From an uncultured Clostridia bacterium (GTDB lineage: Bacteria; Bacillota; Clostridia; TANB77; CAG-465), in assembly GCA_934130595.1 (NCBI GenBank), contig CAKOYF010000006.1:8994-72993 (forward strand): a stretch of 64,000 bases of DNA, read 5' to 3'. Positions 1 through 64,000 of the stretch are shown here, piece by piece. Every line of letters begins with the position of its first letter. The stretch's first letter is position 1. The position numbers and the translations under genes are program-made. The notes beneath the pieces were generated by a model. That model did not search any database. It was not told where the DNA came from and saw only the letters and a list, made by a program, of their open reading frames with translations.

Positions 1-1139
1 TTAGAGAATAAAGCTGAACAACATACAGCAAAGTTTGCTTGTCTCTTTTCATCTTTATTTTCACAATCGCATTCGCAAGCTTTGATTAGGTTAGATTTTT
101 TAAATCTCTTCCAGTAGTTTATTTCTTTTTCTGTAGCATTAGCAATTCTAGTCATTGTTTCTACACAGTTTAATGGATAGTCTCCTTGTGCAGATTCACC
201 AGAAAGCATTATTGCAGAAGTTCCATCATAAATTGCGTTAGCAACGTCAGATACTTCAGCTCTTGTTGGTCTTGGGTTACGTTGCATAGACTCTAACATT
301 TGAGTTGCAGTAACAACTGGTTTACCAGCTTTGATACATTTTTTAATCATCATTTTTTGAGCTGCTGGAACTGCTTCTTCAGGAATTTCAACTCCTAAGT
401 CACCACGAGCAACCATTATACCATCAGTAACTTTTAATATTTCATCAAAGTTATCTAATCCTTCTTGGTTTTCAATTTTAGAAATTATTTTTATAGAATT
501 TTTTCCACAAGAATCTAGATATGCTTTCATATCTAAAACATCTTGAGGTTTTCTGATAAATGAAGCAGCGATGAAATCAAAGTCATTTTCTACTGCAAAT
601 TTTAAATCAGATTTATCTTTTTCAGTCATAGCTTTTAATTGTAGTTTAGCACCTGGAACATTAACTCCACGTCTACCTTTTAATACAGCTGAATTTTGGA
701 AAGTACATTTAATTTCGTCTCCAGAAATTTCATCAATTAATAGGTCTACTAAACCATCATCAATTAAGATATGTCCACCAACTTCAACGTCTTGTGGAAG
801 ACCAGCATAGTTGATGTATAGAAGATCTTTAGTTCCTTCAACTTCTTTAGTTGTTAAAGTTATTTTATCTCCTTTTGTAAAGCTCATTTTTGTGTTTTGA
901 TCTGATCCGAAAGAACCTGTTCTAATTTCTGGTCCTTTAGTATCAAGCATGAATGCTACGTTTGTTCCAAGCTCAGCATTAATTTCTCTTAAAGTTTTTA
1001 CTTTAGCTAGGTGTTCTTCATGGTCACCATGTGAGAAGTTTAATCTCATTACGTTCATACCAGCTTTGATTAGAGAAGTTAGAACTTCTTTGCTTTCACT
1101 AGCTGGTCCAATTGTACAAACAATTTTAGTTTTTTTCAT
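1..1139 (-). CDS. pyk: pyruvate kinase, N-terminal ~379 codons (3' end lies beyond the window edge)
   Basis: Absent from the ORF track because there is no stop in the window. Minus-strand translation from ATG (1139-1137) reads [43 protein letters not shown]...[11 protein letters not shown], the canonical PK N-terminus. The + ORFs 571-810 and 949-1284 are its antisense shadows. Confidence 0.9.
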
Positions 1140-1367
1140 CTTTTTACATCTCCTTAAAATTCTATTTGCAAAATATTTAATGCTTACTATAAATATTTTG
1201 TCTAATGCACTTACTAGTATACATTTTAAGAGGTTAAAAGTCAATATAAAAGTGCGAAAAAAGATGAAAAATAACACAATATAATTGCCTAAAATATTGA
1301 AAAAATAGCTAAAATATAGTATAATATTAAACATAATGTAAAACAAATAAAAAATGAGGTGCAGAAA

Positions 1368-3413
1368 ATGGGAATAAAAAATTCAGTCTTTTTTTTGGAC
1401 TTAAACACATTAGATAAGAAAATTGATGACGACCTAAAAAAATTTGCTAAAGAAGAAGAACTAGATGAAAATGATGTTGTAAAGATAATACAAAATGAAG
1501 CAAGAAGAATAGGCGAGAAAAATAATGTAAAGGTAACTTTTAAAATTATTGATGGAAATGATGATGGATTTAGAGTTGTAGTTGAACCTGCAAATGTAAA
1601 ATATAAGGGAACAATTATATATCCATATGATAGGATCGAATCATCAGACTTTAAATTTAAATTAGATTCAGTATGTGGAAAAGTTACTTTATATAATAAG
1701 AAAGAAGAATGCAGAAAAATAACTGTTACTATAGATGGCGTTGCACTAGATATTTTTGCAATGACTTACCAAAAAGCAAAGGAATTCTTAATTGGAGTAA
1801 GTGATAGAAAAGCTAAAGAGGGATATCTTGAATTTCCAGATAGTATTTGTTTTAAACAATATGGTATAAAATTAAATGCTGCTAAAAATGAAAATGGAGA
1901 TATAATGGTAGATTCTCTTGTAGCTAGCATTGACGTGTTTAATAAGGATGAATTCTTTAAAGAATATTACTTTGAAGAAGAAAAAGAAGAAGAAAAATAC
2001 GATGTAAATATTCCTTTACCAGATGAATATAACTACGAAAAGAAAGATAAAAATGAAAATAAGAAATCTAAAACTATTGCTAAAAAGGAAGTAAATGATA
2101 TTGATATAGAAATAGAACTACCTGAACAACCAAAAAAAGAAGAAGTAGTAAAAGAAGAGACAAAGCCTGAAATAGTTTTTGAAGATAGTAGTATAGATAA
2201 AAGACAAGAAGAACTAGATAGAATAAGAGCTAGACAAGATGAAGAATTAGAAAAAGTAAAAGCAAGACTAAAGAAAGAACTTGAGGATGATTTAAAGAAG
2301 AGCTTAAAAAAATATGATGAGCAAAACGCTAAAAGACTTGAAGAAGAAAAACAAAAAATAGAGGAAGAAAGCGTACAAGATTATAAAGAAGAAGAGAAAA
2401 TTGAACAACAAGATGAAATAGAGATAGAAAAAGAACAAGAGGCAGAAATAGCAAAACTAAAAGAAGCTTTAGCTGAAATTCAACAAGATGAAGCTCCTGT
2501 GGTAAAAGAAGAAAAGAAAACTATTAAAAAAGAGGAGAAAAAAGAGAATCCACAACCAAAAGAAGTAGCAGAAGAAATAAAACCAGCTAAAAAAGAAGAA
2601 GTAGTAAAAAAAGTTGAAGAAGTTCAAGCTCCTGTTGAAAAACCAGAAGAAAAAGAAGAAATTCAACAAGACGAGATAAAACAAGAAGTACAAAGAGAAG
2701 AAATAAAAACAGATTTAAAATCTCAAATGAAAGTTGCTATAGTAACTGAAAATCAAAGAGAAATAAAAGAACTAGAAAGATTACTTGAAGAAGAAAAGAA
2801 ACAACAAGAAATATTAGAAAATAGAATAAAGGCTAAATTAAATGAATTAAAAGCTGCAGCTACAAAAAATGTAGAAGTAGTAGAAAAGGCACCAAAAGTT
2901 GAAGTTCAAGATATAACTGAACCAATAAAGATAAAAGAGCCTGATGGATTTGTTTCATACGAGATAGAAAGTTATAAAGGTTTAAAAGAACAAGGAAAAG
3001 AAAATTTAGCATTATATTTTGGGCAAGATAAAAAAGATATTAGAAAGTATTTTGGTGGAAAACCAAAAGAAATTAGAGATTACGAAGAAATGGAACTATA
3101 CGATATCTTTTATGCATATTATGATGATGAAGATAAATGTACTGGAATTGGAATATATAACCAAGAAGTGTACAAAGATAAAATAGCATTATATATGTTT
3201 GGACAAAATTTAATTACAATGAAATATAGAGATATAGTTAAATTAATAAAGAAGAATGATTATAATGCAATTGAAGATGATGATGGTATAATTTCTTTAA
3301 AATATGGAATATCAGTAGATCCTAGAGAAGATTCAAATTATAAAGATGAAATAGGAGATGTTATTCATATATTTAAAAAAGGATACTATGATGAAGTTTA
3401 TGAAAATTTTTAG
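1368..3413 (+). CDS. hypothetical protein with a very long Glu/Lys-rich central region
   Basis: The track ORF starts at GTG 1359. ATG 1368 lies 7 nt after GAGG (1357-1360) and is the likelier start. The central ~300 aa are almost only E/K/Q/I/V. I do not recognise any motif in the flanking globular parts. Confidence 0.6.
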
Positions 3414-3496
3414 AATATAAACAGTAAAAAAGTCTCACCTTAAAAAGGGAGACTTTTTTCATCTAAAAGTGCTATTTATCAACACTTTTAAGCAAT

Positions 3497-3530
3497 TCCT
3501 ATTGACTTGGTAGGAAAACCGTGATATAAT
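3497..3530 (+). promoter_or_regulatory. suf operon promoter with an inverted repeat over the -35
   Basis: TTGACT (3503-3508), 16-nt spacer, TGaTATAAT (3522-3530). TTCCTA (3497-3502) and TAGGAA (3511-3516) form an inverted repeat bracketing the -35. Confidence 0.5.
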
Positions 3531-3578
3531 TCCTACTAATTTAATATGAAATATAAAGATAAGGAGAATATGTATAAT

Positions 3579-4325
3579 ATGGAAAATTTATTAAAAATAA
3601 AAGATCTATGTGCAAAAGCACAAGACAAAGAAATTTTAAAGGGATTAAATTTGACAATAAATAAAGGCGAAGTTCACGTTATAATGGGACCAAATGGAGC
3701 AGGAAAATCTACTCTAGCTAATGTTATTTTAAATAATCCTTCATATATAAAAACAAGTGGAGAAGTTGAATTTGATGGAGAAAACATAAATGAACTAAGA
3801 ACAAATGAAATTGCTAAAAAAGGAATATTTATGTCTTTCCAATCACCAGAAGAAATTCCAGGAATATCTACACTTAACTTTTTAAAATATGCAAAAAGTA
3901 AAGTATCAGATGAACCAATTAAAAGCTTTAAATTTAGATATATGTTAAAAAAATATATAGATGAATTAAATATGAATCCAAAGCTTATTGAAAGAAACTT
4001 AAATGTAGGATTTTCTGGTGGAGAAAAGAAGAAAAATGAAATACTACAAATGTTAGTATTAGAGCCAAAGCTAGCAATACTAGATGAAACAGATTCAGGA
4101 CTAGATGTTGATGCTATAAAAACAGTTTCAAAAGGTATAAGCATGTATAAAAATGAAAATAATGCCGTATTAATTATTACACACAACAACCGTATCTTAG
4201 AAAATTTAAAAGTAGACTACGTTCATGTATTAGTTAATGGAAAAATAGTAAAAACAGGTGACGCAAGTCTTGCAGAAGAGATCGAAAGAGAAGGTTACGA
4301 AAAATATAAGAAAGTTGAGGAATAA
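3579..4325 (+). CDS. sufC: Fe-S cluster assembly ATPase SufC
   Basis: Walker A GPNGAGKST, signature FSGGEKKK, Walker B LAILDETDSGLD. First gene of a sufCBDSU array. The start among ATG 3546/3570/3579 is uncertain; 3579 lies 12 nt after GGAG. Confidence 0.9.
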   Translation: MENLLKIKDLCAKAQDKEILKGLNLTINKGEVHVIMGPNGAGKSTLANVILNNPSYIKTSGEVEFDGENINELRTNEIAKKGIFMSFQSPEEIPGISTLNFLKYAKSKVSDEPIKSFKFRYMLKKYIDELNMNPKLIERNLNVGFSGGEKKKNEILQMLVLEPKLAILDETDSGLDVDAIKTVSKGISMYKNENNAVLIITHNNRILENLKVDYVHVLVNGKIVKTGDASLAEEIEREGYEKYKKVEE

Positions 4326-4327
4326 TA

Positions 4328-5731
4328 ATGGCTGGAAAAACTAAAGTAGAAGATATAAATAGAAATATTTATGATATAAAAGATAAAGATAACTATGAGT
4401 TTAAAATGCAAAAGGGCCTAAGTAGAGAAATCGTTGAAGAAATATCTAGAATGAAAAATGAGCCACAATGGATGCTAGATATTAGACTTAAGGCTTTAGA
4501 AGAATATAACAAATTAGAACTTCCTACTTGGGGTCCAGATTTGTCTGAACTAAAAATGGATGAGATAGCAACATATGTAAAACCAAAAGCAAACTTAAAT
4601 TCTTCATGGGATGATGTACCAGAAGATATAAAAAATACTTTTGATAGATTAGGCATACCAGAAGCTGAAAAGAAGTCTTTAGCAGGTGTTGGAGCACAAT
4701 ATGATTCAGAAGTAGTGTACCACAGTATAAAAGATGAACTAATTAAGCAAGGTGTAATCTATACAGATATGGATACTGCTGTAAGAGAATATCCAGAAAT
4801 CGTAAAAAAACACTTTATGAAATGTGTACCAATAAATGATCATAAATTTGTTGCTTTACATGCAGCTGTTTGGTCTGGCGGATCTTTTGTATATGTTCCT
4901 GAAAATGTAAAACTAGATATACCATTGCAATCATATTTTAGACTTAATTCACCAGAATCAGGACAATTTGAACATACTTTAATTATAGTTGAAAAAGGAG
5001 CAAAGCTTCACTTTATAGAAGGCTGTAGTGCACCAAAATATAATAAAGTTAATTTACACGCAGGATGTGTTGAATTATATGTAAAAGATGATGCATATTT
5101 AAGATATTCAACAATAGAAAACTGGTCAAAAAACATGATGAACTTGAATACTAAAAAAGCAATAGTTGGAAAAAATGCTCAAATTGATTGGGTAACAGGT
5201 TCATTTGGTTCAAAAGTATCAATGTTATATCCTATGAGTATATTAAATGGAGAAGGAGCAAAAACAGAGTATACAGGTATTACTTTTGCAGGAGAAGGAC
5301 AAAATCTAGATACAGGATTTAAAGTAGTTCATAATGCACCAAATACATCTTCTGTTGTAAACTCAAAATCTATTTCTAAAAATGGTGGAGCATGTACATA
5401 TAGAGCACTAGTAAGAATAGCAAAAAAAGCAAAAGGATCAAAATGTAGTGTAAGCTGTGAATCACTAATGTTAGATGATATATCTCGTTCAGATACAATT
5501 CCTGTAAACGATATTCAAACTGATGAAGTAGAATTCTCACATGAAGCTAAAATAGGAAAAATTAGTGATAAAGAAATATTCTACTTAATGTCAAGAGGAC
5601 TATCAGAAGAAGATGCAAAAGCTATGATAGTAAGAGGATTTGCATATCCTGTGTCAAAAGAATTACCTGTTGAGTATGCTGTTGAGATGAATAATTTAAT
5701 TAATATAGAATTAGAAGGGAGTATTGGATAA
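4328..5731 (+). CDS. sufB: Fe-S cluster assembly scaffold protein SufB
   Basis: 467 aa with a typical SufB C-terminus (...FYLMSRGLSEEDAKAMIVRGF...). Sits between sufC and sufD. Confidence 0.9.
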   Translation: MAGKTKVEDINRNIYDIKDKDNYEFKMQKGLSREIVEEISRMKNEPQWMLDIRLKALEEYNKLELPTWGPDLSELKMDEIATYVKPKANLNSSWDDVPEDIKNTFDRLGIPEAEKKSLAGVGAQYDSEVVYHSIKDELIKQGVIYTDMDTAVREYPEIVKKHFMKCVPINDHKFVALHAAVWSGGSFVYVPENVKLDIPLQSYFRLNSPESGQFEHTLIIVEKGAKLHFIEGCSAPKYNKVNLHAGCVELYVKDDAYLRYSTIENWSKNMMNLNTKKAIVGKNAQIDWVTGSFGSKVSMLYPMSILNGEGAKTEYTGITFAGEGQNLDTGFKVVHNAPNTSSVVNSKSISKNGGACTYRALVRIAKKAKGSKCSVSCESLMLDDISRSDTIPVNDIQTDEVEFSHEAKIGKISDKEIFYLMSRGLSEEDAKAMIVRGFAYPVSKELPVEYAVEMNNLINIELEGSIG

Positions 5732-6777
5732 TGGATATAAAAGTAAATGAAACTCCTGTAAGAACTTCAAGAAATTTTAGGATAAATAACTTACAGATAG
5801 AAAATGTTAATATTCCTGAAAATATAGTAAAGTTTGAAAATATAGAAATTACTCAAGATGGAACAGAAATATCTAATGATGTTTCATCAAATAAATTAGT
5901 ATATGGTAATGGAGATATATTAGAGAATAATGTGTATAATTTTGCAAATAATACATTAAAAATAACAAGTAATAAAAATAAGAGTAATGTAAAAATAGTA
6001 TACACATTTGATGATGAAAATACAGTACTAGTAAATAATATAGAACTTGTAGCACAAAAAGATGTAAATGTAGTTATTGTATACAATTCAAAAACAGATA
6101 AAGAATGTTTTCATAATGGTATTATTAAAGTTAAAGCAAATTCAAATGTAAATGCAAATATTCAAATTGTTAATTTGTTAAATGATAATACATACAATTT
6201 TGATGCTATTGAAAATGATTTATATGATAAATCAAATGTTAAATATACAATAGTAGATATTGGTGGAAAATATAGTATTTCAAACTATTATTCAAATATA
6301 TTTGGAGAAGGCGCTAAAAATGATTTGAAAACTATATATCTTGGAGTAAATAGCCAAATAAAAGATATAAATTATATAGCACATTTGAAAGGAAAAGATA
6401 CTGTAATAGATATTGATGTTCAAGGTGCTTTAAGAGATAATACAAAGAAAAATTTTAAAGGTACTATAGATTTTAAACGTGGATGTAAAGGTGCAAAAGG
6501 TGATGAAAATGAATTCTGTATGCTACTTTCACCAGAAGCTAAATCTTTAGCACTACCTATGCTTTTATGTACAGAAGACGATGTAGAAGGAAACCATTCT
6601 ACAGCTTCTGGAAAAGTTGATGAAAAATCTCTATTTTATATAATGAGTAGAGGATTTTCTGAAAAAGAAGCAATAAAACTTATAGTAAAAGCAAGATTTA
6701 CAAAAATAATCGAAAGAATAAAAGACGAAGAATTAAGAAATGTAATTTTAGATGAAATCGATAGGAGGCTAATATAA
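5731..6777 (+). CDS. sufD: Fe-S cluster assembly protein SufD
   Basis: 348 aa SufB/SufD-family C-terminal region (CTEDDVEGNHSTASGKVDEKSLFYIMSRGFSEKEA). Its start overlaps the sufB stop. Confidence 0.8.
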   Translation: MDIKVNETPVRTSRNFRINNLQIENVNIPENIVKFENIEITQDGTEISNDVSSNKLVYGNGDILENNVYNFANNTLKITSNKNKSNVKIVYTFDDENTVLVNNIELVAQKDVNVVIVYNSKTDKECFHNGIIKVKANSNVNANIQIVNLLNDNTYNFDAIENDLYDKSNVKYTIVDIGGKYSISNYYSNIFGEGAKNDLKTIYLGVNSQIKDINYIAHLKGKDTVIDIDVQGALRDNTKKNFKGTIDFKRGCKGAKGDENEFCMLLSPEAKSLALPMLLCTEDDVEGNHSTASGKVDEKSLFYIMSRGFSEKEAIKLIVKARFTKIIERIKDEELRNVILDEIDRRLI

Positions 6778-6778
6778 T

Positions 6779-7993
6779 ATGGATTATAAAAAAGATTTTC
6801 CAATTTTATTAGAAAACAATATTGCATATTTAGATAGTGGAGCTACAACTCAAAAACCACAAGAGGTTATAGATACTGTAGATAGATATTACAAAACTCA
6901 AAATGCAAATCCTCATAGAGGTGCATATAGCCTTAGTATAGAAGCAACACAAGTGTATGAACAAACAAGAGAAAAAGTAGCAAAGTTCATTAATTCTCAA
7001 TCATCTTCACAAATTATATTCACTAAGAATGCAAGTGAATCTTTAAATTTAATTGCTTATTCATATGGATTAGATAATTTGAAAAAAGATGATGAGATAG
7101 TACTAAGTATTATGGAACATCATTCTAATTTAGTTCCATGGCAATATGTAGCTAAAAAAACAGGTAGTACATTAAAATATATGTATATAAATGATAATTT
7201 TGAATTGTCTGATGAAGAAATAAAATCTAAGATAACAGATAAAACTAAAATTGTTGGAATAACTCATGTATCTAATGTAACTGGTACAATAAATAACGTT
7301 AAAGAAATAATAAAATATGCTCATAGCAAAGGTGCTATTGTAGTACTAGATGCATCTCAAAGCATACCACATATGAAAATAGATGTTCAAAAATTAGATG
7401 CGGATTTTGTTGTATTTTCAGGACATAAAATGTTATCTCCTTTAGGAATAGGTGTTTTATATGGAAAAAAAGAATTACTTGAGAATATGACACCATTTTT
7501 AATGGGCGGAGATATGATAGAGTATGTTTATGAACAAGAAACAACATATGCTCCACTTCCAAGTAAATTTGAAGCTGGTACACAAAATGTAGGAGGCGTT
7601 GTTGGACTTGGTGCAGCTATAGATTATATTGAAAAAGTTGGATATGATAATATAGAAAAAATAGAAAAAGAGCTAGTAAAATATGCAAAAGAAGAACTAG
7701 AAAAACTAAAATATGTAAAACTATATATGACTTCAAATGAAAATAATCATTCTGCAGTTATATCATTTAATATAATTGGAGTACATCCTCATGATGTAGC
7801 AAGTATTCTAGATTCACAAGGTGTTTGTGTAAGAAGTGGTAACCATTGTGCACAACCTTTACTTAGATATCTTGGAATAGATTCTACATGTAGAGCAAGC
7901 TTTTATTTATATAATACTAAAGAAGATGTAGACAGACTTGTTGAAGCTATAAAAAAAGCATATAAGATGTTTGAAAAATATATTAAAAACTAA
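6779..7993 (+). CDS. sufS: cysteine desulfurase SufS (group II)
   Basis: PLP-lysine context FSGHKMLSPLGIGVLYG and catalytic Cys loop RSGNHCAQP. 404 aa. Confidence 0.9.
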   Translation: MDYKKDFPILLENNIAYLDSGATTQKPQEVIDTVDRYYKTQNANPHRGAYSLSIEATQVYEQTREKVAKFINSQSSSQIIFTKNASESLNLIAYSYGLDNLKKDDEIVLSIMEHHSNLVPWQYVAKKTGSTLKYMYINDNFELSDEEIKSKITDKTKIVGITHVSNVTGTINNVKEIIKYAHSKGAIVVLDASQSIPHMKIDVQKLDADFVVFSGHKMLSPLGIGVLYGKKELLENMTPFLMGGDMIEYVYEQETTYAPLPSKFEAGTQNVGGVVGLGAAIDYIEKVGYDNIEKIEKELVKYAKEELEKLKYVKLYMTSNENNHSAVISFNIIGVHPHDVASILDSQGVCVRSGNHCAQPLLRYLGIDSTCRASFYLYNTKEDVDRLVEAIKKAYKMFEKYIKN

Positions 7994-8013
7994 AGAGGAA
8001 AGGAACGTTTTTG

Positions 8014-8451
8014 ATGGATAATTTAGATGAATTATATAATGACATTATAATGGAACACAGTATGAATTCATATAATAAAAAGCAATTACAATCTTGTGAT
8101 TTTTGTGAATTAGGTCATAATCCAAATTGTGGTGATGAAATAAAAATAGAGGTAAAACTTAATGGTGATGTAATTGAAGATATGGCTTTTACAGGTCATG
8201 GATGTGCTATATCTCAAAGTTCTACATCTGTAATGATTGATGTATTAAAAGGTAAGACTATTAAAGAGGCAAAAGAAATAATTAAAACTTTTATTGATAT
8301 GATTAAAAGAGAAATAACAGATGAAAAAGAACTTGAAAAGTTAGAAGATGCAATTGCATTTAAAAATATATCTAATATGCCAGCAAGAGTAAAATGTGCA
8401 CTTTTAGCATGGCACACAATGGATGATTTATTACAAAAAAATAATAAATAA
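8014..8451 (+). CDS. sufU: SufU (IscU-like zinc-dependent sulfur transfer protein)
   Basis: GHNPNCGDE, GHGCAISQSS and ARVKCALLAW cysteine motifs. ATG 8014 follows GAGGAAAGGA. Confidence 0.85.
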   Translation: MDNLDELYNDIIMEHSMNSYNKKQLQSCDFCELGHNPNCGDEIKIEVKLNGDVIEDMAFTGHGCAISQSSTSVMIDVLKGKTIKEAKEIIKTFIDMIKREITDEKELEKLEDAIAFKNISNMPARVKCALLAWHTMDDLLQKNNK

Positions 8452-8467
8452 AAAAAGGGGAGAGTAA

Positions 8468-8872
8468 ATGAGAATTTCTACGAAGGGAAGATATGCATTA
8501 AATATAATGATAGACTTAGCTAAAAATTCGGATGATAATAAATGTGTATCAATTACAGAAATTTCAAAAAGACTTGAAATTTCAAATAAATATTTAGAGC
8601 AAATAATATCTGCATTAAATAAAAACAATTTAGTTATAAGTACAAGAGGAAATAACGGAGGATATAAACTTTCTAGAAAGCCTGAAGAATATAGAATAGG
8701 AGATATTTTAAGAGCTACTGAAGGAAATCTTTCACCAATAGATTGCTTGTCAACTGGAAAAGTAAATGTATGTCCAAAGAAGAATAAATGTGCAACTTTA
8801 TCTTTTTGGCAAGGTTTAGATAAAGCTATCGAAGAGTATGTAGATAGTAAAACTCTTGCAGACTTAATTTAG
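8468..8872 (+). CDS. Rrf2-family transcriptional regulator (CymR/IscR-like)
   Basis: The N-terminus MRISTKGRYALNIMIDLA is the Rrf2 wHTH signature. Its position ahead of a desulfurase and mnmA mirrors the B. subtilis cymR-yrvO-mnmA arrangement. Confidence 0.85.
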   Translation: MRISTKGRYALNIMIDLAKNSDDNKCVSITEISKRLEISNKYLEQIISALNKNNLVISTRGNNGGYKLSRKPEEYRIGDILRATEGNLSPIDCLSTGKVNVCPKKNKCATLSFWQGLDKAIEEYVDSKTLADLI

Positions 8873-8885
8873 GAGAAAAAGTAAA

Positions 8886-10028
8886 ATGAAAAATGTATAT
8901 TTAGATAATAGTGCAACAACTAGAATGGATAGCAGTGTTTTAGAAGAAATGATACCTTTTTTAAGCGATAATTATGGAAATGCTTCTAGTGTATATTCTA
9001 TTGGCAGATTAAGTAAAAAAGCTATAGAAGATTCAAGAGAAAAAGTAGCAAATATTTTAAATTGCAGACCAGATGAAATATATTTTACATCTGGCGGAAG
9101 TGAATCAGACAATACAGCCATTAAAGGTATAGCTAGAGCAAATAAAGAAAAAGGAAAACATATTATAACTAGTAAGATTGAGCATTTGGCAGTATTAGAT
9201 ACATGTAAAAAGCTAGAAGAAGATGGCTTTGAAGTAACATATTTAGATGTAGACAAATATGGAAGAATTAACTTAGATGAGTTGAAGAGTTCTATTAGAA
9301 AAGATACTATATTAATTAGTATAATGTATGCAAATAATGAAGTAGGTACAATACAACAGATTTCTCAAATAGGAAAAATAGCTAAAGAAAATAATATATA
9401 TTTTCATACTGATGCAGTACAAGCTATAGGTAGTGTAAAAATAGATGTACAAGCTCAAAACATAGATAGTCTTTCTTTATCTGCTCATAAATTTTATGGA
9501 CCAAAAGGAATAGGCGTTTTATATGTAAAAAAAGATATAAAATTTGAAAAATTTATTGATGGTGGACATCAAGAAAGAAATAAGAGAGCGGGAACAGAAA
9601 ATGTAGCAAATATTGTTGGACTTGCAAAAGCACTAGAAATGGCTTATGATAAATTAGAGGAACATACTTTAAAAATATCTCAATTAAGAGACTATTATGA
9701 AAATAGTGTAAAAGAAAGTATTCCAAATATTAAGATTAATGGAGATATTAATGATAGATTACCAGGAAACAGCAATATTTCTTTCATAGGTGTTAATGGA
9801 CAAGATTTGTTACTAAATTTAGATATGATGGGAATATGCGTATCTAGTGGTAGTGCATGTACATCTGGATCAATAAATGCTTCACATGTATTAATGGCAT
9901 TAGGATTAGATGAAGATATTGCTAGATCATCTATTAGAGTATCAATTGGAAAATACAATACTAAAGAAGATATAGATTATTTAGTAAAAAATTTAATTGA
10001 GATTGTAGATAGACAAAGAAAAATATAG
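8886..10028 (+). CDS. cysteine desulfurase, NifS/IscS type (group I)
   Basis: SAHKFYGPKGIGVLY PLP-lysine motif and SSGSACTSG catalytic Cys loop. 380 aa. Confidence 0.9.
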   Translation: MKNVYLDNSATTRMDSSVLEEMIPFLSDNYGNASSVYSIGRLSKKAIEDSREKVANILNCRPDEIYFTSGGSESDNTAIKGIARANKEKGKHIITSKIEHLAVLDTCKKLEEDGFEVTYLDVDKYGRINLDELKSSIRKDTILISIMYANNEVGTIQQISQIGKIAKENNIYFHTDAVQAIGSVKIDVQAQNIDSLSLSAHKFYGPKGIGVLYVKKDIKFEKFIDGGHQERNKRAGTENVANIVGLAKALEMAYDKLEEHTLKISQLRDYYENSVKESIPNIKINGDINDRLPGNSNISFIGVNGQDLLLNLDMMGICVSSGSACTSGSINASHVLMALGLDEDIARSSIRVSIGKYNTKEDIDYLVKNLIEIVDRQRKI

Positions 10029-10063
10029 TAAAACCAATGTAACAAGGTAACTAGGAGGAAAAA

Positions 10064-11137
10064 ATGAGTAAAGGAAAAGTTTTATTAGGTATGAGTGGTG
10101 GAGTAGATAGTTCAGTAAGTGCTGTGCTATTACAAGAACAAGGATACGAAGTATATGGAGTAACACTAAAGTTATTTGATGGAAAAGACGAAAGAACAGA
10201 AGCTTGTTGTGGACTTTCTGCAACAGCAGATGCAAAACGTGTTTGTGATAAACTTGGAATACCACACTATACAATAAACTTTGAAAAAGAATTCAAAGAA
10301 AAAGTAATAGATAAATTTATTAATGAGTATCAAAATTGTAGAACACCTAATCCATGTATAGACTGTAACAGGTATCTAAAATTTGGAGCAATGTATGAGT
10401 TAGCCAAAAAGCTAGGAATAGAATATATTGCAACAGGACATTATGCTAAAGTTGAATATAGTGAAGAGTATGGAAGGTATGTTATAAAGAAGTCTAAAGC
10501 AGCTAAAAAAGATCAAACTTATGTGCTATATAATATTCCAAGTGACTTAGTAGAACATGTATTATTCCCACTTGCAGATTTTGAGTCAAAAGATGAAATA
10601 AGAAAAATAGCAAAAGAACATGGCCTTTTAGTAGCTCAAAAACCAGAAAGCCAAGAAATTTGTTTTATTACAGATAATGACTATGTTAATTTCTTAGAAA
10701 AGCATAATATTCAAGGAATGAAACATGGTAAAATTGTAGATAAAAATGGAACAGTACTTGGAAAACATCAAGGGCTTCATAGATATACAATAGGACAAAG
10801 AAGAGGAATGGGAATTTCAAGTTCAACACCACTTTATGTAGTAGAACTAAATAAACAAAAAAATGAATTAATAGTTGGAAAAGAAGAAGATCTTTACTCA
10901 GATACTGTTCTAGTAGAAGATACTAACTGCATATTATTTGATTCATTTAAAGATGGGTTAGAAGTTGATGCTAAAATTAGATATTCAGCACCAGCTAAGC
11001 CAGCTGTTATTCATGTAAATGAAGATAATACTTTAACTGTAAAGTTTAAAGAGAAAGTAAAATCAGTAACACCAGGACAAGCTATAGCTTTCTATATTGG
11101 AGATATCCTTGTTGGTGGAGGAAGAATAATAAAGTAA
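10064..11137 (+). CDS. mnmA: tRNA 2-thiouridine(34) synthase MnmA
   Basis: PP-loop GMSGGVDSSV, the conserved CxxC-type region NPCIDCNRYLKF, and a 357-aa length. Confidence 0.9.
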   Translation: MSKGKVLLGMSGGVDSSVSAVLLQEQGYEVYGVTLKLFDGKDERTEACCGLSATADAKRVCDKLGIPHYTINFEKEFKEKVIDKFINEYQNCRTPNPCIDCNRYLKFGAMYELAKKLGIEYIATGHYAKVEYSEEYGRYVIKKSKAAKKDQTYVLYNIPSDLVEHVLFPLADFESKDEIRKIAKEHGLLVAQKPESQEICFITDNDYVNFLEKHNIQGMKHGKIVDKNGTVLGKHQGLHRYTIGQRRGMGISSSTPLYVVELNKQKNELIVGKEEDLYSDTVLVEDTNCILFDSFKDGLEVDAKIRYSAPAKPAVIHVNEDNTLTVKFKEKVKSVTPGQAIAFYIGDILVGGGRIIK

Positions 11138-11154
11138 AAAAATAATTAATAAAA

Positions 11155-11199
11155 AGAAGACATAATAGAGTTTAAATCATGATGTCTTCTTTATTTTTT
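11155..11199 (+). terminator. rho-independent terminator after mnmA
   Basis: AGAAGACAT (11155-11163) pairs with ATGTCTTCT (11182-11190), followed by a T-rich run. Confidence 0.6.
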
Positions 11200-11229
11200 A
11201 TGATATAATGTATTTGTGAGGTAAAAAAT

Positions 11230-11880
11230 ATGAAAAAAGGAATTATAATAGGAATAAGTATCTCAATAGTAATAATTTTAACAACATTGTGGTTAGAAAT
11301 TTTCTACATAAAAAAGTATAAAAACTATTATGAGGATGTAGATTTTAATATTGAAACATATGTGAGTAGTGTGGATAAAGATAATGACGGAATAGATGAC
11401 CAAACAGATATGTTAGAAAATGTAAAAAAGTATATTTCTAAAAATCCAAAATACAAAAGCAAATATTATGATACAGGATATCCAAATGATGAGTATGGAG
11501 TATGTACAGATGTAGTTGCTTTTGGAATGTTAGGTGCTGGATATGATTTGATGGAACTAGTAAATGAAGATATATTGAAAAATCCAGAAAAGTACAATTT
11601 AGAAAATATAGATAAAAATATAGATTTTAGAAGAGTAAGAAATTTAAAAATATATTTAGATAATAATGCAATATCTTTGACTACAGATATAAATCAAATA
11701 GAACAGTGGCAAGGAGGAGATATTATAGTATTTGAAAAGCATATAGGAGTTATATCAGATAAAAGAAACAAAAACGGAATACCTTATGTGATTCATCATG
11801 CAAATCCATATCAATTAAATTATGAAGAAGACTTCTTAGAATATAGAAATGATATTGTAGGACATTATAGAATAAGTTAA
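11230..11880 (+). CDS. DUF1287-family protein with N-terminal TM anchor
   Basis: GVCTDVV...NIDFRRVRNL...GDIIVF..HIGVISD...IHH...GHYRI matches the DUF1287 pattern as I remember it. Confidence 0.55.
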   Translation: MKKGIIIGISISIVIILTTLWLEIFYIKKYKNYYEDVDFNIETYVSSVDKDNDGIDDQTDMLENVKKYISKNPKYKSKYYDTGYPNDEYGVCTDVVAFGMLGAGYDLMELVNEDILKNPEKYNLENIDKNIDFRRVRNLKIYLDNNAISLTTDINQIEQWQGGDIIVFEKHIGVISDKRNKNGIPYVIHHANPYQLNYEEDFLEYRNDIVGHYRIS

Positions 11881-11980
11881 ATTTGTAGTTTTGATATGTT
11901 TTAAAAATATATTTAATTATTTCTATCATAAAAGTAACATATAAGAATATATTTGTATTAAGTTTACTTGGAGGTAGAAA

Positions 11981-13459
11981 ATGAAGGATATTGAAATATA
12001 TAAAGATATATCAAAAAGAACAAATGGTGACATATATATAGGTGTAGTTGGTCCAGTAAGAACAGGAAAATCTACATTTATCAAAAATTTTATGCAGAGA
12101 TTTGTTATACCAAATATTCAGAATGAATATAAAAAAGATCGTGCTCTGGATGAATTACCACAGAGTGCATCAGGAAAAACAATTATGACAACAGAGCCTA
12201 AATTTATACCAAATGAATCTGTTGAAATTTGTTTAGATAATAATGTTAGATTTAAAACAAGACTTGTAGATTGTGTAGGATATTTAGTAGATGGTGCAGT
12301 AGGTCATATGGAAGATGATATGCCTCGTATGGTAAAGACACCTTGGTCTGATGAAGAAATTCCTTTTTCAAGAGCTGCGGAAATAGGAACAAAGAAAGTA
12401 ATTACAGACCATTCTACAATTGGAATTGTTGTAACTACAGACGGTTCAATAACAGATATAGATAGAAGTAGTTATGTAGAGGCAGAGGAACGTGTAATAC
12501 GAGAATTAAAGCAGATAAATAAGCCATACATAGTTATTCTAAATTCAACAAAGCCTAATGGTAAAGAGGCGAAAAAACTAGAAAATGAATTAAGTGAGAA
12601 GTATAACTCTAGAGTAATAAGTATGGATATTGAAAATATGAATGAAGAAGATTTTTCAAATATATTTGAACGAGTTTTAGAGGAATTCCCTGTAACAGAG
12701 ATAGGTTTTGATTTGCCAGAATGGTTTAATGTGTTAGATTTAGAACATTGGTTAAAACAAGATGTAATAGGTGTAGTGAAAGAATTTTTAGACAAAGAAT
12801 ATTCAATTAGAGAAATAAATCAGCTATTAGATAATATAAGTCAAAAAGAAGAATTTAAAAAAGTATATTTAAAAGATGCAGATATGGAAAATGGAAATGT
12901 AAAAATTGAGATGGATATTACACCAGAAGTCTTCTATAGAATATTAAGTGAAGAATCAAATTTTGATGTAAAATCTGATGCAGACATTTTTTCATTACTT
13001 AGAGATTTTGCAAATACTAAAGCAGAATATGATAAAATTGCTATGGCAATGGAGGAAGTTAGAATAAAAGGATATGGCATAATAACTCCAACAATGGATG
13101 AATTGAAATTAGAAGAACCTGAAATCGTAAAACAAGGTAATAAATATGGAGTTAAGTTAAAAGCTAGTGCACCAAGTATTCATATGATTCGTGCAGATAT
13201 TGAAACAGAGGTATCGCCAATTGTTGGGTCTGAAAAACAATCAGAGGACTTAGTGAAGTACTTACTTTCAGAATTTGAAACAGATCCAAAGAAAATATGG
13301 GAATCAAACATATTTGGAAAATCTTTACATGAGTTAGTAAATGAGGGATTACACAATAAATTATACAGAATGCCAGATGAAGCTCAAATGAAACTTCAAG
13401 AAACTTTACAAAAAATAATAAATGAAGGTAGTGGAGGATTAATTTGTATAATTTTATAA
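11981..13459 (+). CDS. spoIVA: stage IV sporulation protein A (spore-coat basement-layer ATPase)
   Basis: N-terminus IYKDISKRTNGDIYIGVVGPVRTGKSTFIK (Walker A). 492 aa with the characteristic C-terminal ...GSGGLICIIL. Confidence 0.9.
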   Translation: MKDIEIYKDISKRTNGDIYIGVVGPVRTGKSTFIKNFMQRFVIPNIQNEYKKDRALDELPQSASGKTIMTTEPKFIPNESVEICLDNNVRFKTRLVDCVGYLVDGAVGHMEDDMPRMVKTPWSDEEIPFSRAAEIGTKKVITDHSTIGIVVTTDGSITDIDRSSYVEAEERVIRELKQINKPYIVILNSTKPNGKEAKKLENELSEKYNSRVISMDIENMNEEDFSNIFERVLEEFPVTEIGFDLPEWFNVLDLEHWLKQDVIGVVKEFLDKEYSIREINQLLDNISQKEEFKKVYLKDADMENGNVKIEMDITPEVFYRILSEESNFDVKSDADIFSLLRDFANTKAEYDKIAMAMEEVRIKGYGIITPTMDELKLEEPEIVKQGNKYGVKLKASAPSIHMIRADIETEVSPIVGSEKQSEDLVKYLLSEFETDPKKIWESNIFGKSLHELVNEGLHNKLYRMPDEAQMKLQETLQKIINEGSGGLICIIL

Positions 13460-13468
13460 CATAAAAAA

Positions 13469-13497
13469 AGCGTTACAGTAAGATGTAATGCTTTTTT
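13469..13497 (+). terminator. terminator after spoIVA
   Basis: AGCGTTACA pairs with TGTAATGCT (one G-U), followed by TTTTTT. Confidence 0.6.
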
Positions 13498-13526
13498 GTT
13501 AGTTAATTTTAATGCTAAATATTTTA

Positions 13527-13583
13527 AACATCTACTTTATTTTTATTTTGTTGTATGTTAACCTATATTTAGGAGGTATATAT
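13527..13583 (+). repeat. 57-nt leader, copy 1 (precedes A1)
   Basis: AACATCTACTTTATTTTTATTTT...AGGAGGTATATAT aligns without gaps to 14121-14177 and includes the SD. Confidence 0.7.
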
Positions 13584-14033
13584 ATGAATAAAAAAAATAT
13601 AATAATTACAATATTTGTGTTTATTGTACTTGTAGCGTTATTTCTTTTATGGAGATTTGTAATTGGATTTAAACTTACTACAGAAAGTAAATTTAGAAAT
13701 GTTGTAAAAAATATTTCAGATATGAGTGTCTACATTGTAGGTAATGACGATCAAAGAGTTGAAATAGATAATAAAGATGATGTAAATAAAATCTTAGACA
13801 CTTTAGCTACAGCTAAAGTTAAAAGAACAACAGACTTATGGATCGGAGGAGCTTATGTATTAGACTTTGTAAATAATAAAACTAATGATGTAATAGAAGT
13901 GGTTATACATCCAGTTCAAATGACAATATCAAATAAACTATATTCTTTTTGCAATGCAGATAATAATGTATATCAAAAAATAGAAGAAATATTAAAAAAA
14001 TATATCGGAGAATCAACTAAATTTAAAAGTTAA
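13584..14033 (+). CDS. small N-terminally anchored membrane protein, paralog A1
   Basis: ATG 13584 follows AGGAGG; the 13512 start in the track is an upstream extension. One TM helix plus a ~115-aa domain. 129/149 residues are identical to A2 by manual alignment. Confidence 0.7.
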   Translation: MNKKNIIITIFVFIVLVALFLLWRFVIGFKLTTESKFRNVVKNISDMSVYIVGNDDQRVEIDNKDDVNKILDTLATAKVKRTTDLWIGGAYVLDFVNNKTNDVIEVVIHPVQMTISNKLYSFCNADNNVYQKIEEILKKYIGESTKFKS

Positions 14034-14043
14034 TATAGAAAAA

Positions 14044-14073
14044 AGGAGAATAGGGTATTACTATTCTCCTTTA
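14044..14073 (+). terminator. hairpin after A1
   Basis: AGGAGAATAG pairs with CTATTCTCCT (10 bp perfect). The downstream T-run is weak. Confidence 0.45.
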
Positions 14074-14120
14074 AGTTTATTATCTAAATAAAAAGGTTTT
14101 ATTTAGATTATTATTTTTTT

Positions 14121-14177
14121 AACATCTACTTTATTTTTATTTTTTTATATGCTAACATATACTCAGGAGGGATATAT
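14121..14177 (+). repeat. 57-nt leader, copy 2 (precedes B1)
   Basis: See 13527-13583. Confidence 0.7.
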
Positions 14178-14645
14178 ATGAAATTAAATAAAAATATAGT
14201 AATGTTAATTATTTTATGTGTTGTTGTTCTTTTAGCAGTAATGGCAGTATTTTTTGTAAATAAAAATAGTGTAAATAATTGCATAAAAGATGAAAAAGTA
14301 CAAGTAGAAACATTAAAAGAAATATATAAAGACATGTTTAGTAATTTAAATACTCAAGATGTAAATATAGTTTTAGATGAAACAGCCTTAAAAAATATTT
14401 TAACAGATGAAAGATTTTCAGAAGAGAATGTTACTAAATTGCAAGAAGTTGAAAAAAATGTAGAAGGAGCACAAAGCACATATACACTATACATTAAGTA
14501 TTCAAAAGATACAGAAGTTATAACAATTGAAGTTGTTGGAAGTGGTGTAGACAATTCAAAAACGACTCAAGAATATAAACTAAATGTAAAAAATGGCAAG
14601 GTAGTTTTTGAACGTTCTGGATTTGGAAATACAATAATGCAATAA
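14178..14645 (+). CDS. small N-terminally anchored membrane protein, paralog B1
   Basis: SD AGGAGGG. One TM helix plus a ~125-aa domain. 137/155 residues are identical to B2 by manual alignment. Confidence 0.7.
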   Translation: MKLNKNIVMLIILCVVVLLAVMAVFFVNKNSVNNCIKDEKVQVETLKEIYKDMFSNLNTQDVNIVLDETALKNILTDERFSEENVTKLQEVEKNVEGAQSTYTLYIKYSKDTEVITIEVVGSGVDNSKTTQEYKLNVKNGKVVFERSGFGNTIMQ

Positions 14646-14682
14646 GTTAATGAAAATATTTATATATTGTGGAGGTATATCT

Positions 14683-15132
14683 ATGAATAAAAAAAGCATT
14701 ATAATTACAATAGCTATTTTCATCGTACTTGTAGCACTATTTCTTTTATGGAGATTTGTAATTGGATTTAAACTTACTACAGAAAGTAAATTTAGGAATG
14801 TTGTAAAAAATATTTCAGATATGAGTGTCTATATTGTAGGTAATGACGATCAAAGAGTTGAAATAGATAATTCAGACGATGTAAATGAAATCTTAGATAC
14901 TTTAGCTACAGCTAAAGTTAAAAGAACAACAGACTTGTGGATTGGAGGAGCATATAGAATAGACTTTGTAAATAATAAAACTAACGATGTAGTAAAAGTA
15001 ATTGTACATCCAGTTCAAGTAAGAATGTTTGGTAAAGTATATTCTTTTTGTAATGCGGATAATAACGTATATCAAAAAATAAAAGAAATATTAAAAAAAT
15101 ACATTGGAGAATCAACTGCTTTTACAAATTAA
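14683..15132 (+). CDS. small N-terminally anchored membrane protein, paralog A2
   Basis: ATG 14683 follows GGAGG. Paralog of A1. Confidence 0.7.
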   Translation: MNKKSIIITIAIFIVLVALFLLWRFVIGFKLTTESKFRNVVKNISDMSVYIVGNDDQRVEIDNSDDVNEILDTLATAKVKRTTDLWIGGAYRIDFVNNKTNDVVKVIVHPVQVRMFGKVYSFCNADNNVYQKIKEILKKYIGESTAFTN

Positions 15133-15175
15133 TATGTAAATCAAAAATAATTACATATATTTAGGAGGGATATAT

Positions 15176-15643
15176 ATGAAATCAAATAAAAATATAGTCA
15201 TGTTAATTATTTTATGTGTTGTTGTTCTTTTAGCAGTAATAGCAGTATTTTTTGTAAATAAAAATAGTGTAAATAATTACATAAAAGATGAAAAGGTACA
15301 AGTAGAAACATTAAAAGAAATATATAAAGACATGTTTAGTAATTTAAATACTCAAGATGTAAATATAGTTTTAGATGAAACAGCATTAAAAAATATTTTA
15401 ACAGATGAAAAATTTTCAGAAGAAAATGTTACTAAATTACAAGAAGTCGAAAAAAATGTAGAAGGAGCACAAAGCACATATACACTATACACTAAGTATT
15501 CAAAAGATGCAGAAGTTATAACAATTGAAGTTGTTGGAAGTGGTGTAAGCAATTCAAAAAGGATTCAACAATATAAGCTAAATGTAAAAAATGGTAAATT
15601 AAATTTTGAGCGTTATAAAGCAGGAACTACAATAGTTGAATAA
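15176..15643 (+). CDS. small N-terminally anchored membrane protein, paralog B2
   Basis: SD AGGAGGG. Paralog of B1. Confidence 0.7.
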   Translation: MKSNKNIVMLIILCVVVLLAVIAVFFVNKNSVNNYIKDEKVQVETLKEIYKDMFSNLNTQDVNIVLDETALKNILTDEKFSEENVTKLQEVEKNVEGAQSTYTLYTKYSKDAEVITIEVVGSGVSNSKRIQQYKLNVKNGKLNFERYKAGTTIVE

Positions 15644-15655
15644 AAATAAATTAGA

Positions 15656-15684
15656 TAAAAAAGGTACATTATATGTACCTTTTT
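15656..15684 (+). terminator. terminator after B2
   Basis: AAGGTACAT pairs with ATGTACCTT, followed by TTTT. Confidence 0.65.
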
Positions 15685-15822
15685 TGTTATTTAATATAAT
15701 TAAGTATTAATATTCTAGTTTATTTTTATGCTTTAGTATGTTAATATATTAGAAAAGAATTTTAGGTCATATTAAAAAGATATAATTTAAAAATAGAAAT
15801 TAAAATATAGAGGAGAATTTGT

Positions 15823-16599
15823 ATGAAAAAATGTACTAAAATAATATTTAGCATTTTACTAACAATAAGCTTAATATTAGTAACAATGAGCTTCATAGGT
15901 GAAAATATAGTTGTAAAGACTTTTTCTCAAGAAATATTATCTAAAAAAATATCAGGATATTTCTTAGATGAAATTGTATATGATGTGGATATAGAAGAAT
16001 TAGGAAAGATAGAGGATAATATTAGAGCAAGCAAATATACAGATAGAATAACTTCAAAGTTTATACGAGCTATAGTGGAAAATGTAGGAAATAGTGATGA
16101 TATAAAATTTGATATATCTAAGGAAGTAGACTCATTAATTTTAGAGAATATGCCTGAAAAATTTTATAGTGAAAAAGCAGATACTACTAAAGAATATTTG
16201 AACGAGAATATTGTAAGAATTGAGAAAGATTTGGAAGAAAGCTTAATTTATTCGTTTGGAAGCTATTATATTATTATTTTAAAGTTATATAGTATATTAA
16301 CTAATATTTGTTTTAGAATATTTATGAGTATAATATGTATTATAGCTATAATAGCTTTGGCAGTAGAAGAAAAAAATAAGGCATTAAAATCAATCGCAAT
16401 AAGTAACATAATTACAATGATAGTTACAATAATAACATTTATTATAATAAAATTACTTCTTAATTTTATAGATCAAAGACTTGCTGGAGGATGGTTAAGT
16501 AATATATATTTAAGAGGAATGCTTATTTTTATTGTAGTTGAATTTATTATTAATTTAATACTAGTTATTAGCACAATAAAATTAAAAAGAAACAATTAG
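15823..16599 (+). CDS. hypothetical multi-pass membrane protein
   Basis: SD GAGGAG. N-terminal TM helix and a hydrophobic C-terminal half with about 4 TM segments. No motif recognised. Confidence 0.6.
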   Translation: MKKCTKIIFSILLTISLILVTMSFIGENIVVKTFSQEILSKKISGYFLDEIVYDVDIEELGKIEDNIRASKYTDRITSKFIRAIVENVGNSDDIKFDISKEVDSLILENMPEKFYSEKADTTKEYLNENIVRIEKDLEESLIYSFGSYYIIILKLYSILTNICFRIFMSIICIIAIIALAVEEKNKALKSIAISNIITMIVTIITFIIIKLLLNFIDQRLAGGWLSNIYLRGMLIFIVVEFIINLILVISTIKLKRNN

Positions 16600-16702
16600 T
16601 AAATTACTATTGACGAAAAAACAGAAAACGTTTTATATTGCTTGTAATTTCTTGACAAAAGTTAAAATAATGGTAAAATATCCCTATGAAGAGGGATGAA
16701 GT

Positions 16703-17599
16703 ATGGAATTAGCAATATTATCGTGTAATAAAAAATTAAATAATGATACAGCATTTCAAATTTTTGCAATGTATGAGTACTTAAAGAGGCAAGGAAATAA
16801 TGTTCAAGTTGTAGACTGTGGTCTAAAAGATTATAAGAAAAATTATGATTTTTTATCATCTAATGTAGTATTGACTGTAAATACATATGCGGATTACAGA
16901 CAAGTTGAAGAAAATCAGCCACTTGTAGATAAGTACATTATCTTAAATTATGATTGTGATAGCGAAAATTTGAATTTAAATGGAAAAGAAAATATTATAT
17001 ATGGGATAAATAATATTTCTAATAAACAAATAGAAAAAATAGCAAATGATGGATATAAGATATCATCATTAATTGATTTAAAAAATAAAAATATAAAAAA
17101 TGTAGTAGACCCAGTGTTTTTAATTTCTAAAGAGCAGTGGTTAGATGAGATTAATCAAAAAAGCAAGATAGATATTGGTACAGACTATGTTTTAGTTTAT
17201 AGTGATGTTGTAACAAAAGAAATGTTAAAGTATGCAGAAGATATTTCGAGAAAAAATTGCTTAAAAATGTATGTTGTAGCAGATAAAGTACAAGCTATTT
17301 TTTATAAAGGAAAAAGAATAAAAAACACTAATATCATTGATTTAGCTAACTTAATTTCAAATGCACAAACAATTGTTACTTCATGTAATGATGCAATAAA
17401 ACTAGCAGTAGTGTTTGATAAAAATTTACATATATTTGATACTCAAGATGATGAACAAATTGAACTTATAGATAAACTTGATTTGAAAAAGAGAATAGTT
17501 AAAGATACATCTAGAGTTTTAGAGCCTTGGCAAGAATATAAAGATATAAAAGAAAAAATAGAAGATTTAAAAATAGATTCTTATGAATTATTACAATAA
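16703..17599 (+). CDS. hypothetical protein, possibly polysaccharide pyruvyl-transferase-like
   Basis: The promoter TTGACA (16652-16657) / TGgTAAAAT (16671-16679) and SD GAGGGA support the CDS. The N-terminus ILSCN..NDTAFQIFAMYEYLKRQG..VQVVD and the DPVFLISKEQW segment resemble that family only loosely. Confidence 0.35.
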   Translation: MELAILSCNKKLNNDTAFQIFAMYEYLKRQGNNVQVVDCGLKDYKKNYDFLSSNVVLTVNTYADYRQVEENQPLVDKYIILNYDCDSENLNLNGKENIIYGINNISNKQIEKIANDGYKISSLIDLKNKNIKNVVDPVFLISKEQWLDEINQKSKIDIGTDYVLVYSDVVTKEMLKYAEDISRKNCLKMYVVADKVQAIFYKGKRIKNTNIIDLANLISNAQTIVTSCNDAIKLAVVFDKNLHIFDTQDDEQIELIDKLDLKKRIVKDTSRVLEPWQEYKDIKEKIEDLKIDSYELLQ

Positions 17600-17604
17600 A
17601 AAAA

Positions 17605-17640
17605 TAAAGTGCGTTGCTTTAGTTTTAGCAATGCACTTTA
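17605..17640. terminator. bidirectional terminator between convergent genes
   Basis: TAAAGTGCGTTGCT pairs with AGCAATGCACTTTA (G-U pairs allowed). It is flanked by A-runs and T-runs and overlaps the stop of the minus-strand gene. Confidence 0.6.
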
Positions 17641-18306
17641 TTTTGGACTAAATATGTTAGCTAAGTCTTTAGCAGAAGACATTAAGCTCATAAGAAGTAC
17701 TATTAGAAGTAATACAAGAACTATTACTTTTATTCCAAAGTCTTTAAGTAAGCTTTTATAATAACGTTTAGTTTCTTCTTTTTTTAGTTGTTTTAGCTCT
17801 TCTAAAGTCATTCCATCATAAGGATTTTGAGGTTGAGGAGGAGTAAAACCATTAAATCCGCCATAACCACCTGCGTTAGTATATCCTTGATTTGAGTATT
17901 GAGAATTATAATTTGGGTTTGAGTACTGAGAGTCATAATTTGGATTTGTGTATTGAGTAGCATTGTTATTTCCAATACCAGTTAATCTAGTTATATATTC
18001 ATCTTTTTTAGCAATTACTTGTTTTAGGTACTCGTTTTCTTCTAAAACAGCATTTAGTTGCTCATCAGTATATTTAGATGAATTTTCTTCAGCTTCTAGT
18101 TGAGCATCATATTTTTCTCTTTCAATATCATTTGAAAGAACATTATATGCTTCTGTTAATTCTTTAGACTTTTCTTCAGCTTTAATTTTTTCTTCGCCTT
18201 GAAATAAGTCAGGGTGATTAGCTTTCATATGTATTTTAAATATTTTATTAATAGTGTCTTTTGAAGCTTTTCTGCTTACTTCCAATACATCATAATAATT
18301 TTTCAT
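17638..18306 (-). CDS. J-domain (DnaJ-like) protein with an N/Q/Y/G-rich segment and a C-terminal TM helix
   Basis: MKNYYDVLEVSRKASKDTINKIFKIHMKANHPD carries the J-domain HPD motif. ATG 18306 lies 7 nt after GGAG; the track start at 18318 is TTG. C-terminal hydrophobic stretch IKVIVLVLLLIVLLMSLM. Confidence 0.8.
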   Translation of the reverse strand: MKNYYDVLEVSRKASKDTINKIFKIHMKANHPDLFQGEEKIKAEEKSKELTEAYNVLSNDIEREKYDAQLEAEENSSKYTDEQLNAVLEENEYLKQVIAKKDEYITRLTGIGNNNATQYTNPNYDSQYSNPNYNSQYSNQGYTNAGGYGGFNGFTPPQPQNPYDGMTLEELKQLKKEETKRYYKSLLKDFGIKVIVLVLLLIVLLMSLMSSAKDLANIFSPK

Positions 18307-18471
18307 ACTTTTCTCCAATACTTATACATAAATATATTGTACTTTAAAAAAAAGACAAAGTCAAGCTAGAAAAAGTTATTACAAAATTCTACAATAATAT
18401 AAAAAATATATTAAATTTAATTTTAGTGTATTGAAAAATAATACTGGTATGATATAATTTAAAAATATTAA

Positions 18472-20103
<1,632 letters not shown>

Positions 20104-20179
20104 AAAAATGTCATTTTTTTATTGCAATTAGAAAGAATATAGTATAATATTTAGATATAAATGTATAGGAGGTAGAAAT

Positions 20180-20542
20180 ATGGTACAAGAAAGAAATATT
20201 GTATTAGCAGTTGTTTTAACATTTATTACTTGCGGAATTTATGGTATATATTGGTTTATATGCTTAACAAATGACGCAGCAACTGCAGCTGGAGATTCAG
20301 AGTTTAGTGGAGGAAAAGCTTTCTTATTTACACTTATTACATGTGGAATATATGGAATTTACTGGTATTATAAAATGGGAAAAACACTAAAAATGGCTAA
20401 TGATAAAGCTAACATTAATACTACAGATAATTCTATATTATATTTAGTTTTAGGAATTTTTGGATTTGGAATAGTTAGCTATTGCATTATGCAAAATGAA
20501 CTAAATACTTTAGCTAAAAATGGTAATGTAACAGTTGCATAA
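20180..20542 (+). CDS. DUF4234-family small membrane protein
   Basis: Duplicated TCGIYGIYW motif (residues ~17-25 and ~54-62), characteristic of DUF4234. Confidence 0.6.
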   Translation: MVQERNIVLAVVLTFITCGIYGIYWFICLTNDAATAAGDSEFSGGKAFLFTLITCGIYGIYWYYKMGKTLKMANDKANINTTDNSILYLVLGIFGFGIVSYCIMQNELNTLAKNGNVTVA

Positions 20543-20548
20543 CCTATT

Positions 20549-20923
20549 ATGAAGAAAAAAGATTATATTATTTGTATAATTATTTTTGGTGTAATGGCAA
20601 TACTATATTTAAGGTTTGGTATTGCCATTCCTTGTATTATAAAAACAGTAACAGGATTATGGTGCCCAGGATGTGGAATAACAAGACTCTGTTTAGCATT
20701 AGCTGATGGAAAAATTTATCAGGCATTTAGATATAATCCAATAATTTTTGTAGATGTACCATTAATCTTAATTACATTTATTATTAAAAAGATATTCAAA
20801 AACAAAGAAGAAGCTAAGAAATTAAATAACATAATATATATTTTCTTAATTATTATAACTATTATTTTTGGTGTGTTAAGAAACACTCCATATTTTTCTT
20901 TTCTAGCACCCACACAATTATAG
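20549..20923 (+). CDS. DUF2752-family membrane protein
   Basis: CPGCGITR motif after the first TM helix. Roughly 120-aa, four-helix layout. Confidence 0.6.
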   Translation: MKKKDYIICIIIFGVMAILYLRFGIAIPCIIKTVTGLWCPGCGITRLCLALADGKIYQAFRYNPIIFVDVPLILITFIIKKIFKNKEEAKKLNNIIYIFLIIITIIFGVLRNTPYFSFLAPTQL

Positions 20924-21023
20924 TAGAATCTAGCATGATTCTGCTTTTTATGTGCACTTTTTTCTTGCAAAATAGTGATATATATAGTAAAATATTATAT
21001 AGTTTTTATTAGGAGATGATTAT

Positions 21024-21677
21024 TTGTTAGATATATTTACAAGAGATGGTTTAATAGCGTTTTTATACACGTTACCAGCATTACTAATATCTTTATCTAT
21101 TCATGAATATGCCCATGCATGGACAGCATATAAACTAGGAGATGTGACTCAAAAAATAAGAGGAAGATTAAGTCTAGATCCTTTTAAACATATTGACCCA
21201 TTTGGATTTTTATGTATTGCCCTTTTTGGGGTAGGTTGGGGAAAACCTGTTATGATAGATGATAGAAACTTTAAAAATAGAGCAAAGGGAACTATGCTTA
21301 CTGCACTTGCAGGACCAATTTCTAATTTGTTACTTGCAATACTATTAACAGTAATATTAAAAGTGCTAATTATGGTTGGAGCAATAAACGTAATGGCTGT
21401 AACTAATGTAGGTTCTATACTATTAAGTATGTTCTTTTACACAATACAGTTTAATGTTGTATTTGGAGTATTTAATTTAATTCCTTTACCACCGTTAGAC
21501 GGAGCAAAAGTGTTAGAGTATTTCTTACCATCTAAACTAAAAGGAATAATGTATACACTAGAAAGATATTCATTTATAATAATATTAGTAATTTTTTGTA
21601 CAAATATAACATCATATATAATTAATCCAGCATATAAAGCAATATTAAATTTGCTAAATTGGATTATTAAGTTGTAG
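21024..21677 (+). CDS. site-2 protease family (M50-like) membrane zinc metalloprotease
   Basis: HEYAHAW (HExxH) in the first TM region and a later NLIPLPPLDG motif. TTG start lies 8 nt after AGGAGA. Confidence 0.75.
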   Translation: MLDIFTRDGLIAFLYTLPALLISLSIHEYAHAWTAYKLGDVTQKIRGRLSLDPFKHIDPFGFLCIALFGVGWGKPVMIDDRNFKNRAKGTMLTALAGPISNLLLAILLTVILKVLIMVGAINVMAVTNVGSILLSMFFYTIQFNVVFGVFNLIPLPPLDGAKVLEYFLPSKLKGIMYTLERYSFIIILVIFCTNITSYIINPAYKAILNLLNWIIKL

Positions 21678-21694
21678 AAAAGAGGAGTAAAATA

Positions 21695-22696
21695 ATGATT
21701 TGTTTAGGAATAGAGAGTAGTTGTGATGAAACAGCAGTTGCAATTATACAAGATGGAAGAAAAGTATTGGCAAATGTTGTATCTACACAGATACCAATTC
21801 ATAAAAAATTTGGAGGAGTTGTTCCTGAAATTGCTTCTAGAAAGCATTTAACTAACATTGCATTTGTAGTAAAACAAGCACTAGATGATGCAAATTTAGA
21901 TTTTAAAGATATAGATTATATAGGTGTAACTTATGGACCAGGACTTATTGGTGCGTTATTAGTTGGTGTTGCATATGCTAAATCTTTAGCTTATGCTTTA
22001 AATATTCCAATAGTTCCAACACATCATATAGCAGGACATATTGCAGCAAATTATTTAACATATCCAGAGTTAAAGCCACCTTTTATGGCACTGGTTGTTT
22101 CTGGTGGACATTCACATTTAATATATGTAAAAGATTATACTGAATTTGAAATTGTTGGAAAGACAAGAGATGATGCAGTTGGAGAAGCTTTTGATAAAGT
22201 TGCAAGAGTATTAGGTCTTCCATATCCTGGTGGCCCAGAAGTAAGTAAACTTGCAAGAGAAGGAAAGTTTACATATAATTTACCAAAAACTAAATTCGAA
22301 AATTATGATTTTAGCTTTAGTGGAATAAAGACAGCAGTTATTAACATAGCACATAAAGAAGGAGAAAAACTAAATAGAGCAGACCTAGCTTGTTCTTTTG
22401 AGCAAACTGTTACAGATGAATTAGTTCAAAATTGTATGCAAGCTATGAAAGATTTAAAAATTAATAAAGTAGTATTAGCTGGTGGTGTATCCGCAAACTT
22501 AGTATTAAGAGATAAGCTTCAAAAAGCATCTAAAGAGAGAGGATATGAATGCTATCTACCAGATTTAAAATATTGTACAGATAATGCTGCAATGATTTCT
22601 AGTGCAGCACACTATAATTATATTTCGGGAAAATATTATAATATTGAAGATAAGTTAGATTTAAATGCTGTAGCAAATTTAAAAATTGGAGAATAG
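21695..22696 (+). CDS. tsaD: tRNA N6-adenosine threonylcarbamoyltransferase TsaD
   Basis: GIESSCDETAVAI N-terminus and the HHIAGH metal-binding motif. 333 aa. Confidence 0.9.
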   Translation: MICLGIESSCDETAVAIIQDGRKVLANVVSTQIPIHKKFGGVVPEIASRKHLTNIAFVVKQALDDANLDFKDIDYIGVTYGPGLIGALLVGVAYAKSLAYALNIPIVPTHHIAGHIAANYLTYPELKPPFMALVVSGGHSHLIYVKDYTEFEIVGKTRDDAVGEAFDKVARVLGLPYPGGPEVSKLAREGKFTYNLPKTKFENYDFSFSGIKTAVINIAHKEGEKLNRADLACSFEQTVTDELVQNCMQAMKDLKINKVVLAGGVSANLVLRDKLQKASKERGYECYLPDLKYCTDNAAMISSAAHYNYISGKYYNIEDKLDLNAVANLKIGE

Positions 22697-22717
22697 TTTT
22701 AGGAAGAAGGTTAATTA

Positions 22718-23428
22718 ATGGCAATATATGCAATATCAGATTTACATTTATCATTTGGTGTAAATAAGCCAATGAACATTTTTGGAAAAGTATGGGATAA
22801 TTATGAGGAAACAATAAGAAAAAATTGGAAAAGTACTGTAAGTGAAGAAGATACTGTAATAATTCCAGGAGATATCTCATGGGCAATGACACTAAATGAG
22901 AGCATAAAAGATTTTGAATACATTGACAGTATGCCAGGAAAGAAAATACTACTTAGAGGTAATCATGATTATTATTTTTCTACTAAAACAAAAATGCAAA
23001 ATTTTTTCCAAGAACAAGGATTTAAGGATTTTGAAGTTCTGCATAATAACGCAATAGAAGTAGAAGACTATATAATTTGTGGAACAAGAGGATGGGGCAA
23101 AACAGAAAATAATACTGCAGAACAAGATAAAAAAATAATTGCAAGAGAAGAAATAAGACTAAGAAATTCTTTAGAAGCTGGTAAAAAGATACAAGATGAA
23201 AATTTAAAAAATGGTAGAAAAAAAGATATAATTGTTGCATTACATTTTCCACCTTTTATATCAAACTTTGTTAATATAATGGATGAATATGGTGTAAAGA
23301 TATGTATTTATGGACATTTACATGGATATGGACATAGTATGATAAAAGAAGGATTAATAGGAAATATAGAGTATAAATTTGTGGGTTGTGACTATACTGG
23401 TTTTAAATTAATAAAATTAAGTAAATAA
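22718..23428 (+). CDS. metallophosphoesterase
   Basis: ISDLHL, PGDISW, RGNHDYY and GHLHGYGH motifs of the calcineurin-like phosphoesterase fold. Confidence 0.75.
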   Translation: MAIYAISDLHLSFGVNKPMNIFGKVWDNYEETIRKNWKSTVSEEDTVIIPGDISWAMTLNESIKDFEYIDSMPGKKILLRGNHDYYFSTKTKMQNFFQEQGFKDFEVLHNNAIEVEDYIICGTRGWGKTENNTAEQDKKIIAREEIRLRNSLEAGKKIQDENLKNGRKKDIIVALHFPPFISNFVNIMDEYGVKICIYGHLHGYGHSMIKEGLIGNIEYKFVGCDYTGFKLIKLSK

Positions 23429-23486
23429 AATTAAAAAAACACTTGAAAATTTAATAAATTAATGTTACAATAACTATTGTTAGATT

Positions 23487-23560
23487 AGGGGCATAGTTCA
23501 TCGGTAGAATAAGAGTCTCCAAAACTCCAGAGCTGGGTTCGATTCCTAGTGCCCCTGCCA
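23487..23560 (+). tRNA. trnW: tRNA-Trp (anticodon CCA)
   Basis: 74 nt folded by hand: acceptor AGGGGCA/TGCCCCT, anticodon loop CTCCAAA, T-loop TTCGATT, and an encoded 3' CCA. Confidence 0.9.
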
Positions 23561-23574
23561 GCAATATAATTTAG

Positions 23575-23625
23575 ATAGGTTGTAAACGCCACAATAGTGT
23601 GTTGTTTTACAGCCTATTATTTTTA
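23575..23625 (+). terminator. terminator after tRNA-Trp
   Basis: ATAGGTTGTAAA (23575-23586) pairs with TTTACAGCCTAT (23606-23617), followed by a T-rich tail. Confidence 0.55.
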
Positions 23626-23688
23626 ATTAACAATATTTTTTATATTGAATAAAATATAAAATAGAGTTAAAAATGGGAGTGAATTTAA

Positions 23689-24555
23689 TTGGGTAGGTTT
23701 GATATAACAAAAAAAGTTGGAAATTATGGTATTATTGGTAATATTTTTTTACTAATAATAAAAGCAATAATAGGTTTTATATCTAAAAGCCAGGCAATGA
23801 TTGCTGATGCTGCAAATAGTGCGGGAGATATATTTGCTTCTGTTATGACAGCAATAGGAAACAAAATAGCAAGTGAACCTAAAGATGAAGATCATAACTT
23901 TGGACATGGTAAAGCTGAGTATATTTTTTCTTTGCTAATAAGCTTGTCTATGATGGCAATAGCACTCAAAATTTTATATGATTCAGTATGTTCAATAATA
24001 TATAGAAATGAAATTGTGTTTTCATGGTGGCTAATAATAGTATGCTGTATAACAATAGCTGTAAAGTTAGCATTATACATTTATGCTAGAAAAGCCTTGA
24101 AAAAATATAATAATATTCTATTAGAATCTAATATGAAAGATCACAGAAACGACTGTGTTGTTACATTATTTACAGCTATTTCAGTTATACTAAGTAAATT
24201 TGGAATATATTGGTTTGATGGAGTAGTAGGAATAGGCATATCTATATGGATTTTTTACACAGGTATAAAAATATTTATTGAAAGTTATAATGTTTTAATG
24301 GATAAATCTATAAGTGAAGAAACAAAGCAAAAAATTAAAAAGTTTGTAAGTAAATACAATAATGTAAAAGGTGTACAAAATATATATACAATTCCTACAG
24401 GATACAAATATATTGCAGTAGTAACAATTTTTGTAGATGGAAAATTAGAAACTTTTAAAAGTCATGAGATAGCAGACAAGATACAAGATGATATTGTTAA
24501 TAATTTTGAAGACGTAGAAAATGTAATTGTTCATGTCGAGCCTAAAGTTAAATAA
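23689..24555 (+). CDS. cation diffusion facilitator (CDF) family transporter
   Basis: SQAMIADAANSAGD in TM2, HNFGHGKAEY, six TM segments and a C-terminal cytoplasmic domain. TTG start follows GGGAG. Confidence 0.8.
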   Translation: MGRFDITKKVGNYGIIGNIFLLIIKAIIGFISKSQAMIADAANSAGDIFASVMTAIGNKIASEPKDEDHNFGHGKAEYIFSLLISLSMMAIALKILYDSVCSIIYRNEIVFSWWLIIVCCITIAVKLALYIYARKALKKYNNILLESNMKDHRNDCVVTLFTAISVILSKFGIYWFDGVVGIGISIWIFYTGIKIFIESYNVLMDKSISEETKQKIKKFVSKYNNVKGVQNIYTIPTGYKYIAVVTIFVDGKLETFKSHEIADKIQDDIVNNFEDVENVIVHVEPKVK

Positions 24556-24567
24556 TATAAAAGAAAT

Positions 24568-24619
24568 AGAAAGTAGATTTTTTAGTATGAATAGATACTT
24601 TAATCTACTTTCTTTTTTT
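24568..24619 (+). terminator. terminator after the CDF gene
   Basis: AGAAAGTAGATT pairs with AATCTACTTTCT (12 bp), followed by T7. Confidence 0.6.
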
Positions 24620-24673
24620 ATATATTTATGCTAAAATATTTGATGTATTATGAAAAAATATGGGAGGAATTTG

Positions 24674-25231
24674 ATGAGAATAGGAATAGATATAGATGAT
24701 ACAATTACAGACACATACTATGAAATATTAAAATTTCTATGTGAAGAAAAAAATATGAATTTTGAAACTTTAAAAAATAAAAACTATAATTATGATCAAA
24801 TATATGATGGATGTGAAGGAAATCCACCAATGGGTCAATTTATATGGGATAATTTTTATAGAATAATACCAAATATACAATTAAAAGAAAATGTTGCACA
24901 GATAATGCAAAAGATAATAGATGATGGTAATGAAATTGTTATAATAACAGCTAGAAATCATGCTAAACCAAATCAGACTCAACAATATTTAAAAGAAAAA
25001 AATATACCGTATAATAAGTTTTATGAAGGTATTAAAGATAAAGGAAGATTGGCAAAAGAAGAAAATATAGACTTATTTATAGATGATAGTATAAAAAATT
25101 GTAAACAAGTGGATGAGAATAATATAAAAGTATTACTTTTTGACGCTCCATACAATAAAGAATGTCAAGACTATGAAAGAGTATATAATTGGGATGAAAC
25201 ATACAAAATAATAGAAAGATTAAATAAATAA
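24674..25231 (+). CDS. HAD-superfamily 5'(3')-deoxyribonucleotidase-like phosphatase
   Basis: MRIGIDIDDTITDT (DxDxT nucleophile motif) directly after GGGAGG. Also ITAR and FIDDS motifs. Confidence 0.6.
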   Translation: MRIGIDIDDTITDTYYEILKFLCEEKNMNFETLKNKNYNYDQIYDGCEGNPPMGQFIWDNFYRIIPNIQLKENVAQIMQKIIDDGNEIVIITARNHAKPNQTQQYLKEKNIPYNKFYEGIKDKGRLAKEENIDLFIDDSIKNCKQVDENNIKVLLFDAPYNKECQDYERVYNWDETYKIIERLNK

Positions 25232-25357
25232 AACATAAAAGGAAACTAGATAAAACTAATTTCCTTTTTTTATGTAGTAAAACATAAAAAATGTCTAAGT
25301 GGTGTATTTGCTAATCATGTAGTTTTATGGTATATTTGAATTATCGGAGGAAATCTT

Positions 25358-26482
25358 ATGCATGAAATAAAAATATTAATACTTTCTTGTGGAACAGGCG
25401 GAGGGCATAATTCAGCAGCCTTAGCAATACAAGAAAAATTATTGAATAAAAATATTAAAGCAGACTTTGTAGAATATCTAGACATAATAGATGAAAAAGT
25501 AAAAAACAGAGTAAATAAGATGTATATAAATTCAACAAAAGGAAATGGAAATATATTTAAAGTTGCATATCATTTAGGAGAATTATATGAAAAAACAAAA
25601 TTAAAATCACCAGTATATCAATTAAATGCGTTAAGCAAAAATAAATTGTATGAATATATAAAAGAAAATGAGTATGATTATGTTATAGTAACTCATTTAT
25701 TCCCAGCACAAGCTTTAACTGCAGTAAATAAAGAACATAAAGTGAAGTTTATGGCTGTTGCTACAGATTATGTAAGTATTCCATTTTGGGAAGAAACAGA
25801 TCCAGATTATTTTGTAATACCAAGTGAAGAGCTAAAGTCAGACTTTATAAAAAAAGGAATAAGCAAAGAAAAGCTTTTGACATTTGGAATTCCAGTTAAG
25901 GAAACATATACAAAGGAATATGATGTAGATGAATGTAAGAAAAAATTAGGCTTAGATTTAAACAAGAAATATGTATTAATTCTTACAGGAAGTATGGGAT
26001 TTGGAAACACCAGTAGTATTTTAAAGAAATTAATAAGCAAAATAGAAAATGTTAATTACATAATAGCATGTGGAAATAACACTAAATTATATGAAAATTT
26101 GAATGAGGAATACTCCAAAGATAGTAGAGTTATAGCATTACCATTTACACTCAATATAAGTGAATATATGAAAAGTAGTGATGTTATTTTGACTAAGCCT
26201 GGTGGATTGACAACAACAGAAATTGCAAATTTGAGAAAACCTTTTATTCACACAATGCCAATTCCTGGGTGTGAAAATTATAATGCAGACTTTTTTGAAA
26301 CAAGGAAAATGTCTTTAAAATGTGAGAGTGAAGAAGAAATTATAACGAAAACAAAAGAATTAATTAATAATGAAAATTTGCAAAAAGAGATGATAGATAA
26401 CCAAAAAAGATTTATAAGAAATGATACTTGTGATAAAATAGTAGAATTTATTTTAAAAGAAATAGAAGAAAAGGAAAAGTAA
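25358..26482 (+). CDS. MGDG-synthase-family glycosyltransferase (diacylglycerol glycosyltransferase, UgtP-like)
   Basis: N-terminus ILILSCGTGGGHNSAALAI and C-terminal GT-B region LTKPGGLTTTE. Confidence 0.75.
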   Translation: MHEIKILILSCGTGGGHNSAALAIQEKLLNKNIKADFVEYLDIIDEKVKNRVNKMYINSTKGNGNIFKVAYHLGELYEKTKLKSPVYQLNALSKNKLYEYIKENEYDYVIVTHLFPAQALTAVNKEHKVKFMAVATDYVSIPFWEETDPDYFVIPSEELKSDFIKKGISKEKLLTFGIPVKETYTKEYDVDECKKKLGLDLNKKYVLILTGSMGFGNTSSILKKLISKIENVNYIIACGNNTKLYENLNEEYSKDSRVIALPFTLNISEYMKSSDVILTKPGGLTTTEIANLRKPFIHTMPIPGCENYNADFFETRKMSLKCESEEEIITKTKELINNENLQKEMIDNQKRFIRNDTCDKIVEFILKEIEEKEK

Positions 26483-26488
26483 TAAGTT

Positions 26489-27220
26489 ATGAATACACCA
26501 ATAGATGAAAATGAAGATATAATTCATCAATGGGAACCATTGAATTTTAAAATAACTGAAAAATATAAATATGTTCCTAAAAATATTATATACAAGTTTT
26601 TTTCTTTTATATTGTATTATTTAATTGCTTTTCCAATTTTAAGTATAATAATGAAACTATTTTATGACTTTAAAGTAGAAGGAAAAGAAAATATAAAAAA
26701 TTTAAAAAGTGGAGCTATAAGTGTATCTAATCATGTATTAGTATTAGATTGTGCAATGGTAGGACTAGCCTGCATTAGTAAAAAAGTATACTTTACAACA
26801 AGAGAAGGTAGTTTTAAAATTCCATTTGTAAGAAGGTTAATTAGGCTTTTAAGAGCTATTCCTATTCCAAAAGAAATAAAAAACAAAAAGCATTTTATGG
26901 AATCAATAGAGGAACTTTTAAAAAATAATTGTATGGTTCATTTTTATCCTGAAGCTGCTTTATGGCCATATTGCAATAAACTTAGAAATTTTAAAAAAGG
27001 TGCATTTACTTTAGCAATAAAAAATGATGTACCAATTTTGCCTATAGTGATTATTTATAGAGAGCCAAAGGGAATAAGAAAATATTTAAAAAGAAAAAAA
27101 GATATAACCTTACACATATTGCCACCTGTAAAATATGAAAAAAGTGAAGAGAAAACTAAACCTGAAATGGAAATAGAATTAAAAGACCTTGTATATGAAA
27201 AGATGAATAAATATTTTTAA
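26489..27220 (+). CDS. lysophospholipid (1-acyl-sn-glycerol-3-phosphate type) acyltransferase
   Basis: HX4D motif NHVLVLD and the FYPEAAL block. N-terminal TM helix. Confidence 0.7.
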   Translation: MNTPIDENEDIIHQWEPLNFKITEKYKYVPKNIIYKFFSFILYYLIAFPILSIIMKLFYDFKVEGKENIKNLKSGAISVSNHVLVLDCAMVGLACISKKVYFTTREGSFKIPFVRRLIRLLRAIPIPKEIKNKKHFMESIEELLKNNCMVHFYPEAALWPYCNKLRNFKKGAFTLAIKNDVPILPIVIIYREPKGIRKYLKRKKDITLHILPPVKYEKSEEKTKPEMEIELKDLVYEKMNKYF

Positions 27221-27241
27221 ATAATAGTTAAGTAAAATAGT

Positions 27242-27283
27242 AAAAGATATAGATTGCAATTTAGCTATATCTTTTATTTTTTT
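27242..27283 (+). terminator. terminator after the acyltransferase gene
   Basis: AAAAGATATAG pairs with CTATATCTTTT (11 bp), followed by a T-rich run. Confidence 0.65.
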
Positions 27284-27382
27284 AGTTTTTTAAGTAAGAA
27301 AATTTTAATTTCAATGTAATATAAAAATAATAATTTTTTTTGTCTTAGAGTAGAGAGGGTTTGAGAGAAAATAGTTAATATG

Positions 27383-27398
27383 TGTTGCAATTGCAACA
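27383..27398. promoter_or_regulatory. perfect 16-bp palindrome upstream of nrdD (candidate operator)
   Basis: TGTTGCAATTGCAACA, 60 nt upstream of the nrdD ATG and about 22 nt upstream of a TATAAT at 27420-27425. Confidence 0.4.
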
Positions 27399-27457
27399 GA
27401 ATTATTTCTGGCAGGTACATATAATTAAGGTGAAAAAAGTGGAAGGGGAAATATGAG

Positions 27458-29650
27458 ATGAAGATAATAAAAAGAGACGGAAAGATTGTAGATTACGATT
27501 CAGAGAAAATAAGAGTAGCAATAGGAAAAGCAAATAATGAAGTAAGCAGAAAAGAAAAAGCTACTAGTGAAGAAATTGAAGAGATAATAACCTATATAGA
27601 GGAATTAAATAAAAAGAGAATGCTAGTTGAAGATATACAAGACATCATTGAAGAAAAACTTATGGAATTAGATAAATATCAATTAGCTAAAAAATATATT
27701 ACATATAGATACACTAGAGAACTAGTTAGAAAAGCAAATACAACTGATCAATCTATAAAAGAATTAATTGAAGGAGAAAGTGAGTATTGGAATAATGAAA
27801 ATTCTAACAAAAATGCTCAAGTTGTAACAACACAAAGAGATTATCTTGCCGGAATAACTAGTACAGATATAACAAGAAGATTTTTATTACCAGAAGACGT
27901 TGTAAAAGCACATGACGAAGGTATAATTCATTTTCATGATGCTGATTATTTTGCTCAAAATGCATTAACAAACTGTGAGCTTATAAACTTAGATGATATG
28001 CTACAAAATGGTACTATAATGAACGGAGTAATGATAGAAAAACCTCATAGATTTATTACAGCATGTACAATAGCAACACAAATTATACTTGCTGTTACAT
28101 CTTCAACTTATGGTGGAGCAACAGTATCTTTATCTCATTTAGCGCCTTTTGTAAAGAGCAGCTATGATAAATATTATAATAAATACAAAGCTAGAGGATT
28201 AAAAGAAGAAGAATGTAAAAGATTTGCACAAGAAGATACTAAAAAGGAAATTGCTGATGGTGTTCAAACATTTAATTACCAAGTAAATTCTATGACAAAT
28301 ACTAATGGTCAAGCTCCATTTTTATCTGTTTGTATGTATTTAGGAGAAACAGATGAATATAAAGATGAACTTGCAATGATTATAGAAGAATTCTTAAAAC
28401 AAAGAATTATGGGCTTTAAAAATGAAAAAGGTGTATATATAACTCCTGCATTTCCAAAATTGTTATATGTATTGGAAGAAGACAACATAAGAAGAGATAG
28501 TAAATATTGGTATTTGACAGAACTAGCTGCAAAATGTACAGCTAAAAGAATGGTACCAGATTATATATCTGAAAAGATGATGAAAGAATTAAAGAAAAAT
28601 GAAAATGGAACAGGAGATTGCTATCCATGTATGGGTTGTAGATCTTTTCTTACACCAGATAGAATTATGCATCTTGGAAATATATCAAAAGCAAAAGACT
28701 ATATAGAAAATAAACCTAAGTATTATGGTAGATTCAATCAAGGTGTTGTAACTATAAACTTAGTAGATGTTGCACTATCTTCAAAAGGCGACATGAATAA
28801 ATTTTGGAAAATATATGAAGAAAGACTAGAACTTTGCCATAAAGCATTAAGATTAAGACATGAAAGACTTTCAAAAGTAAAAAGTGATGTAGCACCAATA
28901 CTTTGGCAATATGGAGCATTAGCAAGACTTGAAAAAGGTGAATCAATTCATGAGTTATTACATCATGGATATTCAACAATTTCTCTTGGATATGCTGGTC
29001 TTTATGAGTGTGTTAAATACATGACAGGACACAGCCACACAGACAATGGTGAAGGAAAAGAATTTGCTATTGAAGTTATGCAAAAATTAAATGATAAATG
29101 TACACAATGGAAAAATGATGAAGATATAGATTATAGTGTATATGGAACACCTATTGAATCAACAACATATAAATTTGCAAAATGTTTAAGAGAAAGATTT
29201 GGAATAGTTCATGGAATAACAGACAGAGAATATATAACTAATTCATATCATGTTCCTGTTTTTGAAGAAATTGATGCATTCTCTAAATTAAAACTTGAAA
29301 GTGAATTTCAAAAACTAAGTCCAGGTGGAGCAATTTCATATATAGAAACACCAAACTTACAAGACAACATAGAAGTTGTATTACAAGTAATTCAATTTAT
29401 TTATGACAATATAATGTATGCAGAATTAAATACAAAGTCAGATTATTGTCAAAAATGTGGATTTGATGGTGAAATTTTAATAGATGATAATCTAGAATGG
29501 TATTGCCCAAATTGTGGTAATAGAGATCATAACACACTAAATGTTGCTAGAAGAACTTGTGGTTATATAGGAAGTAATTTCTGGAATAAAGGTAGAACAC
29601 AAGAAATTAAAGAAAGAGTATTACATATAGATAATAAAGATGATGAATAG
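27458..29650 (+). CDS. nrdD: anaerobic ribonucleoside-triphosphate reductase
   Basis: N-terminal ATP-cone, C-terminal Zn ribbon CQKCGF...CPNCG and glycyl-radical motif RRTCGYIG. 730 aa. Confidence 0.95.
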   Translation: MKIIKRDGKIVDYDSEKIRVAIGKANNEVSRKEKATSEEIEEIITYIEELNKKRMLVEDIQDIIEEKLMELDKYQLAKKYITYRYTRELVRKANTTDQSIKELIEGESEYWNNENSNKNAQVVTTQRDYLAGITSTDITRRFLLPEDVVKAHDEGIIHFHDADYFAQNALTNCELINLDDMLQNGTIMNGVMIEKPHRFITACTIATQIILAVTSSTYGGATVSLSHLAPFVKSSYDKYYNKYKARGLKEEECKRFAQEDTKKEIADGVQTFNYQVNSMTNTNGQAPFLSVCMYLGETDEYKDELAMIIEEFLKQRIMGFKNEKGVYITPAFPKLLYVLEEDNIRRDSKYWYLTELAAKCTAKRMVPDYISEKMMKELKKNENGTGDCYPCMGCRSFLTPDRIMHLGNISKAKDYIENKPKYYGRFNQGVVTINLVDVALSSKGDMNKFWKIYEERLELCHKALRLRHERLSKVKSDVAPILWQYGALARLEKGESIHELLHHGYSTISLGYAGLYECVKYMTGHSHTDNGEGKEFAIEVMQKLNDKCTQWKNDEDIDYSVYGTPIESTTYKFAKCLRERFGIVHGITDREYITNSYHVPVFEEIDAFSKLKLESEFQKLSPGGAISYIETPNLQDNIEVVLQVIQFIYDNIMYAELNTKSDYCQKCGFDGEILIDDNLEWYCPNCGNRDHNTLNVARRTCGYIGSNFWNKGRTQEIKERVLHIDNKDDE

Positions 29651-29662
29651 AGGCGAAATTTT

Positions 29663-30154
29663 ATGCGATACAATAAAGTAAGAAAGATGGACATTTCTAA
29701 TGGACCTGGTGTAAGAGTTTCAATATTTATGCAAGGATGTACTTTTAAGTGTAAAAATTGTTTTAATCCAGAAACTCATGATTTTAAATGTGGAAAAGAG
29801 TTTAGTGAAGACACTATTAATAGGGTATTAGAACTTTGCAATAATGAAAATGTTGAAGGGCTTTCAATTTTAGGTGGTGAACCTATGCACCCAATAAATA
29901 TAGAAGGTACAACAAGACTTGCAAAGGCTTTTAAAGAAAAATATCCAAATAAAAGTATTTGGGCTTGGACTGGTTTTAAATTTGATAGAGATTTAAAAGA
30001 TAAGGAAGTACTAAATTATATAGATGTATTAGTTGATGGACAATATGTAGATGAACTAAGAAATCCTAAATTAAAATGGAAAGGTTCAGAAAATCAAAGA
30101 GTAATAGATGTAAAAAAGAGCCTTCAAGAAGGAAAAGTAGTAATTTTTGAATAA
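29663..30154 (+). CDS. nrdG: anaerobic ribonucleotide reductase activating protein (radical SAM)
   Basis: GCTFKCKNCFNPE cluster motif. 163 aa, immediately after nrdD. Confidence 0.9.
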   Translation: MRYNKVRKMDISNGPGVRVSIFMQGCTFKCKNCFNPETHDFKCGKEFSEDTINRVLELCNNENVEGLSILGGEPMHPINIEGTTRLAKAFKEKYPNKSIWAWTGFKFDRDLKDKEVLNYIDVLVDGQYVDELRNPKLKWKGSENQRVIDVKKSLQEGKVVIFE

Positions 30155-30161
30155 TTTTAGT

Positions 30162-30195
30162 AAAGACATGTTAAAAAATTTAACATGTCTTTTTT
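30162..30195 (+). terminator. terminator after nrdG
   Basis: AAAGACATGTTAA pairs with TTAACATGTCTTT, followed by TTT. Confidence 0.7.
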
Positions 30196-30295
30196 CGACA
30201 TCAAAAAAGGGATTAAAAAGATTTACAAATTAAAATAAATAAAATATAATGCATACGTCGTCGGCGGTAAAATAAAAAAAGGAGTAAAAGAATAT

Positions 30296-31207
30296 ATGGA
30301 AAATAAAAAGGAACTATTGAAAGTAACAAACGACTATGTATTTAAAAGAATATTTGGTCAAAAAGGAAATGAAGATATAACAAGAGGATTCTTAAGAGCA
30401 GTGACTAAAGTAGAATATAATAATATAGATTTAGAGGATACACCAATACTAGAAAGAGATTTAATAGAAAACAAGATGGGAATATTAGACGTAAAAGTAG
30501 TAGCCAACAAAGAGAATAATATAGATATAGAGATGCAAGTAACAAAATCAGAATACATAGCAGAAAGAATATTATGGTATTGGTCAAAATTATATGCAGG
30601 ATCAATAGAAAAAGGAGAAGGATATAATAGCACTAAAAAGGCAATATGTATATTAATAGCAGACTTTAAATTAGAAAAATTAAAAGAGATAGAAAAGTAT
30701 CATACAAAATGGAATATACGAGAAGAAGAGTATAAAAACATAATCTTGACAGACAGATTAGAATTGCATATAATAGAGTTAGAAAAGCTGGAAAGAAGAA
30801 ATAACAAGAGCAAAGAAGAGGAAGAATTACTAAATTGGTGTAAGTTCATAAAATTTCCAGAGAAAGTAGAGGAATCTATAATAATGAAAAATGAGGAAAT
30901 AAAGAAAGCCAAAGAGCAATTAAATAAAATAAGTCAAGATAAAAAGGAAAGAAGACTAGCAGAACTAAGAGAAAAGGCAATAATGGACGAGATGGCAATA
31001 AGAGATAGCGGATATAATGAGGGCAGAAAAGAAGGATTGGAAGAGGGAATACATCGTGGAATTGAACTAGGAAAAGAAGAAGGAGTGAAAAAAGGAAAAA
31101 AAGCAGAAAAAAAGAGTATTGCTCAAAATATGCTAGAAATGAAAATAGATAAAGAAATTATATCAAAAGTTACAGGATTGACTATTAGTGAGATAGATAA
31201 TATGTAA
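30296..31207 (+). CDS. Rpn-family recombination-promoting nuclease / PD-(D/E)XK 'putative transposase' (YhgA-like)
   Basis: N-terminus LLKVTNDYVFKRIFG... and the D..E.Q core (GILDVKV....IDIEMQV). C-terminal E/K-rich tail ends ...ISKVTGLTISEIDNM. Confidence 0.75.
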   Translation: MENKKELLKVTNDYVFKRIFGQKGNEDITRGFLRAVTKVEYNNIDLEDTPILERDLIENKMGILDVKVVANKENNIDIEMQVTKSEYIAERILWYWSKLYAGSIEKGEGYNSTKKAICILIADFKLEKLKEIEKYHTKWNIREEEYKNIILTDRLELHIIELEKLERRNNKSKEEEELLNWCKFIKFPEKVEESIIMKNEEIKKAKEQLNKISQDKKERRLAELREKAIMDEMAIRDSGYNEGRKEGLEEGIHRGIELGKEEGVKKGKKAEKKSIAQNMLEMKIDKEIISKVTGLTISEIDNM

Positions 31208-31499
31208 TAAAAAGAAAGTAGAGGAATCTATAATAATGAAAAATGAGGAAATAAAGAAAGCCAAAGAGCAATTAGATAAAATAAGTCAAGATAAAAAAGA
31301 AAGAAGATTAGCAGAACTAAGAGAAAAGGCAATAAAAGACGAGATGGCAATAAGAGATAGCGGATACAATGAGGGCAGAAAAGAAGGAATAGAAGAAGGA
31401 ATAAGGAAAACAGCGAAGAATATGCTAGAAATAAAAATAGATAAAGAAATTATATCAAAAGTTACAGGATTGACTATTAGTGAGATAGATAATATATAA
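30861..31499 (+). repeat. tandem partial duplication of the rpn 3' end
   Basis: 30861-31207 recurs at 31213-31499, including the GAGGA + 10 nt + ATG context. Copy 2 lacks about 60 nt (HRGIELGKEEGVKKGKKAEKKSIAQ replaced by RKTAK). Confidence 0.85.
31236..31499 (+). CDS. stand-alone copy of the Rpn C-terminal tail (87 aa)
   Basis: MKNEEIKKAKEQLDKISQDKKERRLAELREKAI... is near-identical to residues 197-303 of the upstream Rpn protein. It has its own SD-like GAGGA (31221-31225). Confidence 0.6.
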   Translation: MKNEEIKKAKEQLDKISQDKKERRLAELREKAIKDEMAIRDSGYNEGRKEGIEEGIRKTAKNMLEIKIDKEIISKVTGLTISEIDNI

Positions 31500-31567
31500 A
31501 TAAAGCGGGGCATTTTAGATTTTCTAAAGTGCCTTTTTAATATTTTTATGAAAATAATTAAATACTA

Positions 31568-31614
31568 TTGACAATTGAACATGTATTCAACTATAATATA
31601 AATATAGTTGAATA
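31568..31614 (+). promoter_or_regulatory. cad operon promoter with a 12-7-12 inverted-repeat operator
   Basis: TTGACA (31568-31573) and TATAAT (31592-31597). TATTCAACTATA (31584-31595) and TATAGTTGAATA (31603-31614) are perfect inverted repeats overlapping the -10, as for ArsR/SmtB operators. Confidence 0.65.
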
Positions 31615-31661
31615 ACAATTCAATTGTTCTGGCATATAATGTAAATTGTAAGGAGGTTTAT

Positions 31662-32027
31662 ATGGCAAAGAATGAATTTACTTGTGATTGTAATATAATT
31701 CATGAAGAAGTTGTAAAAAAAGCACTAAAAGTAATGCCTGAAGATGATATTTTTTATAAATTAGCAGATTTTTTTAAAGTTTTAGGTGATACTACTAGAG
31801 CAAAAATACTATTTGCATTAGATCAAAATGAAATGTGTGTATGCGATATAGCAAATACTTTAAATATGAGTAAATCTTCTATTTCTCATCAGCTAAGTAC
31901 ATTAAGAAGAACAGGAATAGTAAAATGTAGAAAAGAAGGTAAAGAAGTATACTATATGTTAGATGATGAACACGTTAAACAATCTTTTGAAGTAGGCCTT
32001 GAACATATTGAACATAAAAATAAGTAA
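31662..32027 (+). CDS. cadC: ArsR/SmtB-family metal-sensing repressor, CadC-like
   Basis: ATG 31662 follows AGGAGG. N-terminal CDC, alpha-3 site ...EMCVCDIANTL..., HTH SISHQLSTLRRTGIV. Close by eye to pI258 CadC. Confidence 0.8.
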   Translation: MAKNEFTCDCNIIHEEVVKKALKVMPEDDIFYKLADFFKVLGDTTRAKILFALDQNEMCVCDIANTLNMSKSSISHQLSTLRRTGIVKCRKEGKEVYYMLDDEHVKQSFEVGLEHIEHKNK

Positions 32028-32043
32028 TATTGGAGGTAAAATT

Positions 32044-32265
32044 ATGAAGTTAAAATTTAAAATTAAAGGATTAGACTGTGCAAATTGTGCAGCGGAATTA
32101 GAAAGAGCAATACAAAAAGTTGATGGTGTAGAAAGTGCAACAATTAGTTTTATGGCCGAAAGAATGACACTAGAAATTGACGAAGAGAGAAAAGAAGAAG
32201 TAATTGAAAAAGTTAATAAAGTTGTAAAAAAAGAAGAACCAGATGTTACTTTAAAAGAAATATAG
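32044..32265 (+). CDS. heavy-metal-associated (HMA) domain protein, separated from the ATPase by a single in-frame TAG
   Basis: MKLKFKIKGLDCANCAAELERAI (GxxCxxC). ATG 32044 follows GGAGG. Stop TAG at 32263-32265 is in the same frame as the next ORF. Confidence 0.7.
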   Translation: MKLKFKIKGLDCANCAAELERAIQKVDGVESATISFMAERMTLEIDEERKEEVIEKVNKVVKKEEPDVTLKEI

Positions 32266-32274
32266 GTGAAGAAT

Positions 32275-34116
32275 ATGAAAAAAAGAGCAATTAAGATAAT
32301 AGTAGCGTTCATTCTGTTTGTTGCAGCTATGGTTATTAATGTTAGCAATGTTTGGATAAATAATATTTTGTATATTATAAGTTACTTAATTGTTGGATAC
32401 GATATTGTATTAAAGGCTATAAGAAATATATTTAGGGGAAAAGTTTTTGATGAAAATTTTCTTATGACTGTTGCTACAATAGGAGCTTTTGGAGTAGGTG
32501 AGTTTCCAGAAGCAGTTGCAGTTATGTTATTTTATCAAGTAGGAGAATTATTCCAAAGCTTTGCTGTAGATAGATCTAGAAAATCAATATCAAGTTTGAT
32601 GGATATAAGACCAGATTTTGCAAACTTAGTAAAAGAAGATAGCATAGAAAAAGTAGATCCAGATGAAGTAAGCATTGGAAATATTATATTGATACGTCCT
32701 GGAGAAAAAATACCATTAGATGGTGTAGTAGTAGAAGGAAATTCAATGATAGACACTAAGGCATTAACTGGAGAATCAGTTCCTAGAGAAGTAAATGTAG
32801 GAGATGATATTTTAAGTGGATGTATAAATGTTAATGGTCTTTTAAAAGTAGAAGTAACAAAAGAGTTTGAAGAGTCAACTGTTAGTAAAATACTAGAGTT
32901 AGTAGAAAATGCAAGTAGTAAAAAATCAAAATCAGAGAATTTTATTACTAAATTTGCTAAATACTATACTCCAATAGTTGTAATAATAGCAGTAGTACTT
33001 GCAGTAATACCACCTATTATTATACCTGGAGCTAGTTTTTCAGACTGGTTATATAGAGCATTATCATTTTTAGTTGTATCATGTCCATGTGCATTAGTTA
33101 TATCTATACCACTAAGTTTCTTTGGTGGTATTGGTGGAGCATCTAAGATTGGAATTCTTATAAAGGGAAGTAACTATCTAGAAGCTTTAGCAAAATCAGA
33201 AATAATTGTTTTTGATAAAACAGGAACTTTAACAGAAGGTGTTTTTGAGGTTCAAAAAATAGAAGCAGTTGGAATAACTGAAGAAAAATTAATTAGATAT
33301 GCAGCACTTGCTGAAAGCTTTTCTAACCATCCAATAGCACAGTCTGTAAAGAAAGCTTATGGAAAAGAAATTGATTCTAAATTAGTAACAAGTACAAACG
33401 AGTTAACAGGACTTGGTATAGAGTCAATAATTGAAGATAAGGATGTTATTATCGGAAATGAAAAGTTGATGATAAGTAAAAATATAGATTACAACAAGTG
33501 TAAAGATATAGGAACTGTATTGTATGTTGCAATTGATCAAAAATATTGTGGATACATACTAATATCAGACAAAATAAAAGAAGATTCTAAAGCAGCTATA
33601 AAACAATTAAAAAATAGCAATGTTTCTCAAACAGTTATGCTTACAGGGGATAAAAAAGATGTAGGTGAGTTTGTAGCAAATGAAATAGGATTAGATAAAG
33701 TATATACAGATTTACTTCCTGATGGAAAGGTTGAAAAAGTTGAAGAGTTAATGAAGCAAAAAAGTGAAAAAGGAAAACTTGTATTTGTAGGAGACGGAAT
33801 AAATGATGCTCCAGTATTAGCTCTTTCAGATATTGGTATTGCAATGGGAGGATTAGGATCTGATGCTGCTATAGAGGCTGCTGATGTTGTAATAATGACA
33901 GATGAGCCATCTAAGATTTCTAAGGCAATTAGTTTATCTAAGAAAACTCTTAGAATAGTAAAAGAGAATATCTTTTTTGCAATATTTGTAAAAATTGCAG
34001 TATTAGTATTATGTGCCTTTGGAATATCAACAATGTGGGAAGCCGTATTTGCTGATGTAGGTGTTTCAATAATAGCTATATTAAATGCATTAAGAGTTTT
34101 AAGAGTAAAAGAATAG
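32275..34116 (+). CDS. cadA: heavy-metal (Cd/Zn/Co-type) translocating P1B-type ATPase lacking its N-terminal HMA domain
   Basis: CPC in SCPCALVIS, DKTGTLT phosphorylation site, GDGINDAP hinge. ATG 32275 follows AGGTG (32264-32268); GTG 32266 is an alternative start. Confidence 0.85.
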   Translation: MKKRAIKIIVAFILFVAAMVINVSNVWINNILYIISYLIVGYDIVLKAIRNIFRGKVFDENFLMTVATIGAFGVGEFPEAVAVMLFYQVGELFQSFAVDRSRKSISSLMDIRPDFANLVKEDSIEKVDPDEVSIGNIILIRPGEKIPLDGVVVEGNSMIDTKALTGESVPREVNVGDDILSGCINVNGLLKVEVTKEFEESTVSKILELVENASSKKSKSENFITKFAKYYTPIVVIIAVVLAVIPPIIIPGASFSDWLYRALSFLVVSCPCALVISIPLSFFGGIGGASKIGILIKGSNYLEALAKSEIIVFDKTGTLTEGVFEVQKIEAVGITEEKLIRYAALAESFSNHPIAQSVKKAYGKEIDSKLVTSTNELTGLGIESIIEDKDVIIGNEKLMISKNIDYNKCKDIGTVLYVAIDQKYCGYILISDKIKEDSKAAIKQLKNSNVSQTVMLTGDKKDVGEFVANEIGLDKVYTDLLPDGKVEKVEELMKQKSEKGKLVFVGDGINDAPVLALSDIGIAMGGLGSDAAIEAADVVIMTDEPSKISKAISLSKKTLRIVKENIFFAIFVKIAVLVLCAFGISTMWEAVFADVGVSIIAILNALRVLRVKE

Positions 34117-34117
34117 G

Positions 34118-34146
34118 GAAAGGAATATATAGTTCCTTTCTTTTTC
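34118..34146 (+). terminator. terminator after cadA
   Basis: GAAAGGAA pairs with TTCCTTTC, followed by TTTTT. Confidence 0.55.
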
Positions 34147-34214
34147 TTTTAAATATTTACAATTTGATATATAATATATATAATTTATAGTAGAAATATT
34201 AAGGAGAAAAGATT

Positions 34215-34700
34215 ATGATTGTAGAATATGAAGAAAAATATTTAGAAGATGTAAGAGATTTATTAGTTGAACTTGAAGAATATATATTAACTATAGATAA
34301 AGATAATCTTGATCAACTTCATCCTGAATATAGAGAAAAAATGGCACTTTTAGATTTAAAAGAAGCACAAGAATATAACGGAAAATGTTTTTTAGCAATT
34401 GAAGATGGAAAAGTAATAGGTTTAATAATTGGATGTGTTAAACCTTATGATGAATATGATTACTTAGATTATAAATGTCCTAAAAGAGGCAATATTACAG
34501 AATTAATAGTATCTAAAAATTCTAGAAGTGGTGGAGTTGGTAAAAAATTAATAAACAAAATGGAAGAATATTTTAAGAGTATAGGGTGTCAATATGTTTT
34601 AATAGAGGTATTCGGATATAATGACAATGCAATAAATTTTTATCAAAACAGAGGATATCATACTAGAATGCTTGATATGATTAAAAAAATAGATGAATAA
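34215..34700 (+). CDS. GNAT-family N-acetyltransferase
   Basis: Acetyl-CoA motif RSGGVGKKLINKME and C-terminal NAINFYQNRGY. Confidence 0.8.
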   Translation: MIVEYEEKYLEDVRDLLVELEEYILTIDKDNLDQLHPEYREKMALLDLKEAQEYNGKCFLAIEDGKVIGLIIGCVKPYDEYDYLDYKCPKRGNITELIVSKNSRSGGVGKKLINKMEEYFKSIGCQYVLIEVFGYNDNAINFYQNRGYHTRMLDMIKKIDE

Positions 34701-34721
34701 ATATAAATTTAAAGCAAACTA

Positions 34722-34847
34722 TTACAAATATAAAAAGTTTATGATATAATACACAAGACAATATATAGACAGGTATTAATTGGAAACGCACATTACTAAA
34801 AGTAATGATAACGAACAACACAAGTGATATGTGTTGTTTTTTTATTT
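34722..34847 (+). promoter_or_regulatory. promoter plus ~100-nt leader ending in an intrinsic terminator (candidate attenuator or riboswitch)
   Basis: TTACAA (34722-34727), 17 nt, TGaTATAAT (34742-34750). Hairpin CATTACT/AGTAATG (34791-34807). Terminator AACAACACA/TGTGTTGTT (34814-34838) plus T7, 20 nt before the SD of the next gene. Confidence 0.4.
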
Positions 34848-34868
34848 TTAGAAGGGAGTTTTTATATT

Positions 34869-35333
34869 ATGCCAAAAACAAAATTTCAAGATTTTATTTA
34901 TACCATTGTAATGGTTATTATTATGGTATATGCAATGATTTGCTACAATGTAGCTGTTAATATGGGAGGGATGTCTAATAAAGTATTTATAGCAGCTTTA
35001 GGTGAATTACCAATTATGGGAACTATTGCCTTTTGTTTAGAATTTTTCTTAATAGGAAAGCTATCTCAAAAAATAGCATTTAAAATGGTAAATCCTAAAG
35101 AAGAAAAACCTATATTTATAAACATTGCTATATCATCAGTAATAGTTAGTTTTATGTGTCCAATAATGAGTTTTATTGGTAGCTTACTTTTTGGATTTAA
35201 TGGTGCTTCAAATATTATAGCTAATTGGTTACAAACATGTACTTTAAATTTTCCAATGGCTTTATGTTTTCAAATATTCTATGCAGGTCCATTTGTAAGA
35301 TTTATATTTAATAAAATATTTAAAAATAATTAA
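34869..35333 (+). CDS. DUF2798-like small membrane protein
   Basis: ATG 34869 follows GAAGGGAG; the 34824 start in the track would lie inside the terminator hairpin. About 4 TM helices. The MPKTKFQDFIYTIVM... N-terminus resembles DUF2798. Confidence 0.5.
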   Translation: MPKTKFQDFIYTIVMVIIMVYAMICYNVAVNMGGMSNKVFIAALGELPIMGTIAFCLEFFLIGKLSQKIAFKMVNPKEEKPIFINIAISSVIVSFMCPIMSFIGSLLFGFNGASNIIANWLQTCTLNFPMALCFQIFYAGPFVRFIFNKIFKNN

Positions 35334-35424
35334 AATATGAATTTATTATAGCAAAATATGATATAATTGAATAGAAAAATGAGAATGCTAAGAAAAATAG
35401 TGTAAAGAAAGAAGTGGAATAAAA

Positions 35425-36309
35425 ATGGGAAAATCAAAAGTATATTTTACAAAAGAAATTACACCTGAGAGTGTAATTAAAATGTATGAAACTCTTGGAG
35501 TAGATTTACCAGGAAAAGTTGCTGTAAAAATACATTCTGGAGAAAAAGGTAATCAAAACTATATTAAACCAGAATTTGTAAAAGCAATTGTTGAAAAAGT
35601 AAATGGAACTATTGTTGAATGTAATACTGCTTATGGCGGTGCTAGAAACACAACTGAAAAGCATGAAGAATTAATGAAAGAACATGGATGGACAAAATAT
35701 TTTAATGTAGATATAATGGATGCAGAAGGAAATGATTTAAAATTAGATATTCCAAATGGAAAAGTAATAAAAGAAAACTATGTTGGTAATCATATAAAAA
35801 ATTATGATTCAATGCTTGTATTATCACATTTTAAAGGACATCCAATGGGCGGATATGGCGGAGCATTAAAACAATTATCAATAGGATGTGGTTCTGCAAA
35901 TGGAAAAGCATGGATACATTCAGCAGGAGTAACAAAAGATCCTGAAAAACTATGGGATAACTTACCAGAGCAAGATAAATTCCTTGAAGCAATGGCTGAT
36001 GCTGCTTCATCAGTTCACAATATGTTTAAAGGAAAAATTGTTTATATAAACGTTATGTGTAATATGTCAGTAGATTGTGATTGTTGTGCTATTGCAGAAG
36101 ATCCTTGTATGAAAGATGTAGGTGTTCTTATTAGTACAGATCCAATAGCTATAGACCAAGCATGTATAGATATTGTATATAATTCAAAAGATCCAGGAAG
36201 AGATCATCTAGTAGAAAGAATTGAAAGACAAAATGGTGTTCATACAATTGAAGCTGCAAGTGAACTTGGATTTGGTTCAAGAGAATATGATCTAATAAAC
36301 ATAGATTAA
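35425..36309 (+). CDS. DUF362-domain protein (uncharacterised Fe-S centre protein type)
   Basis: SKVYFTKEI...VAVKIHSGEKGN N-terminus and the Cys cluster NMSVDCDCCA. Confidence 0.6.
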   Translation: MGKSKVYFTKEITPESVIKMYETLGVDLPGKVAVKIHSGEKGNQNYIKPEFVKAIVEKVNGTIVECNTAYGGARNTTEKHEELMKEHGWTKYFNVDIMDAEGNDLKLDIPNGKVIKENYVGNHIKNYDSMLVLSHFKGHPMGGYGGALKQLSIGCGSANGKAWIHSAGVTKDPEKLWDNLPEQDKFLEAMADAASSVHNMFKGKIVYINVMCNMSVDCDCCAIAEDPCMKDVGVLISTDPIAIDQACIDIVYNSKDPGRDHLVERIERQNGVHTIEAASELGFGSREYDLINID

Positions 36310-36328
36310 ATTTAGGAGGCAATTAAAA

Positions 36329-36820
36329 TTGGAAAATAAAAAGAAATTAGTTGTATTTTATTCATATACTGGACATACTAAAATGATAGCTGAAAGAATA
36401 CAAAAAGAACTAGGTTGTGATATTTTAGAGTTAAAACCTAAAATACCATATTCAACAGATTATCAAACTGTTGTAGATGATGAACAAAATAGTGAGGCAA
36501 GTAATCATATACCTCAAATACAGGATATAGATGTAGACTTAAGTAATTATGAAGAAATTATACTAGGGTTCCCAACTTGGTGGTACAGGCCCTGTCCAGT
36601 AGTAAGAGCCTTTTTAGTTAACAATAATTTATCTGGAAAAGTTATTGTTCCTTTTGCAACTAATGCAGGATGGCTTGGAAGAAGCTTTGAAGAAGTTAAA
36701 AAATTGTGTCCAGATAGCAAAGTTGAAAAACAAATGAACATTGTATTTTCACAAGATTACGAAGAAAATAGAGTAATTACATCTGAAAAAGAAATAGAAA
36801 ATTGGATTAAGAGTATATAG
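36329..36820 (+). CDS. flavodoxin-family protein
   Basis: KLVVFYSYTGHTKMIAERI FMN-binding N-terminus and the GFPTWWY segment. TTG start follows GGAGG. Confidence 0.7.
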   Translation: MENKKKLVVFYSYTGHTKMIAERIQKELGCDILELKPKIPYSTDYQTVVDDEQNSEASNHIPQIQDIDVDLSNYEEIILGFPTWWYRPCPVVRAFLVNNNLSGKVIVPFATNAGWLGRSFEEVKKLCPDSKVEKQMNIVFSQDYEENRVITSEKEIENWIKSI

Positions 36821-36897
36821 TATATGTAAAGCTAGTAATATTGAAAATTACTAGCTTTTGTGATATAAGTAAGTATGGTAAAAATGGAGGATATAGT

Positions 36898-37359
36898 ATG
36901 AATAAATATATGAAAATTGCAAAAGAAAACGCAGATAATGGAATATCAAAAGGAGAAGGTGGACCTTTTGGGGCTGTAATAGTAGATAAAGAAGGAAATG
37001 TAGTATCAAATGGTAACAATAAAGTTATACTTACTAATGATCCTACAGCGCATGCTGAAATTGTAGCTATTAGGAATGCTTGTAAAAACCTAGGAACATA
37101 TGATTTAACTGGATATAGTTTATATACTTCATGTGAGCCATGTCCAATGTGCTTATCTGCAATAATATGGGCAAACATAAAAGAAGTATTTTATGGATGC
37201 ACTAAAAAAGATGCAGCCAATATAGGATTTAGGGACGATGCTATTTATGAGTATCTAAAAGGAAACAATGATGATTTAATACATCTTGAAAAAATGGACA
37301 GAGATGAATGCATAAAGACTTTTGAAGAGTATAATAAAAAGAATGGTGTCATTTATTAA
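36898..37359 (+). CDS. guaD: guanine deaminase, CDA-fold (GuaD-like)
   Basis: GGPFGAVIV...NDPTAHAE...CEPCPMC zinc motifs. Closely parallels B. subtilis GuaD by eye. ATG 36898 follows GGAGG. Confidence 0.7.
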   Translation: MNKYMKIAKENADNGISKGEGGPFGAVIVDKEGNVVSNGNNKVILTNDPTAHAEIVAIRNACKNLGTYDLTGYSLYTSCEPCPMCLSAIIWANIKEVFYGCTKKDAANIGFRDDAIYEYLKGNNDDLIHLEKMDRDECIKTFEEYNKKNGVIY

Positions 37360-37373
37360 TTAGGAGGAGAAAA

Positions 37374-37697
37374 ATGTATAAAAATATTGAAAAGAAACAA
37401 ATAATGAAACTTGAAGATCTAGTTGAATATCAAGAAGGGCAAGTAGTAAGTAAGACTCTAGTTCAAAACGTACTAGTTAGTGTTACAGTATTTTCTTTTG
37501 ATAAAGGCGAAGAAATTTCTACACATGTTTCTGGTGGAGATGCAATGGTTACTGTATTAGACGGAAAAGGAAAATTTACAATTGGAGGAGAAGAATATAT
37601 TCTACAAAAAGGTGAAACAATTGTAATGCCTAAAAATGTACCACATGCAGTTTATGGAGAGGAAAAGTTTAAAATGCTACTAGTTGTATCATTTTAA
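37374..37697 (+). CDS. cupin-domain protein
   Basis: 107 aa with G.E.S.H...G....V..G and ...P..VPHAV cupin motifs. Confidence 0.65.
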   Translation: MYKNIEKKQIMKLEDLVEYQEGQVVSKTLVQNVLVSVTVFSFDKGEEISTHVSGGDAMVTVLDGKGKFTIGGEEYILQKGETIVMPKNVPHAVYGEEKFKMLLVVSF

Positions 37698-37714
37698 TAT
37701 ATATTTAAAGGCTT

Positions 37715-38371
37715 ATGAAAATAAATGTAAATAATGTAAATTTAAATTATGAAGAATATGGAACAGGCAGGCCAATAATATTACTACATGGAAATAGTGA
37801 GGATATCACTATTTTTAGAAAACTTATAGATAAACTAAAACCAGATTATAAAGTGTATGCTATAGATAGTAGATGTCATGGAAAAAGTGAAAACACAGAA
37901 AAAATATCTTATGACCTTATGGCAAAAGATGTAATTGAGTTTATAAAACAAAAAGAAATAGAGTCTCCTATTTTATATGGATTTAGTGATGGTGGAATTA
38001 TTGGACTAAAAATTGCAATAGAAGAACCCAATTTGTTATCTGAACTTATTGTAAGCGGAGCAAATATAAATCCAAAAGGAATGAAGAATATGACATTATT
38101 TTGGTGTAAATTTGCATATTGGATATCTAAGGATAAGCTAATAAAAATGATGATAGATGAGCCAAACATTTTACCATCTGAGTTAGCAAAAATTAAAATA
38201 CCAGTGCATGTTATTGCAGGACAAAAGGATGTTATAAAACAAAAGCATACTATGTTAATAGCTAACAGTATAAAAAATAGTACACTAGATATTATTCCAA
38301 ATGAAAATCATGGTAGTTATATTGTAGACAGTGAAAAAATATATTATATTATAAAGAAATATATAAAATAG
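37715..38371 (+). CDS. alpha/beta hydrolase
   Basis: HGNSED oxyanion region, nucleophile elbow GFSDGG, and a C-terminal NENHGS histidine. Confidence 0.7.
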   Translation: MKINVNNVNLNYEEYGTGRPIILLHGNSEDITIFRKLIDKLKPDYKVYAIDSRCHGKSENTEKISYDLMAKDVIEFIKQKEIESPILYGFSDGGIIGLKIAIEEPNLLSELIVSGANINPKGMKNMTLFWCKFAYWISKDKLIKMMIDEPNILPSELAKIKIPVHVIAGQKDVIKQKHTMLIANSIKNSTLDIIPNENHGSYIVDSEKIYYIIKKYIK

Positions 38372-38377
38372 TAATTA

Positions 38378-38410
38378 ATAGATGTGTTAAATGGACACAT
38401 CTATTTTTTT
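38378..38410 (+). terminator. terminator after the hydrolase gene
   Basis: ATAGATGTGT pairs with ACACATCTAT, followed by T7. Confidence 0.7.
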
Positions 38411-38548
38411 GTATATTGCTTTTTATTTTTAAATAAGGTAGTATAGGAAGTGTGATGGGGGAACAAAATAAAATTATAATATATTTTGCTAATATCACAA
38501 ATTTATATTTAAGAAAGGGTTTTATGATGTATATCATGAGGTGAGATT

Positions 38549-38995
38549 ATGGAAAACAAAGAAAAAATTAACGAATTAAGAGAAAACTTAAAAAAAATCA
38601 ATGAAAAAATAAAAGATTCAACAGATACAGCTATATTATCTGGTATGTATGCTAAAGATGAAGTAGACAAAAAAATAAAGGAAGCTAAGGTAAAATTAAG
38701 TGACGCACAAGAAAAATTAAAAGAAAAAAGTGAAAAAGGAAAAATAAAATTAACTGAAGACATAACAAAAATGCAAGATAGTTTACAAGATGCAAGAAAA
38801 AGTCTAGAGTTAAAGAAAGAAGAAAAAAATAAAGAAAAATTAGAAAAATACATAAAAAATAAAACAGAATATGCAGATGATGCTTTAGCAATAGCTCTAA
38901 TTGCAATAGATGAAGCTAAAGTTGCATTTTTAGAAGCTGTTGAAGCACAAATAGAATATGATGAAATTTATGGAGAAAATGAAGAAGAAAAATAA
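38549..38995 (+). CDS. hypothetical coiled-coil protein
   Basis: SD GAGGTGAG. 148 aa, K/E-rich and heptad-like, with no TM segment or known motif. Confidence 0.55.
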   Translation: MENKEKINELRENLKKINEKIKDSTDTAILSGMYAKDEVDKKIKEAKVKLSDAQEKLKEKSEKGKIKLTEDITKMQDSLQDARKSLELKKEEKNKEKLEKYIKNKTEYADDALAIALIAIDEAKVAFLEAVEAQIEYDEIYGENEEEK

Positions 38996-39069
38996 TTCTT
39001 ATAAAAAAATGTAGATAAAACAAGTTCCTATATGTTATAATAAAAAATATTAATATAGGAGAGGAAAAT

Positions 39070-39774
39070 ATGAGAATAGTATTAAGTTTTATATTTATAT
39101 TTTATATTGGTAGCACATGTGGATGGATACTAGAATTATTTTTTAGAAGAATTGTCCATGGAAAATGGGTTAATCCAGGATTTTTAATAGGACCATATTT
39201 GCCTATATATGGATTTGGATTATGTGGTTTAACAGGAATATATTTATTATTTCAAAATTTAGATTTACCAGATATTGCAGTCATAATATTAATGGGAGCA
39301 ACAATGACTTTAATAGAGTTTATTGGAGGTTTATCATTTGTAAATAAACCAGTTAAATTATGGGATTATAGTGATAGATGGGGAAATTATAAAGGAATTA
39401 TTTGTCCACTTTTTTCTATGATTTGGACAGCAATAGGTGCTTTATATTATTATTTTATAGCTGGCTTTATAATAGAAAAGCTAGAATGGTTTAATAACAA
39501 TCTATCATTTTCTTTTGTACTTGGATTCTTTTGTGGAATAATATTAATAGATTATGTATATTCTACAAAACTATTAACAAAAATAAGACAATATGCAAAA
39601 GACAGCGGTATAGAAGTAAGATATGAAGAATTGAAGTGTCAAATAAAAGAACTAAAAGAAAAGAGTGAAGAAAAATACTCATTTATATTTGCATTTAAAC
39701 CAACTAAATCAATGGGATTAAAAGAATTTATAGGAAAATATAAAAAAGATGCTAGAGCAAAAAAAGAAAATTAA
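39070..39774 (+). CDS. membrane protein of the 'putative ABC-transporter type IV' (CmpB-like) family
   Basis: CGWILELFFRRI...NPGFLIGPYLPIYGFG pattern typical of that family. About 6 TM helices. Confidence 0.5.
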   Translation: MRIVLSFIFIFYIGSTCGWILELFFRRIVHGKWVNPGFLIGPYLPIYGFGLCGLTGIYLLFQNLDLPDIAVIILMGATMTLIEFIGGLSFVNKPVKLWDYSDRWGNYKGIICPLFSMIWTAIGALYYYFIAGFIIEKLEWFNNNLSFSFVLGFFCGIILIDYVYSTKLLTKIRQYAKDSGIEVRYEELKCQIKELKEKSEEKYSFIFAFKPTKSMGLKEFIGKYKKDARAKKEN

Positions 39775-39783
39775 TAAAAGCTT

Positions 39784-39816
39784 AAGGAGGTGATATATTA
39801 TCACTTCCTTTTTTTA
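39784..39816 (+). terminator. terminator after the CmpB-like gene
   Basis: AAGGAGGTGATA pairs with TATCACTTCCTT (12 bp, one G-U), followed by T7. Confidence 0.7.
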
Positions 39817-39851
39817 TATAAAAATGTAAAAAATAAAAAAATATTTTTTTC

Positions 39852-39884
39852 GTCATTTAGTAGTCACATACAGTATAGTATAAT
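39852..39884 (+). promoter_or_regulatory. candidate response-regulator site plus -10 upstream of the ABC operon
   Basis: Direct repeat GTCAT (39852-39856) / GTCAC (39863-39867) at 11-bp phasing in the -35 region. TATAAT at 39879-39884. Confidence 0.35.
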
Positions 39885-39913
39885 TAAGTTGTAAATTGAA
39901 AGGAGTGCTTTTG

Positions 39914-40585
39914 ATGGAGATATTAAAAGTAGAAAATTTAACAAAAATATATGGAAAAGGAGATACAAAAGTAGTTGCACTAGATAATGTTTCATTTAGT
40001 GTAGAAAAAGGAGAATTTGTAGCAATTGTAGGTGCTTCTGGAAGTGGAAAATCAACATTGTTGCATCTAATGGGAGGCGTTGATAGACCAACTAGTGGAA
40101 GTGTATATATTGATGGAAAAAATATATATAAATATACAGATGACGAATTAGCAATATTTAGAAGAAGACAGATAGGATTAATTTATCAGTTTTATAATTT
40201 AATTCCAATATTAAATGTAGAAGAAAATATAACTCTACCATTGGATTTAGATAATAGAAAAGTAGATAAACAAAGACTTGAAAATTTATTAAAACTATTA
40301 GGTCTAGATAAAAGAAGATATCATTTACCAAATCAGCTATCTGGCGGTCAACAACAAAGAACATCAATAGGAAGAGCCATGATTACAAGTCCAGCTATAA
40401 TACTTGCAGATGAGCCAACGGGTAATCTAGATTCTAAAGCAAGTGATGAGATAGTTGAATTATTAAAAAAATCAAATAAGGATTTTAAACAAACAATAAT
40501 AATGATTACTCATAATATGGATATTGCTAAAGAGGCAGATAGAATTATAAAAATCGAAGATGGAAAAATTGTTAAGGAGGTATAA
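39914..40585 (+). CDS. ABC transporter ATP-binding protein (MacB/BceA-like)
   Basis: Walker A GASGSGKST, signature LSGGQQQR, Walker B ILADEPT. ATG follows AGGAG. Confidence 0.9.
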   Translation: MEILKVENLTKIYGKGDTKVVALDNVSFSVEKGEFVAIVGASGSGKSTLLHLMGGVDRPTSGSVYIDGKNIYKYTDDELAIFRRRQIGLIYQFYNLIPILNVEENITLPLDLDNRKVDKQRLENLLKLLGLDKRRYHLPNQLSGGQQQRTSIGRAMITSPAIILADEPTGNLDSKASDEIVELLKKSNKDFKQTIIMITHNMDIAKEADRIIKIEDGKIVKEV

Positions 40586-40587
40586 CT

Positions 40588-43170
40588 ATGACAATTCTTA
40601 GCAAAATATCTTTAAAAAATTTAAAATTAAATAAAAAAAGAACCATTAGTACAATAATTGGAATAATTCTATCTGTTGCACTAATTTGTGGTGTTGGAAA
40701 CTTAGTAACTAGTGCTCAAAAAACTATTATAACAGGGAGCATAAATAAAAGCGGATACTATCATTTAAAGCTTAATGATATAGCACAAAGCGATGAAGCG
40801 GAATTAAAAAATAATAGAAATATAAAAGATATTAAAATAATATACCAAAATGGATATGCTATTTTAAAAAATTCACAAAATGAGGATAAACCATATATAG
40901 GAATATATTCTATGAGTCAAGATGTATTTAATGATTTGAAATTTAACCTAAAAAGTGGAAGATTTCCTACAAATAGTGATGAGATAGTTATAAATGAACA
41001 AATAATAAATAATGCTAAAGTGCAATATAAAATAGGAGATACTATATCTTTAGAACTAGGTACTAGAGAAGGTACTGATGGACAGTTAGATAAGAATTTT
41101 GAAGATACATATTATCCTGATACTGAAAATTTAGTTGTAAACACTAAAAAAGAATATAAAATCGTAGGAATAATGGAAAGACCTTCTACAGATTTTGAGG
41201 CATACTGGAATCCTGGTTACACAGCTATTACAACTAACGATAATACAGGAAAAGAAATTGCTTATGTTATATTAAAAAATCCTTATGACTATAAAAAAGC
41301 TTTACCTAATATATTAGGAGTAGAAGATTATAAAACAATTATAACAGCGTATACTCAAGAAACAAGATATGGCACAAGCTATAAAATAAATAGTGATTTA
41401 TTAAAATGGGAAGCAATGGCCTTTAGTGATAATACAATTTCATCATTATATTCAATAGCAGGAGTAATAATTGCAGTTATACTTATTGCTAGTGTATTTT
41501 GTATTAGAAATTCATTTGCTATTGCTACAACAGAGAAAATAAAGATGTATGGAATGTTATCAAGTGTAGGAGCTACTAAAAAGCAAATAAAGAAAAACGT
41601 TCTTAATGAAGCTTTAATGCTTGGAGCAATAGGAATACCTTTAGGTGTATTAAGTGGAATAGTTGCAATATTTATATTAATAAAAGTAGTAAATGCAATA
41701 CTAACAAAAAGTATTTTAGCATATGTTGATGGAATCTGTTTTAATGTTTCAATTGTATCTGTTTTAATATCTGTAATATTAGGAATTTGTGTAATATACT
41801 TGTCTGCTATATCCTCTGCAATAAAAGCAAGTAAAGTAAGTCCTATAGAAAATCTAAGAGGATCAAGAGAAATAAAATTAAAAAATAATAAGATGAAAGC
41901 TCCTAAAATTATAAAGAAAGTATTTAAAACTGGTGGAGTATTAGCATATAAAAACTTAAAAAGAAGTAGAAAAAAATATAGAGCAACAGTTATATCAATG
42001 GTAATAAGTGTATTTTTATTTATTACAATGAGTAGTTTTATTTTATATGGGTTTGAAAGTACATCAAATTATTACACAGATTATGATTATAACGTTGTAT
42101 TAAATAGAGGAATGAATCCAATTGATCAGGGCGATTTGAATAAGATAACTAGTATAGAGGGCGTTACTGATGTGTTTAAACTATATTCAGATAACACAGA
42201 AGATTTTAAGATTTTTGATACCTCAAAAGTTAATCTTCAAGATGAATTTGAATTAAGTGAAGATTATGAATATGATGAAGAAAAAAATGAATATGTAGAT
42301 ACTGGTAAAGGAAAATACATAGCACCAATAGTATATGCATTAGATGCCAAATCTTTTGAATGTTTTTGTAAAAAAATTGGAGCGGATTATAACAATATAA
42401 AAGATAAAGCAATCCTTTGTGATTATCAATCAGCATACATTGAAAAAGATGGAGAATACAAGAAAATTAGAAGATACAATTATAATACTGGAGATGAAAT
42501 GGTTGGATATATTAATGGTGTAGAAACTAAGGTAAAAATTGGAGCTGTATCAGAAGAAAAACCATATGGTATTGAAAATTCATACTATTCGATTGGTACC
42601 TTAGTATTAAATGTAGATGAGTATCCAAATTTAAAATTTGAAATTGAGAAAATTTGTGTTAATGCAAAAGATGCTGATCAATTTGAGTCACGAGTTAAGG
42701 ATATAAATAGTGGAATAAATTGCTATAATTTAGATGAACAAGCAAAAAGCGAAAAGGCTATGATACTAATAGTTAATATATTCTTATATGGATTTATATC
42801 AGTAATAGCTTTAATAGGAGTTACTAATATATTTAATACAATAACTTCAAATATGGAATTAAGACAAAAAGAATTTGCAATGTTAAAAAGTATTGGAATG
42901 ACTAGAAAAGAATTTGATAGAATGATTAACTTAGAAACTATATTCTATTGTACAAAAGCACTTATTTATGGAATAATATTAGGAATAATAGGTTCGTATA
43001 CTGTGTATAGCATGTTTAAAACATTTAATATAACATTTAAATTACCTATATCTTCAATACTTATTTGCAGCATTTTTGTATTTTTATTAGTATTTATAAT
43101 AATGAGATATTCTATTAATAAAATAAATAAACAAAATGTTATTGAAACAATAAGAAATGAAAACGTATAA
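40588..43170 (+). CDS. FtsX-family ABC transporter permease with two FtsX modules and large extracytoplasmic domains
   Basis: 860 aa. N-terminus LKNLKLNKKRTISTIIGIILSVAL. Two MacB/FtsX-type 4-helix bundles (around residues 290-420 and 730-850). Confidence 0.85.
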   Translation: MTILSKISLKNLKLNKKRTISTIIGIILSVALICGVGNLVTSAQKTIITGSINKSGYYHLKLNDIAQSDEAELKNNRNIKDIKIIYQNGYAILKNSQNEDKPYIGIYSMSQDVFNDLKFNLKSGRFPTNSDEIVINEQIINNAKVQYKIGDTISLELGTREGTDGQLDKNFEDTYYPDTENLVVNTKKEYKIVGIMERPSTDFEAYWNPGYTAITTNDNTGKEIAYVILKNPYDYKKALPNILGVEDYKTIITAYTQETRYGTSYKINSDLLKWEAMAFSDNTISSLYSIAGVIIAVILIASVFCIRNSFAIATTEKIKMYGMLSSVGATKKQIKKNVLNEALMLGAIGIPLGVLSGIVAIFILIKVVNAILTKSILAYVDGICFNVSIVSVLISVILGICVIYLSAISSAIKASKVSPIENLRGSREIKLKNNKMKAPKIIKKVFKTGGVLAYKNLKRSRKKYRATVISMVISVFLFITMSSFILYGFESTSNYYTDYDYNVVLNRGMNPIDQGDLNKITSIEGVTDVFKLYSDNTEDFKIFDTSKVNLQDEFELSEDYEYDEEKNEYVDTGKGKYIAPIVYALDAKSFECFCKKIGADYNNIKDKAILCDYQSAYIEKDGEYKKIRRYNYNTGDEMVGYINGVETKVKIGAVSEEKPYGIENSYYSIGTLVLNVDEYPNLKFEIEKICVNAKDADQFESRVKDINSGINCYNLDEQAKSEKAMILIVNIFLYGFISVIALIGVTNIFNTITSNMELRQKEFAMLKSIGMTRKEFDRMINLETIFYCTKALIYGIILGIIGSYTVYSMFKTFNITFKLPISSILICSIFVFLLVFIIMRYSINKINKQNVIETIRNENV

Positions 43171-43245
43171 TTATAAAAAAATGATATAAGGGGCTAGTAA
43201 AGTCCCTTATACTATTATATAATATATCTAAATAAGGAGTACGAA

Positions 43246-43899
43246 ATGAGAATATTATTAGTTGAGGACAATCTCATGGTTGCAAAAGGAATAATATATT
43301 CTTTAGAGCAGAAAAACTATGATGTAGTTCATAAAGTAAATTCAATGCAAACAAAGGAATTTTTAAAAGATAATAGTGTGGATTTAGCTATACTTGATGT
43401 ATCACTTCCAGATGAGGATGGATTTGAGTTATATGAGAAGAACTTAAAGGTTAAAAATATATCTACTATTTTTTTAACAGCAAAAGATGATGAAAATGAT
43501 ATAGTAAAAGGATTAGAACTGGGAGCAGAAGATTATATTACAAAGCCTTTTTCAATAAAAGAACTTCTTGTAAGAATCAATAAAATATTACTTAGAAAAA
43601 GAAAAAATACAATAGTTAAAGTAAAAGATATTGAATTTGATTTAGATAAGATGGCAGTATATAAAAATGATGAAAAGATACCACTTACAAGTTTAGAGAT
43701 TAAAATACTATATTTATTATTTACAAATATAAATAAAGTAGTTACTAGAAATTATATACTTGAAAAAATCTGGGAGTGGACAGGTAATGATGTTAATGAT
43801 AATACTGTTACTGTTTATCTAAAAAGAATAAGAGAAAAACTATCTAGTGATATAATAATAACTATTAAGGGAATAGGATATAGGATTGATGAAGAATAA
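43246..43899 (+). CDS. OmpR-family response regulator
   Basis: Receiver domain with ILDVSLPDEDG and TAKD. C-terminal winged helix ending GIGYRI. Confidence 0.9.
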   Translation: MRILLVEDNLMVAKGIIYSLEQKNYDVVHKVNSMQTKEFLKDNSVDLAILDVSLPDEDGFELYEKNLKVKNISTIFLTAKDDENDIVKGLELGAEDYITKPFSIKELLVRINKILLRKRKNTIVKVKDIEFDLDKMAVYKNDEKIPLTSLEIKILYLLFTNINKVVTRNYILEKIWEWTGNDVNDNTVTVYLKRIREKLSSDIIITIKGIGYRIDEE

Positions 43900-45112
43900 A
43901 ATTGAATTAAAGAAAACGTTAAAAATTGTTTTTTTATTTATATTAATATTAATTAGTTTATTTGAAGTTGTAAATCTATTTGAATATAGAAAATATACGC
44001 ACGAATACAATCAAAAAATTGAGAGTGTTATTTCAAATGTAATTGAAAAATATCCAAATGCAGATGAGGATGAATTAGTTGAAATATTAAGTGATTACTC
44101 AAAAGAGAGTTCAAATATATTAGAAAAATATGGAATAGACTTAAAAAAGGATTCAGCTATACTGAAAAACCAAAAGTATTTTGCATATTTTAATGTAGCA
44201 CAACTAGTAGTTATAGTGGTACTTTCTACTGGAATAATTGTAATTTTTATTATGTACAATTACAATAAAAATAAAAAATTAGATGAGATTACAAGTTATA
44301 TAGAAAAGATAAATAATGGAAACTATAGGCTTGATATTGATGATAACACAGAAGATGAACTGTCAATTTTGAAAAATGAAGTATATAAAACTACAGTTAT
44401 GCTCAGAGAGATAGCACAAAATTCTCAAAAGGACAAAGCAAACCTTAAAGATGCTTTATCAGATATTTCGCATCAGTTAAAAACGCCTCTTACATCAATG
44501 AATATAATGATAGATAATATTTTAGATGATCCTAATATGGATAAAAATATGAGAACAGAGTTTTTAAAAGATATAAAAAAAGAAGTGTTTAATATTAGCT
44601 TCCTAGTAAATTCATTATTAAAACTCTCAAAACTTGATGCAGATAGTGTTCAGTTTATAAACAAACTAGAAAATATAGAAGATATCTTGAAAAAGAGTGT
44701 AGAAAATGTAGCTGCAATATGTGATTTGAAAAATATAAAGATAGAAGTGTATGGAAAAGAAAATTGCAATATAAATTGTGATTTGAGATGGCAAGTAGAA
44801 GCAATAACTAACATATTAAAAAATTGTGCTGAACATTCACCAATTGGGTCTAGTATAGAAATATCATATTTAAAAAATAAGTTATACACTCAAATTAATA
44901 TACAAGATCATGGAATAGGAATAGACAAAGAAGATTTACCACATATTTTTGAGAGATTTTATAAAGGAAAAAATTCGTTAGAAGACAGTGTTGGAATAGG
45001 ACTAGCTTTATCTAAAAGTATAATTGAAAAAGACAATGGATATGTAAATGTTGAATCACAAGTAGGAAGAGGTACTAAATTTACTATAAAATATTATAAT
45101 GATTTTTCTTGA
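43889..45112 (+). CDS. sensor histidine kinase
   Basis: Two TM helices flanking a ~70-aa loop. H-box SHQLKTPLTSM, N and G boxes (NCAEHSP, DHGIGI, GIGLALSK). Overlaps the RR stop. Confidence 0.9.
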   Translation: MKNKIELKKTLKIVFLFILILISLFEVVNLFEYRKYTHEYNQKIESVISNVIEKYPNADEDELVEILSDYSKESSNILEKYGIDLKKDSAILKNQKYFAYFNVAQLVVIVVLSTGIIVIFIMYNYNKNKKLDEITSYIEKINNGNYRLDIDDNTEDELSILKNEVYKTTVMLREIAQNSQKDKANLKDALSDISHQLKTPLTSMNIMIDNILDDPNMDKNMRTEFLKDIKKEVFNISFLVNSLLKLSKLDADSVQFINKLENIEDILKKSVENVAAICDLKNIKIEVYGKENCNINCDLRWQVEAITNILKNCAEHSPIGSSIEISYLKNKLYTQINIQDHGIGIDKEDLPHIFERFYKGKNSLEDSVGIGLALSKSIIEKDNGYVNVESQVGRGTKFTIKYYNDFS

Positions 45113-45177
45113 TTATAAGCTAAATTTATGTTAAACTTATACTACTTGAAATATAATTTAGAAAGGAAGTAGAAAAT

Positions 45178-45678
45178 ATGGGAGGAGTAAGTGTACTTAT
45201 ATTACTTGGATTTTTATCTGCTATGTTTTTTGTTTTGGCTGCATTATTTTTTGCAGTGGTGATTTATTTAGTAGTAGGATACATTTTTGAGAGTATAGCA
45301 ATACACAAGATGTGCAAAAATCTAAACTACAAACATTGTTTTACAGCCTGGATACCATTTTATAATAAATATTTAATGGGGAAAATTTCAAAATCCAAAG
45401 CAGAAGGGATAATTGTATCAATGTTTGATGCAGTATCATTTATACTTTTAGGATTTTTATATGGATCATCACAATATAATGAGTGGATAATGCTAACATT
45501 TTTAATTTTAATTATAATTTCATTTGTACTAAAAATAGTGATGTCTCATAAAATATTTTCCAAAGCTTTAGGAAAATATGGAGACATTATGACTATATTT
45601 AGTGTTTTAAGTCTTGGATTTTTAAGACCTATTTTCTTGTTTTCAATTAGAGATTGTAAAAGATTATATAATGAATAG
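45178..45678 (+). CDS. hypothetical 4-TM membrane protein downstream of the TCS
   Basis: 166-aa hydrophobic ORF with SD GGAAG. No recognisable motif. Confidence 0.55.
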   Translation: MGGVSVLILLGFLSAMFFVLAALFFAVVIYLVVGYIFESIAIHKMCKNLNYKHCFTAWIPFYNKYLMGKISKSKAEGIIVSMFDAVSFILLGFLYGSSQYNEWIMLTFLILIIISFVLKIVMSHKIFSKALGKYGDIMTIFSVLSLGFLRPIFLFSIRDCKRLYNE

Positions 45679-45683
45679 TAGAG

Positions 45684-45717
45684 TAAGAGGAAAACGATTT
45701 TTTCCTCTTATTTTTTT
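45684..45717 (+). terminator. terminator after the membrane protein gene
   Basis: TAAGAGGAAAA pairs with TTTTCCTCTTA, followed by T7. Confidence 0.7.
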
Positions 45718-45783
45718 ATCTACGATACGTAGGTTGTATTTTAGTACATAAATGATATAATTTTTTTTAGGAGGAAATTTTTA

Positions 45784-46004
45784 ATGAATACTTATGTAAC
45801 TGGAAAAATAATAAAAAATTAAGGAAAAGCAAAAAGATGACACAACTAGAACTAGCAGGAATTTTAGATGTTAGCGATAAAACAATAAGTAAATGGAAAA
45901 CAGGAAAAGGATTACCGGATATAGCAATAGTAGCACCATTAGCTAAAGCATTATGTGTTAGTGTAATAGAGCTTATGAACGGAGAATATATAGTGTTTAA
46001 ATAA
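45784..46004 (+). pseudogene. XRE-family HTH regulator interrupted by a frameshift in an A6 tract
   Basis: AGGAGG + ATG 45784 gives MNTYVTGKIIKN then stop (45820-45822). The adjacent frame continues KKLRKSKKMTQLELAGILDVSDKTISKWKTGKGLPD... to TAA 46002-46004. The frames join at AAAAAA (45813-45818). Confidence 0.7.
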
Positions 46005-46093
46005 AAATGAAGGTATGTAAATGAAATGCACCACAAATGTTGTCTAACTTTCGTTCAACTTTTTAGGTTCACTTCAAAAATACCTTCATTTTT

Positions 46094-47818
46094 TTACTCT
46101 ACAACAGGTGGAATAAAGTTTTCAATTGCATCTCTTAATTTGGGATGATGGATTACAAAGTGAATAGATGGAGCAGTAGCTTTAGAAATCATAACCCAGT
46201 TTTTTTCACACATTAAAACTTGTATATTTTTAAAAGTATGAGTGACATTAATTTTAAATTTATAATTTGGATTTTCATTACTATATTTTTTTGTTAATTC
46301 TAGATGCTTCATATATTCATCATAAGTATAGTAAATCTTTTTCTCATAAAAACAATCAGACAAGCAAAGATAAGGTGAAGCTTTTTCAAAATCTTCTTTA
46401 CTTATTTCTTGAATTTCGTCTTCAAATATATTTTCTTTTATTACTTCTTCAATTATTTTATTTTGCATTTTAACAGAATTTTTTATTATTTCAATATCTT
46501 TATCTGGCACATTGTTGCGTTTTAACATTTCTAGTAATAATTCATTAGATATTGTATGAATTGGAAGAGAAGATAAAATTCTTCTTCTATTAGCTTTTGT
46601 TTTTGCACTTGAATTCAAAAATATGTTATATGAATTTATAGAATCTTCTCTATATATTTCCATAAGAGGTGTAGCTTTGTTTAGTAGAAGTTTTGCTTTT
46701 GTCTTGTAGTAATTTAAATCATTTTTAGAAGTTAGTAGTGTATATTTTCCTTTATCATGAGATCCAGTTATACATTCTCCTGTAAGAGCAACGTTTTCTG
46801 AAATGTAGTCAAAATGACAATAGAAATTACTATGAGGACCTTTTAAAAAGTAAGGTGAGACTTGTCCTGTCATGTATATAGGTATCCAGCTTTCTAGCCC
46901 TAACATCATTTCATTAAAAGGTCTATCAATGTTATGAATAATGTTTAGATGAAGTCCTTTTTTTAGCATCATTGCAATTGCAAACATCCATTTTTTTCCA
47001 AAATCAATATCTTCTGCCATATCTTCCATAGGCATATCACTACACATAAAAACTGGCTCATTTGACTTAGAAAGTACAGTTGTTTTAAAAAAGTCTAGTT
47101 CTCCTTTTTTCATTTCTTTTATACCATAATATGTTTTAGAAATAGGTTTATAAAATGGAATAAAAGGAACTTTTAATTCATTAAAATGTATTGCTTTTAT
47201 ATATTCATTTAAATCAAATTCATCTAAGTGAACTAAGAAATCATCTATATAATTTTTTGGAGAAGAAGAGTTTGTTAAAATCCAATTTTCAAGAGCAGAA
47301 TAATATTTAGATTTAATTTTTAACTCATCAGTACTGCTTTTAGTTATCAAAGATATAGTCTCTAAATCTTCCTCAGTAGTATATTTAGATGTTATATAAT
47401 TACATACTCCTTCAACAAAGCTTTTTGGCTTAGATGGAGTTCTACTACCATTTCGTATTTTAGAAATAAATGAAGCGTCATAATTAATAAAACGAGCTAA
47501 ATCTGCAATATTAATATTTAAAACACTAGCTAATTCATTAAAATTACTTCCTAGTTGTTCTAAAGAAATAGTTATATCATTTAAGGTGCTAGATAAACAA
47601 AGATAAATATCTTTTTTAGATATATTTTCTTTATCTTTTCCTAACATATATAATCCATTAACTAATGATTCGAATTGTTTACTTTTTATATTTGGAGTTC
47701 TTTCTCCATTACGATATCTGCTAATAACAGCTGAAGAAAGTCCAGAAGCAGATATTAAATCTTTTGGGGAACATTCAAATCTTTCCATATAATTGTTTAG
47801 TTGCTGTGAAAAATTCAT
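46094..47818 (-). CDS. large (574 aa) regulator with two N-terminal XRE-like HTH modules and an uncharacterised ~400-aa C-terminal region
   Basis: Two copies of an HTH recognition pattern: GLSSAVISRYRNGERTP and DASFISKIRNGSRTP. SD GGAGG lies upstream on the minus strand. Confidence 0.7.
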   Translation of the reverse strand: MNFSQQLNNYMERFECSPKDLISASGLSSAVISRYRNGERTPNIKSKQFESLVNGLYMLGKDKENISKKDIYLCLSSTLNDITISLEQLGSNFNELASVLNINIADLARFINYDASFISKIRNGSRTPSKPKSFVEGVCNYITSKYTTEEDLETISLITKSSTDELKIKSKYYSALENWILTNSSSPKNYIDDFLVHLDEFDLNEYIKAIHFNELKVPFIPFYKPISKTYYGIKEMKKGELDFFKTTVLSKSNEPVFMCSDMPMEDMAEDIDFGKKWMFAIAMMLKKGLHLNIIHNIDRPFNEMMLGLESWIPIYMTGQVSPYFLKGPHSNFYCHFDYISENVALTGECITGSHDKGKYTLLTSKNDLNYYKTKAKLLLNKATPLMEIYREDSINSYNIFLNSSAKTKANRRRILSSLPIHTISNELLLEMLKRNNVPDKDIEIIKNSVKMQNKIIEEVIKENIFEDEIQEISKEDFEKASPYLCLSDCFYEKKIYYTYDEYMKHLELTKKYSNENPNYKFKINVTHTFKNIQVLMCEKNWVMISKATAPSIHFVIHHPKLRDAIENFIPPVVE

Positions 47819-47990
47819 AATAAACCTCCTATAGTATTATATAATTAAATCTATTATAACATATAATAAAATAGGGAAAAAAGTCGATTACCAAAGTGGC
47901 ACGGAAAATTTGGTAAAAAATAAAAAAAGAGAAAATTTCTATGATAAAATTACAGACATAGTTATAAACTTTAGAAAAGGGGTATAAATT

Positions 47991-49301
47991 ATGAAAAAAA
48001 CTAGATTATTTGTGCTTGCTATTATTACACTAATGATAGCAATAGTTACTAACAACAATGTATATGCAGCAAGTGAAAAAAATGAAGTAACTCTAAAATT
48101 TGATGGAGGAATTGTGCGTGATGGCTATGTAGAATATAGCAAAATAGGAAAGTTACAATTATTCAAAGGCGATGAATTAGTTACAAATATTGATAATGGA
48201 ATGAAAATAGATTTAAATGAGGCAGATTATCAATTTGTAATAGAAGAAATTCAAATTGAAGATACAGGAAGTGTTGTAGGTCCTGCACCAGTAAAATTAA
48301 ATATTAACAATTGGTACTATCCTATGACAACAATAGTGGGTGAAGATAAATCTACATTTGAACTAGAATCAAGTAAGTTTAATGGAACTTTAAATGTTAA
48401 ATTTACAAGAGCAAGAACAGTTGTTAATACAAATGTGGAAAATGTTTATGAAGATATAACATCAAAAGGTGTAATTGACCTGACAGATGAAAAAGAATAT
48501 GTAATAGATTTTTCTAAAACTGATGAGTTGACAGAAGGATTAAAATCATTTGCAGATTTAGATAAAATACTATATTATAAGAGAGATAATAATAGTCTAT
48601 TAGCAACAGATAATGAAAATGAAGCTGTTATAAAGATAGTTGGAAATAGATCAGAAAATAAAGCTATATTATCTGCAGTAAATGTTGGAACTAAAAAAAG
48701 TGAAAATTTTAAAGGATTTCATATGCAATATACAGGTTCTTCACTTAATTATAATAGTACTGATGATGGCATTATATATGAAACGAGATATGATTATTAT
48801 ACTAGATGTACTTATGATTTTACATTTCAATATGCCAAAGAAGAAGTTAGTCCTAAAGAATATGAGTTTATTGAAGGAGCTAATCAAGTATATACAATAG
48901 ATAAGTCAAAAAATGCAGTATTTAAAGTAAATACAATCGCTAAAGATATAAAAGAAATTTATATAGATGGTAGTATTTTAGATGCTAAAAATTATGTTTT
49001 AGATTCTCAAGATGGAATAATTACAATTTTAGAAGAATATTTAAAAAGTTTAGCTATAGGAGAGCATAAAATAAAAGTTACTTTCTTAGATGAAAAAGAA
49101 ATTGAAACTAATTTTGAAGTTAAGGCAGAGCAAAGCCAATCAGATATAAAAGATGAAGAAAAAAATGAAAGTATTGAAAATACAGATCCAAATCCAGAAA
49201 CAGGAGATAATGTTTTAACAAATTTAACAATATCTGTAATATCTATATTAGGTGTTGCTATTGCTTTAATGATTAATAATAAAAAAATTAAGGAAGATTA
49301 G
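47991..49301 (+). CDS. cell-wall-anchored surface protein with an NPETG sorting signal
   Basis: Signal peptide (...NNNVYA/AS). The C-terminus has NTDPNPETGD, a hydrophobic helix and a NNKKIKED tail. Confidence 0.75.
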   Translation: MKKTRLFVLAIITLMIAIVTNNNVYAASEKNEVTLKFDGGIVRDGYVEYSKIGKLQLFKGDELVTNIDNGMKIDLNEADYQFVIEEIQIEDTGSVVGPAPVKLNINNWYYPMTTIVGEDKSTFELESSKFNGTLNVKFTRARTVVNTNVENVYEDITSKGVIDLTDEKEYVIDFSKTDELTEGLKSFADLDKILYYKRDNNSLLATDNENEAVIKIVGNRSENKAILSAVNVGTKKSENFKGFHMQYTGSSLNYNSTDDGIIYETRYDYYTRCTYDFTFQYAKEEVSPKEYEFIEGANQVYTIDKSKNAVFKVNTIAKDIKEIYIDGSILDAKNYVLDSQDGIITILEEYLKSLAIGEHKIKVTFLDEKEIETNFEVKAEQSQSDIKDEEKNESIENTDPNPETGDNVLTNLTISVISILGVAIALMINNKKIKED

Positions 49302-49313
49302 GAGGAAAAGAAA

Positions 49314-50783
49314 ATGAAATTAAAAAAAGCATTATTTATGATGGTAATTGCTGTAGTTGGAATTTTAGGGATGACAACAGTAAGTGCTGCAACTATTAGT
49401 GACAACGGACAATATTCATTAGTATTAACTGTTAATGATGAAAATGGTGATATTGATGGAGAGTATGCAAAAATCGTAAGATTTGATGTTGATGAAGGAG
49501 AAACAACAGTTAAGTTATCTGAACTTACAAAAGATGTTACCCCATTTAATGGGAAAAATGAATTTTCACATTGGGTAAATAGAAATAAAGAAAAAGTAAA
49601 TGAAGATTTATCATTAGCAGATTTTAATAGTAATGGTTGCTTTTATAAATCAACAGGTGAAGAAGTAAATTATACTAATGGTTTAACTCTTGAAGCAAGA
49701 TTTGAAGGGAAAGCATTAAATGAAAGTGATAAATATTATGTGATATTTGATGGATTTGCTGGAACAGTAAATGGTCAATCAAAACTAAGATTAGATTTTA
49801 AAAAGGAAGAATTTCAAAACGTTGATTTAACCAAATATGTCCCTATAAGAAAAGGATATACTTTTATAGGTTGGGATTTAGATGGAAAAATTGTTACTAC
49901 TGTAGATTCAAGTGCTTTTGCAAATGATGCTGTAGTTACACTTACTGCAACATATACTAAAGATACTTTTGATGGAGCAGATAGAGTTTTAATATTAAAT
50001 GCTAATGGTGGAACTATTTCTGGAAATACATCTAATAAATATGACTATTTAGGTGGTGGAAATTCAGGAACAGCTATGTCACTTTTACCATATATACCAG
50101 TAAGAGAAGGATATACTTTTAATGGATGGAATTCTAAAAAAGATGGAAGTGGAAAAAATTATAAGTATATATATTGGAGATTATGGGATAATGATGGAAA
50201 AACAGATGTAGATAAAGATACTATAATAACAAATCAGCTTGGTGCACAGTATTACCAAAATGTAACTTTATATGCTTCTTGGACAAAAAATGCTGTTACT
50301 GAAGAAGATACTGTTAAAGAAATTAATAGTAATGGAGATATAAAATCAAGTATTACTTTTGAAAAAGAAGTTAGCAGTGATTATGTACTAGATATTAAAA
50401 ATATAGAAGTAAAAGATAATTTAACAAATAAAGATGTTAAATATGTAGTAGATATAAATGTATTAGAAAATGGTGAAATAATTAAAATTAGTGATTTAAA
50501 AATGAAAATAAGAATTGCTTTACCAGAAGAATTAAAAGGATTTGATAAATATGAAGTGGTATATATATCAGATGATGAAATAAAAGAAACAATACCAGCA
50601 ACAATAGAAGATGGCTACATTGTATTTGAAACATCACATTTAAGTCAATATGGAATTGTAGCAACAAAGATTGAAAATACAGATCCAAATCCAGAAACAG
50701 GAGATAATGTTGCACTAATTGGAATGATGTTTATGATGTCAATGCTAGGAATAATGAGTGCTAAATTAAAACTAGTAAAATAA
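49314..50783 (+). CDS. cell-wall-anchored surface protein with Listeria-Bacteroides (Flg_new) repeats and an NPETG sorting signal
   Basis: Signal peptide. GYTFIGWDLDGK and GYTFNGWNSKKDGSGKNY repeats. The C-terminus has NTDPNPETGD, a hydrophobic helix and KLKLVK. Confidence 0.75.
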   Translation: MKLKKALFMMVIAVVGILGMTTVSAATISDNGQYSLVLTVNDENGDIDGEYAKIVRFDVDEGETTVKLSELTKDVTPFNGKNEFSHWVNRNKEKVNEDLSLADFNSNGCFYKSTGEEVNYTNGLTLEARFEGKALNESDKYYVIFDGFAGTVNGQSKLRLDFKKEEFQNVDLTKYVPIRKGYTFIGWDLDGKIVTTVDSSAFANDAVVTLTATYTKDTFDGADRVLILNANGGTISGNTSNKYDYLGGGNSGTAMSLLPYIPVREGYTFNGWNSKKDGSGKNYKYIYWRLWDNDGKTDVDKDTIITNQLGAQYYQNVTLYASWTKNAVTEEDTVKEINSNGDIKSSITFEKEVSSDYVLDIKNIEVKDNLTNKDVKYVVDINVLENGEIIKISDLKMKIRIALPEELKGFDKYEVVYISDDEIKETIPATIEDGYIVFETSHLSQYGIVATKIENTDPNPETGDNVALIGMMFMMSMLGIMSAKLKLVK

Positions 50784-50816
50784 TAAAAATAAATTATATA
50801 TCAAGGTGAAAAAAAT

Positions 50817-51938
50817 ATGAATGAAAAAACTAAGGGAAAAGTATTTGTTTCAGTAATAATTATACTGGTTATAATTATCGTAGCCCTTGTAATAGCTCTT
50901 TTTATCAATAAAGGCGGTAAAGAAAATATGGAAGATTCTAAAACTCAAACAAAAGAGAAAAATATTAAAATAGTTGAAGATGAAACTAGTAAAATTCAAT
51001 TAGAAGAGTATAAAACAGATGTATTTACAATGAAAAAACCAAAAGGATGGAATGTTGAAACAGGAGGCTCAGGGGTTTTTTATACAATTAGAACATATGA
51101 TAGTAAAAATACAAATAATCAAATATTCTTGATGATAAAAGTACAACCTTTATTAAAATCTACTTCAGCTAAAAATATGTGGCAAAATTATTATGCTATG
51201 ACTGGATATAATTCACAATATAAATTGTTTGCTGATGCAGTAGTTTTAGATACTCCAACAACAGAAGGTTTTTATAATAAATTTAATGAAATAGCTAAGT
51301 TTGTTAAAGAAATAGATCCATCATTTAGTACTATAGAGTTTCCTAACTTTAGTAATTTTACAAAACAAGAGGAATTTGCCTCTCAAGCTTCAATGAAAAG
51401 TGTAGCCTTAGATAGTAAAGTGTTAAGAGCTACATTTAATGGAGATAATTCTAAAGAGGGTGAAGGACTTTTTATGGCATCTGTTGTAAATTTTGGAAAT
51501 CAATATAGTGATGATGGATATTATATGGTATATGATATTACATCAATAACTTCTGAAAAAGATCAATTTATAAATTACAAGGATATTTTATTAGAGTCTG
51601 TAAACTCAATAAAGTTTAGTGATAGCTATGTAAAACAAACAATAGACAATGGAAATGCTCAAACTCAGCAATCACTTGCTTTAAATGCTTCTATTCAGAA
51701 ATCTTTTGATTCATATATGGATGCTTGGGAAAATAGAAATAAGAGTTATGATATTATGAGTCAAAAGCAAAGTGATGCAACTCTTGGATATGAAAGAGTA
51801 TACGATACTGAAAGTGGCGATATATATAAAACATATAATGGATTTACAGATGATTATGATGGTCAAAGATATAAAACAATAACAGATGATATGTACACTC
51901 AAAAAACTAGTGGATATATAGAAAAAATATATAATTAG
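50817..51938 (+). CDS. hypothetical N-terminally anchored extracytoplasmic protein
   Basis: One TM helix (VFVSVIIILVIIIVALVIALFI) followed by a ~330-aa domain. No sortase TLxTC or other motif recognised. Confidence 0.6.
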   Translation: MNEKTKGKVFVSVIIILVIIIVALVIALFINKGGKENMEDSKTQTKEKNIKIVEDETSKIQLEEYKTDVFTMKKPKGWNVETGGSGVFYTIRTYDSKNTNNQIFLMIKVQPLLKSTSAKNMWQNYYAMTGYNSQYKLFADAVVLDTPTTEGFYNKFNEIAKFVKEIDPSFSTIEFPNFSNFTKQEEFASQASMKSVALDSKVLRATFNGDNSKEGEGLFMASVVNFGNQYSDDGYYMVYDITSITSEKDQFINYKDILLESVNSIKFSDSYVKQTIDNGNAQTQQSLALNASIQKSFDSYMDAWENRNKSYDIMSQKQSDATLGYERVYDTESGDIYKTYNGFTDDYDGQRYKTITDDMYTQKTSGYIEKIYN

Positions 51939-51977
51939 ATTCTGAATAAAGTTATAATACTGAATAATAATATAAAA

Positions 51978-52032
51978 AGGGATGATACTGAAGTAACTTA
52001 ATCAATAATACTTCAAGTACATCTCTTTTTTT
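51978..52032 (+). terminator. terminator after the surface-protein operon
   Basis: Long imperfect hairpin AGGGATGATACTGAAGTA / TACTTCAAGTACATCTCT, followed by T7. Confidence 0.55.
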
Positions 52033-52105
52033 GAAATCAAATTTGATAATTGTTGTGTTTTGTGATATACAATTTAAAGAATAAAAGAAAGGTAGAGATG
52101 ATATA

Positions 52106-53080
52106 ATGTGTACAGCAGCAACATATAAAACAAAAGATTTTTATTTTGGAAGAACTTTAGATTATGAATTTTCTTATGGAGATGAAATAACAATCACTCC
52201 AAGAAATTATGTTTTTAATTTTAGAGAAAAAGGAAAAATAGAGAGTCATTATGCAATAATAGGTATGGCATATGTTTATGATAATTATCCACTTTATTAC
52301 GATGCAATGAATGAAAAAGGCGTAGCTATAGCAGGACTTAATTTTGTAGGAAATGCATCATATAATGAAAAAGTAGAAGGAAAGGATAATATAGCTCAAT
52401 TTGAACTTATTCCTTGGATATTATGTCAGTGTGAAAATATAGATGATGTAAAGAGACTAATAGAAAAAATGAATATAACTAATGTAGCATTTAATGAAAA
52501 ATTACCACTTGCACAACTTCATTGGATTATTTCAGACAAAGATAAAAGTATAACAGTAGAGGCTGTTAAAGATGGAATTAAAGTATATGATAATCCAGTA
52601 GGTGTATTAACTAACAATCCACCTTTTGATAAGCAAATGTTCGAGTTAAATAAGTATATTCATCTTAGTGTAGAAAATCCTAAAAATACTTTTTCAGAAA
52701 ATTTAGACTTAGAATATTATAGCAGAGGAATGGGAGCAATAGGACTACCTGGAGATTTATCTTCTCAATCTAGATTTGTAAGAGTAGCTTTTGTTAAGAT
52801 GAATTCTATATCTAGTGATGATGAAATGGAAAGTGTTAGTCAATTTTTCCACATATTAAACAGTGTAGATCAACAAAGAGGATGTTGTAAGTTAGGTGAA
52901 AATAAATATGAAATTACAATATACACTTCATGTTGCAATGTATCAAAGGGAATATACTACTATACAACATATAACAATCACCAAATAAATGCAGTAGATA
53001 TTAATAGAGAAGATTTAGATACATCTAGCCTTATAAGATATAAACTAAATACTAATGAAAATATAAATTATCAAAATTAA
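52106..53080 (+). CDS. choloylglycine hydrolase family protein (bile salt hydrolase-like Ntn hydrolase)
   Basis: MCTAATYKTKDFYFGRTLD has the nucleophile Cys2 directly after Met. 324 aa. Confidence 0.8.
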   Translation: MCTAATYKTKDFYFGRTLDYEFSYGDEITITPRNYVFNFREKGKIESHYAIIGMAYVYDNYPLYYDAMNEKGVAIAGLNFVGNASYNEKVEGKDNIAQFELIPWILCQCENIDDVKRLIEKMNITNVAFNEKLPLAQLHWIISDKDKSITVEAVKDGIKVYDNPVGVLTNNPPFDKQMFELNKYIHLSVENPKNTFSENLDLEYYSRGMGAIGLPGDLSSQSRFVRVAFVKMNSISSDDEMESVSQFFHILNSVDQQRGCCKLGENKYEITIYTSCCNVSKGIYYYTTYNNHQINAVDINREDLDTSSLIRYKLNTNENINYQN

Positions 53081-53136
53081 AAAAATCTATTACATAAAAT
53101 TATAATTTGTGATATAATACAAATGTATCGAGCAGT

Positions 53137-53178
53137 AAATAACGTAAGTCCAGATAATTAGGATTACGTTATTTTTTT
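53137..53178 (+). terminator. hairpin plus T-run between bsh and the MATE gene
   Basis: AAATAACGTAAGTCC pairs with GGATTACGTTATTT (one bulge), followed by T7. It lies downstream of a TGTGATATAAT element (53108-53118). Confidence 0.55.
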
Positions 53179-53208
53179 GCCGTGTAAGTGAGTAGAAAGG
53201 AAAAAATT

Positions 53209-55197
53209 ATGGAAAAACTAAATCTAGGAAAAGAAAAAATTGGAAAATTATTAGTAGCTTTTTCAATACCTTGCATAATTAGTATGTTGATTAACTCAGT
53301 GTACAATATAGTTGATCAAATATTTATTGGAAAAGGTGTAGGAAGTTTAGGAAATGCTGCTACTAATGTTATATTTCCAATTGTAATTATTTGTAATGGA
53401 ATAGCACAACTAATTGGAAATGGATGTGCGGCTAATTTAAGTTTACTTTTAGGACAAGGCAAGAAAAAAGAGGCCAAAAATATGGTAGGCTCATCAATAA
53501 CTATGTTAGTTATTTTATCACTACTTGTTTGTGGTTTAGGAGAGTTATTTTTACCAAAGCTAGTTTATTTATTTGGATGTACTAAAAATGCGTATGAATT
53601 GTCTATGATATATGGCAGAATAATTTTAGCAGGAGCCCCTTTTATGATAATTTATACTGGCATGGCAGCTATAATTAGAGCAGACGGGTCTCCTAAATAT
53701 TCAATGGTTTGTCTACTTAGTGGAGCAATAGTCAATATAATATTAGATCCTATTTTTATTTTTGGATTAAATTTGGGAGTAGCAGGTGGAGCAATAGCTA
53801 CTATATTAGGTCAGCTATTATCTTTTGTAATAGCAATATTATATGTATTTAAGATGAAAACTATAACATTAGAGCTTAAAGATTATAAAGTAGATAGTTC
53901 AATATTTAGAACTTTAAGTTATGGTTTATCTAGCTTTGTAATACAAATGACAGTATTAGTATTATTTATTTTAATGAATAATGTTATGACTAAATACGGA
54001 GCAGCTACAAAGTATGGAGAAGACATTCCACTTTCTGTATATGGAGTAGTTTCAAAGCTTAATAGTTTCTATATTTCATTTATATTAGGTCTTGCAGTTG
54101 GAGCTCAACCAATTATTGGATTTAACTATGGAGCAGGAAATATCCAAAGAGTAAAGAAAACAATAAAATATGTCGTAACAATAGCACTTATGATAGGAAT
54201 TGTATTTAATGTATTATTACAACTTATACCAGGACAGCTAGTTAATCTTTTTGCAACACAATCAGATCCAAATTATAACTTATTTATAGAATTTGGAATT
54301 AAATGCTGTAGAATATTCTTAATGCTTTGTTGCTTAAATGCATTAGAAATGACATGTAGTATTGTATTTCAATCATTAGGAAGTGTAAAAAAAGCAAGTT
54401 TTGTATCATTTTTAAGACAAATTATATTATTCTTACCATTATGTTTATTCATGTCTAGTAAGATGGGTCTTATGGGTGCATTATATGCAGCACCAATAGC
54501 AGATGCAATTTGTTTTGTTATTGTATTAACTTTATTTATATTTGAATATAAAAATATTGGAAAAGAAAATCATAAAGAAGAGAAAGCCTTAGAAAGTACA
54601 TCAGTAGAGAAGAATATTTCTAAAGAAAACGTTATAGTAACAATAAGTAGACAGTATGGCTCTGGCGGAAGATATGTAGGAAGAATATTAGCACAAAAGC
54701 TAGGAATTAAGTTTTGGGATAAAGAATTAATTGAATCAGTAGCAAAAGAATCCGGAATGACAGAAGAATTTGTATCAGAAAATGAACAAAAAAGAGAATG
54801 GGGAGCAAATTTAAATTCTGAATATAATAGTGAAGACGAATTATATATAGCTCAAACAAAAGTAATAAAAGAAATTGCTACTCAAGGCTCTTGTGTAATA
54901 ATTGGAAGATGTGCAGATTATATTTTAAAAGATAATCCAAATGTAATAAGAGTATTCATTTATAGTGATGAAAATGCCAAAATAAAAAGAGCAATTAAAC
55001 ATTATAACTTGAATGAGAAAAATGCTAAAAAAGAAATAGAAAAAATAGATAAAGAAAGAGCAAGACATTATAAATATTATACAAATCAAGAGTGGGGAAA
55101 TTTGAATAATTATGATATTGCTTTAAATAGTGATTATTTAGGAGTAGAAAAAACAGCCAAAATAATAGAAGAAATGATATTATCTAAAACTAAATAA
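53209..55197 (+). CDS. MATE-family efflux transporter fused to a C-terminal cytidylate-kinase-like (Cytidylate_kin2-type) domain
   Basis: About 12 TM helices with a MATE-like N-terminus (KLLVAFSIPCIISMLINSVYNIVDQIFIG). From ~54625: VIVTISRQYGSGGRYVGRILAQKLGIKFWDKELIE... Confidence 0.8.
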   Translation: MEKLNLGKEKIGKLLVAFSIPCIISMLINSVYNIVDQIFIGKGVGSLGNAATNVIFPIVIICNGIAQLIGNGCAANLSLLLGQGKKKEAKNMVGSSITMLVILSLLVCGLGELFLPKLVYLFGCTKNAYELSMIYGRIILAGAPFMIIYTGMAAIIRADGSPKYSMVCLLSGAIVNIILDPIFIFGLNLGVAGGAIATILGQLLSFVIAILYVFKMKTITLELKDYKVDSSIFRTLSYGLSSFVIQMTVLVLFILMNNVMTKYGAATKYGEDIPLSVYGVVSKLNSFYISFILGLAVGAQPIIGFNYGAGNIQRVKKTIKYVVTIALMIGIVFNVLLQLIPGQLVNLFATQSDPNYNLFIEFGIKCCRIFLMLCCLNALEMTCSIVFQSLGSVKKASFVSFLRQIILFLPLCLFMSSKMGLMGALYAAPIADAICFVIVLTLFIFEYKNIGKENHKEEKALESTSVEKNISKENVIVTISRQYGSGGRYVGRILAQKLGIKFWDKELIESVAKESGMTEEFVSENEQKREWGANLNSEYNSEDELYIAQTKVIKEIATQGSCVIIGRCADYILKDNPNVIRVFIYSDENAKIKRAIKHYNLNEKNAKKEIEKIDKERARHYKYYTNQEWGNLNNYDIALNSDYLGVEKTAKIIEEMILSKTK

Positions 55198-55241
55198 TAA
55201 AATATTGAATATTTTTAAAATAAAAAATATAATATAGTATT

Positions 55242-56468
55242 ATGAAAAATAAAATAGTTATTGTGTTATTTATAATATTAAATATGTTTTTATATAAAGT
55301 GGTAAATGCTGATGAAATAGATCTAAGTGCTAAAGCAGCAGGCGTGTATACATTAAATGATCTAGAGTGTTTGTATGATAAAAACACTCAGGAAAAATTA
55401 CCACTAGCAAGCATTACTAAAATTATGACTGCTATTGTTTGTATAGATAATGTAAGTGATTTAAATGAAGAAGTAGTCGTAAATTTACCAGAAGTAGAAA
55501 AATATTATGATGAGGATTATTCAACTGCTGGACTTAAAGATGGACAGAAAATATCATATTATGATTTAATTGCCACAATGCTCATTCCATCAGGAGCAGA
55601 TAGTGCTAGTTGTATTGCTTTAAATGTATTTGGAGATTACTCTAAATTCATATATGCAATGAATGAAAAAGCAAAAGAACTTGGAATGAATGATACCTCA
55701 TTTGAAAACCCAATAGGAAGTGATAATGAAAGTAATTATTCAACAGTTCATGATATTGCATTAATGATGAAATATGCACTTTCAAATGAAAATATTAAGA
55801 CTTTTTTGTCTGAGTATGAATTTACAACTAAAGACCAATCTATAACAGTACATAATGCATTATTTCAACTTGCAGATATATATGGAATAAACGTTGAAAA
55901 AATAAGTGGTGGAAAAACTGGAATGACAGAAGATGCACAATATTGCCTGGCAAGTTATTCATATAATGAAGAAGAACCTTTAATTTGTATTGTACTTGGC
56001 TCACAAATAAAGCGAGGAACACTATATCATTTAACAGATAGTGAAAAGTTATATGAATATATCTCTCAAAATTATTCAATGAAAAATGTAATACTAGAAG
56101 GTGAAAATATTACATCAATACCAGGATATCATACAACAAATAGTGCTAAATTAATCTCTAGCAAAAATGTTGGTATATATTTAAAAAACGAAGAAGAAAT
56201 AGATAAGGAAAAATTAAAAATTGAATATACAGATATGCCACTAATATCTGCTAAAAATAAAAAAGGTGATGTGATAGGAAAAGCTTCAATATACTATAAA
56301 GATAGATATATAACAGATATAGATTTAATACTAAGTGAAAATATGAAATTTAGTATTATAAAATGGTCAAAAGACAATACTCAAATTGTATTAGTAATAG
56401 AACTAATAGTAATAGTTGCGGGAGTTTATTGTTTAATACGTAGAAAAAAAGGTTATAAGAAAATTTAG
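55242..56468 (+). CDS. D-alanyl-D-alanine carboxypeptidase (S11, PBP5-like) with a C-terminal membrane anchor
   Basis: SxxK (ASITKIMT) and KTG (GGKTGMT) motifs, a signal peptide and a C-terminal TM helix. Confidence 0.8.
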   Translation: MKNKIVIVLFIILNMFLYKVVNADEIDLSAKAAGVYTLNDLECLYDKNTQEKLPLASITKIMTAIVCIDNVSDLNEEVVVNLPEVEKYYDEDYSTAGLKDGQKISYYDLIATMLIPSGADSASCIALNVFGDYSKFIYAMNEKAKELGMNDTSFENPIGSDNESNYSTVHDIALMMKYALSNENIKTFLSEYEFTTKDQSITVHNALFQLADIYGINVEKISGGKTGMTEDAQYCLASYSYNEEEPLICIVLGSQIKRGTLYHLTDSEKLYEYISQNYSMKNVILEGENITSIPGYHTTNSAKLISSKNVGIYLKNEEEIDKEKLKIEYTDMPLISAKNKKGDVIGKASIYYKDRYITDIDLILSENMKFSIIKWSKDNTQIVLVIELIVIVAGVYCLIRRKKGYKKI

Positions 56469-56474
56469 AAAAAG

Positions 56475-56519
56475 ATAGAAACATTTTACTTAAAAAATAT
56501 AATGTTTCTATTTTTTTTT
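56475..56519 (+). terminator. terminator after the carboxypeptidase gene
   Basis: ATAGAAACATT pairs with AATGTTTCTAT (11 bp), followed by T9. Confidence 0.7.
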
Positions 56520-56600
56520 CGTATTAGTTGAAAAAAGTTAAATATTTGGTGTATTATTTAAGTAACAAAATGCGAAGAATATAATTAGGAGGAGTTTTTC

Positions 56601-59600
56601 TTGAAAAATAAGGTTAAAATAATCTCAATTTTTTTGAGCGTATTTTTTTTAATGACAATAAATATTGTAAGAGCAACTGAAGTTTTACCAGATGATGCGG
56701 CTTATGTTTCATCTGTTCAGATTATACAAACTAAGACAGGAACAGGACCATGGGACGATAACGATGAGCCTGGTAATGATAGCTCAGAAGGTAATGATAT
56801 AGTTCGTTCATTTGATCAAGTAACATGGACAGTAGAAAATACAATGGCGCTAAAAGAAGAAAGTAGTAATAGCTATGTTGGTGGAGAGATAAATTTTGAA
56901 GCTACACTTCCAGATGAACTGGATTCTAAACAAGCTAAATGGGATACTGCTTCAATGAGTTGGATTACAAATGCAAAGCTATCATCTGACGGAAAAACAT
57001 TAACAGGAAAATATAAATTAACACAAGAAAAAATAACTATACCAGGAAAACAGACATTAGTTTTTGTAGTTAAGTTATATGGTGTTAAAAATGGAACTAC
57101 ATTTAAACCAACTATAAAAACATGGCTAAATGGAAATGATGAAAAATACTATGCAACTGTAATACCAGATGAAGTAAAGGTAAGTGCTGCTCCTAGATAT
57201 AATGTTAAAATTACTCAAAATGGAAGGGCGCAAATTAAAACTACATTAAACTATGGAAATGGAGACACTAAAGGAAGAATATATGGATATGGTATTGCAT
57301 TACAACTATATAATACAAGTGTATCTAAAGGATTAAGAGGAATAGAATATGCAACTGGGGACATTACTTTTGATATAGATATGAAACTTGAAAGAACATT
57401 ATTTGGAAGTACCAAAAGAGAAGATATTACTTCAGACTGTACACCTGTACTATGGAACTATAAGGCAAATGCTGTAACAAATAGTGGAAATATTTCAGGC
57501 AGAACTATGTATTTTGGAAACTCATATCATAGATATGAACTAACATTACCTCTTGGAGTAAGGGTAAATGAAAGAAGATATTCTGTATATAATTCGGGAA
57601 AAATTAATGTTGTACAAGAAGGTAGTAAGTTAAAATTTACTATTTCAGATTATGATTTTGATGGAACCTTCCCAATATGGTGTTATTCATATGGACAAAC
57701 CACAGAAAGAACTATAAACTATACAGACAATATTGGTAACTTTAGTGTTGCATATATGCAAGTATTTGTACCAGACAATGATGCAAGTACTATAAGCAAC
57801 AGAAATTATTACTTAACACTTAGTGATAACAATTTTAAAGCTACATCAGTTTCAGGAGCTACTACTACAACTCAGATGAATACATCAGATGATGCTAATA
57901 CATTACAGCACATACTATATAAACCAGGAGAGTATAATCAAAACATATGGCCAGTAGAACCAGTTACATCTACTGCTCTAGGGCATTCAACTAACTTTAT
58001 GGGAGATGCATATGGTACATTAGGGCAAAAAATAGATGTATTAACTAAGTTTAATATGAGTGTAAGTGCAGACGATAATGTATACTCTGCAACTAGATTA
58101 ATAAAATATGATGCAGATGCATACGAGCCAATATATTATTCGGATGGAACTAAGTATAGATTATCTTCATTTGCAGGTACAATGAAATTTGATACATATT
58201 ATGTTACTAAAAAAGATGGAACTAACTGGGTATCGCAAGATGAAATGAATAGTGCAGATATTTTAGATTTAAATGTATATAAAACGATAGAAGAAATACC
58301 AGAAGGAGAAGTGTGTGTAGGAACATATTGTGAATCTACTGCTGATCCAGATGGATATATATCTAAATTTACAGGAGACAATAACTGTTTGTGTGTTCCT
58401 TTGAGAATTAAGCAAACAGCTACAATTGGAAAGACTTATGCAATAGTTCCAAGAACTAAATTATGGATAAATTATGTAGATAGAGATGAATATAATATTT
58501 TAAATAATACAAGTTATCCAAAAGTTACTTGGGATTCTGGCGTAAGAAAGTATATAAAAACAGAATATGATGAAGATGGAAAAATGAAGTCTGGAACTCA
58601 TAGTGGTGGTATGTCATATGGTGCTACAATGCTTATAGTAGCAGGTGATGTAACTGTTCAAAAATATGCTATAGATGAAAATGGAAACAGAAAAACTAAT
58701 TATGATATTTCTCAAAATGATACAGAGGTAAAATATAAAGTGGTTCCAAGCATTACTAAAGATGCAAATATTACTACAGATATAACAAATATTACTTTAA
58801 AAATTACAGATACTTTACCAGTTGGAATGCATTATGTTGCTAATTCTGCAAATTATGGAGAACCGGAAATTATAAATAACTCTGATGGAACAGAAACTCT
58901 TATTTGGTATAAATATGATTGTACTGCCGGTAAAGAAATAGAGCCACTTACATATACAGCACATATTAGTGAAGATGTAGAAAATGGTAAACAACTTACT
59001 TCTACAGTTGTTGTTTTAGCTGATGCAGATAAGGTCGGAATCACAAATGAAAAAAACAGAACGGCAACAGAAACAATACAAATTATAAACCTAGCATCAC
59101 ATAGATTATATAAATCTACATCAAAGGCAATAGTTGAAGAAAATGAACAAATAAAATATTCTATATCATATAAAAATAATACAGATAGTGCAATATCTAA
59201 TTTTCAACTTTTAGATATATTACCATATAATGGAGATTCGAGAGGAACAAGTTATACAGGAATGTATAAAGTAGAAAAGATTGTTGTAACACAGCTTGAC
59301 TCAAGTGGAAACAGCATATCTAATGATAATTTAGTTATGAGTTATAGCTCAGATGAAAATTCAAGAACAACTGTAACAAGTAAAGATGAAAATCTTGGAG
59401 ATAATTGGACTAAATTTAGTCCTAATGCAACACTGCAACAATATATGACTGCATTTTGTATAAAAGGAAAAATAGATGGTCAAGTAGAATTAAATGTAGA
59501 TATATATTTGAGTCCGTCAAATAATAACGGACTAGATAAATACGTAAACAGCGCTACTGCACAAGTATACAAAGAAACAGATGAAATGACTACGGGTAAT

Positions 59601-60647
59601 GTTGTTGTTCAAGTCGTAAAAAGAAAAATAGAAGGAATTGCATGGTATGACGAAAACAATAATGGTATTATGGATGATGGAGAAAGTGTTGCATCAGGAG
59701 TAGCTGTTAACTTAGTAGATGATGCTCAAAATAGTGTTACAGATGTAAAAGGAAATGTTGTTGGAACAATATTTACAGATCAAAATGGATATTATTCTTT
59801 TGATAATTTACCAGCAAAGAACTATTTTGTAAAAATAGATACACCTAGTTCAAAATATACATTAACTACTAAGCTTGTAGGGTCAAATAGCCAGAAAAAT
59901 AGTAAATTTAATATAGATTCAAAAGAAACAGATAAAATTACCAAATTAAATTCAATAGATTTACCTAATTTGGTAGTATCAAATGTAAATGCTGGATTTG
60001 TAAAAAAAGAAACAAAAGTAATAACTAAATATATAGATATTGATACAAAAGAAGAAATTTATGATGAAGACACTCAAACAGGTAGAGTAGATGATAATTA
60101 TACTACTCAAAATGAACTAGATAATATAAATAAAAAATATTCTAATATTTATGAATATGTAAAAGTCACTGGAAAACCAAGTGGAACAATGGAAGAAAAT
60201 ACAATATATATAACATATTACTATAGAAAAATAATGGGAAATATAACAATAACAAAAGTAGATGAAGCAGATAATACTAAGTATGTTAGTGGAGCAAAAT
60301 TTAAGATTGAAAAATTAAAAGATGATGGTACTGTAGATACGACTTTTACAGCTAAAGAATATAGTACAAATACTTCTGGAATTGTAAAATTTGAAAATCT
60401 ACTAGTAGGAAAGTACAAGATAACAGAGACATTAGCTCCTAAAGGATATGAATTACTAAAAGAACCAATAAATGTAGAAATTACTAAGGATAGTAGAGAA
60501 ATAAATTTAACTCTAAAAGAAAGAAATTCTTTAGTAATGCCACTTACTGGTGGAAAAAATTGGATAATAGTTACATGTATTTTAGGTGGAAGTGTAATTT
60601 TCATATCTTTAGTAATAAATAAAAGAACAGAAAAAATTAAAATATAG
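56601..60647 (+). CDS. large LPxTG-type (MPLTGG) surface adhesin, probable pilus tip subunit
   Basis: TTG start 8 nt after AGGAGG, then a signal peptide. SdrD-B-like segment (GIAWYDENNNGIMDDGE...GYYSFDNLP), MucBP-like segment, CnaB/SpaA-type segment (GNITITKVDE...GKYKITETLAPKGYEL). The C-terminus has VMPLTGG, a TM helix and KRTEK. Confidence 0.8.
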   Translation: MKNKVKIISIFLSVFFLMTINIVRATEVLPDDAAYVSSVQIIQTKTGTGPWDDNDEPGNDSSEGNDIVRSFDQVTWTVENTMALKEESSNSYVGGEINFEATLPDELDSKQAKWDTASMSWITNAKLSSDGKTLTGKYKLTQEKITIPGKQTLVFVVKLYGVKNGTTFKPTIKTWLNGNDEKYYATVIPDEVKVSAAPRYNVKITQNGRAQIKTTLNYGNGDTKGRIYGYGIALQLYNTSVSKGLRGIEYATGDITFDIDMKLERTLFGSTKREDITSDCTPVLWNYKANAVTNSGNISGRTMYFGNSYHRYELTLPLGVRVNERRYSVYNSGKINVVQEGSKLKFTISDYDFDGTFPIWCYSYGQTTERTINYTDNIGNFSVAYMQVFVPDNDASTISNRNYYLTLSDNNFKATSVSGATTTTQMNTSDDANTLQHILYKPGEYNQNIWPVEPVTSTALGHSTNFMGDAYGTLGQKIDVLTKFNMSVSADDNVYSATRLIKYDADAYEPIYYSDGTKYRLSSFAGTMKFDTYYVTKKDGTNWVSQDEMNSADILDLNVYKTIEEIPEGEVCVGTYCESTADPDGYISKFTGDNNCLCVPLRIKQTATIGKTYAIVPRTKLWINYVDRDEYNILNNTSYPKVTWDSGVRKYIKTEYDEDGKMKSGTHSGGMSYGATMLIVAGDVTVQKYAIDENGNRKTNYDISQNDTEVKYKVVPSITKDANITTDITNITLKITDTLPVGMHYVANSANYGEPEIINNSDGTETLIWYKYDCTAGKEIEPLTYTAHISEDVENGKQLTSTVVVLADADKVGITNEKNRTATETIQIINLASHRLYKSTSKAIVEENEQIKYSISYKNNTDSAISNFQLLDILPYNGDSRGTSYTGMYKVEKIVVTQLDSSGNSISNDNLVMSYSSDENSRTTVTSKDENLGDNWTKFSPNATLQQYMTAFCIKGKIDGQVELNVDIYLSPSNNNGLDKYVNSATAQVYKETDEMTTGNVVVQVVKRKIEGIAWYDENNNGIMDDGESVASGVAVNLVDDAQNSVTDVKGNVVGTIFTDQNGYYSFDNLPAKNYFVKIDTPSSKYTLTTKLVGSNSQKNSKFNIDSKETDKITKLNSIDLPNLVVSNVNAGFVKKETKVITKYIDIDTKEEIYDEDTQTGRVDDNYTTQNELDNINKKYSNIYEYVKVTGKPSGTMEENTIYITYYYRKIMGNITITKVDEADNTKYVSGAKFKIEKLKDDGTVDTTFTAKEYSTNTSGIVKFENLLVGKYKITETLAPKGYELLKEPINVEITKDSREINLTLKERNSLVMPLTGGKNWIIVTCILGGSVIFISLVINKRTEKIKI

Positions 60648-60735
60648 TTGAAAAATGTTTTTTTATGTTGTAGTATGAAATTATAGGCAAATAATATTAT
60701 TAGATGTTTAGATATAAAAGAAGGAGAATAGATAT

Positions 60736-62484
60736 ATGAAAAAGAGCAAAATTTCATTTATACTAGTATTGATGCTAGCTGTAGTAACAATAACAAGTTC
60801 TGTTCTTGCAGTAACAGCTTCAATAGTAGATACAAGCAAAACAGGTTCCTTAACAATTACTGCATTAAACCAAGTAAATGGTGTTACAGATAATGCACAA
60901 GGAATAGCTAGTATAGAATATACACTATACAAAGTAGATGAAGTTGGTGGAACTACTATAACAACAGTAGAACAAGCTGAAAATGCTGTACCTTCATTAA
61001 CAGTTACAGATGTAAAAACTACAGACAGTAAAGGTAAAGTTACATTTACACAATTACCATTAGGTAGATATTATGCAAGAGTAACAAAAGTACCAACAGG
61101 GATTTCTCAAATACCAGAATCATTTTTAGTAGACATCCCTATGACAAACGCTGCTGGTGATGGATGGATTTATGATGTAACAGTAAGTCCTAAAGTAAAA
61201 ACAGCATTAGGAAATGCTGAATTAACAAAAACAGATGGAAATAACCCAATTGAAGGAGTTGTATTTAAAGTACAAGTAAGTACTGATGATGTAAATACTT
61301 GGGTAGATTATATTCCAGATGGTGAAGCTACTGTTAAAACATTAACAACAGGTGCTGATGGTAAATTAAAATTAGAAAACTATCCAATTTCTATAAAAGG
61401 AGAAAATGCCAAATTTAGATTAGTCGAAGTAAGTGTTCCAGATGAAAAATATATTCTAGACAATGCAAACATAGACTATTTCTATGCTCAAGCAGATGGA
61501 ACAACTATAGTTGTTCATAAAGATGGTTCAAAAGAAGCTGCTGCTGAAGTTGGTAAACTTTCAGTAGTTAACGAAAAACCACAAATAACTAAAAAAGTAA
61601 AAGGAAATTTAGATGTTGCTAGTGCTAATGCTACAGATAAAATTCCATATAATGTAACAGTTGGTGTTCCTTCAACAATTGGAGATTTAACAACATTCAC
61701 AGTTACAGATACAATGCCTGATGGTCTAACAGACAGAACAGACATTGTAATAAAAGGAACAATAGCAAATGGTGCTGAGACTGTACCAGAATCTGCTTAT
61801 ACAAAAACAGAAAATGGAAAAGTATTAACTATTGCTTTCAAACCTGAAGAAATCAAAAAATATTCATCAATAATCATAACATACAATGTTAAATTTGATA
61901 TGGCTAAAGTTACTTTAGGTAAAGATGGAAACATCAATACAGCACAATTAGAATATACTAATGTTGTTGAATTAGACGGAACAGAAAAATCTAAAACAAC
62001 TACAGAAGATACTGCAAAAGTAGTAACTGGTGGAATCAAAATATACAAAGTAGATTCAGCAAAAGCTGCTTTAGCTGGTGCTAAATTTAAAGTAGCAACA
62101 ACTGAAGAAAATGCTAAAAATGGTGCTTTCGTAAAAGATGAAAATGGTGCAGATGTTGAAGTTACAACAGGAGCAGATGGATATGCAGAAATCAAAGGAT
62201 TAGCATATAATGATGATGAAACAGCTAAAGATTACTGGCTAGTTGAAACACAAGCTCCAACATATACAGATGAAAATGGTGATGAAAAAGCATACACATT
62301 ATTAGACAAACCTGTAAAAGTTTCTGTAAACGGAGAATCACACACTAAAAACGTTGAAGTTGTAAATAAAAAACCTATTAACTTACCACTTACTGGTGGA
62401 ATGGGAACTGTAATATTAATTGCAGTAGGTGCTATATCACTTGTAGTAGCTAAATCTATTAAAAAAGATGAAGTAAAACAATAA
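60736..62484 (+). CDS. isopeptide-forming pilin (probable backbone subunit)
   Basis: Signal peptide, then TGSLTITA. Pilin-motif-like WIYDVTVSPK, E-box YWLVETQAPTYT. Sorting signal LPLTGG, a TM helix and a KSIKKDE tail. Confidence 0.8.
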   Translation: MKKSKISFILVLMLAVVTITSSVLAVTASIVDTSKTGSLTITALNQVNGVTDNAQGIASIEYTLYKVDEVGGTTITTVEQAENAVPSLTVTDVKTTDSKGKVTFTQLPLGRYYARVTKVPTGISQIPESFLVDIPMTNAAGDGWIYDVTVSPKVKTALGNAELTKTDGNNPIEGVVFKVQVSTDDVNTWVDYIPDGEATVKTLTTGADGKLKLENYPISIKGENAKFRLVEVSVPDEKYILDNANIDYFYAQADGTTIVVHKDGSKEAAAEVGKLSVVNEKPQITKKVKGNLDVASANATDKIPYNVTVGVPSTIGDLTTFTVTDTMPDGLTDRTDIVIKGTIANGAETVPESAYTKTENGKVLTIAFKPEEIKKYSSIIITYNVKFDMAKVTLGKDGNINTAQLEYTNVVELDGTEKSKTTTEDTAKVVTGGIKIYKVDSAKAALAGAKFKVATTEENAKNGAFVKDENGADVEVTTGADGYAEIKGLAYNDDETAKDYWLVETQAPTYTDENGDEKAYTLLDKPVKVSVNGESHTKNVEVVNKKPINLPLTGGMGTVILIAVGAISLVVAKSIKKDEVKQ

Positions 62485-62507
62485 GTATAGGAAAAAATGA
62501 TATAAGA

Positions 62508-62539
62508 AGGGAACTAGTGAAATACTAGCTCCCTTTTTT
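62508..62539 (+). terminator. terminator after the first pilin gene
   Basis: AGGGAACTAGT pairs with ACTAGCTCCCT (one G-U), followed by T6. Confidence 0.65.
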
Positions 62540-62663
62540 GTAATTTTTTTGAAATGAAATTAACATATAACTAAATATAACACTAGAAAATTAATATATC
62601 CAAACCCAATATATCAAATTATGATATATAATATAAATATGAAAAAATATTGGAGGGAAAAAT

Positions 62664-64000
62664 ATGAAAAAAGTACAAAAGAGCTTTTTAGTTTTAGTAA
62701 TGTTAGTGCTTGCTACAATAAGTCTTTCACTAACTGAACTAAAAGCAGCAGATCCAACAACAGGATCACTTACAATAATTTGCCATGAACAAAAAAACGG
62801 TGATACGACAACAAATCCACCATTAAAAGGTATAGAATATACAATATACAAAGTAGATGCAAGTTGTCAAGATGTAGATGCTGCAGAAACATATATAGAA
62901 GCAAATTCAGTAACAGGAATTGCTAAAACAACAGATGCTAATGGTAAAGTAGTTTATTCGGATTTAGCACTTGGAAGATATTATGCAAAAGTAACTAAAG
63001 TTATAGATGGAGTTTCATATTATGAAGATTTTCTTGTAGATATACCTAGAACAAATGAACAAGGAACAGGTCTTATTTATGATGTGACAGCAGAGCCTAA
63101 GGTAGAAACCCTTTATGGAAATATAGAATTAACAAAAGTAGACCAAAATGGTAATCCGTTGAAGGGAGTTACTTTTAAAGTTCAAGTTTCAAATAAAGTT
63201 GCGCCAATGAATTTAAGCGATTTACCTGATAAAGGTTGGGTAGATTATATTTCTGAAGGAAGTTCATCTGTATTAACAGTTACAACAGATTCTAATGGTA
63301 AAATAAAATTAAGTAATTTACCATTTAAAGACACTGAGATGGGATATAGATTAGTAGAAATTTCGGGACCTGATGGATATATTATTAATTCTATTATTTC
63401 TAAGTTGAAATTTTTTATTTATGCAGATGGTAGTATTTATACTAATTATGATTATGGTACTAATCAGTATGATAAACAATTTATTAAAAATGTAACAGAA
63501 ACAAATAATTTAACGTCCGTAACATACATGAATGAAAAACCAACAATAACTAAAAAAGTAAAAAATAGTGCTGGAAATTTTGTAGATAATGCTGGTCTAA
63601 ATATGACAGACGTAGTTACATTTAAATTAACAACATCAGTACCATTACAAATTTCAGACATGACAACATATACAATAACAGATACATTACCAGCAGGACT
63701 TACATTAGATAAATCAAGTATAAAAGTTGAAGGAACAGTAGCAACAGGAAGTGAAACTGTACCAACAAATATATATACAATTTCAGATGATGGACTAACT
63801 TTAACTTTTGATCCTACTAAAATGTATGATACAACATCAGACTTAAAAGCACCAATATACAATGATATAATAGTAACATATAATGCTACATTTAATGATA
63901 ATGCAGTAATTGGCGGAGACGGAAATATTAACACTGCCAAATTAACTTATACTAATGATATTGCAAATAAAACAACAACAGAAATAACAGATACAGCAGA
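62664..64000 (+). CDS. second pilin paralog (3' end beyond the window)
   Basis: Absent from the track because there is no stop. GGAGGG + ATG 62664 gives MKKVQKSFLVLVMLVLATISLS...TGSLTIICHE...LGRYYAKVTKV...LIYDVTAEPKVET...GVTFKVQVS, parallel to the first pilin. Confidence 0.75.
   Translation, partial: MKKVQKSFLVLVMLVLATISLSLTELKAADPTTGSLTIICHEQKNGDTTTNPPLKGIEYTIYKVDASCQDVDAAETYIEANSVTGIAKTTDANGKVVYSDLALGRYYAKVTKVIDGVSYYEDFLVDIPRTNEQGTGLIYDVTAEPKVETLYGNIELTKVDQNGNPLKGVTFKVQVSNKVAPMNLSDLPDKGWVDYISEGSSSVLTVTTDSNGKIKLSNLPFKDTEMGYRLVEISGPDGYIINSIISKLKFFIYADGSIYTNYDYGTNQYDKQFIKNVTETNNLTSVTYMNEKPTITKKVKNSAGNFVDNAGLNMTDVVTFKLTTSVPLQISDMTTYTITDTLPAGLTLDKSSIKVEGTVATGSETVPTNIYTISDDGLTLTFDPTKMYDTTSDLKAPIYNDIIVTYNATFNDNAVIGGDGNINTAKLTYTNDIANKTTTEITDTA

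Follow-up and report, generated by a model that had tools for sequence, protein, structure and literature searches.

The DNA analysed here, referred to as the window, is a 64,000-nt, AT-rich stretch of an uncultured Clostridia bacterium (TANB77; CAG-465; assembly GCA_934130595.1, contig CAKOYF010000006.1, positions 8,994–72,993 of the forward strand). All coordinates are window positions, position 1 being the first letter of the stretch, and each of the features described below is read from the forward (+) strand. Moving 5′ to 3′ through the rpn locus, we see that the upstream nrdD-nrdG operon is closed by a terminator-like hairpin (30162–30198; a perfect 14-nt inverted repeat, 30162–30175/30179–30192, then a T run), which by its sequence appears to isolate the rpn unit at its 5′ side. 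A predicted promoter follows, found by consensus scan and matching at 11 of 12 positions (30222–30250; TTTACA-17-TATAAT), and then rpnL (30296–31207), encoding a 303-aa Rpn-family PD-(D/E)XK nuclease and putative toxin, with a putative active-site motif (D65 ... E79-M-Q81; LDV ... DIEMQ) at 30488–30538.

The 3′ portion of rpnL holds what looks to be a second, in-frame gene. A predicted sigma-70-type promoter lies within the coding sequence, with a consensus score of 12/12 (30746–30774; TTGACA-17-TATAAT), and an SD-like GAGGA (30869–30873) precedes an internal ATG at 30884; the 107-aa product, RpnS (30884–31207), is a putative cognate antitoxin, a proposal that draws upon the conserved Met and SD and upon the match of the tail to a known antitoxin structure. 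RpnL and RpnS share a hypervariable tract of 4-residue G-x-x-x units (31010–31114), with Gly at tail residues 43, 47, ... 71. Beyond the rpn stop codon sits a free-standing, 87-aa paralogue of RpnS that we call rpnSs (31236–31499); it has just four of the Gly-spaced units, is 20 aa shorter, and is followed by a predicted intrinsic terminator (31507–31545; one found, against 0.1 expected in shuffled sequence). An operon for an arsR-family regulator, an HMA protein and a P-type ATPase (heavy-metal) flanks the locus on the side away from nrdD-nrdG. Inspection of these flanking genes places rpn between housekeeping operons rather than in a defence island, and a PADLOC search of the locus returned no meaningful match, none of its models matching rpn.

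RpnL is a PD-(D/E)XK nuclease of the Rpn family

An assignment of the 303-aa protein to the Rpn family of PD-(D/E)XK nucleases, made in the earlier note on this DNA, is borne out by strong profile matches to both PF12784 (PDDEXK_2; 154.1 bits against a cutoff of 27.4, E = 6e-45) and TIGR01784 (154.4 bits against a cutoff of 52.1, E = 5e-45, residues 11–301; the family is also COG5464), as well as by the NCBI name 'Rpn family' carried by its close homologues. Sequence comparison, in other words, identifies 30296–31207 as the gene for such a nuclease. D65, E79 and Q81 are invariant across 26 homologues down to 60% identity; we regard them as putative active-site residues, equivalent by analogy to the catalytic residues of RpnA, with the catalytic role itself taken from the family. 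An AF2 model of the full-length protein is of medium confidence (pLDDT 71.6), and its top Foldseek matches are all PD-(D/E)XK nucleases—McrC, XisH, N.BspD6I and SgrAI—at E-values above 0.6 that are not significant; phmmer found no match for the full-length protein in the PDB.

TIGR01784 bears the title 'Rpn family recombination-promoting nuclease/putative transposase'. Taken at its word, this historical annotation would make the gene an IS-type transposase and the downstream repeat a scar of transposition; the gene is, moreover, multi-copy in the species and found at rearrangement breakpoints. We reject this identity as highly improbable, since the inverted repeats flanking the gene are short, AT-rich chance matches only (in line with the earlier note, which had seen no IS-like termini), there are no target-site duplications, and the hairpins present are terminators or an operator. 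The repeat is instead a direct tandem of coding sequence in which the reading frame is preserved, exchanges between rpn loci resemble homologous recombination within rpn, and the literature argues against autonomous transposition (PMC10400941).

The tail is homologous to a structurally defined antitoxin

The protein encoded by rpnSs aligns with the final 84 positions of TIGR01784 (190–273; E = 2.6e-12), and the precomputed Pfam family of the tail is PF27070 (HTH_Rpn_C). A profile of tail proteins also finds the crystal structure of the E. coli RpnA-S antitoxin (PDB: 7TH0; E = 0.0063). An AlphaFold (AF2) model of the 87-aa protein (pLDDT 76) consists of a long helix and, after it, two short ones, and aligns with 7TH0 in Foldseek with a TM score of 0.75 and an rmsd of 1.0 Å (34% identity over 38 columns; the Foldseek E-value of 1.2 is not significant alone). 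Together, the profile match and the modelled fold point to homology between the tail and the three-helix/HTH-like domain of RpnS, which upholds the kinship to antitoxins proposed for it at the outset. The 87-aa ORF is, then, an RpnS paralogue and the rpn gene not a transposase: an improvement in annotation for both.

Pfam DUF4351 (PF14261) has no match in the tail, even at E ≤ 10; this domain has been reported for rpnSs genes of 'some species' and is not universal to the class (PMC10400941). A tblastn search with the tail against 50,697 phage records also returned no match, and so gives no sign of phage-encoded RpnS decoys.

Signals for expression of the internal product are conserved

The internal promoter is located 110 nt upstream of the internal start. 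Among 24 distinct homologue DNAs, 18 match the consensus perfectly in both hexamers, and the Leu codon that forms part of the -35 element is TTG in 23 of the 24, as compared to a TTG usage of 15% in these genes, with the spacer between the hexamers varying freely at synonymous sites. Similarly, an SD-like tetramer precedes the conserved internal Met in all 15 distinct homologue versions; it includes G-rich codons, among them GAG, the choice for just 21% of Glu residues in these ORFs. By this comparison, both the internal promoter and the SD/ATG are conserved against codon bias.

A terminator search from 30100 to 31700 found none besides the one after rpnSs (31507 onwards), and rpnL/rpnS and rpnSs are for this reason probably co-transcribed. 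rpnSs keeps an SD and ATG. It has no promoter copy of its own, and its transcription, as the final cistron, would depend on the promoter(s) of rpn.

The rpn tail is duplicated in tandem

The sequence, ORF list, pairwise alignment and repeat finder all agree that a 352-nt segment (30861–31212; unit 1) recurs head-to-tail at 31213–31504 (unit 2), confirming the tandem repeat first noted in the letters of the window. Each unit begins 8 nt 5′ of a GAGGA (30869–30873 and 31221–31225), which is itself 10 nt upstream of an ATG (30884 and 31236), and closes just past a stop codon; the duplicated module is, in effect, 'SD + tail ORF + stop'. The second ORF, rpnSs, starts 28 nt past the stop of rpn, on the same strand, and has a stop codon of its own, so that the 107-aa internal frame and the independent 87-aa ORF are both present as originally described. 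Tandem Repeats Finder missed the 352-nt duplication, picking up short internal runs only; the repeat is far beyond chance. Nor is it an assembly artefact of the window, a reading ruled out by the identical 87-aa ORF and arrangement on 14 independent contigs, which come from different metagenome samples.

The two units are 95% identical across their first 191 nt and 86% identical across their last 125 nt, and differ in length by 60 nt. At the protein level, residues 1–47 and the last 27 residues of rpnSs are nearly identical to the internal RpnS. The earlier note had taken the length difference for a clean deletion of about 60 nt; the 60 nt stand, the cleanness does not, as some 16 nt adjoining the gap also diverge (KKSIAQNML versus RKTAKNML). 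Population data reveal the two versions to be distinct tail alleles, each present in other strains.

The two tails differ within the presumptive pairing tract

The difference in length falls within the G-x-x-x tract, which reads G-YNE-G-RKE-G-LEE-G-IHR-G-IEL-G-KEE-G-VKK-G... in the tail of RpnL and G-YNE-G-RKE-G-IEE-G-IRK in the free-standing copy; the 60 nt correspond to 20 aa, or five 4-residue units fewer in rpnSs. The same 4-aa periodicity is apparent among database homologues, both in the length of free-standing tails (87, 91, 95, 99, 103, 107, 111 and 115 aa) and in that of full-length RpnL (283, 287, 291, 295, 299, 303 and 307 aa). A hypervariable tract of 4-aa repeats in the shared RpnL/RpnS tail is a published feature of these proteins and, in E. 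coli, one added repeat abolishes neutralisation unless both partners have it (PMC10400941). Coupled with this pairing rule, the five-unit difference makes it improbable that the 87-aa protein serves as cognate inhibitor to the neighbouring RpnL with its 107-aa tail. Saying this, the repeat tract begins some 43 residues past the internal Met here, as opposed to 8–20 in the published cases, and the rule may not transfer.

The notion that one and the same tail protein is made twice, as first put forward for this locus, looks doubtful in this light, given five units of difference in the pairing tract. A related possibility is that rpnSs supplies a second, functionally equivalent source of cognate antitoxin, which raises the dosage available to the adjacent RpnL or decouples it. 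The near-identity of the first 47 and last 27 residues, the shared SD/ATG and the predicted co-transcription would all suit such a role, and Koonin has suggested that decoupling may bring regulatory flexibility (PMC10400984). Against it, the two products of the window differ by 20 aa within the very tract that sets specificity, where a single added 4-aa repeat sufficed to abolish neutralisation in E. coli (PMC10400941). We return to this possibility below, where relatives of the window supply evidence on both sides.

Spare tails are intact, variable in number and exchanged between strains

Relatives of the window were surveyed in Hadza and other gut metagenome samples, with loci drawn from different samples. 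The uncultured gut Clostridia species has at least three rpn loci: that of the window (locus A; nrdD-nrdG-[rpn]-arsR-family/HMA/ATPase), one between SpoIVB-like/DUF402 and GNAT/pheST genes (locus B), and one adjoining gap-pgk-tpi (locus C). The contigs carry four apparent combinations of flanks, with nrdG or DUF402 to the left of rpn and arsR or GNAT to its right. When contigs of GTDB MAGs (L083 and others) were compared with the window by blastn, only their rpn genes matched, at 80–82% identity.

Arrays in these relatives hold 0, 1 or 2 spare tails per rpn locus, of 87, 99, 107 or 111 aa. The window pairs an RpnL tail of 107 aa with a free-standing copy of 87 aa; elsewhere, RpnL tails of 91, 95 and 100 aa are each found with a free-standing tail of 107 aa, and an RpnL tail of 99 aa with one of 87, 107 or 111 aa. 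RpnL tails of 87, 95 or 111 aa also occur with no free-standing copy at all. Two spare tails accompany RpnL tails of 107 aa (107 + 111 aa) and 99 aa (99 + 111 aa). In every two-unit array surveyed, the free-standing tail is mismatched in length to the internal tail, which speaks against an antitoxin supplement; where an array has three units (L006, L028/L031), its internal tail recurs unchanged as the first spare tail, as a supplement would. With both observations taken into account, we consider it unlikely that rpnSs acts by adding to the dosage of the same antitoxin.

Several lines of evidence indicate that the free-standing copies are maintained rather than decaying, as the earlier note had supposed for the window. 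Retrieval anchored on RpnL, which avoids selection for intact tails, yielded six complete downstream tails, all of them intact. Across all loci, none of 61 tail starts is disrupted, although intact proteins were the route by which most of these loci were reached, and broken copies tend to be missed that way. Free-standing units give a pN/pS of 0.18 (8 distinct units, pS ~0.17), as against 0.16 for internal ones; since cassettes move between the internal and free-standing positions, the former value does not independently testify to selection on the free-standing state.

These data bear directly upon the idea that rpnSs is a neutral by-product: a functionless duplicate, produced by unequal crossing-over so recently that it has not yet had time to decay. 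That copy number is polymorphic (0–2) among close strains would fit, as would the rarity of the arrangement elsewhere, a downstream tail-only ORF being found in only ~5 of 80 rpn loci of representative genomes (Desulfovibrio and Halovibrio among them); the comparison of internal and free-standing tails in the window, furthermore, involves just ~10 substitutions, and E. coli ypaA, a free-standing tail gene of the same kind, is annotated as a pseudogene in RefSeq. Set against these points are the 61 undisrupted starts and the low pN/pS, together with a pS of ~0.17 which implies that not all of the free-standing units are very young. The duplication boundary also retains exactly an SD and a stop, the samples yield free-standing tail proteins in abundance, and the YpaA protein has been detected in E. 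coli (PMC10400941). On balance, we find a neutral origin without function quite unlikely. The ~5/80 frequency among representative genomes is in keeping with tail-only ORFs that originated sporadically and independently.

One relative provides a view of what a spare tail can become. The rpn gene of L122 consists of the nuclease domain of the window joined to the 87-aa cassette of the window (848 of 852 nt), at the same chromosomal site and with an identical downstream flank; the spare tail of one strain thereby serves as the real tail of full-length Rpn in another. At loci A and B, by comparison, the commonest alleles combine a nonsense-mutated or frameshifted nuclease domain with an intact tail ORF, an indirect hint of a toxin–antitoxin pair, for which this is the expected order of decay.

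Discussion

Genes of the rpn family encode a toxic nuclease, RpnL, along with a small antitoxin, RpnS, expressed from an internal promoter and start, and one Rpn carried on a plasmid confers protection from phages (Zhong et al. 2023, PMC10400941). An externalised tail gene, thought undescribed when the window was first read, has in fact been published: free-standing downstream RpnS genes ('rpnSs') are known as ypaA after rpnE and rpnCSs after rpnC, with protein detected, and are held to have arisen independently from their own upstream genes (PMC10400941); the commentary by Koonin remarks on them too (PMC10400984). The window is accordingly a fresh example of the known rpnL/rpnS/rpnSs design, and the architecture itself is not new. 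Our search for later work on Rpn found nothing beyond these two publications.

The closest parallels are rpnE-ypaA and rpnC-rpnCSs of E. coli, where an rpn gene with an internal start is likewise followed by a small tail-copy ORF on the same strand. The spacer between rpn and the small ORF is short in both, at 12 nt in K-12 rpnE-ypaA and 28 nt here. Both copies are also mismatched in repeat number to the internal product: direct comparison of the K-12 sequences has YpaA (61 aa) exceeding RpnES (57 aa) by one KLEG unit, and the copy in the window is five units short of its internal counterpart. There are several differences. The E. coli Rpn proteins that have been tested have a PF04754 nuclease domain, rather than PF12784 (PDDEXK_2), and their small proteins are shorter (57–61 aa in rpnE-ypaA, 87–107 aa here); a conserved N-terminal helix of ~40 aa accounts for the greater length in our case and for repeats that begin at about residue 43 instead of 8–20. 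The annotation of K-12 RpnE describes an inactive nuclease, whilst the nuclease motif of the window is intact, and arrays with two spare tails, present in relatives of the window, are a further departure from the E. coli pairs. Loss of the free-standing gene when the N-domain becomes fused to its tail, on the other hand, is common to both, having been reported for E. coli rpnSs (PMC10400941) and seen here in L122.

The RpnA L/S and plasmid RpnP2 L/S systems of E. coli resemble the window in coupling a PD-(D/E)XK nuclease to a tail with an internal promoter and start, in a tail fold that matches 7TH0, and in a hypervariable 4-aa tract; unlike the window, neither has a free-standing copy. Sequence identity to them is low (tail profile E = 0.006; the full-length phmmer search being without a match), and toxicity, inhibition and phage defence, which have been measured for RpnA/RpnP2, are putative for the locus of the window. 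Nearer in taxonomy, an rpn gene of Clostridioides difficile—also of the class Clostridia—has an internal RBS and start, and 4-aa repeat variation between strains (PMC10400941); those parts of the source at hand report no free-standing copy for it. For the Clostridial type, it is only expression of RpnS, from this C. difficile gene, that has been shown, in E. coli (PMC10400941). Among unrelated families, the hsdS subunits of type I restriction systems (TAEL repeats of EcoR124I/II; cited via PMC10400941) offer a similar case, in that the count of 4-residue repeats within a helical spacer sets their specificity and recombination diversifies them; their repeats, however, determine the spacing of DNA half-sites, where those of Rpn determine the pairing of toxin and antitoxin proteins.

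Our preferred explanation for the locus, to which we would give a probability of roughly 0.72, is an rpnL/rpnS module with an rpnSs derived by unequal crossing-over, its spare tail maintained, co-transcribed, probably non-cognate, and swappable onto the nuclease. The product of rpnL (30296–31207) would be a PD-(D/E)XK DNA nuclease acting as a toxin, with the internal promoter (30746–30774) and SD/ATG (30884) allowing separate synthesis of its C-terminal 107 aa as RpnS, which by homology would bind and inhibit RpnL. Unequal crossing-over may then have duplicated the 'SD + tail + stop' unit to give rpnSs (31236–31499), transcribed with the rest of the module up to the terminator at 31507. Anatomy, family membership, conservation of the expression signals, maintenance of the ORF and interchange of cassettes between strains are the elements of this account that our data support directly; toxicity, neutralisation, pairing specificity and any part in phage defence are ascribed to the locus from its likeness to characterised systems.

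With five fewer units in its specificity helix, rpnSs would most likely be a non-cognate variant rather than added dosage of the same antitoxin, and its probable role that of a tail cassette kept as a spare or an alternative. Were the direct repeats to recombine, rpnSs would be fused to the nuclease domain and the specificity of RpnL and RpnS changed in one step; in its free-standing form, the protein might in addition neutralise an RpnL paralogue whose repeat number matches its own. A more ambitious version of this proposal, which we put forward tentatively and think rather less probable than not, has the tandem tails as a store of alternative specificity cassettes instead of extra antitoxin: recombination among tail units and rpn paralogues at two chromosomal loci would re-pair the nuclease with different tails and so diversify pairing, with the rpn repeats forming the breakpoints of a polymorphic inversion. 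The portions of the Rpn literature available to us mention only the loss of rpnSs by fusion, and neither frame nor test cassette use of this programmed-looking kind.

With this locus, a design hitherto characterised in E. coli alone gains a Clostridial example of the PDDEXK_2 type. Its relatives in metagenomes amount to a natural experiment on evolution of the pairing tract, in which one nuclease domain occurs with tails of 87–111 aa; every spare tail is intact and most are mismatched, and at least one strain carries exactly the fusion predicted from the window. These natural alleles make testable the question raised by Zhong et al. as to what drives and mediates change in repeat number, and what purpose the free-standing copies serve (PMC10400941). 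Should the tandem tails prove to be a store of cassettes, the pairing of toxin and antitoxin would be diversified within a population of gut Clostridia.

Possible exchange of flanks between rpn loci

Looking at the genes to either side of rpn in relatives of window 29663-31660 (loci L113-L118, L121-L123, L002 and L023), we see that near-identical rpn genes have either nrdG or DUF402 on the left and either an arsR-family gene or GNAT on the right, with each of the four possible pairings represented. This pattern suggests reciprocal exchange between two rpn loci. The underlying contigs come from different samples and different assemblers, with lengths of up to 144 kb; the combinations may, alternatively, represent assembly chimeras formed at the ~0.9-kb repeat. 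Reciprocal exchange, as read from these sequences, would probably take the form of a polymorphic chromosomal inversion.

Other features of the window

Region 31568-31640, upstream of an operon for an arsR-family regulator, an HMA protein and a P-type ATPase, holds an inverted repeat with arms of 25 nt (31571-31595 / 31603-31627). A sigma-70 promoter of perfect consensus (31568-31597) overlaps this repeat, which probably serves as an operator for the arsR-family repressor.

Further repeats lie elsewhere. A two-ORF unit of ~1 kb is duplicated in tandem at 13512-15643 (copies 91-96% identical at the nucleotide level; ORFs of 173/155 and 160/155 aa), its ORFs giving no significant match to Pfam. 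A Gram-positive pilus/adhesin cluster with internal sequence repeats occupies 47991-64000, encoding SpaA prealbumin-like, GramPos_pilinD1, SdrD_B, MucBP and Listeria-Bacteroides repeat domains; just upstream, on the opposite strand, is a 573-aa HTH protein (46094-47818).

E. coli ypaA, and rpn alleles with an inactivated nuclease domain

In E. coli K-12, the free-standing tail gene ypaA (NC_000913.3 2357816-2358001; L112) is annotated as a pseudogene in RefSeq, yet YpaA protein was detected by Zhong et al. (PMC10400941). It carries one 4-aa unit, KLEG, more than the internal product RpnES.

The most abundant rpn alleles (L013-L016 at the nrdG/arsR-family site, locus A; L018-L021 at the DUF402/GNAT site, locus B) have an inactivated nuclease domain; tail protein P0022 is indexed in 253 blocks. 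In L013 the reading frame meets a premature stop after codon 99, D77-I78 are lost through a 6-nt deletion, and a further deletion, of 26 nt, takes the internal -35 with it as well. L018 carries a single premature stop. In both, a tail ORF of 95 or 91 aa is still intact.
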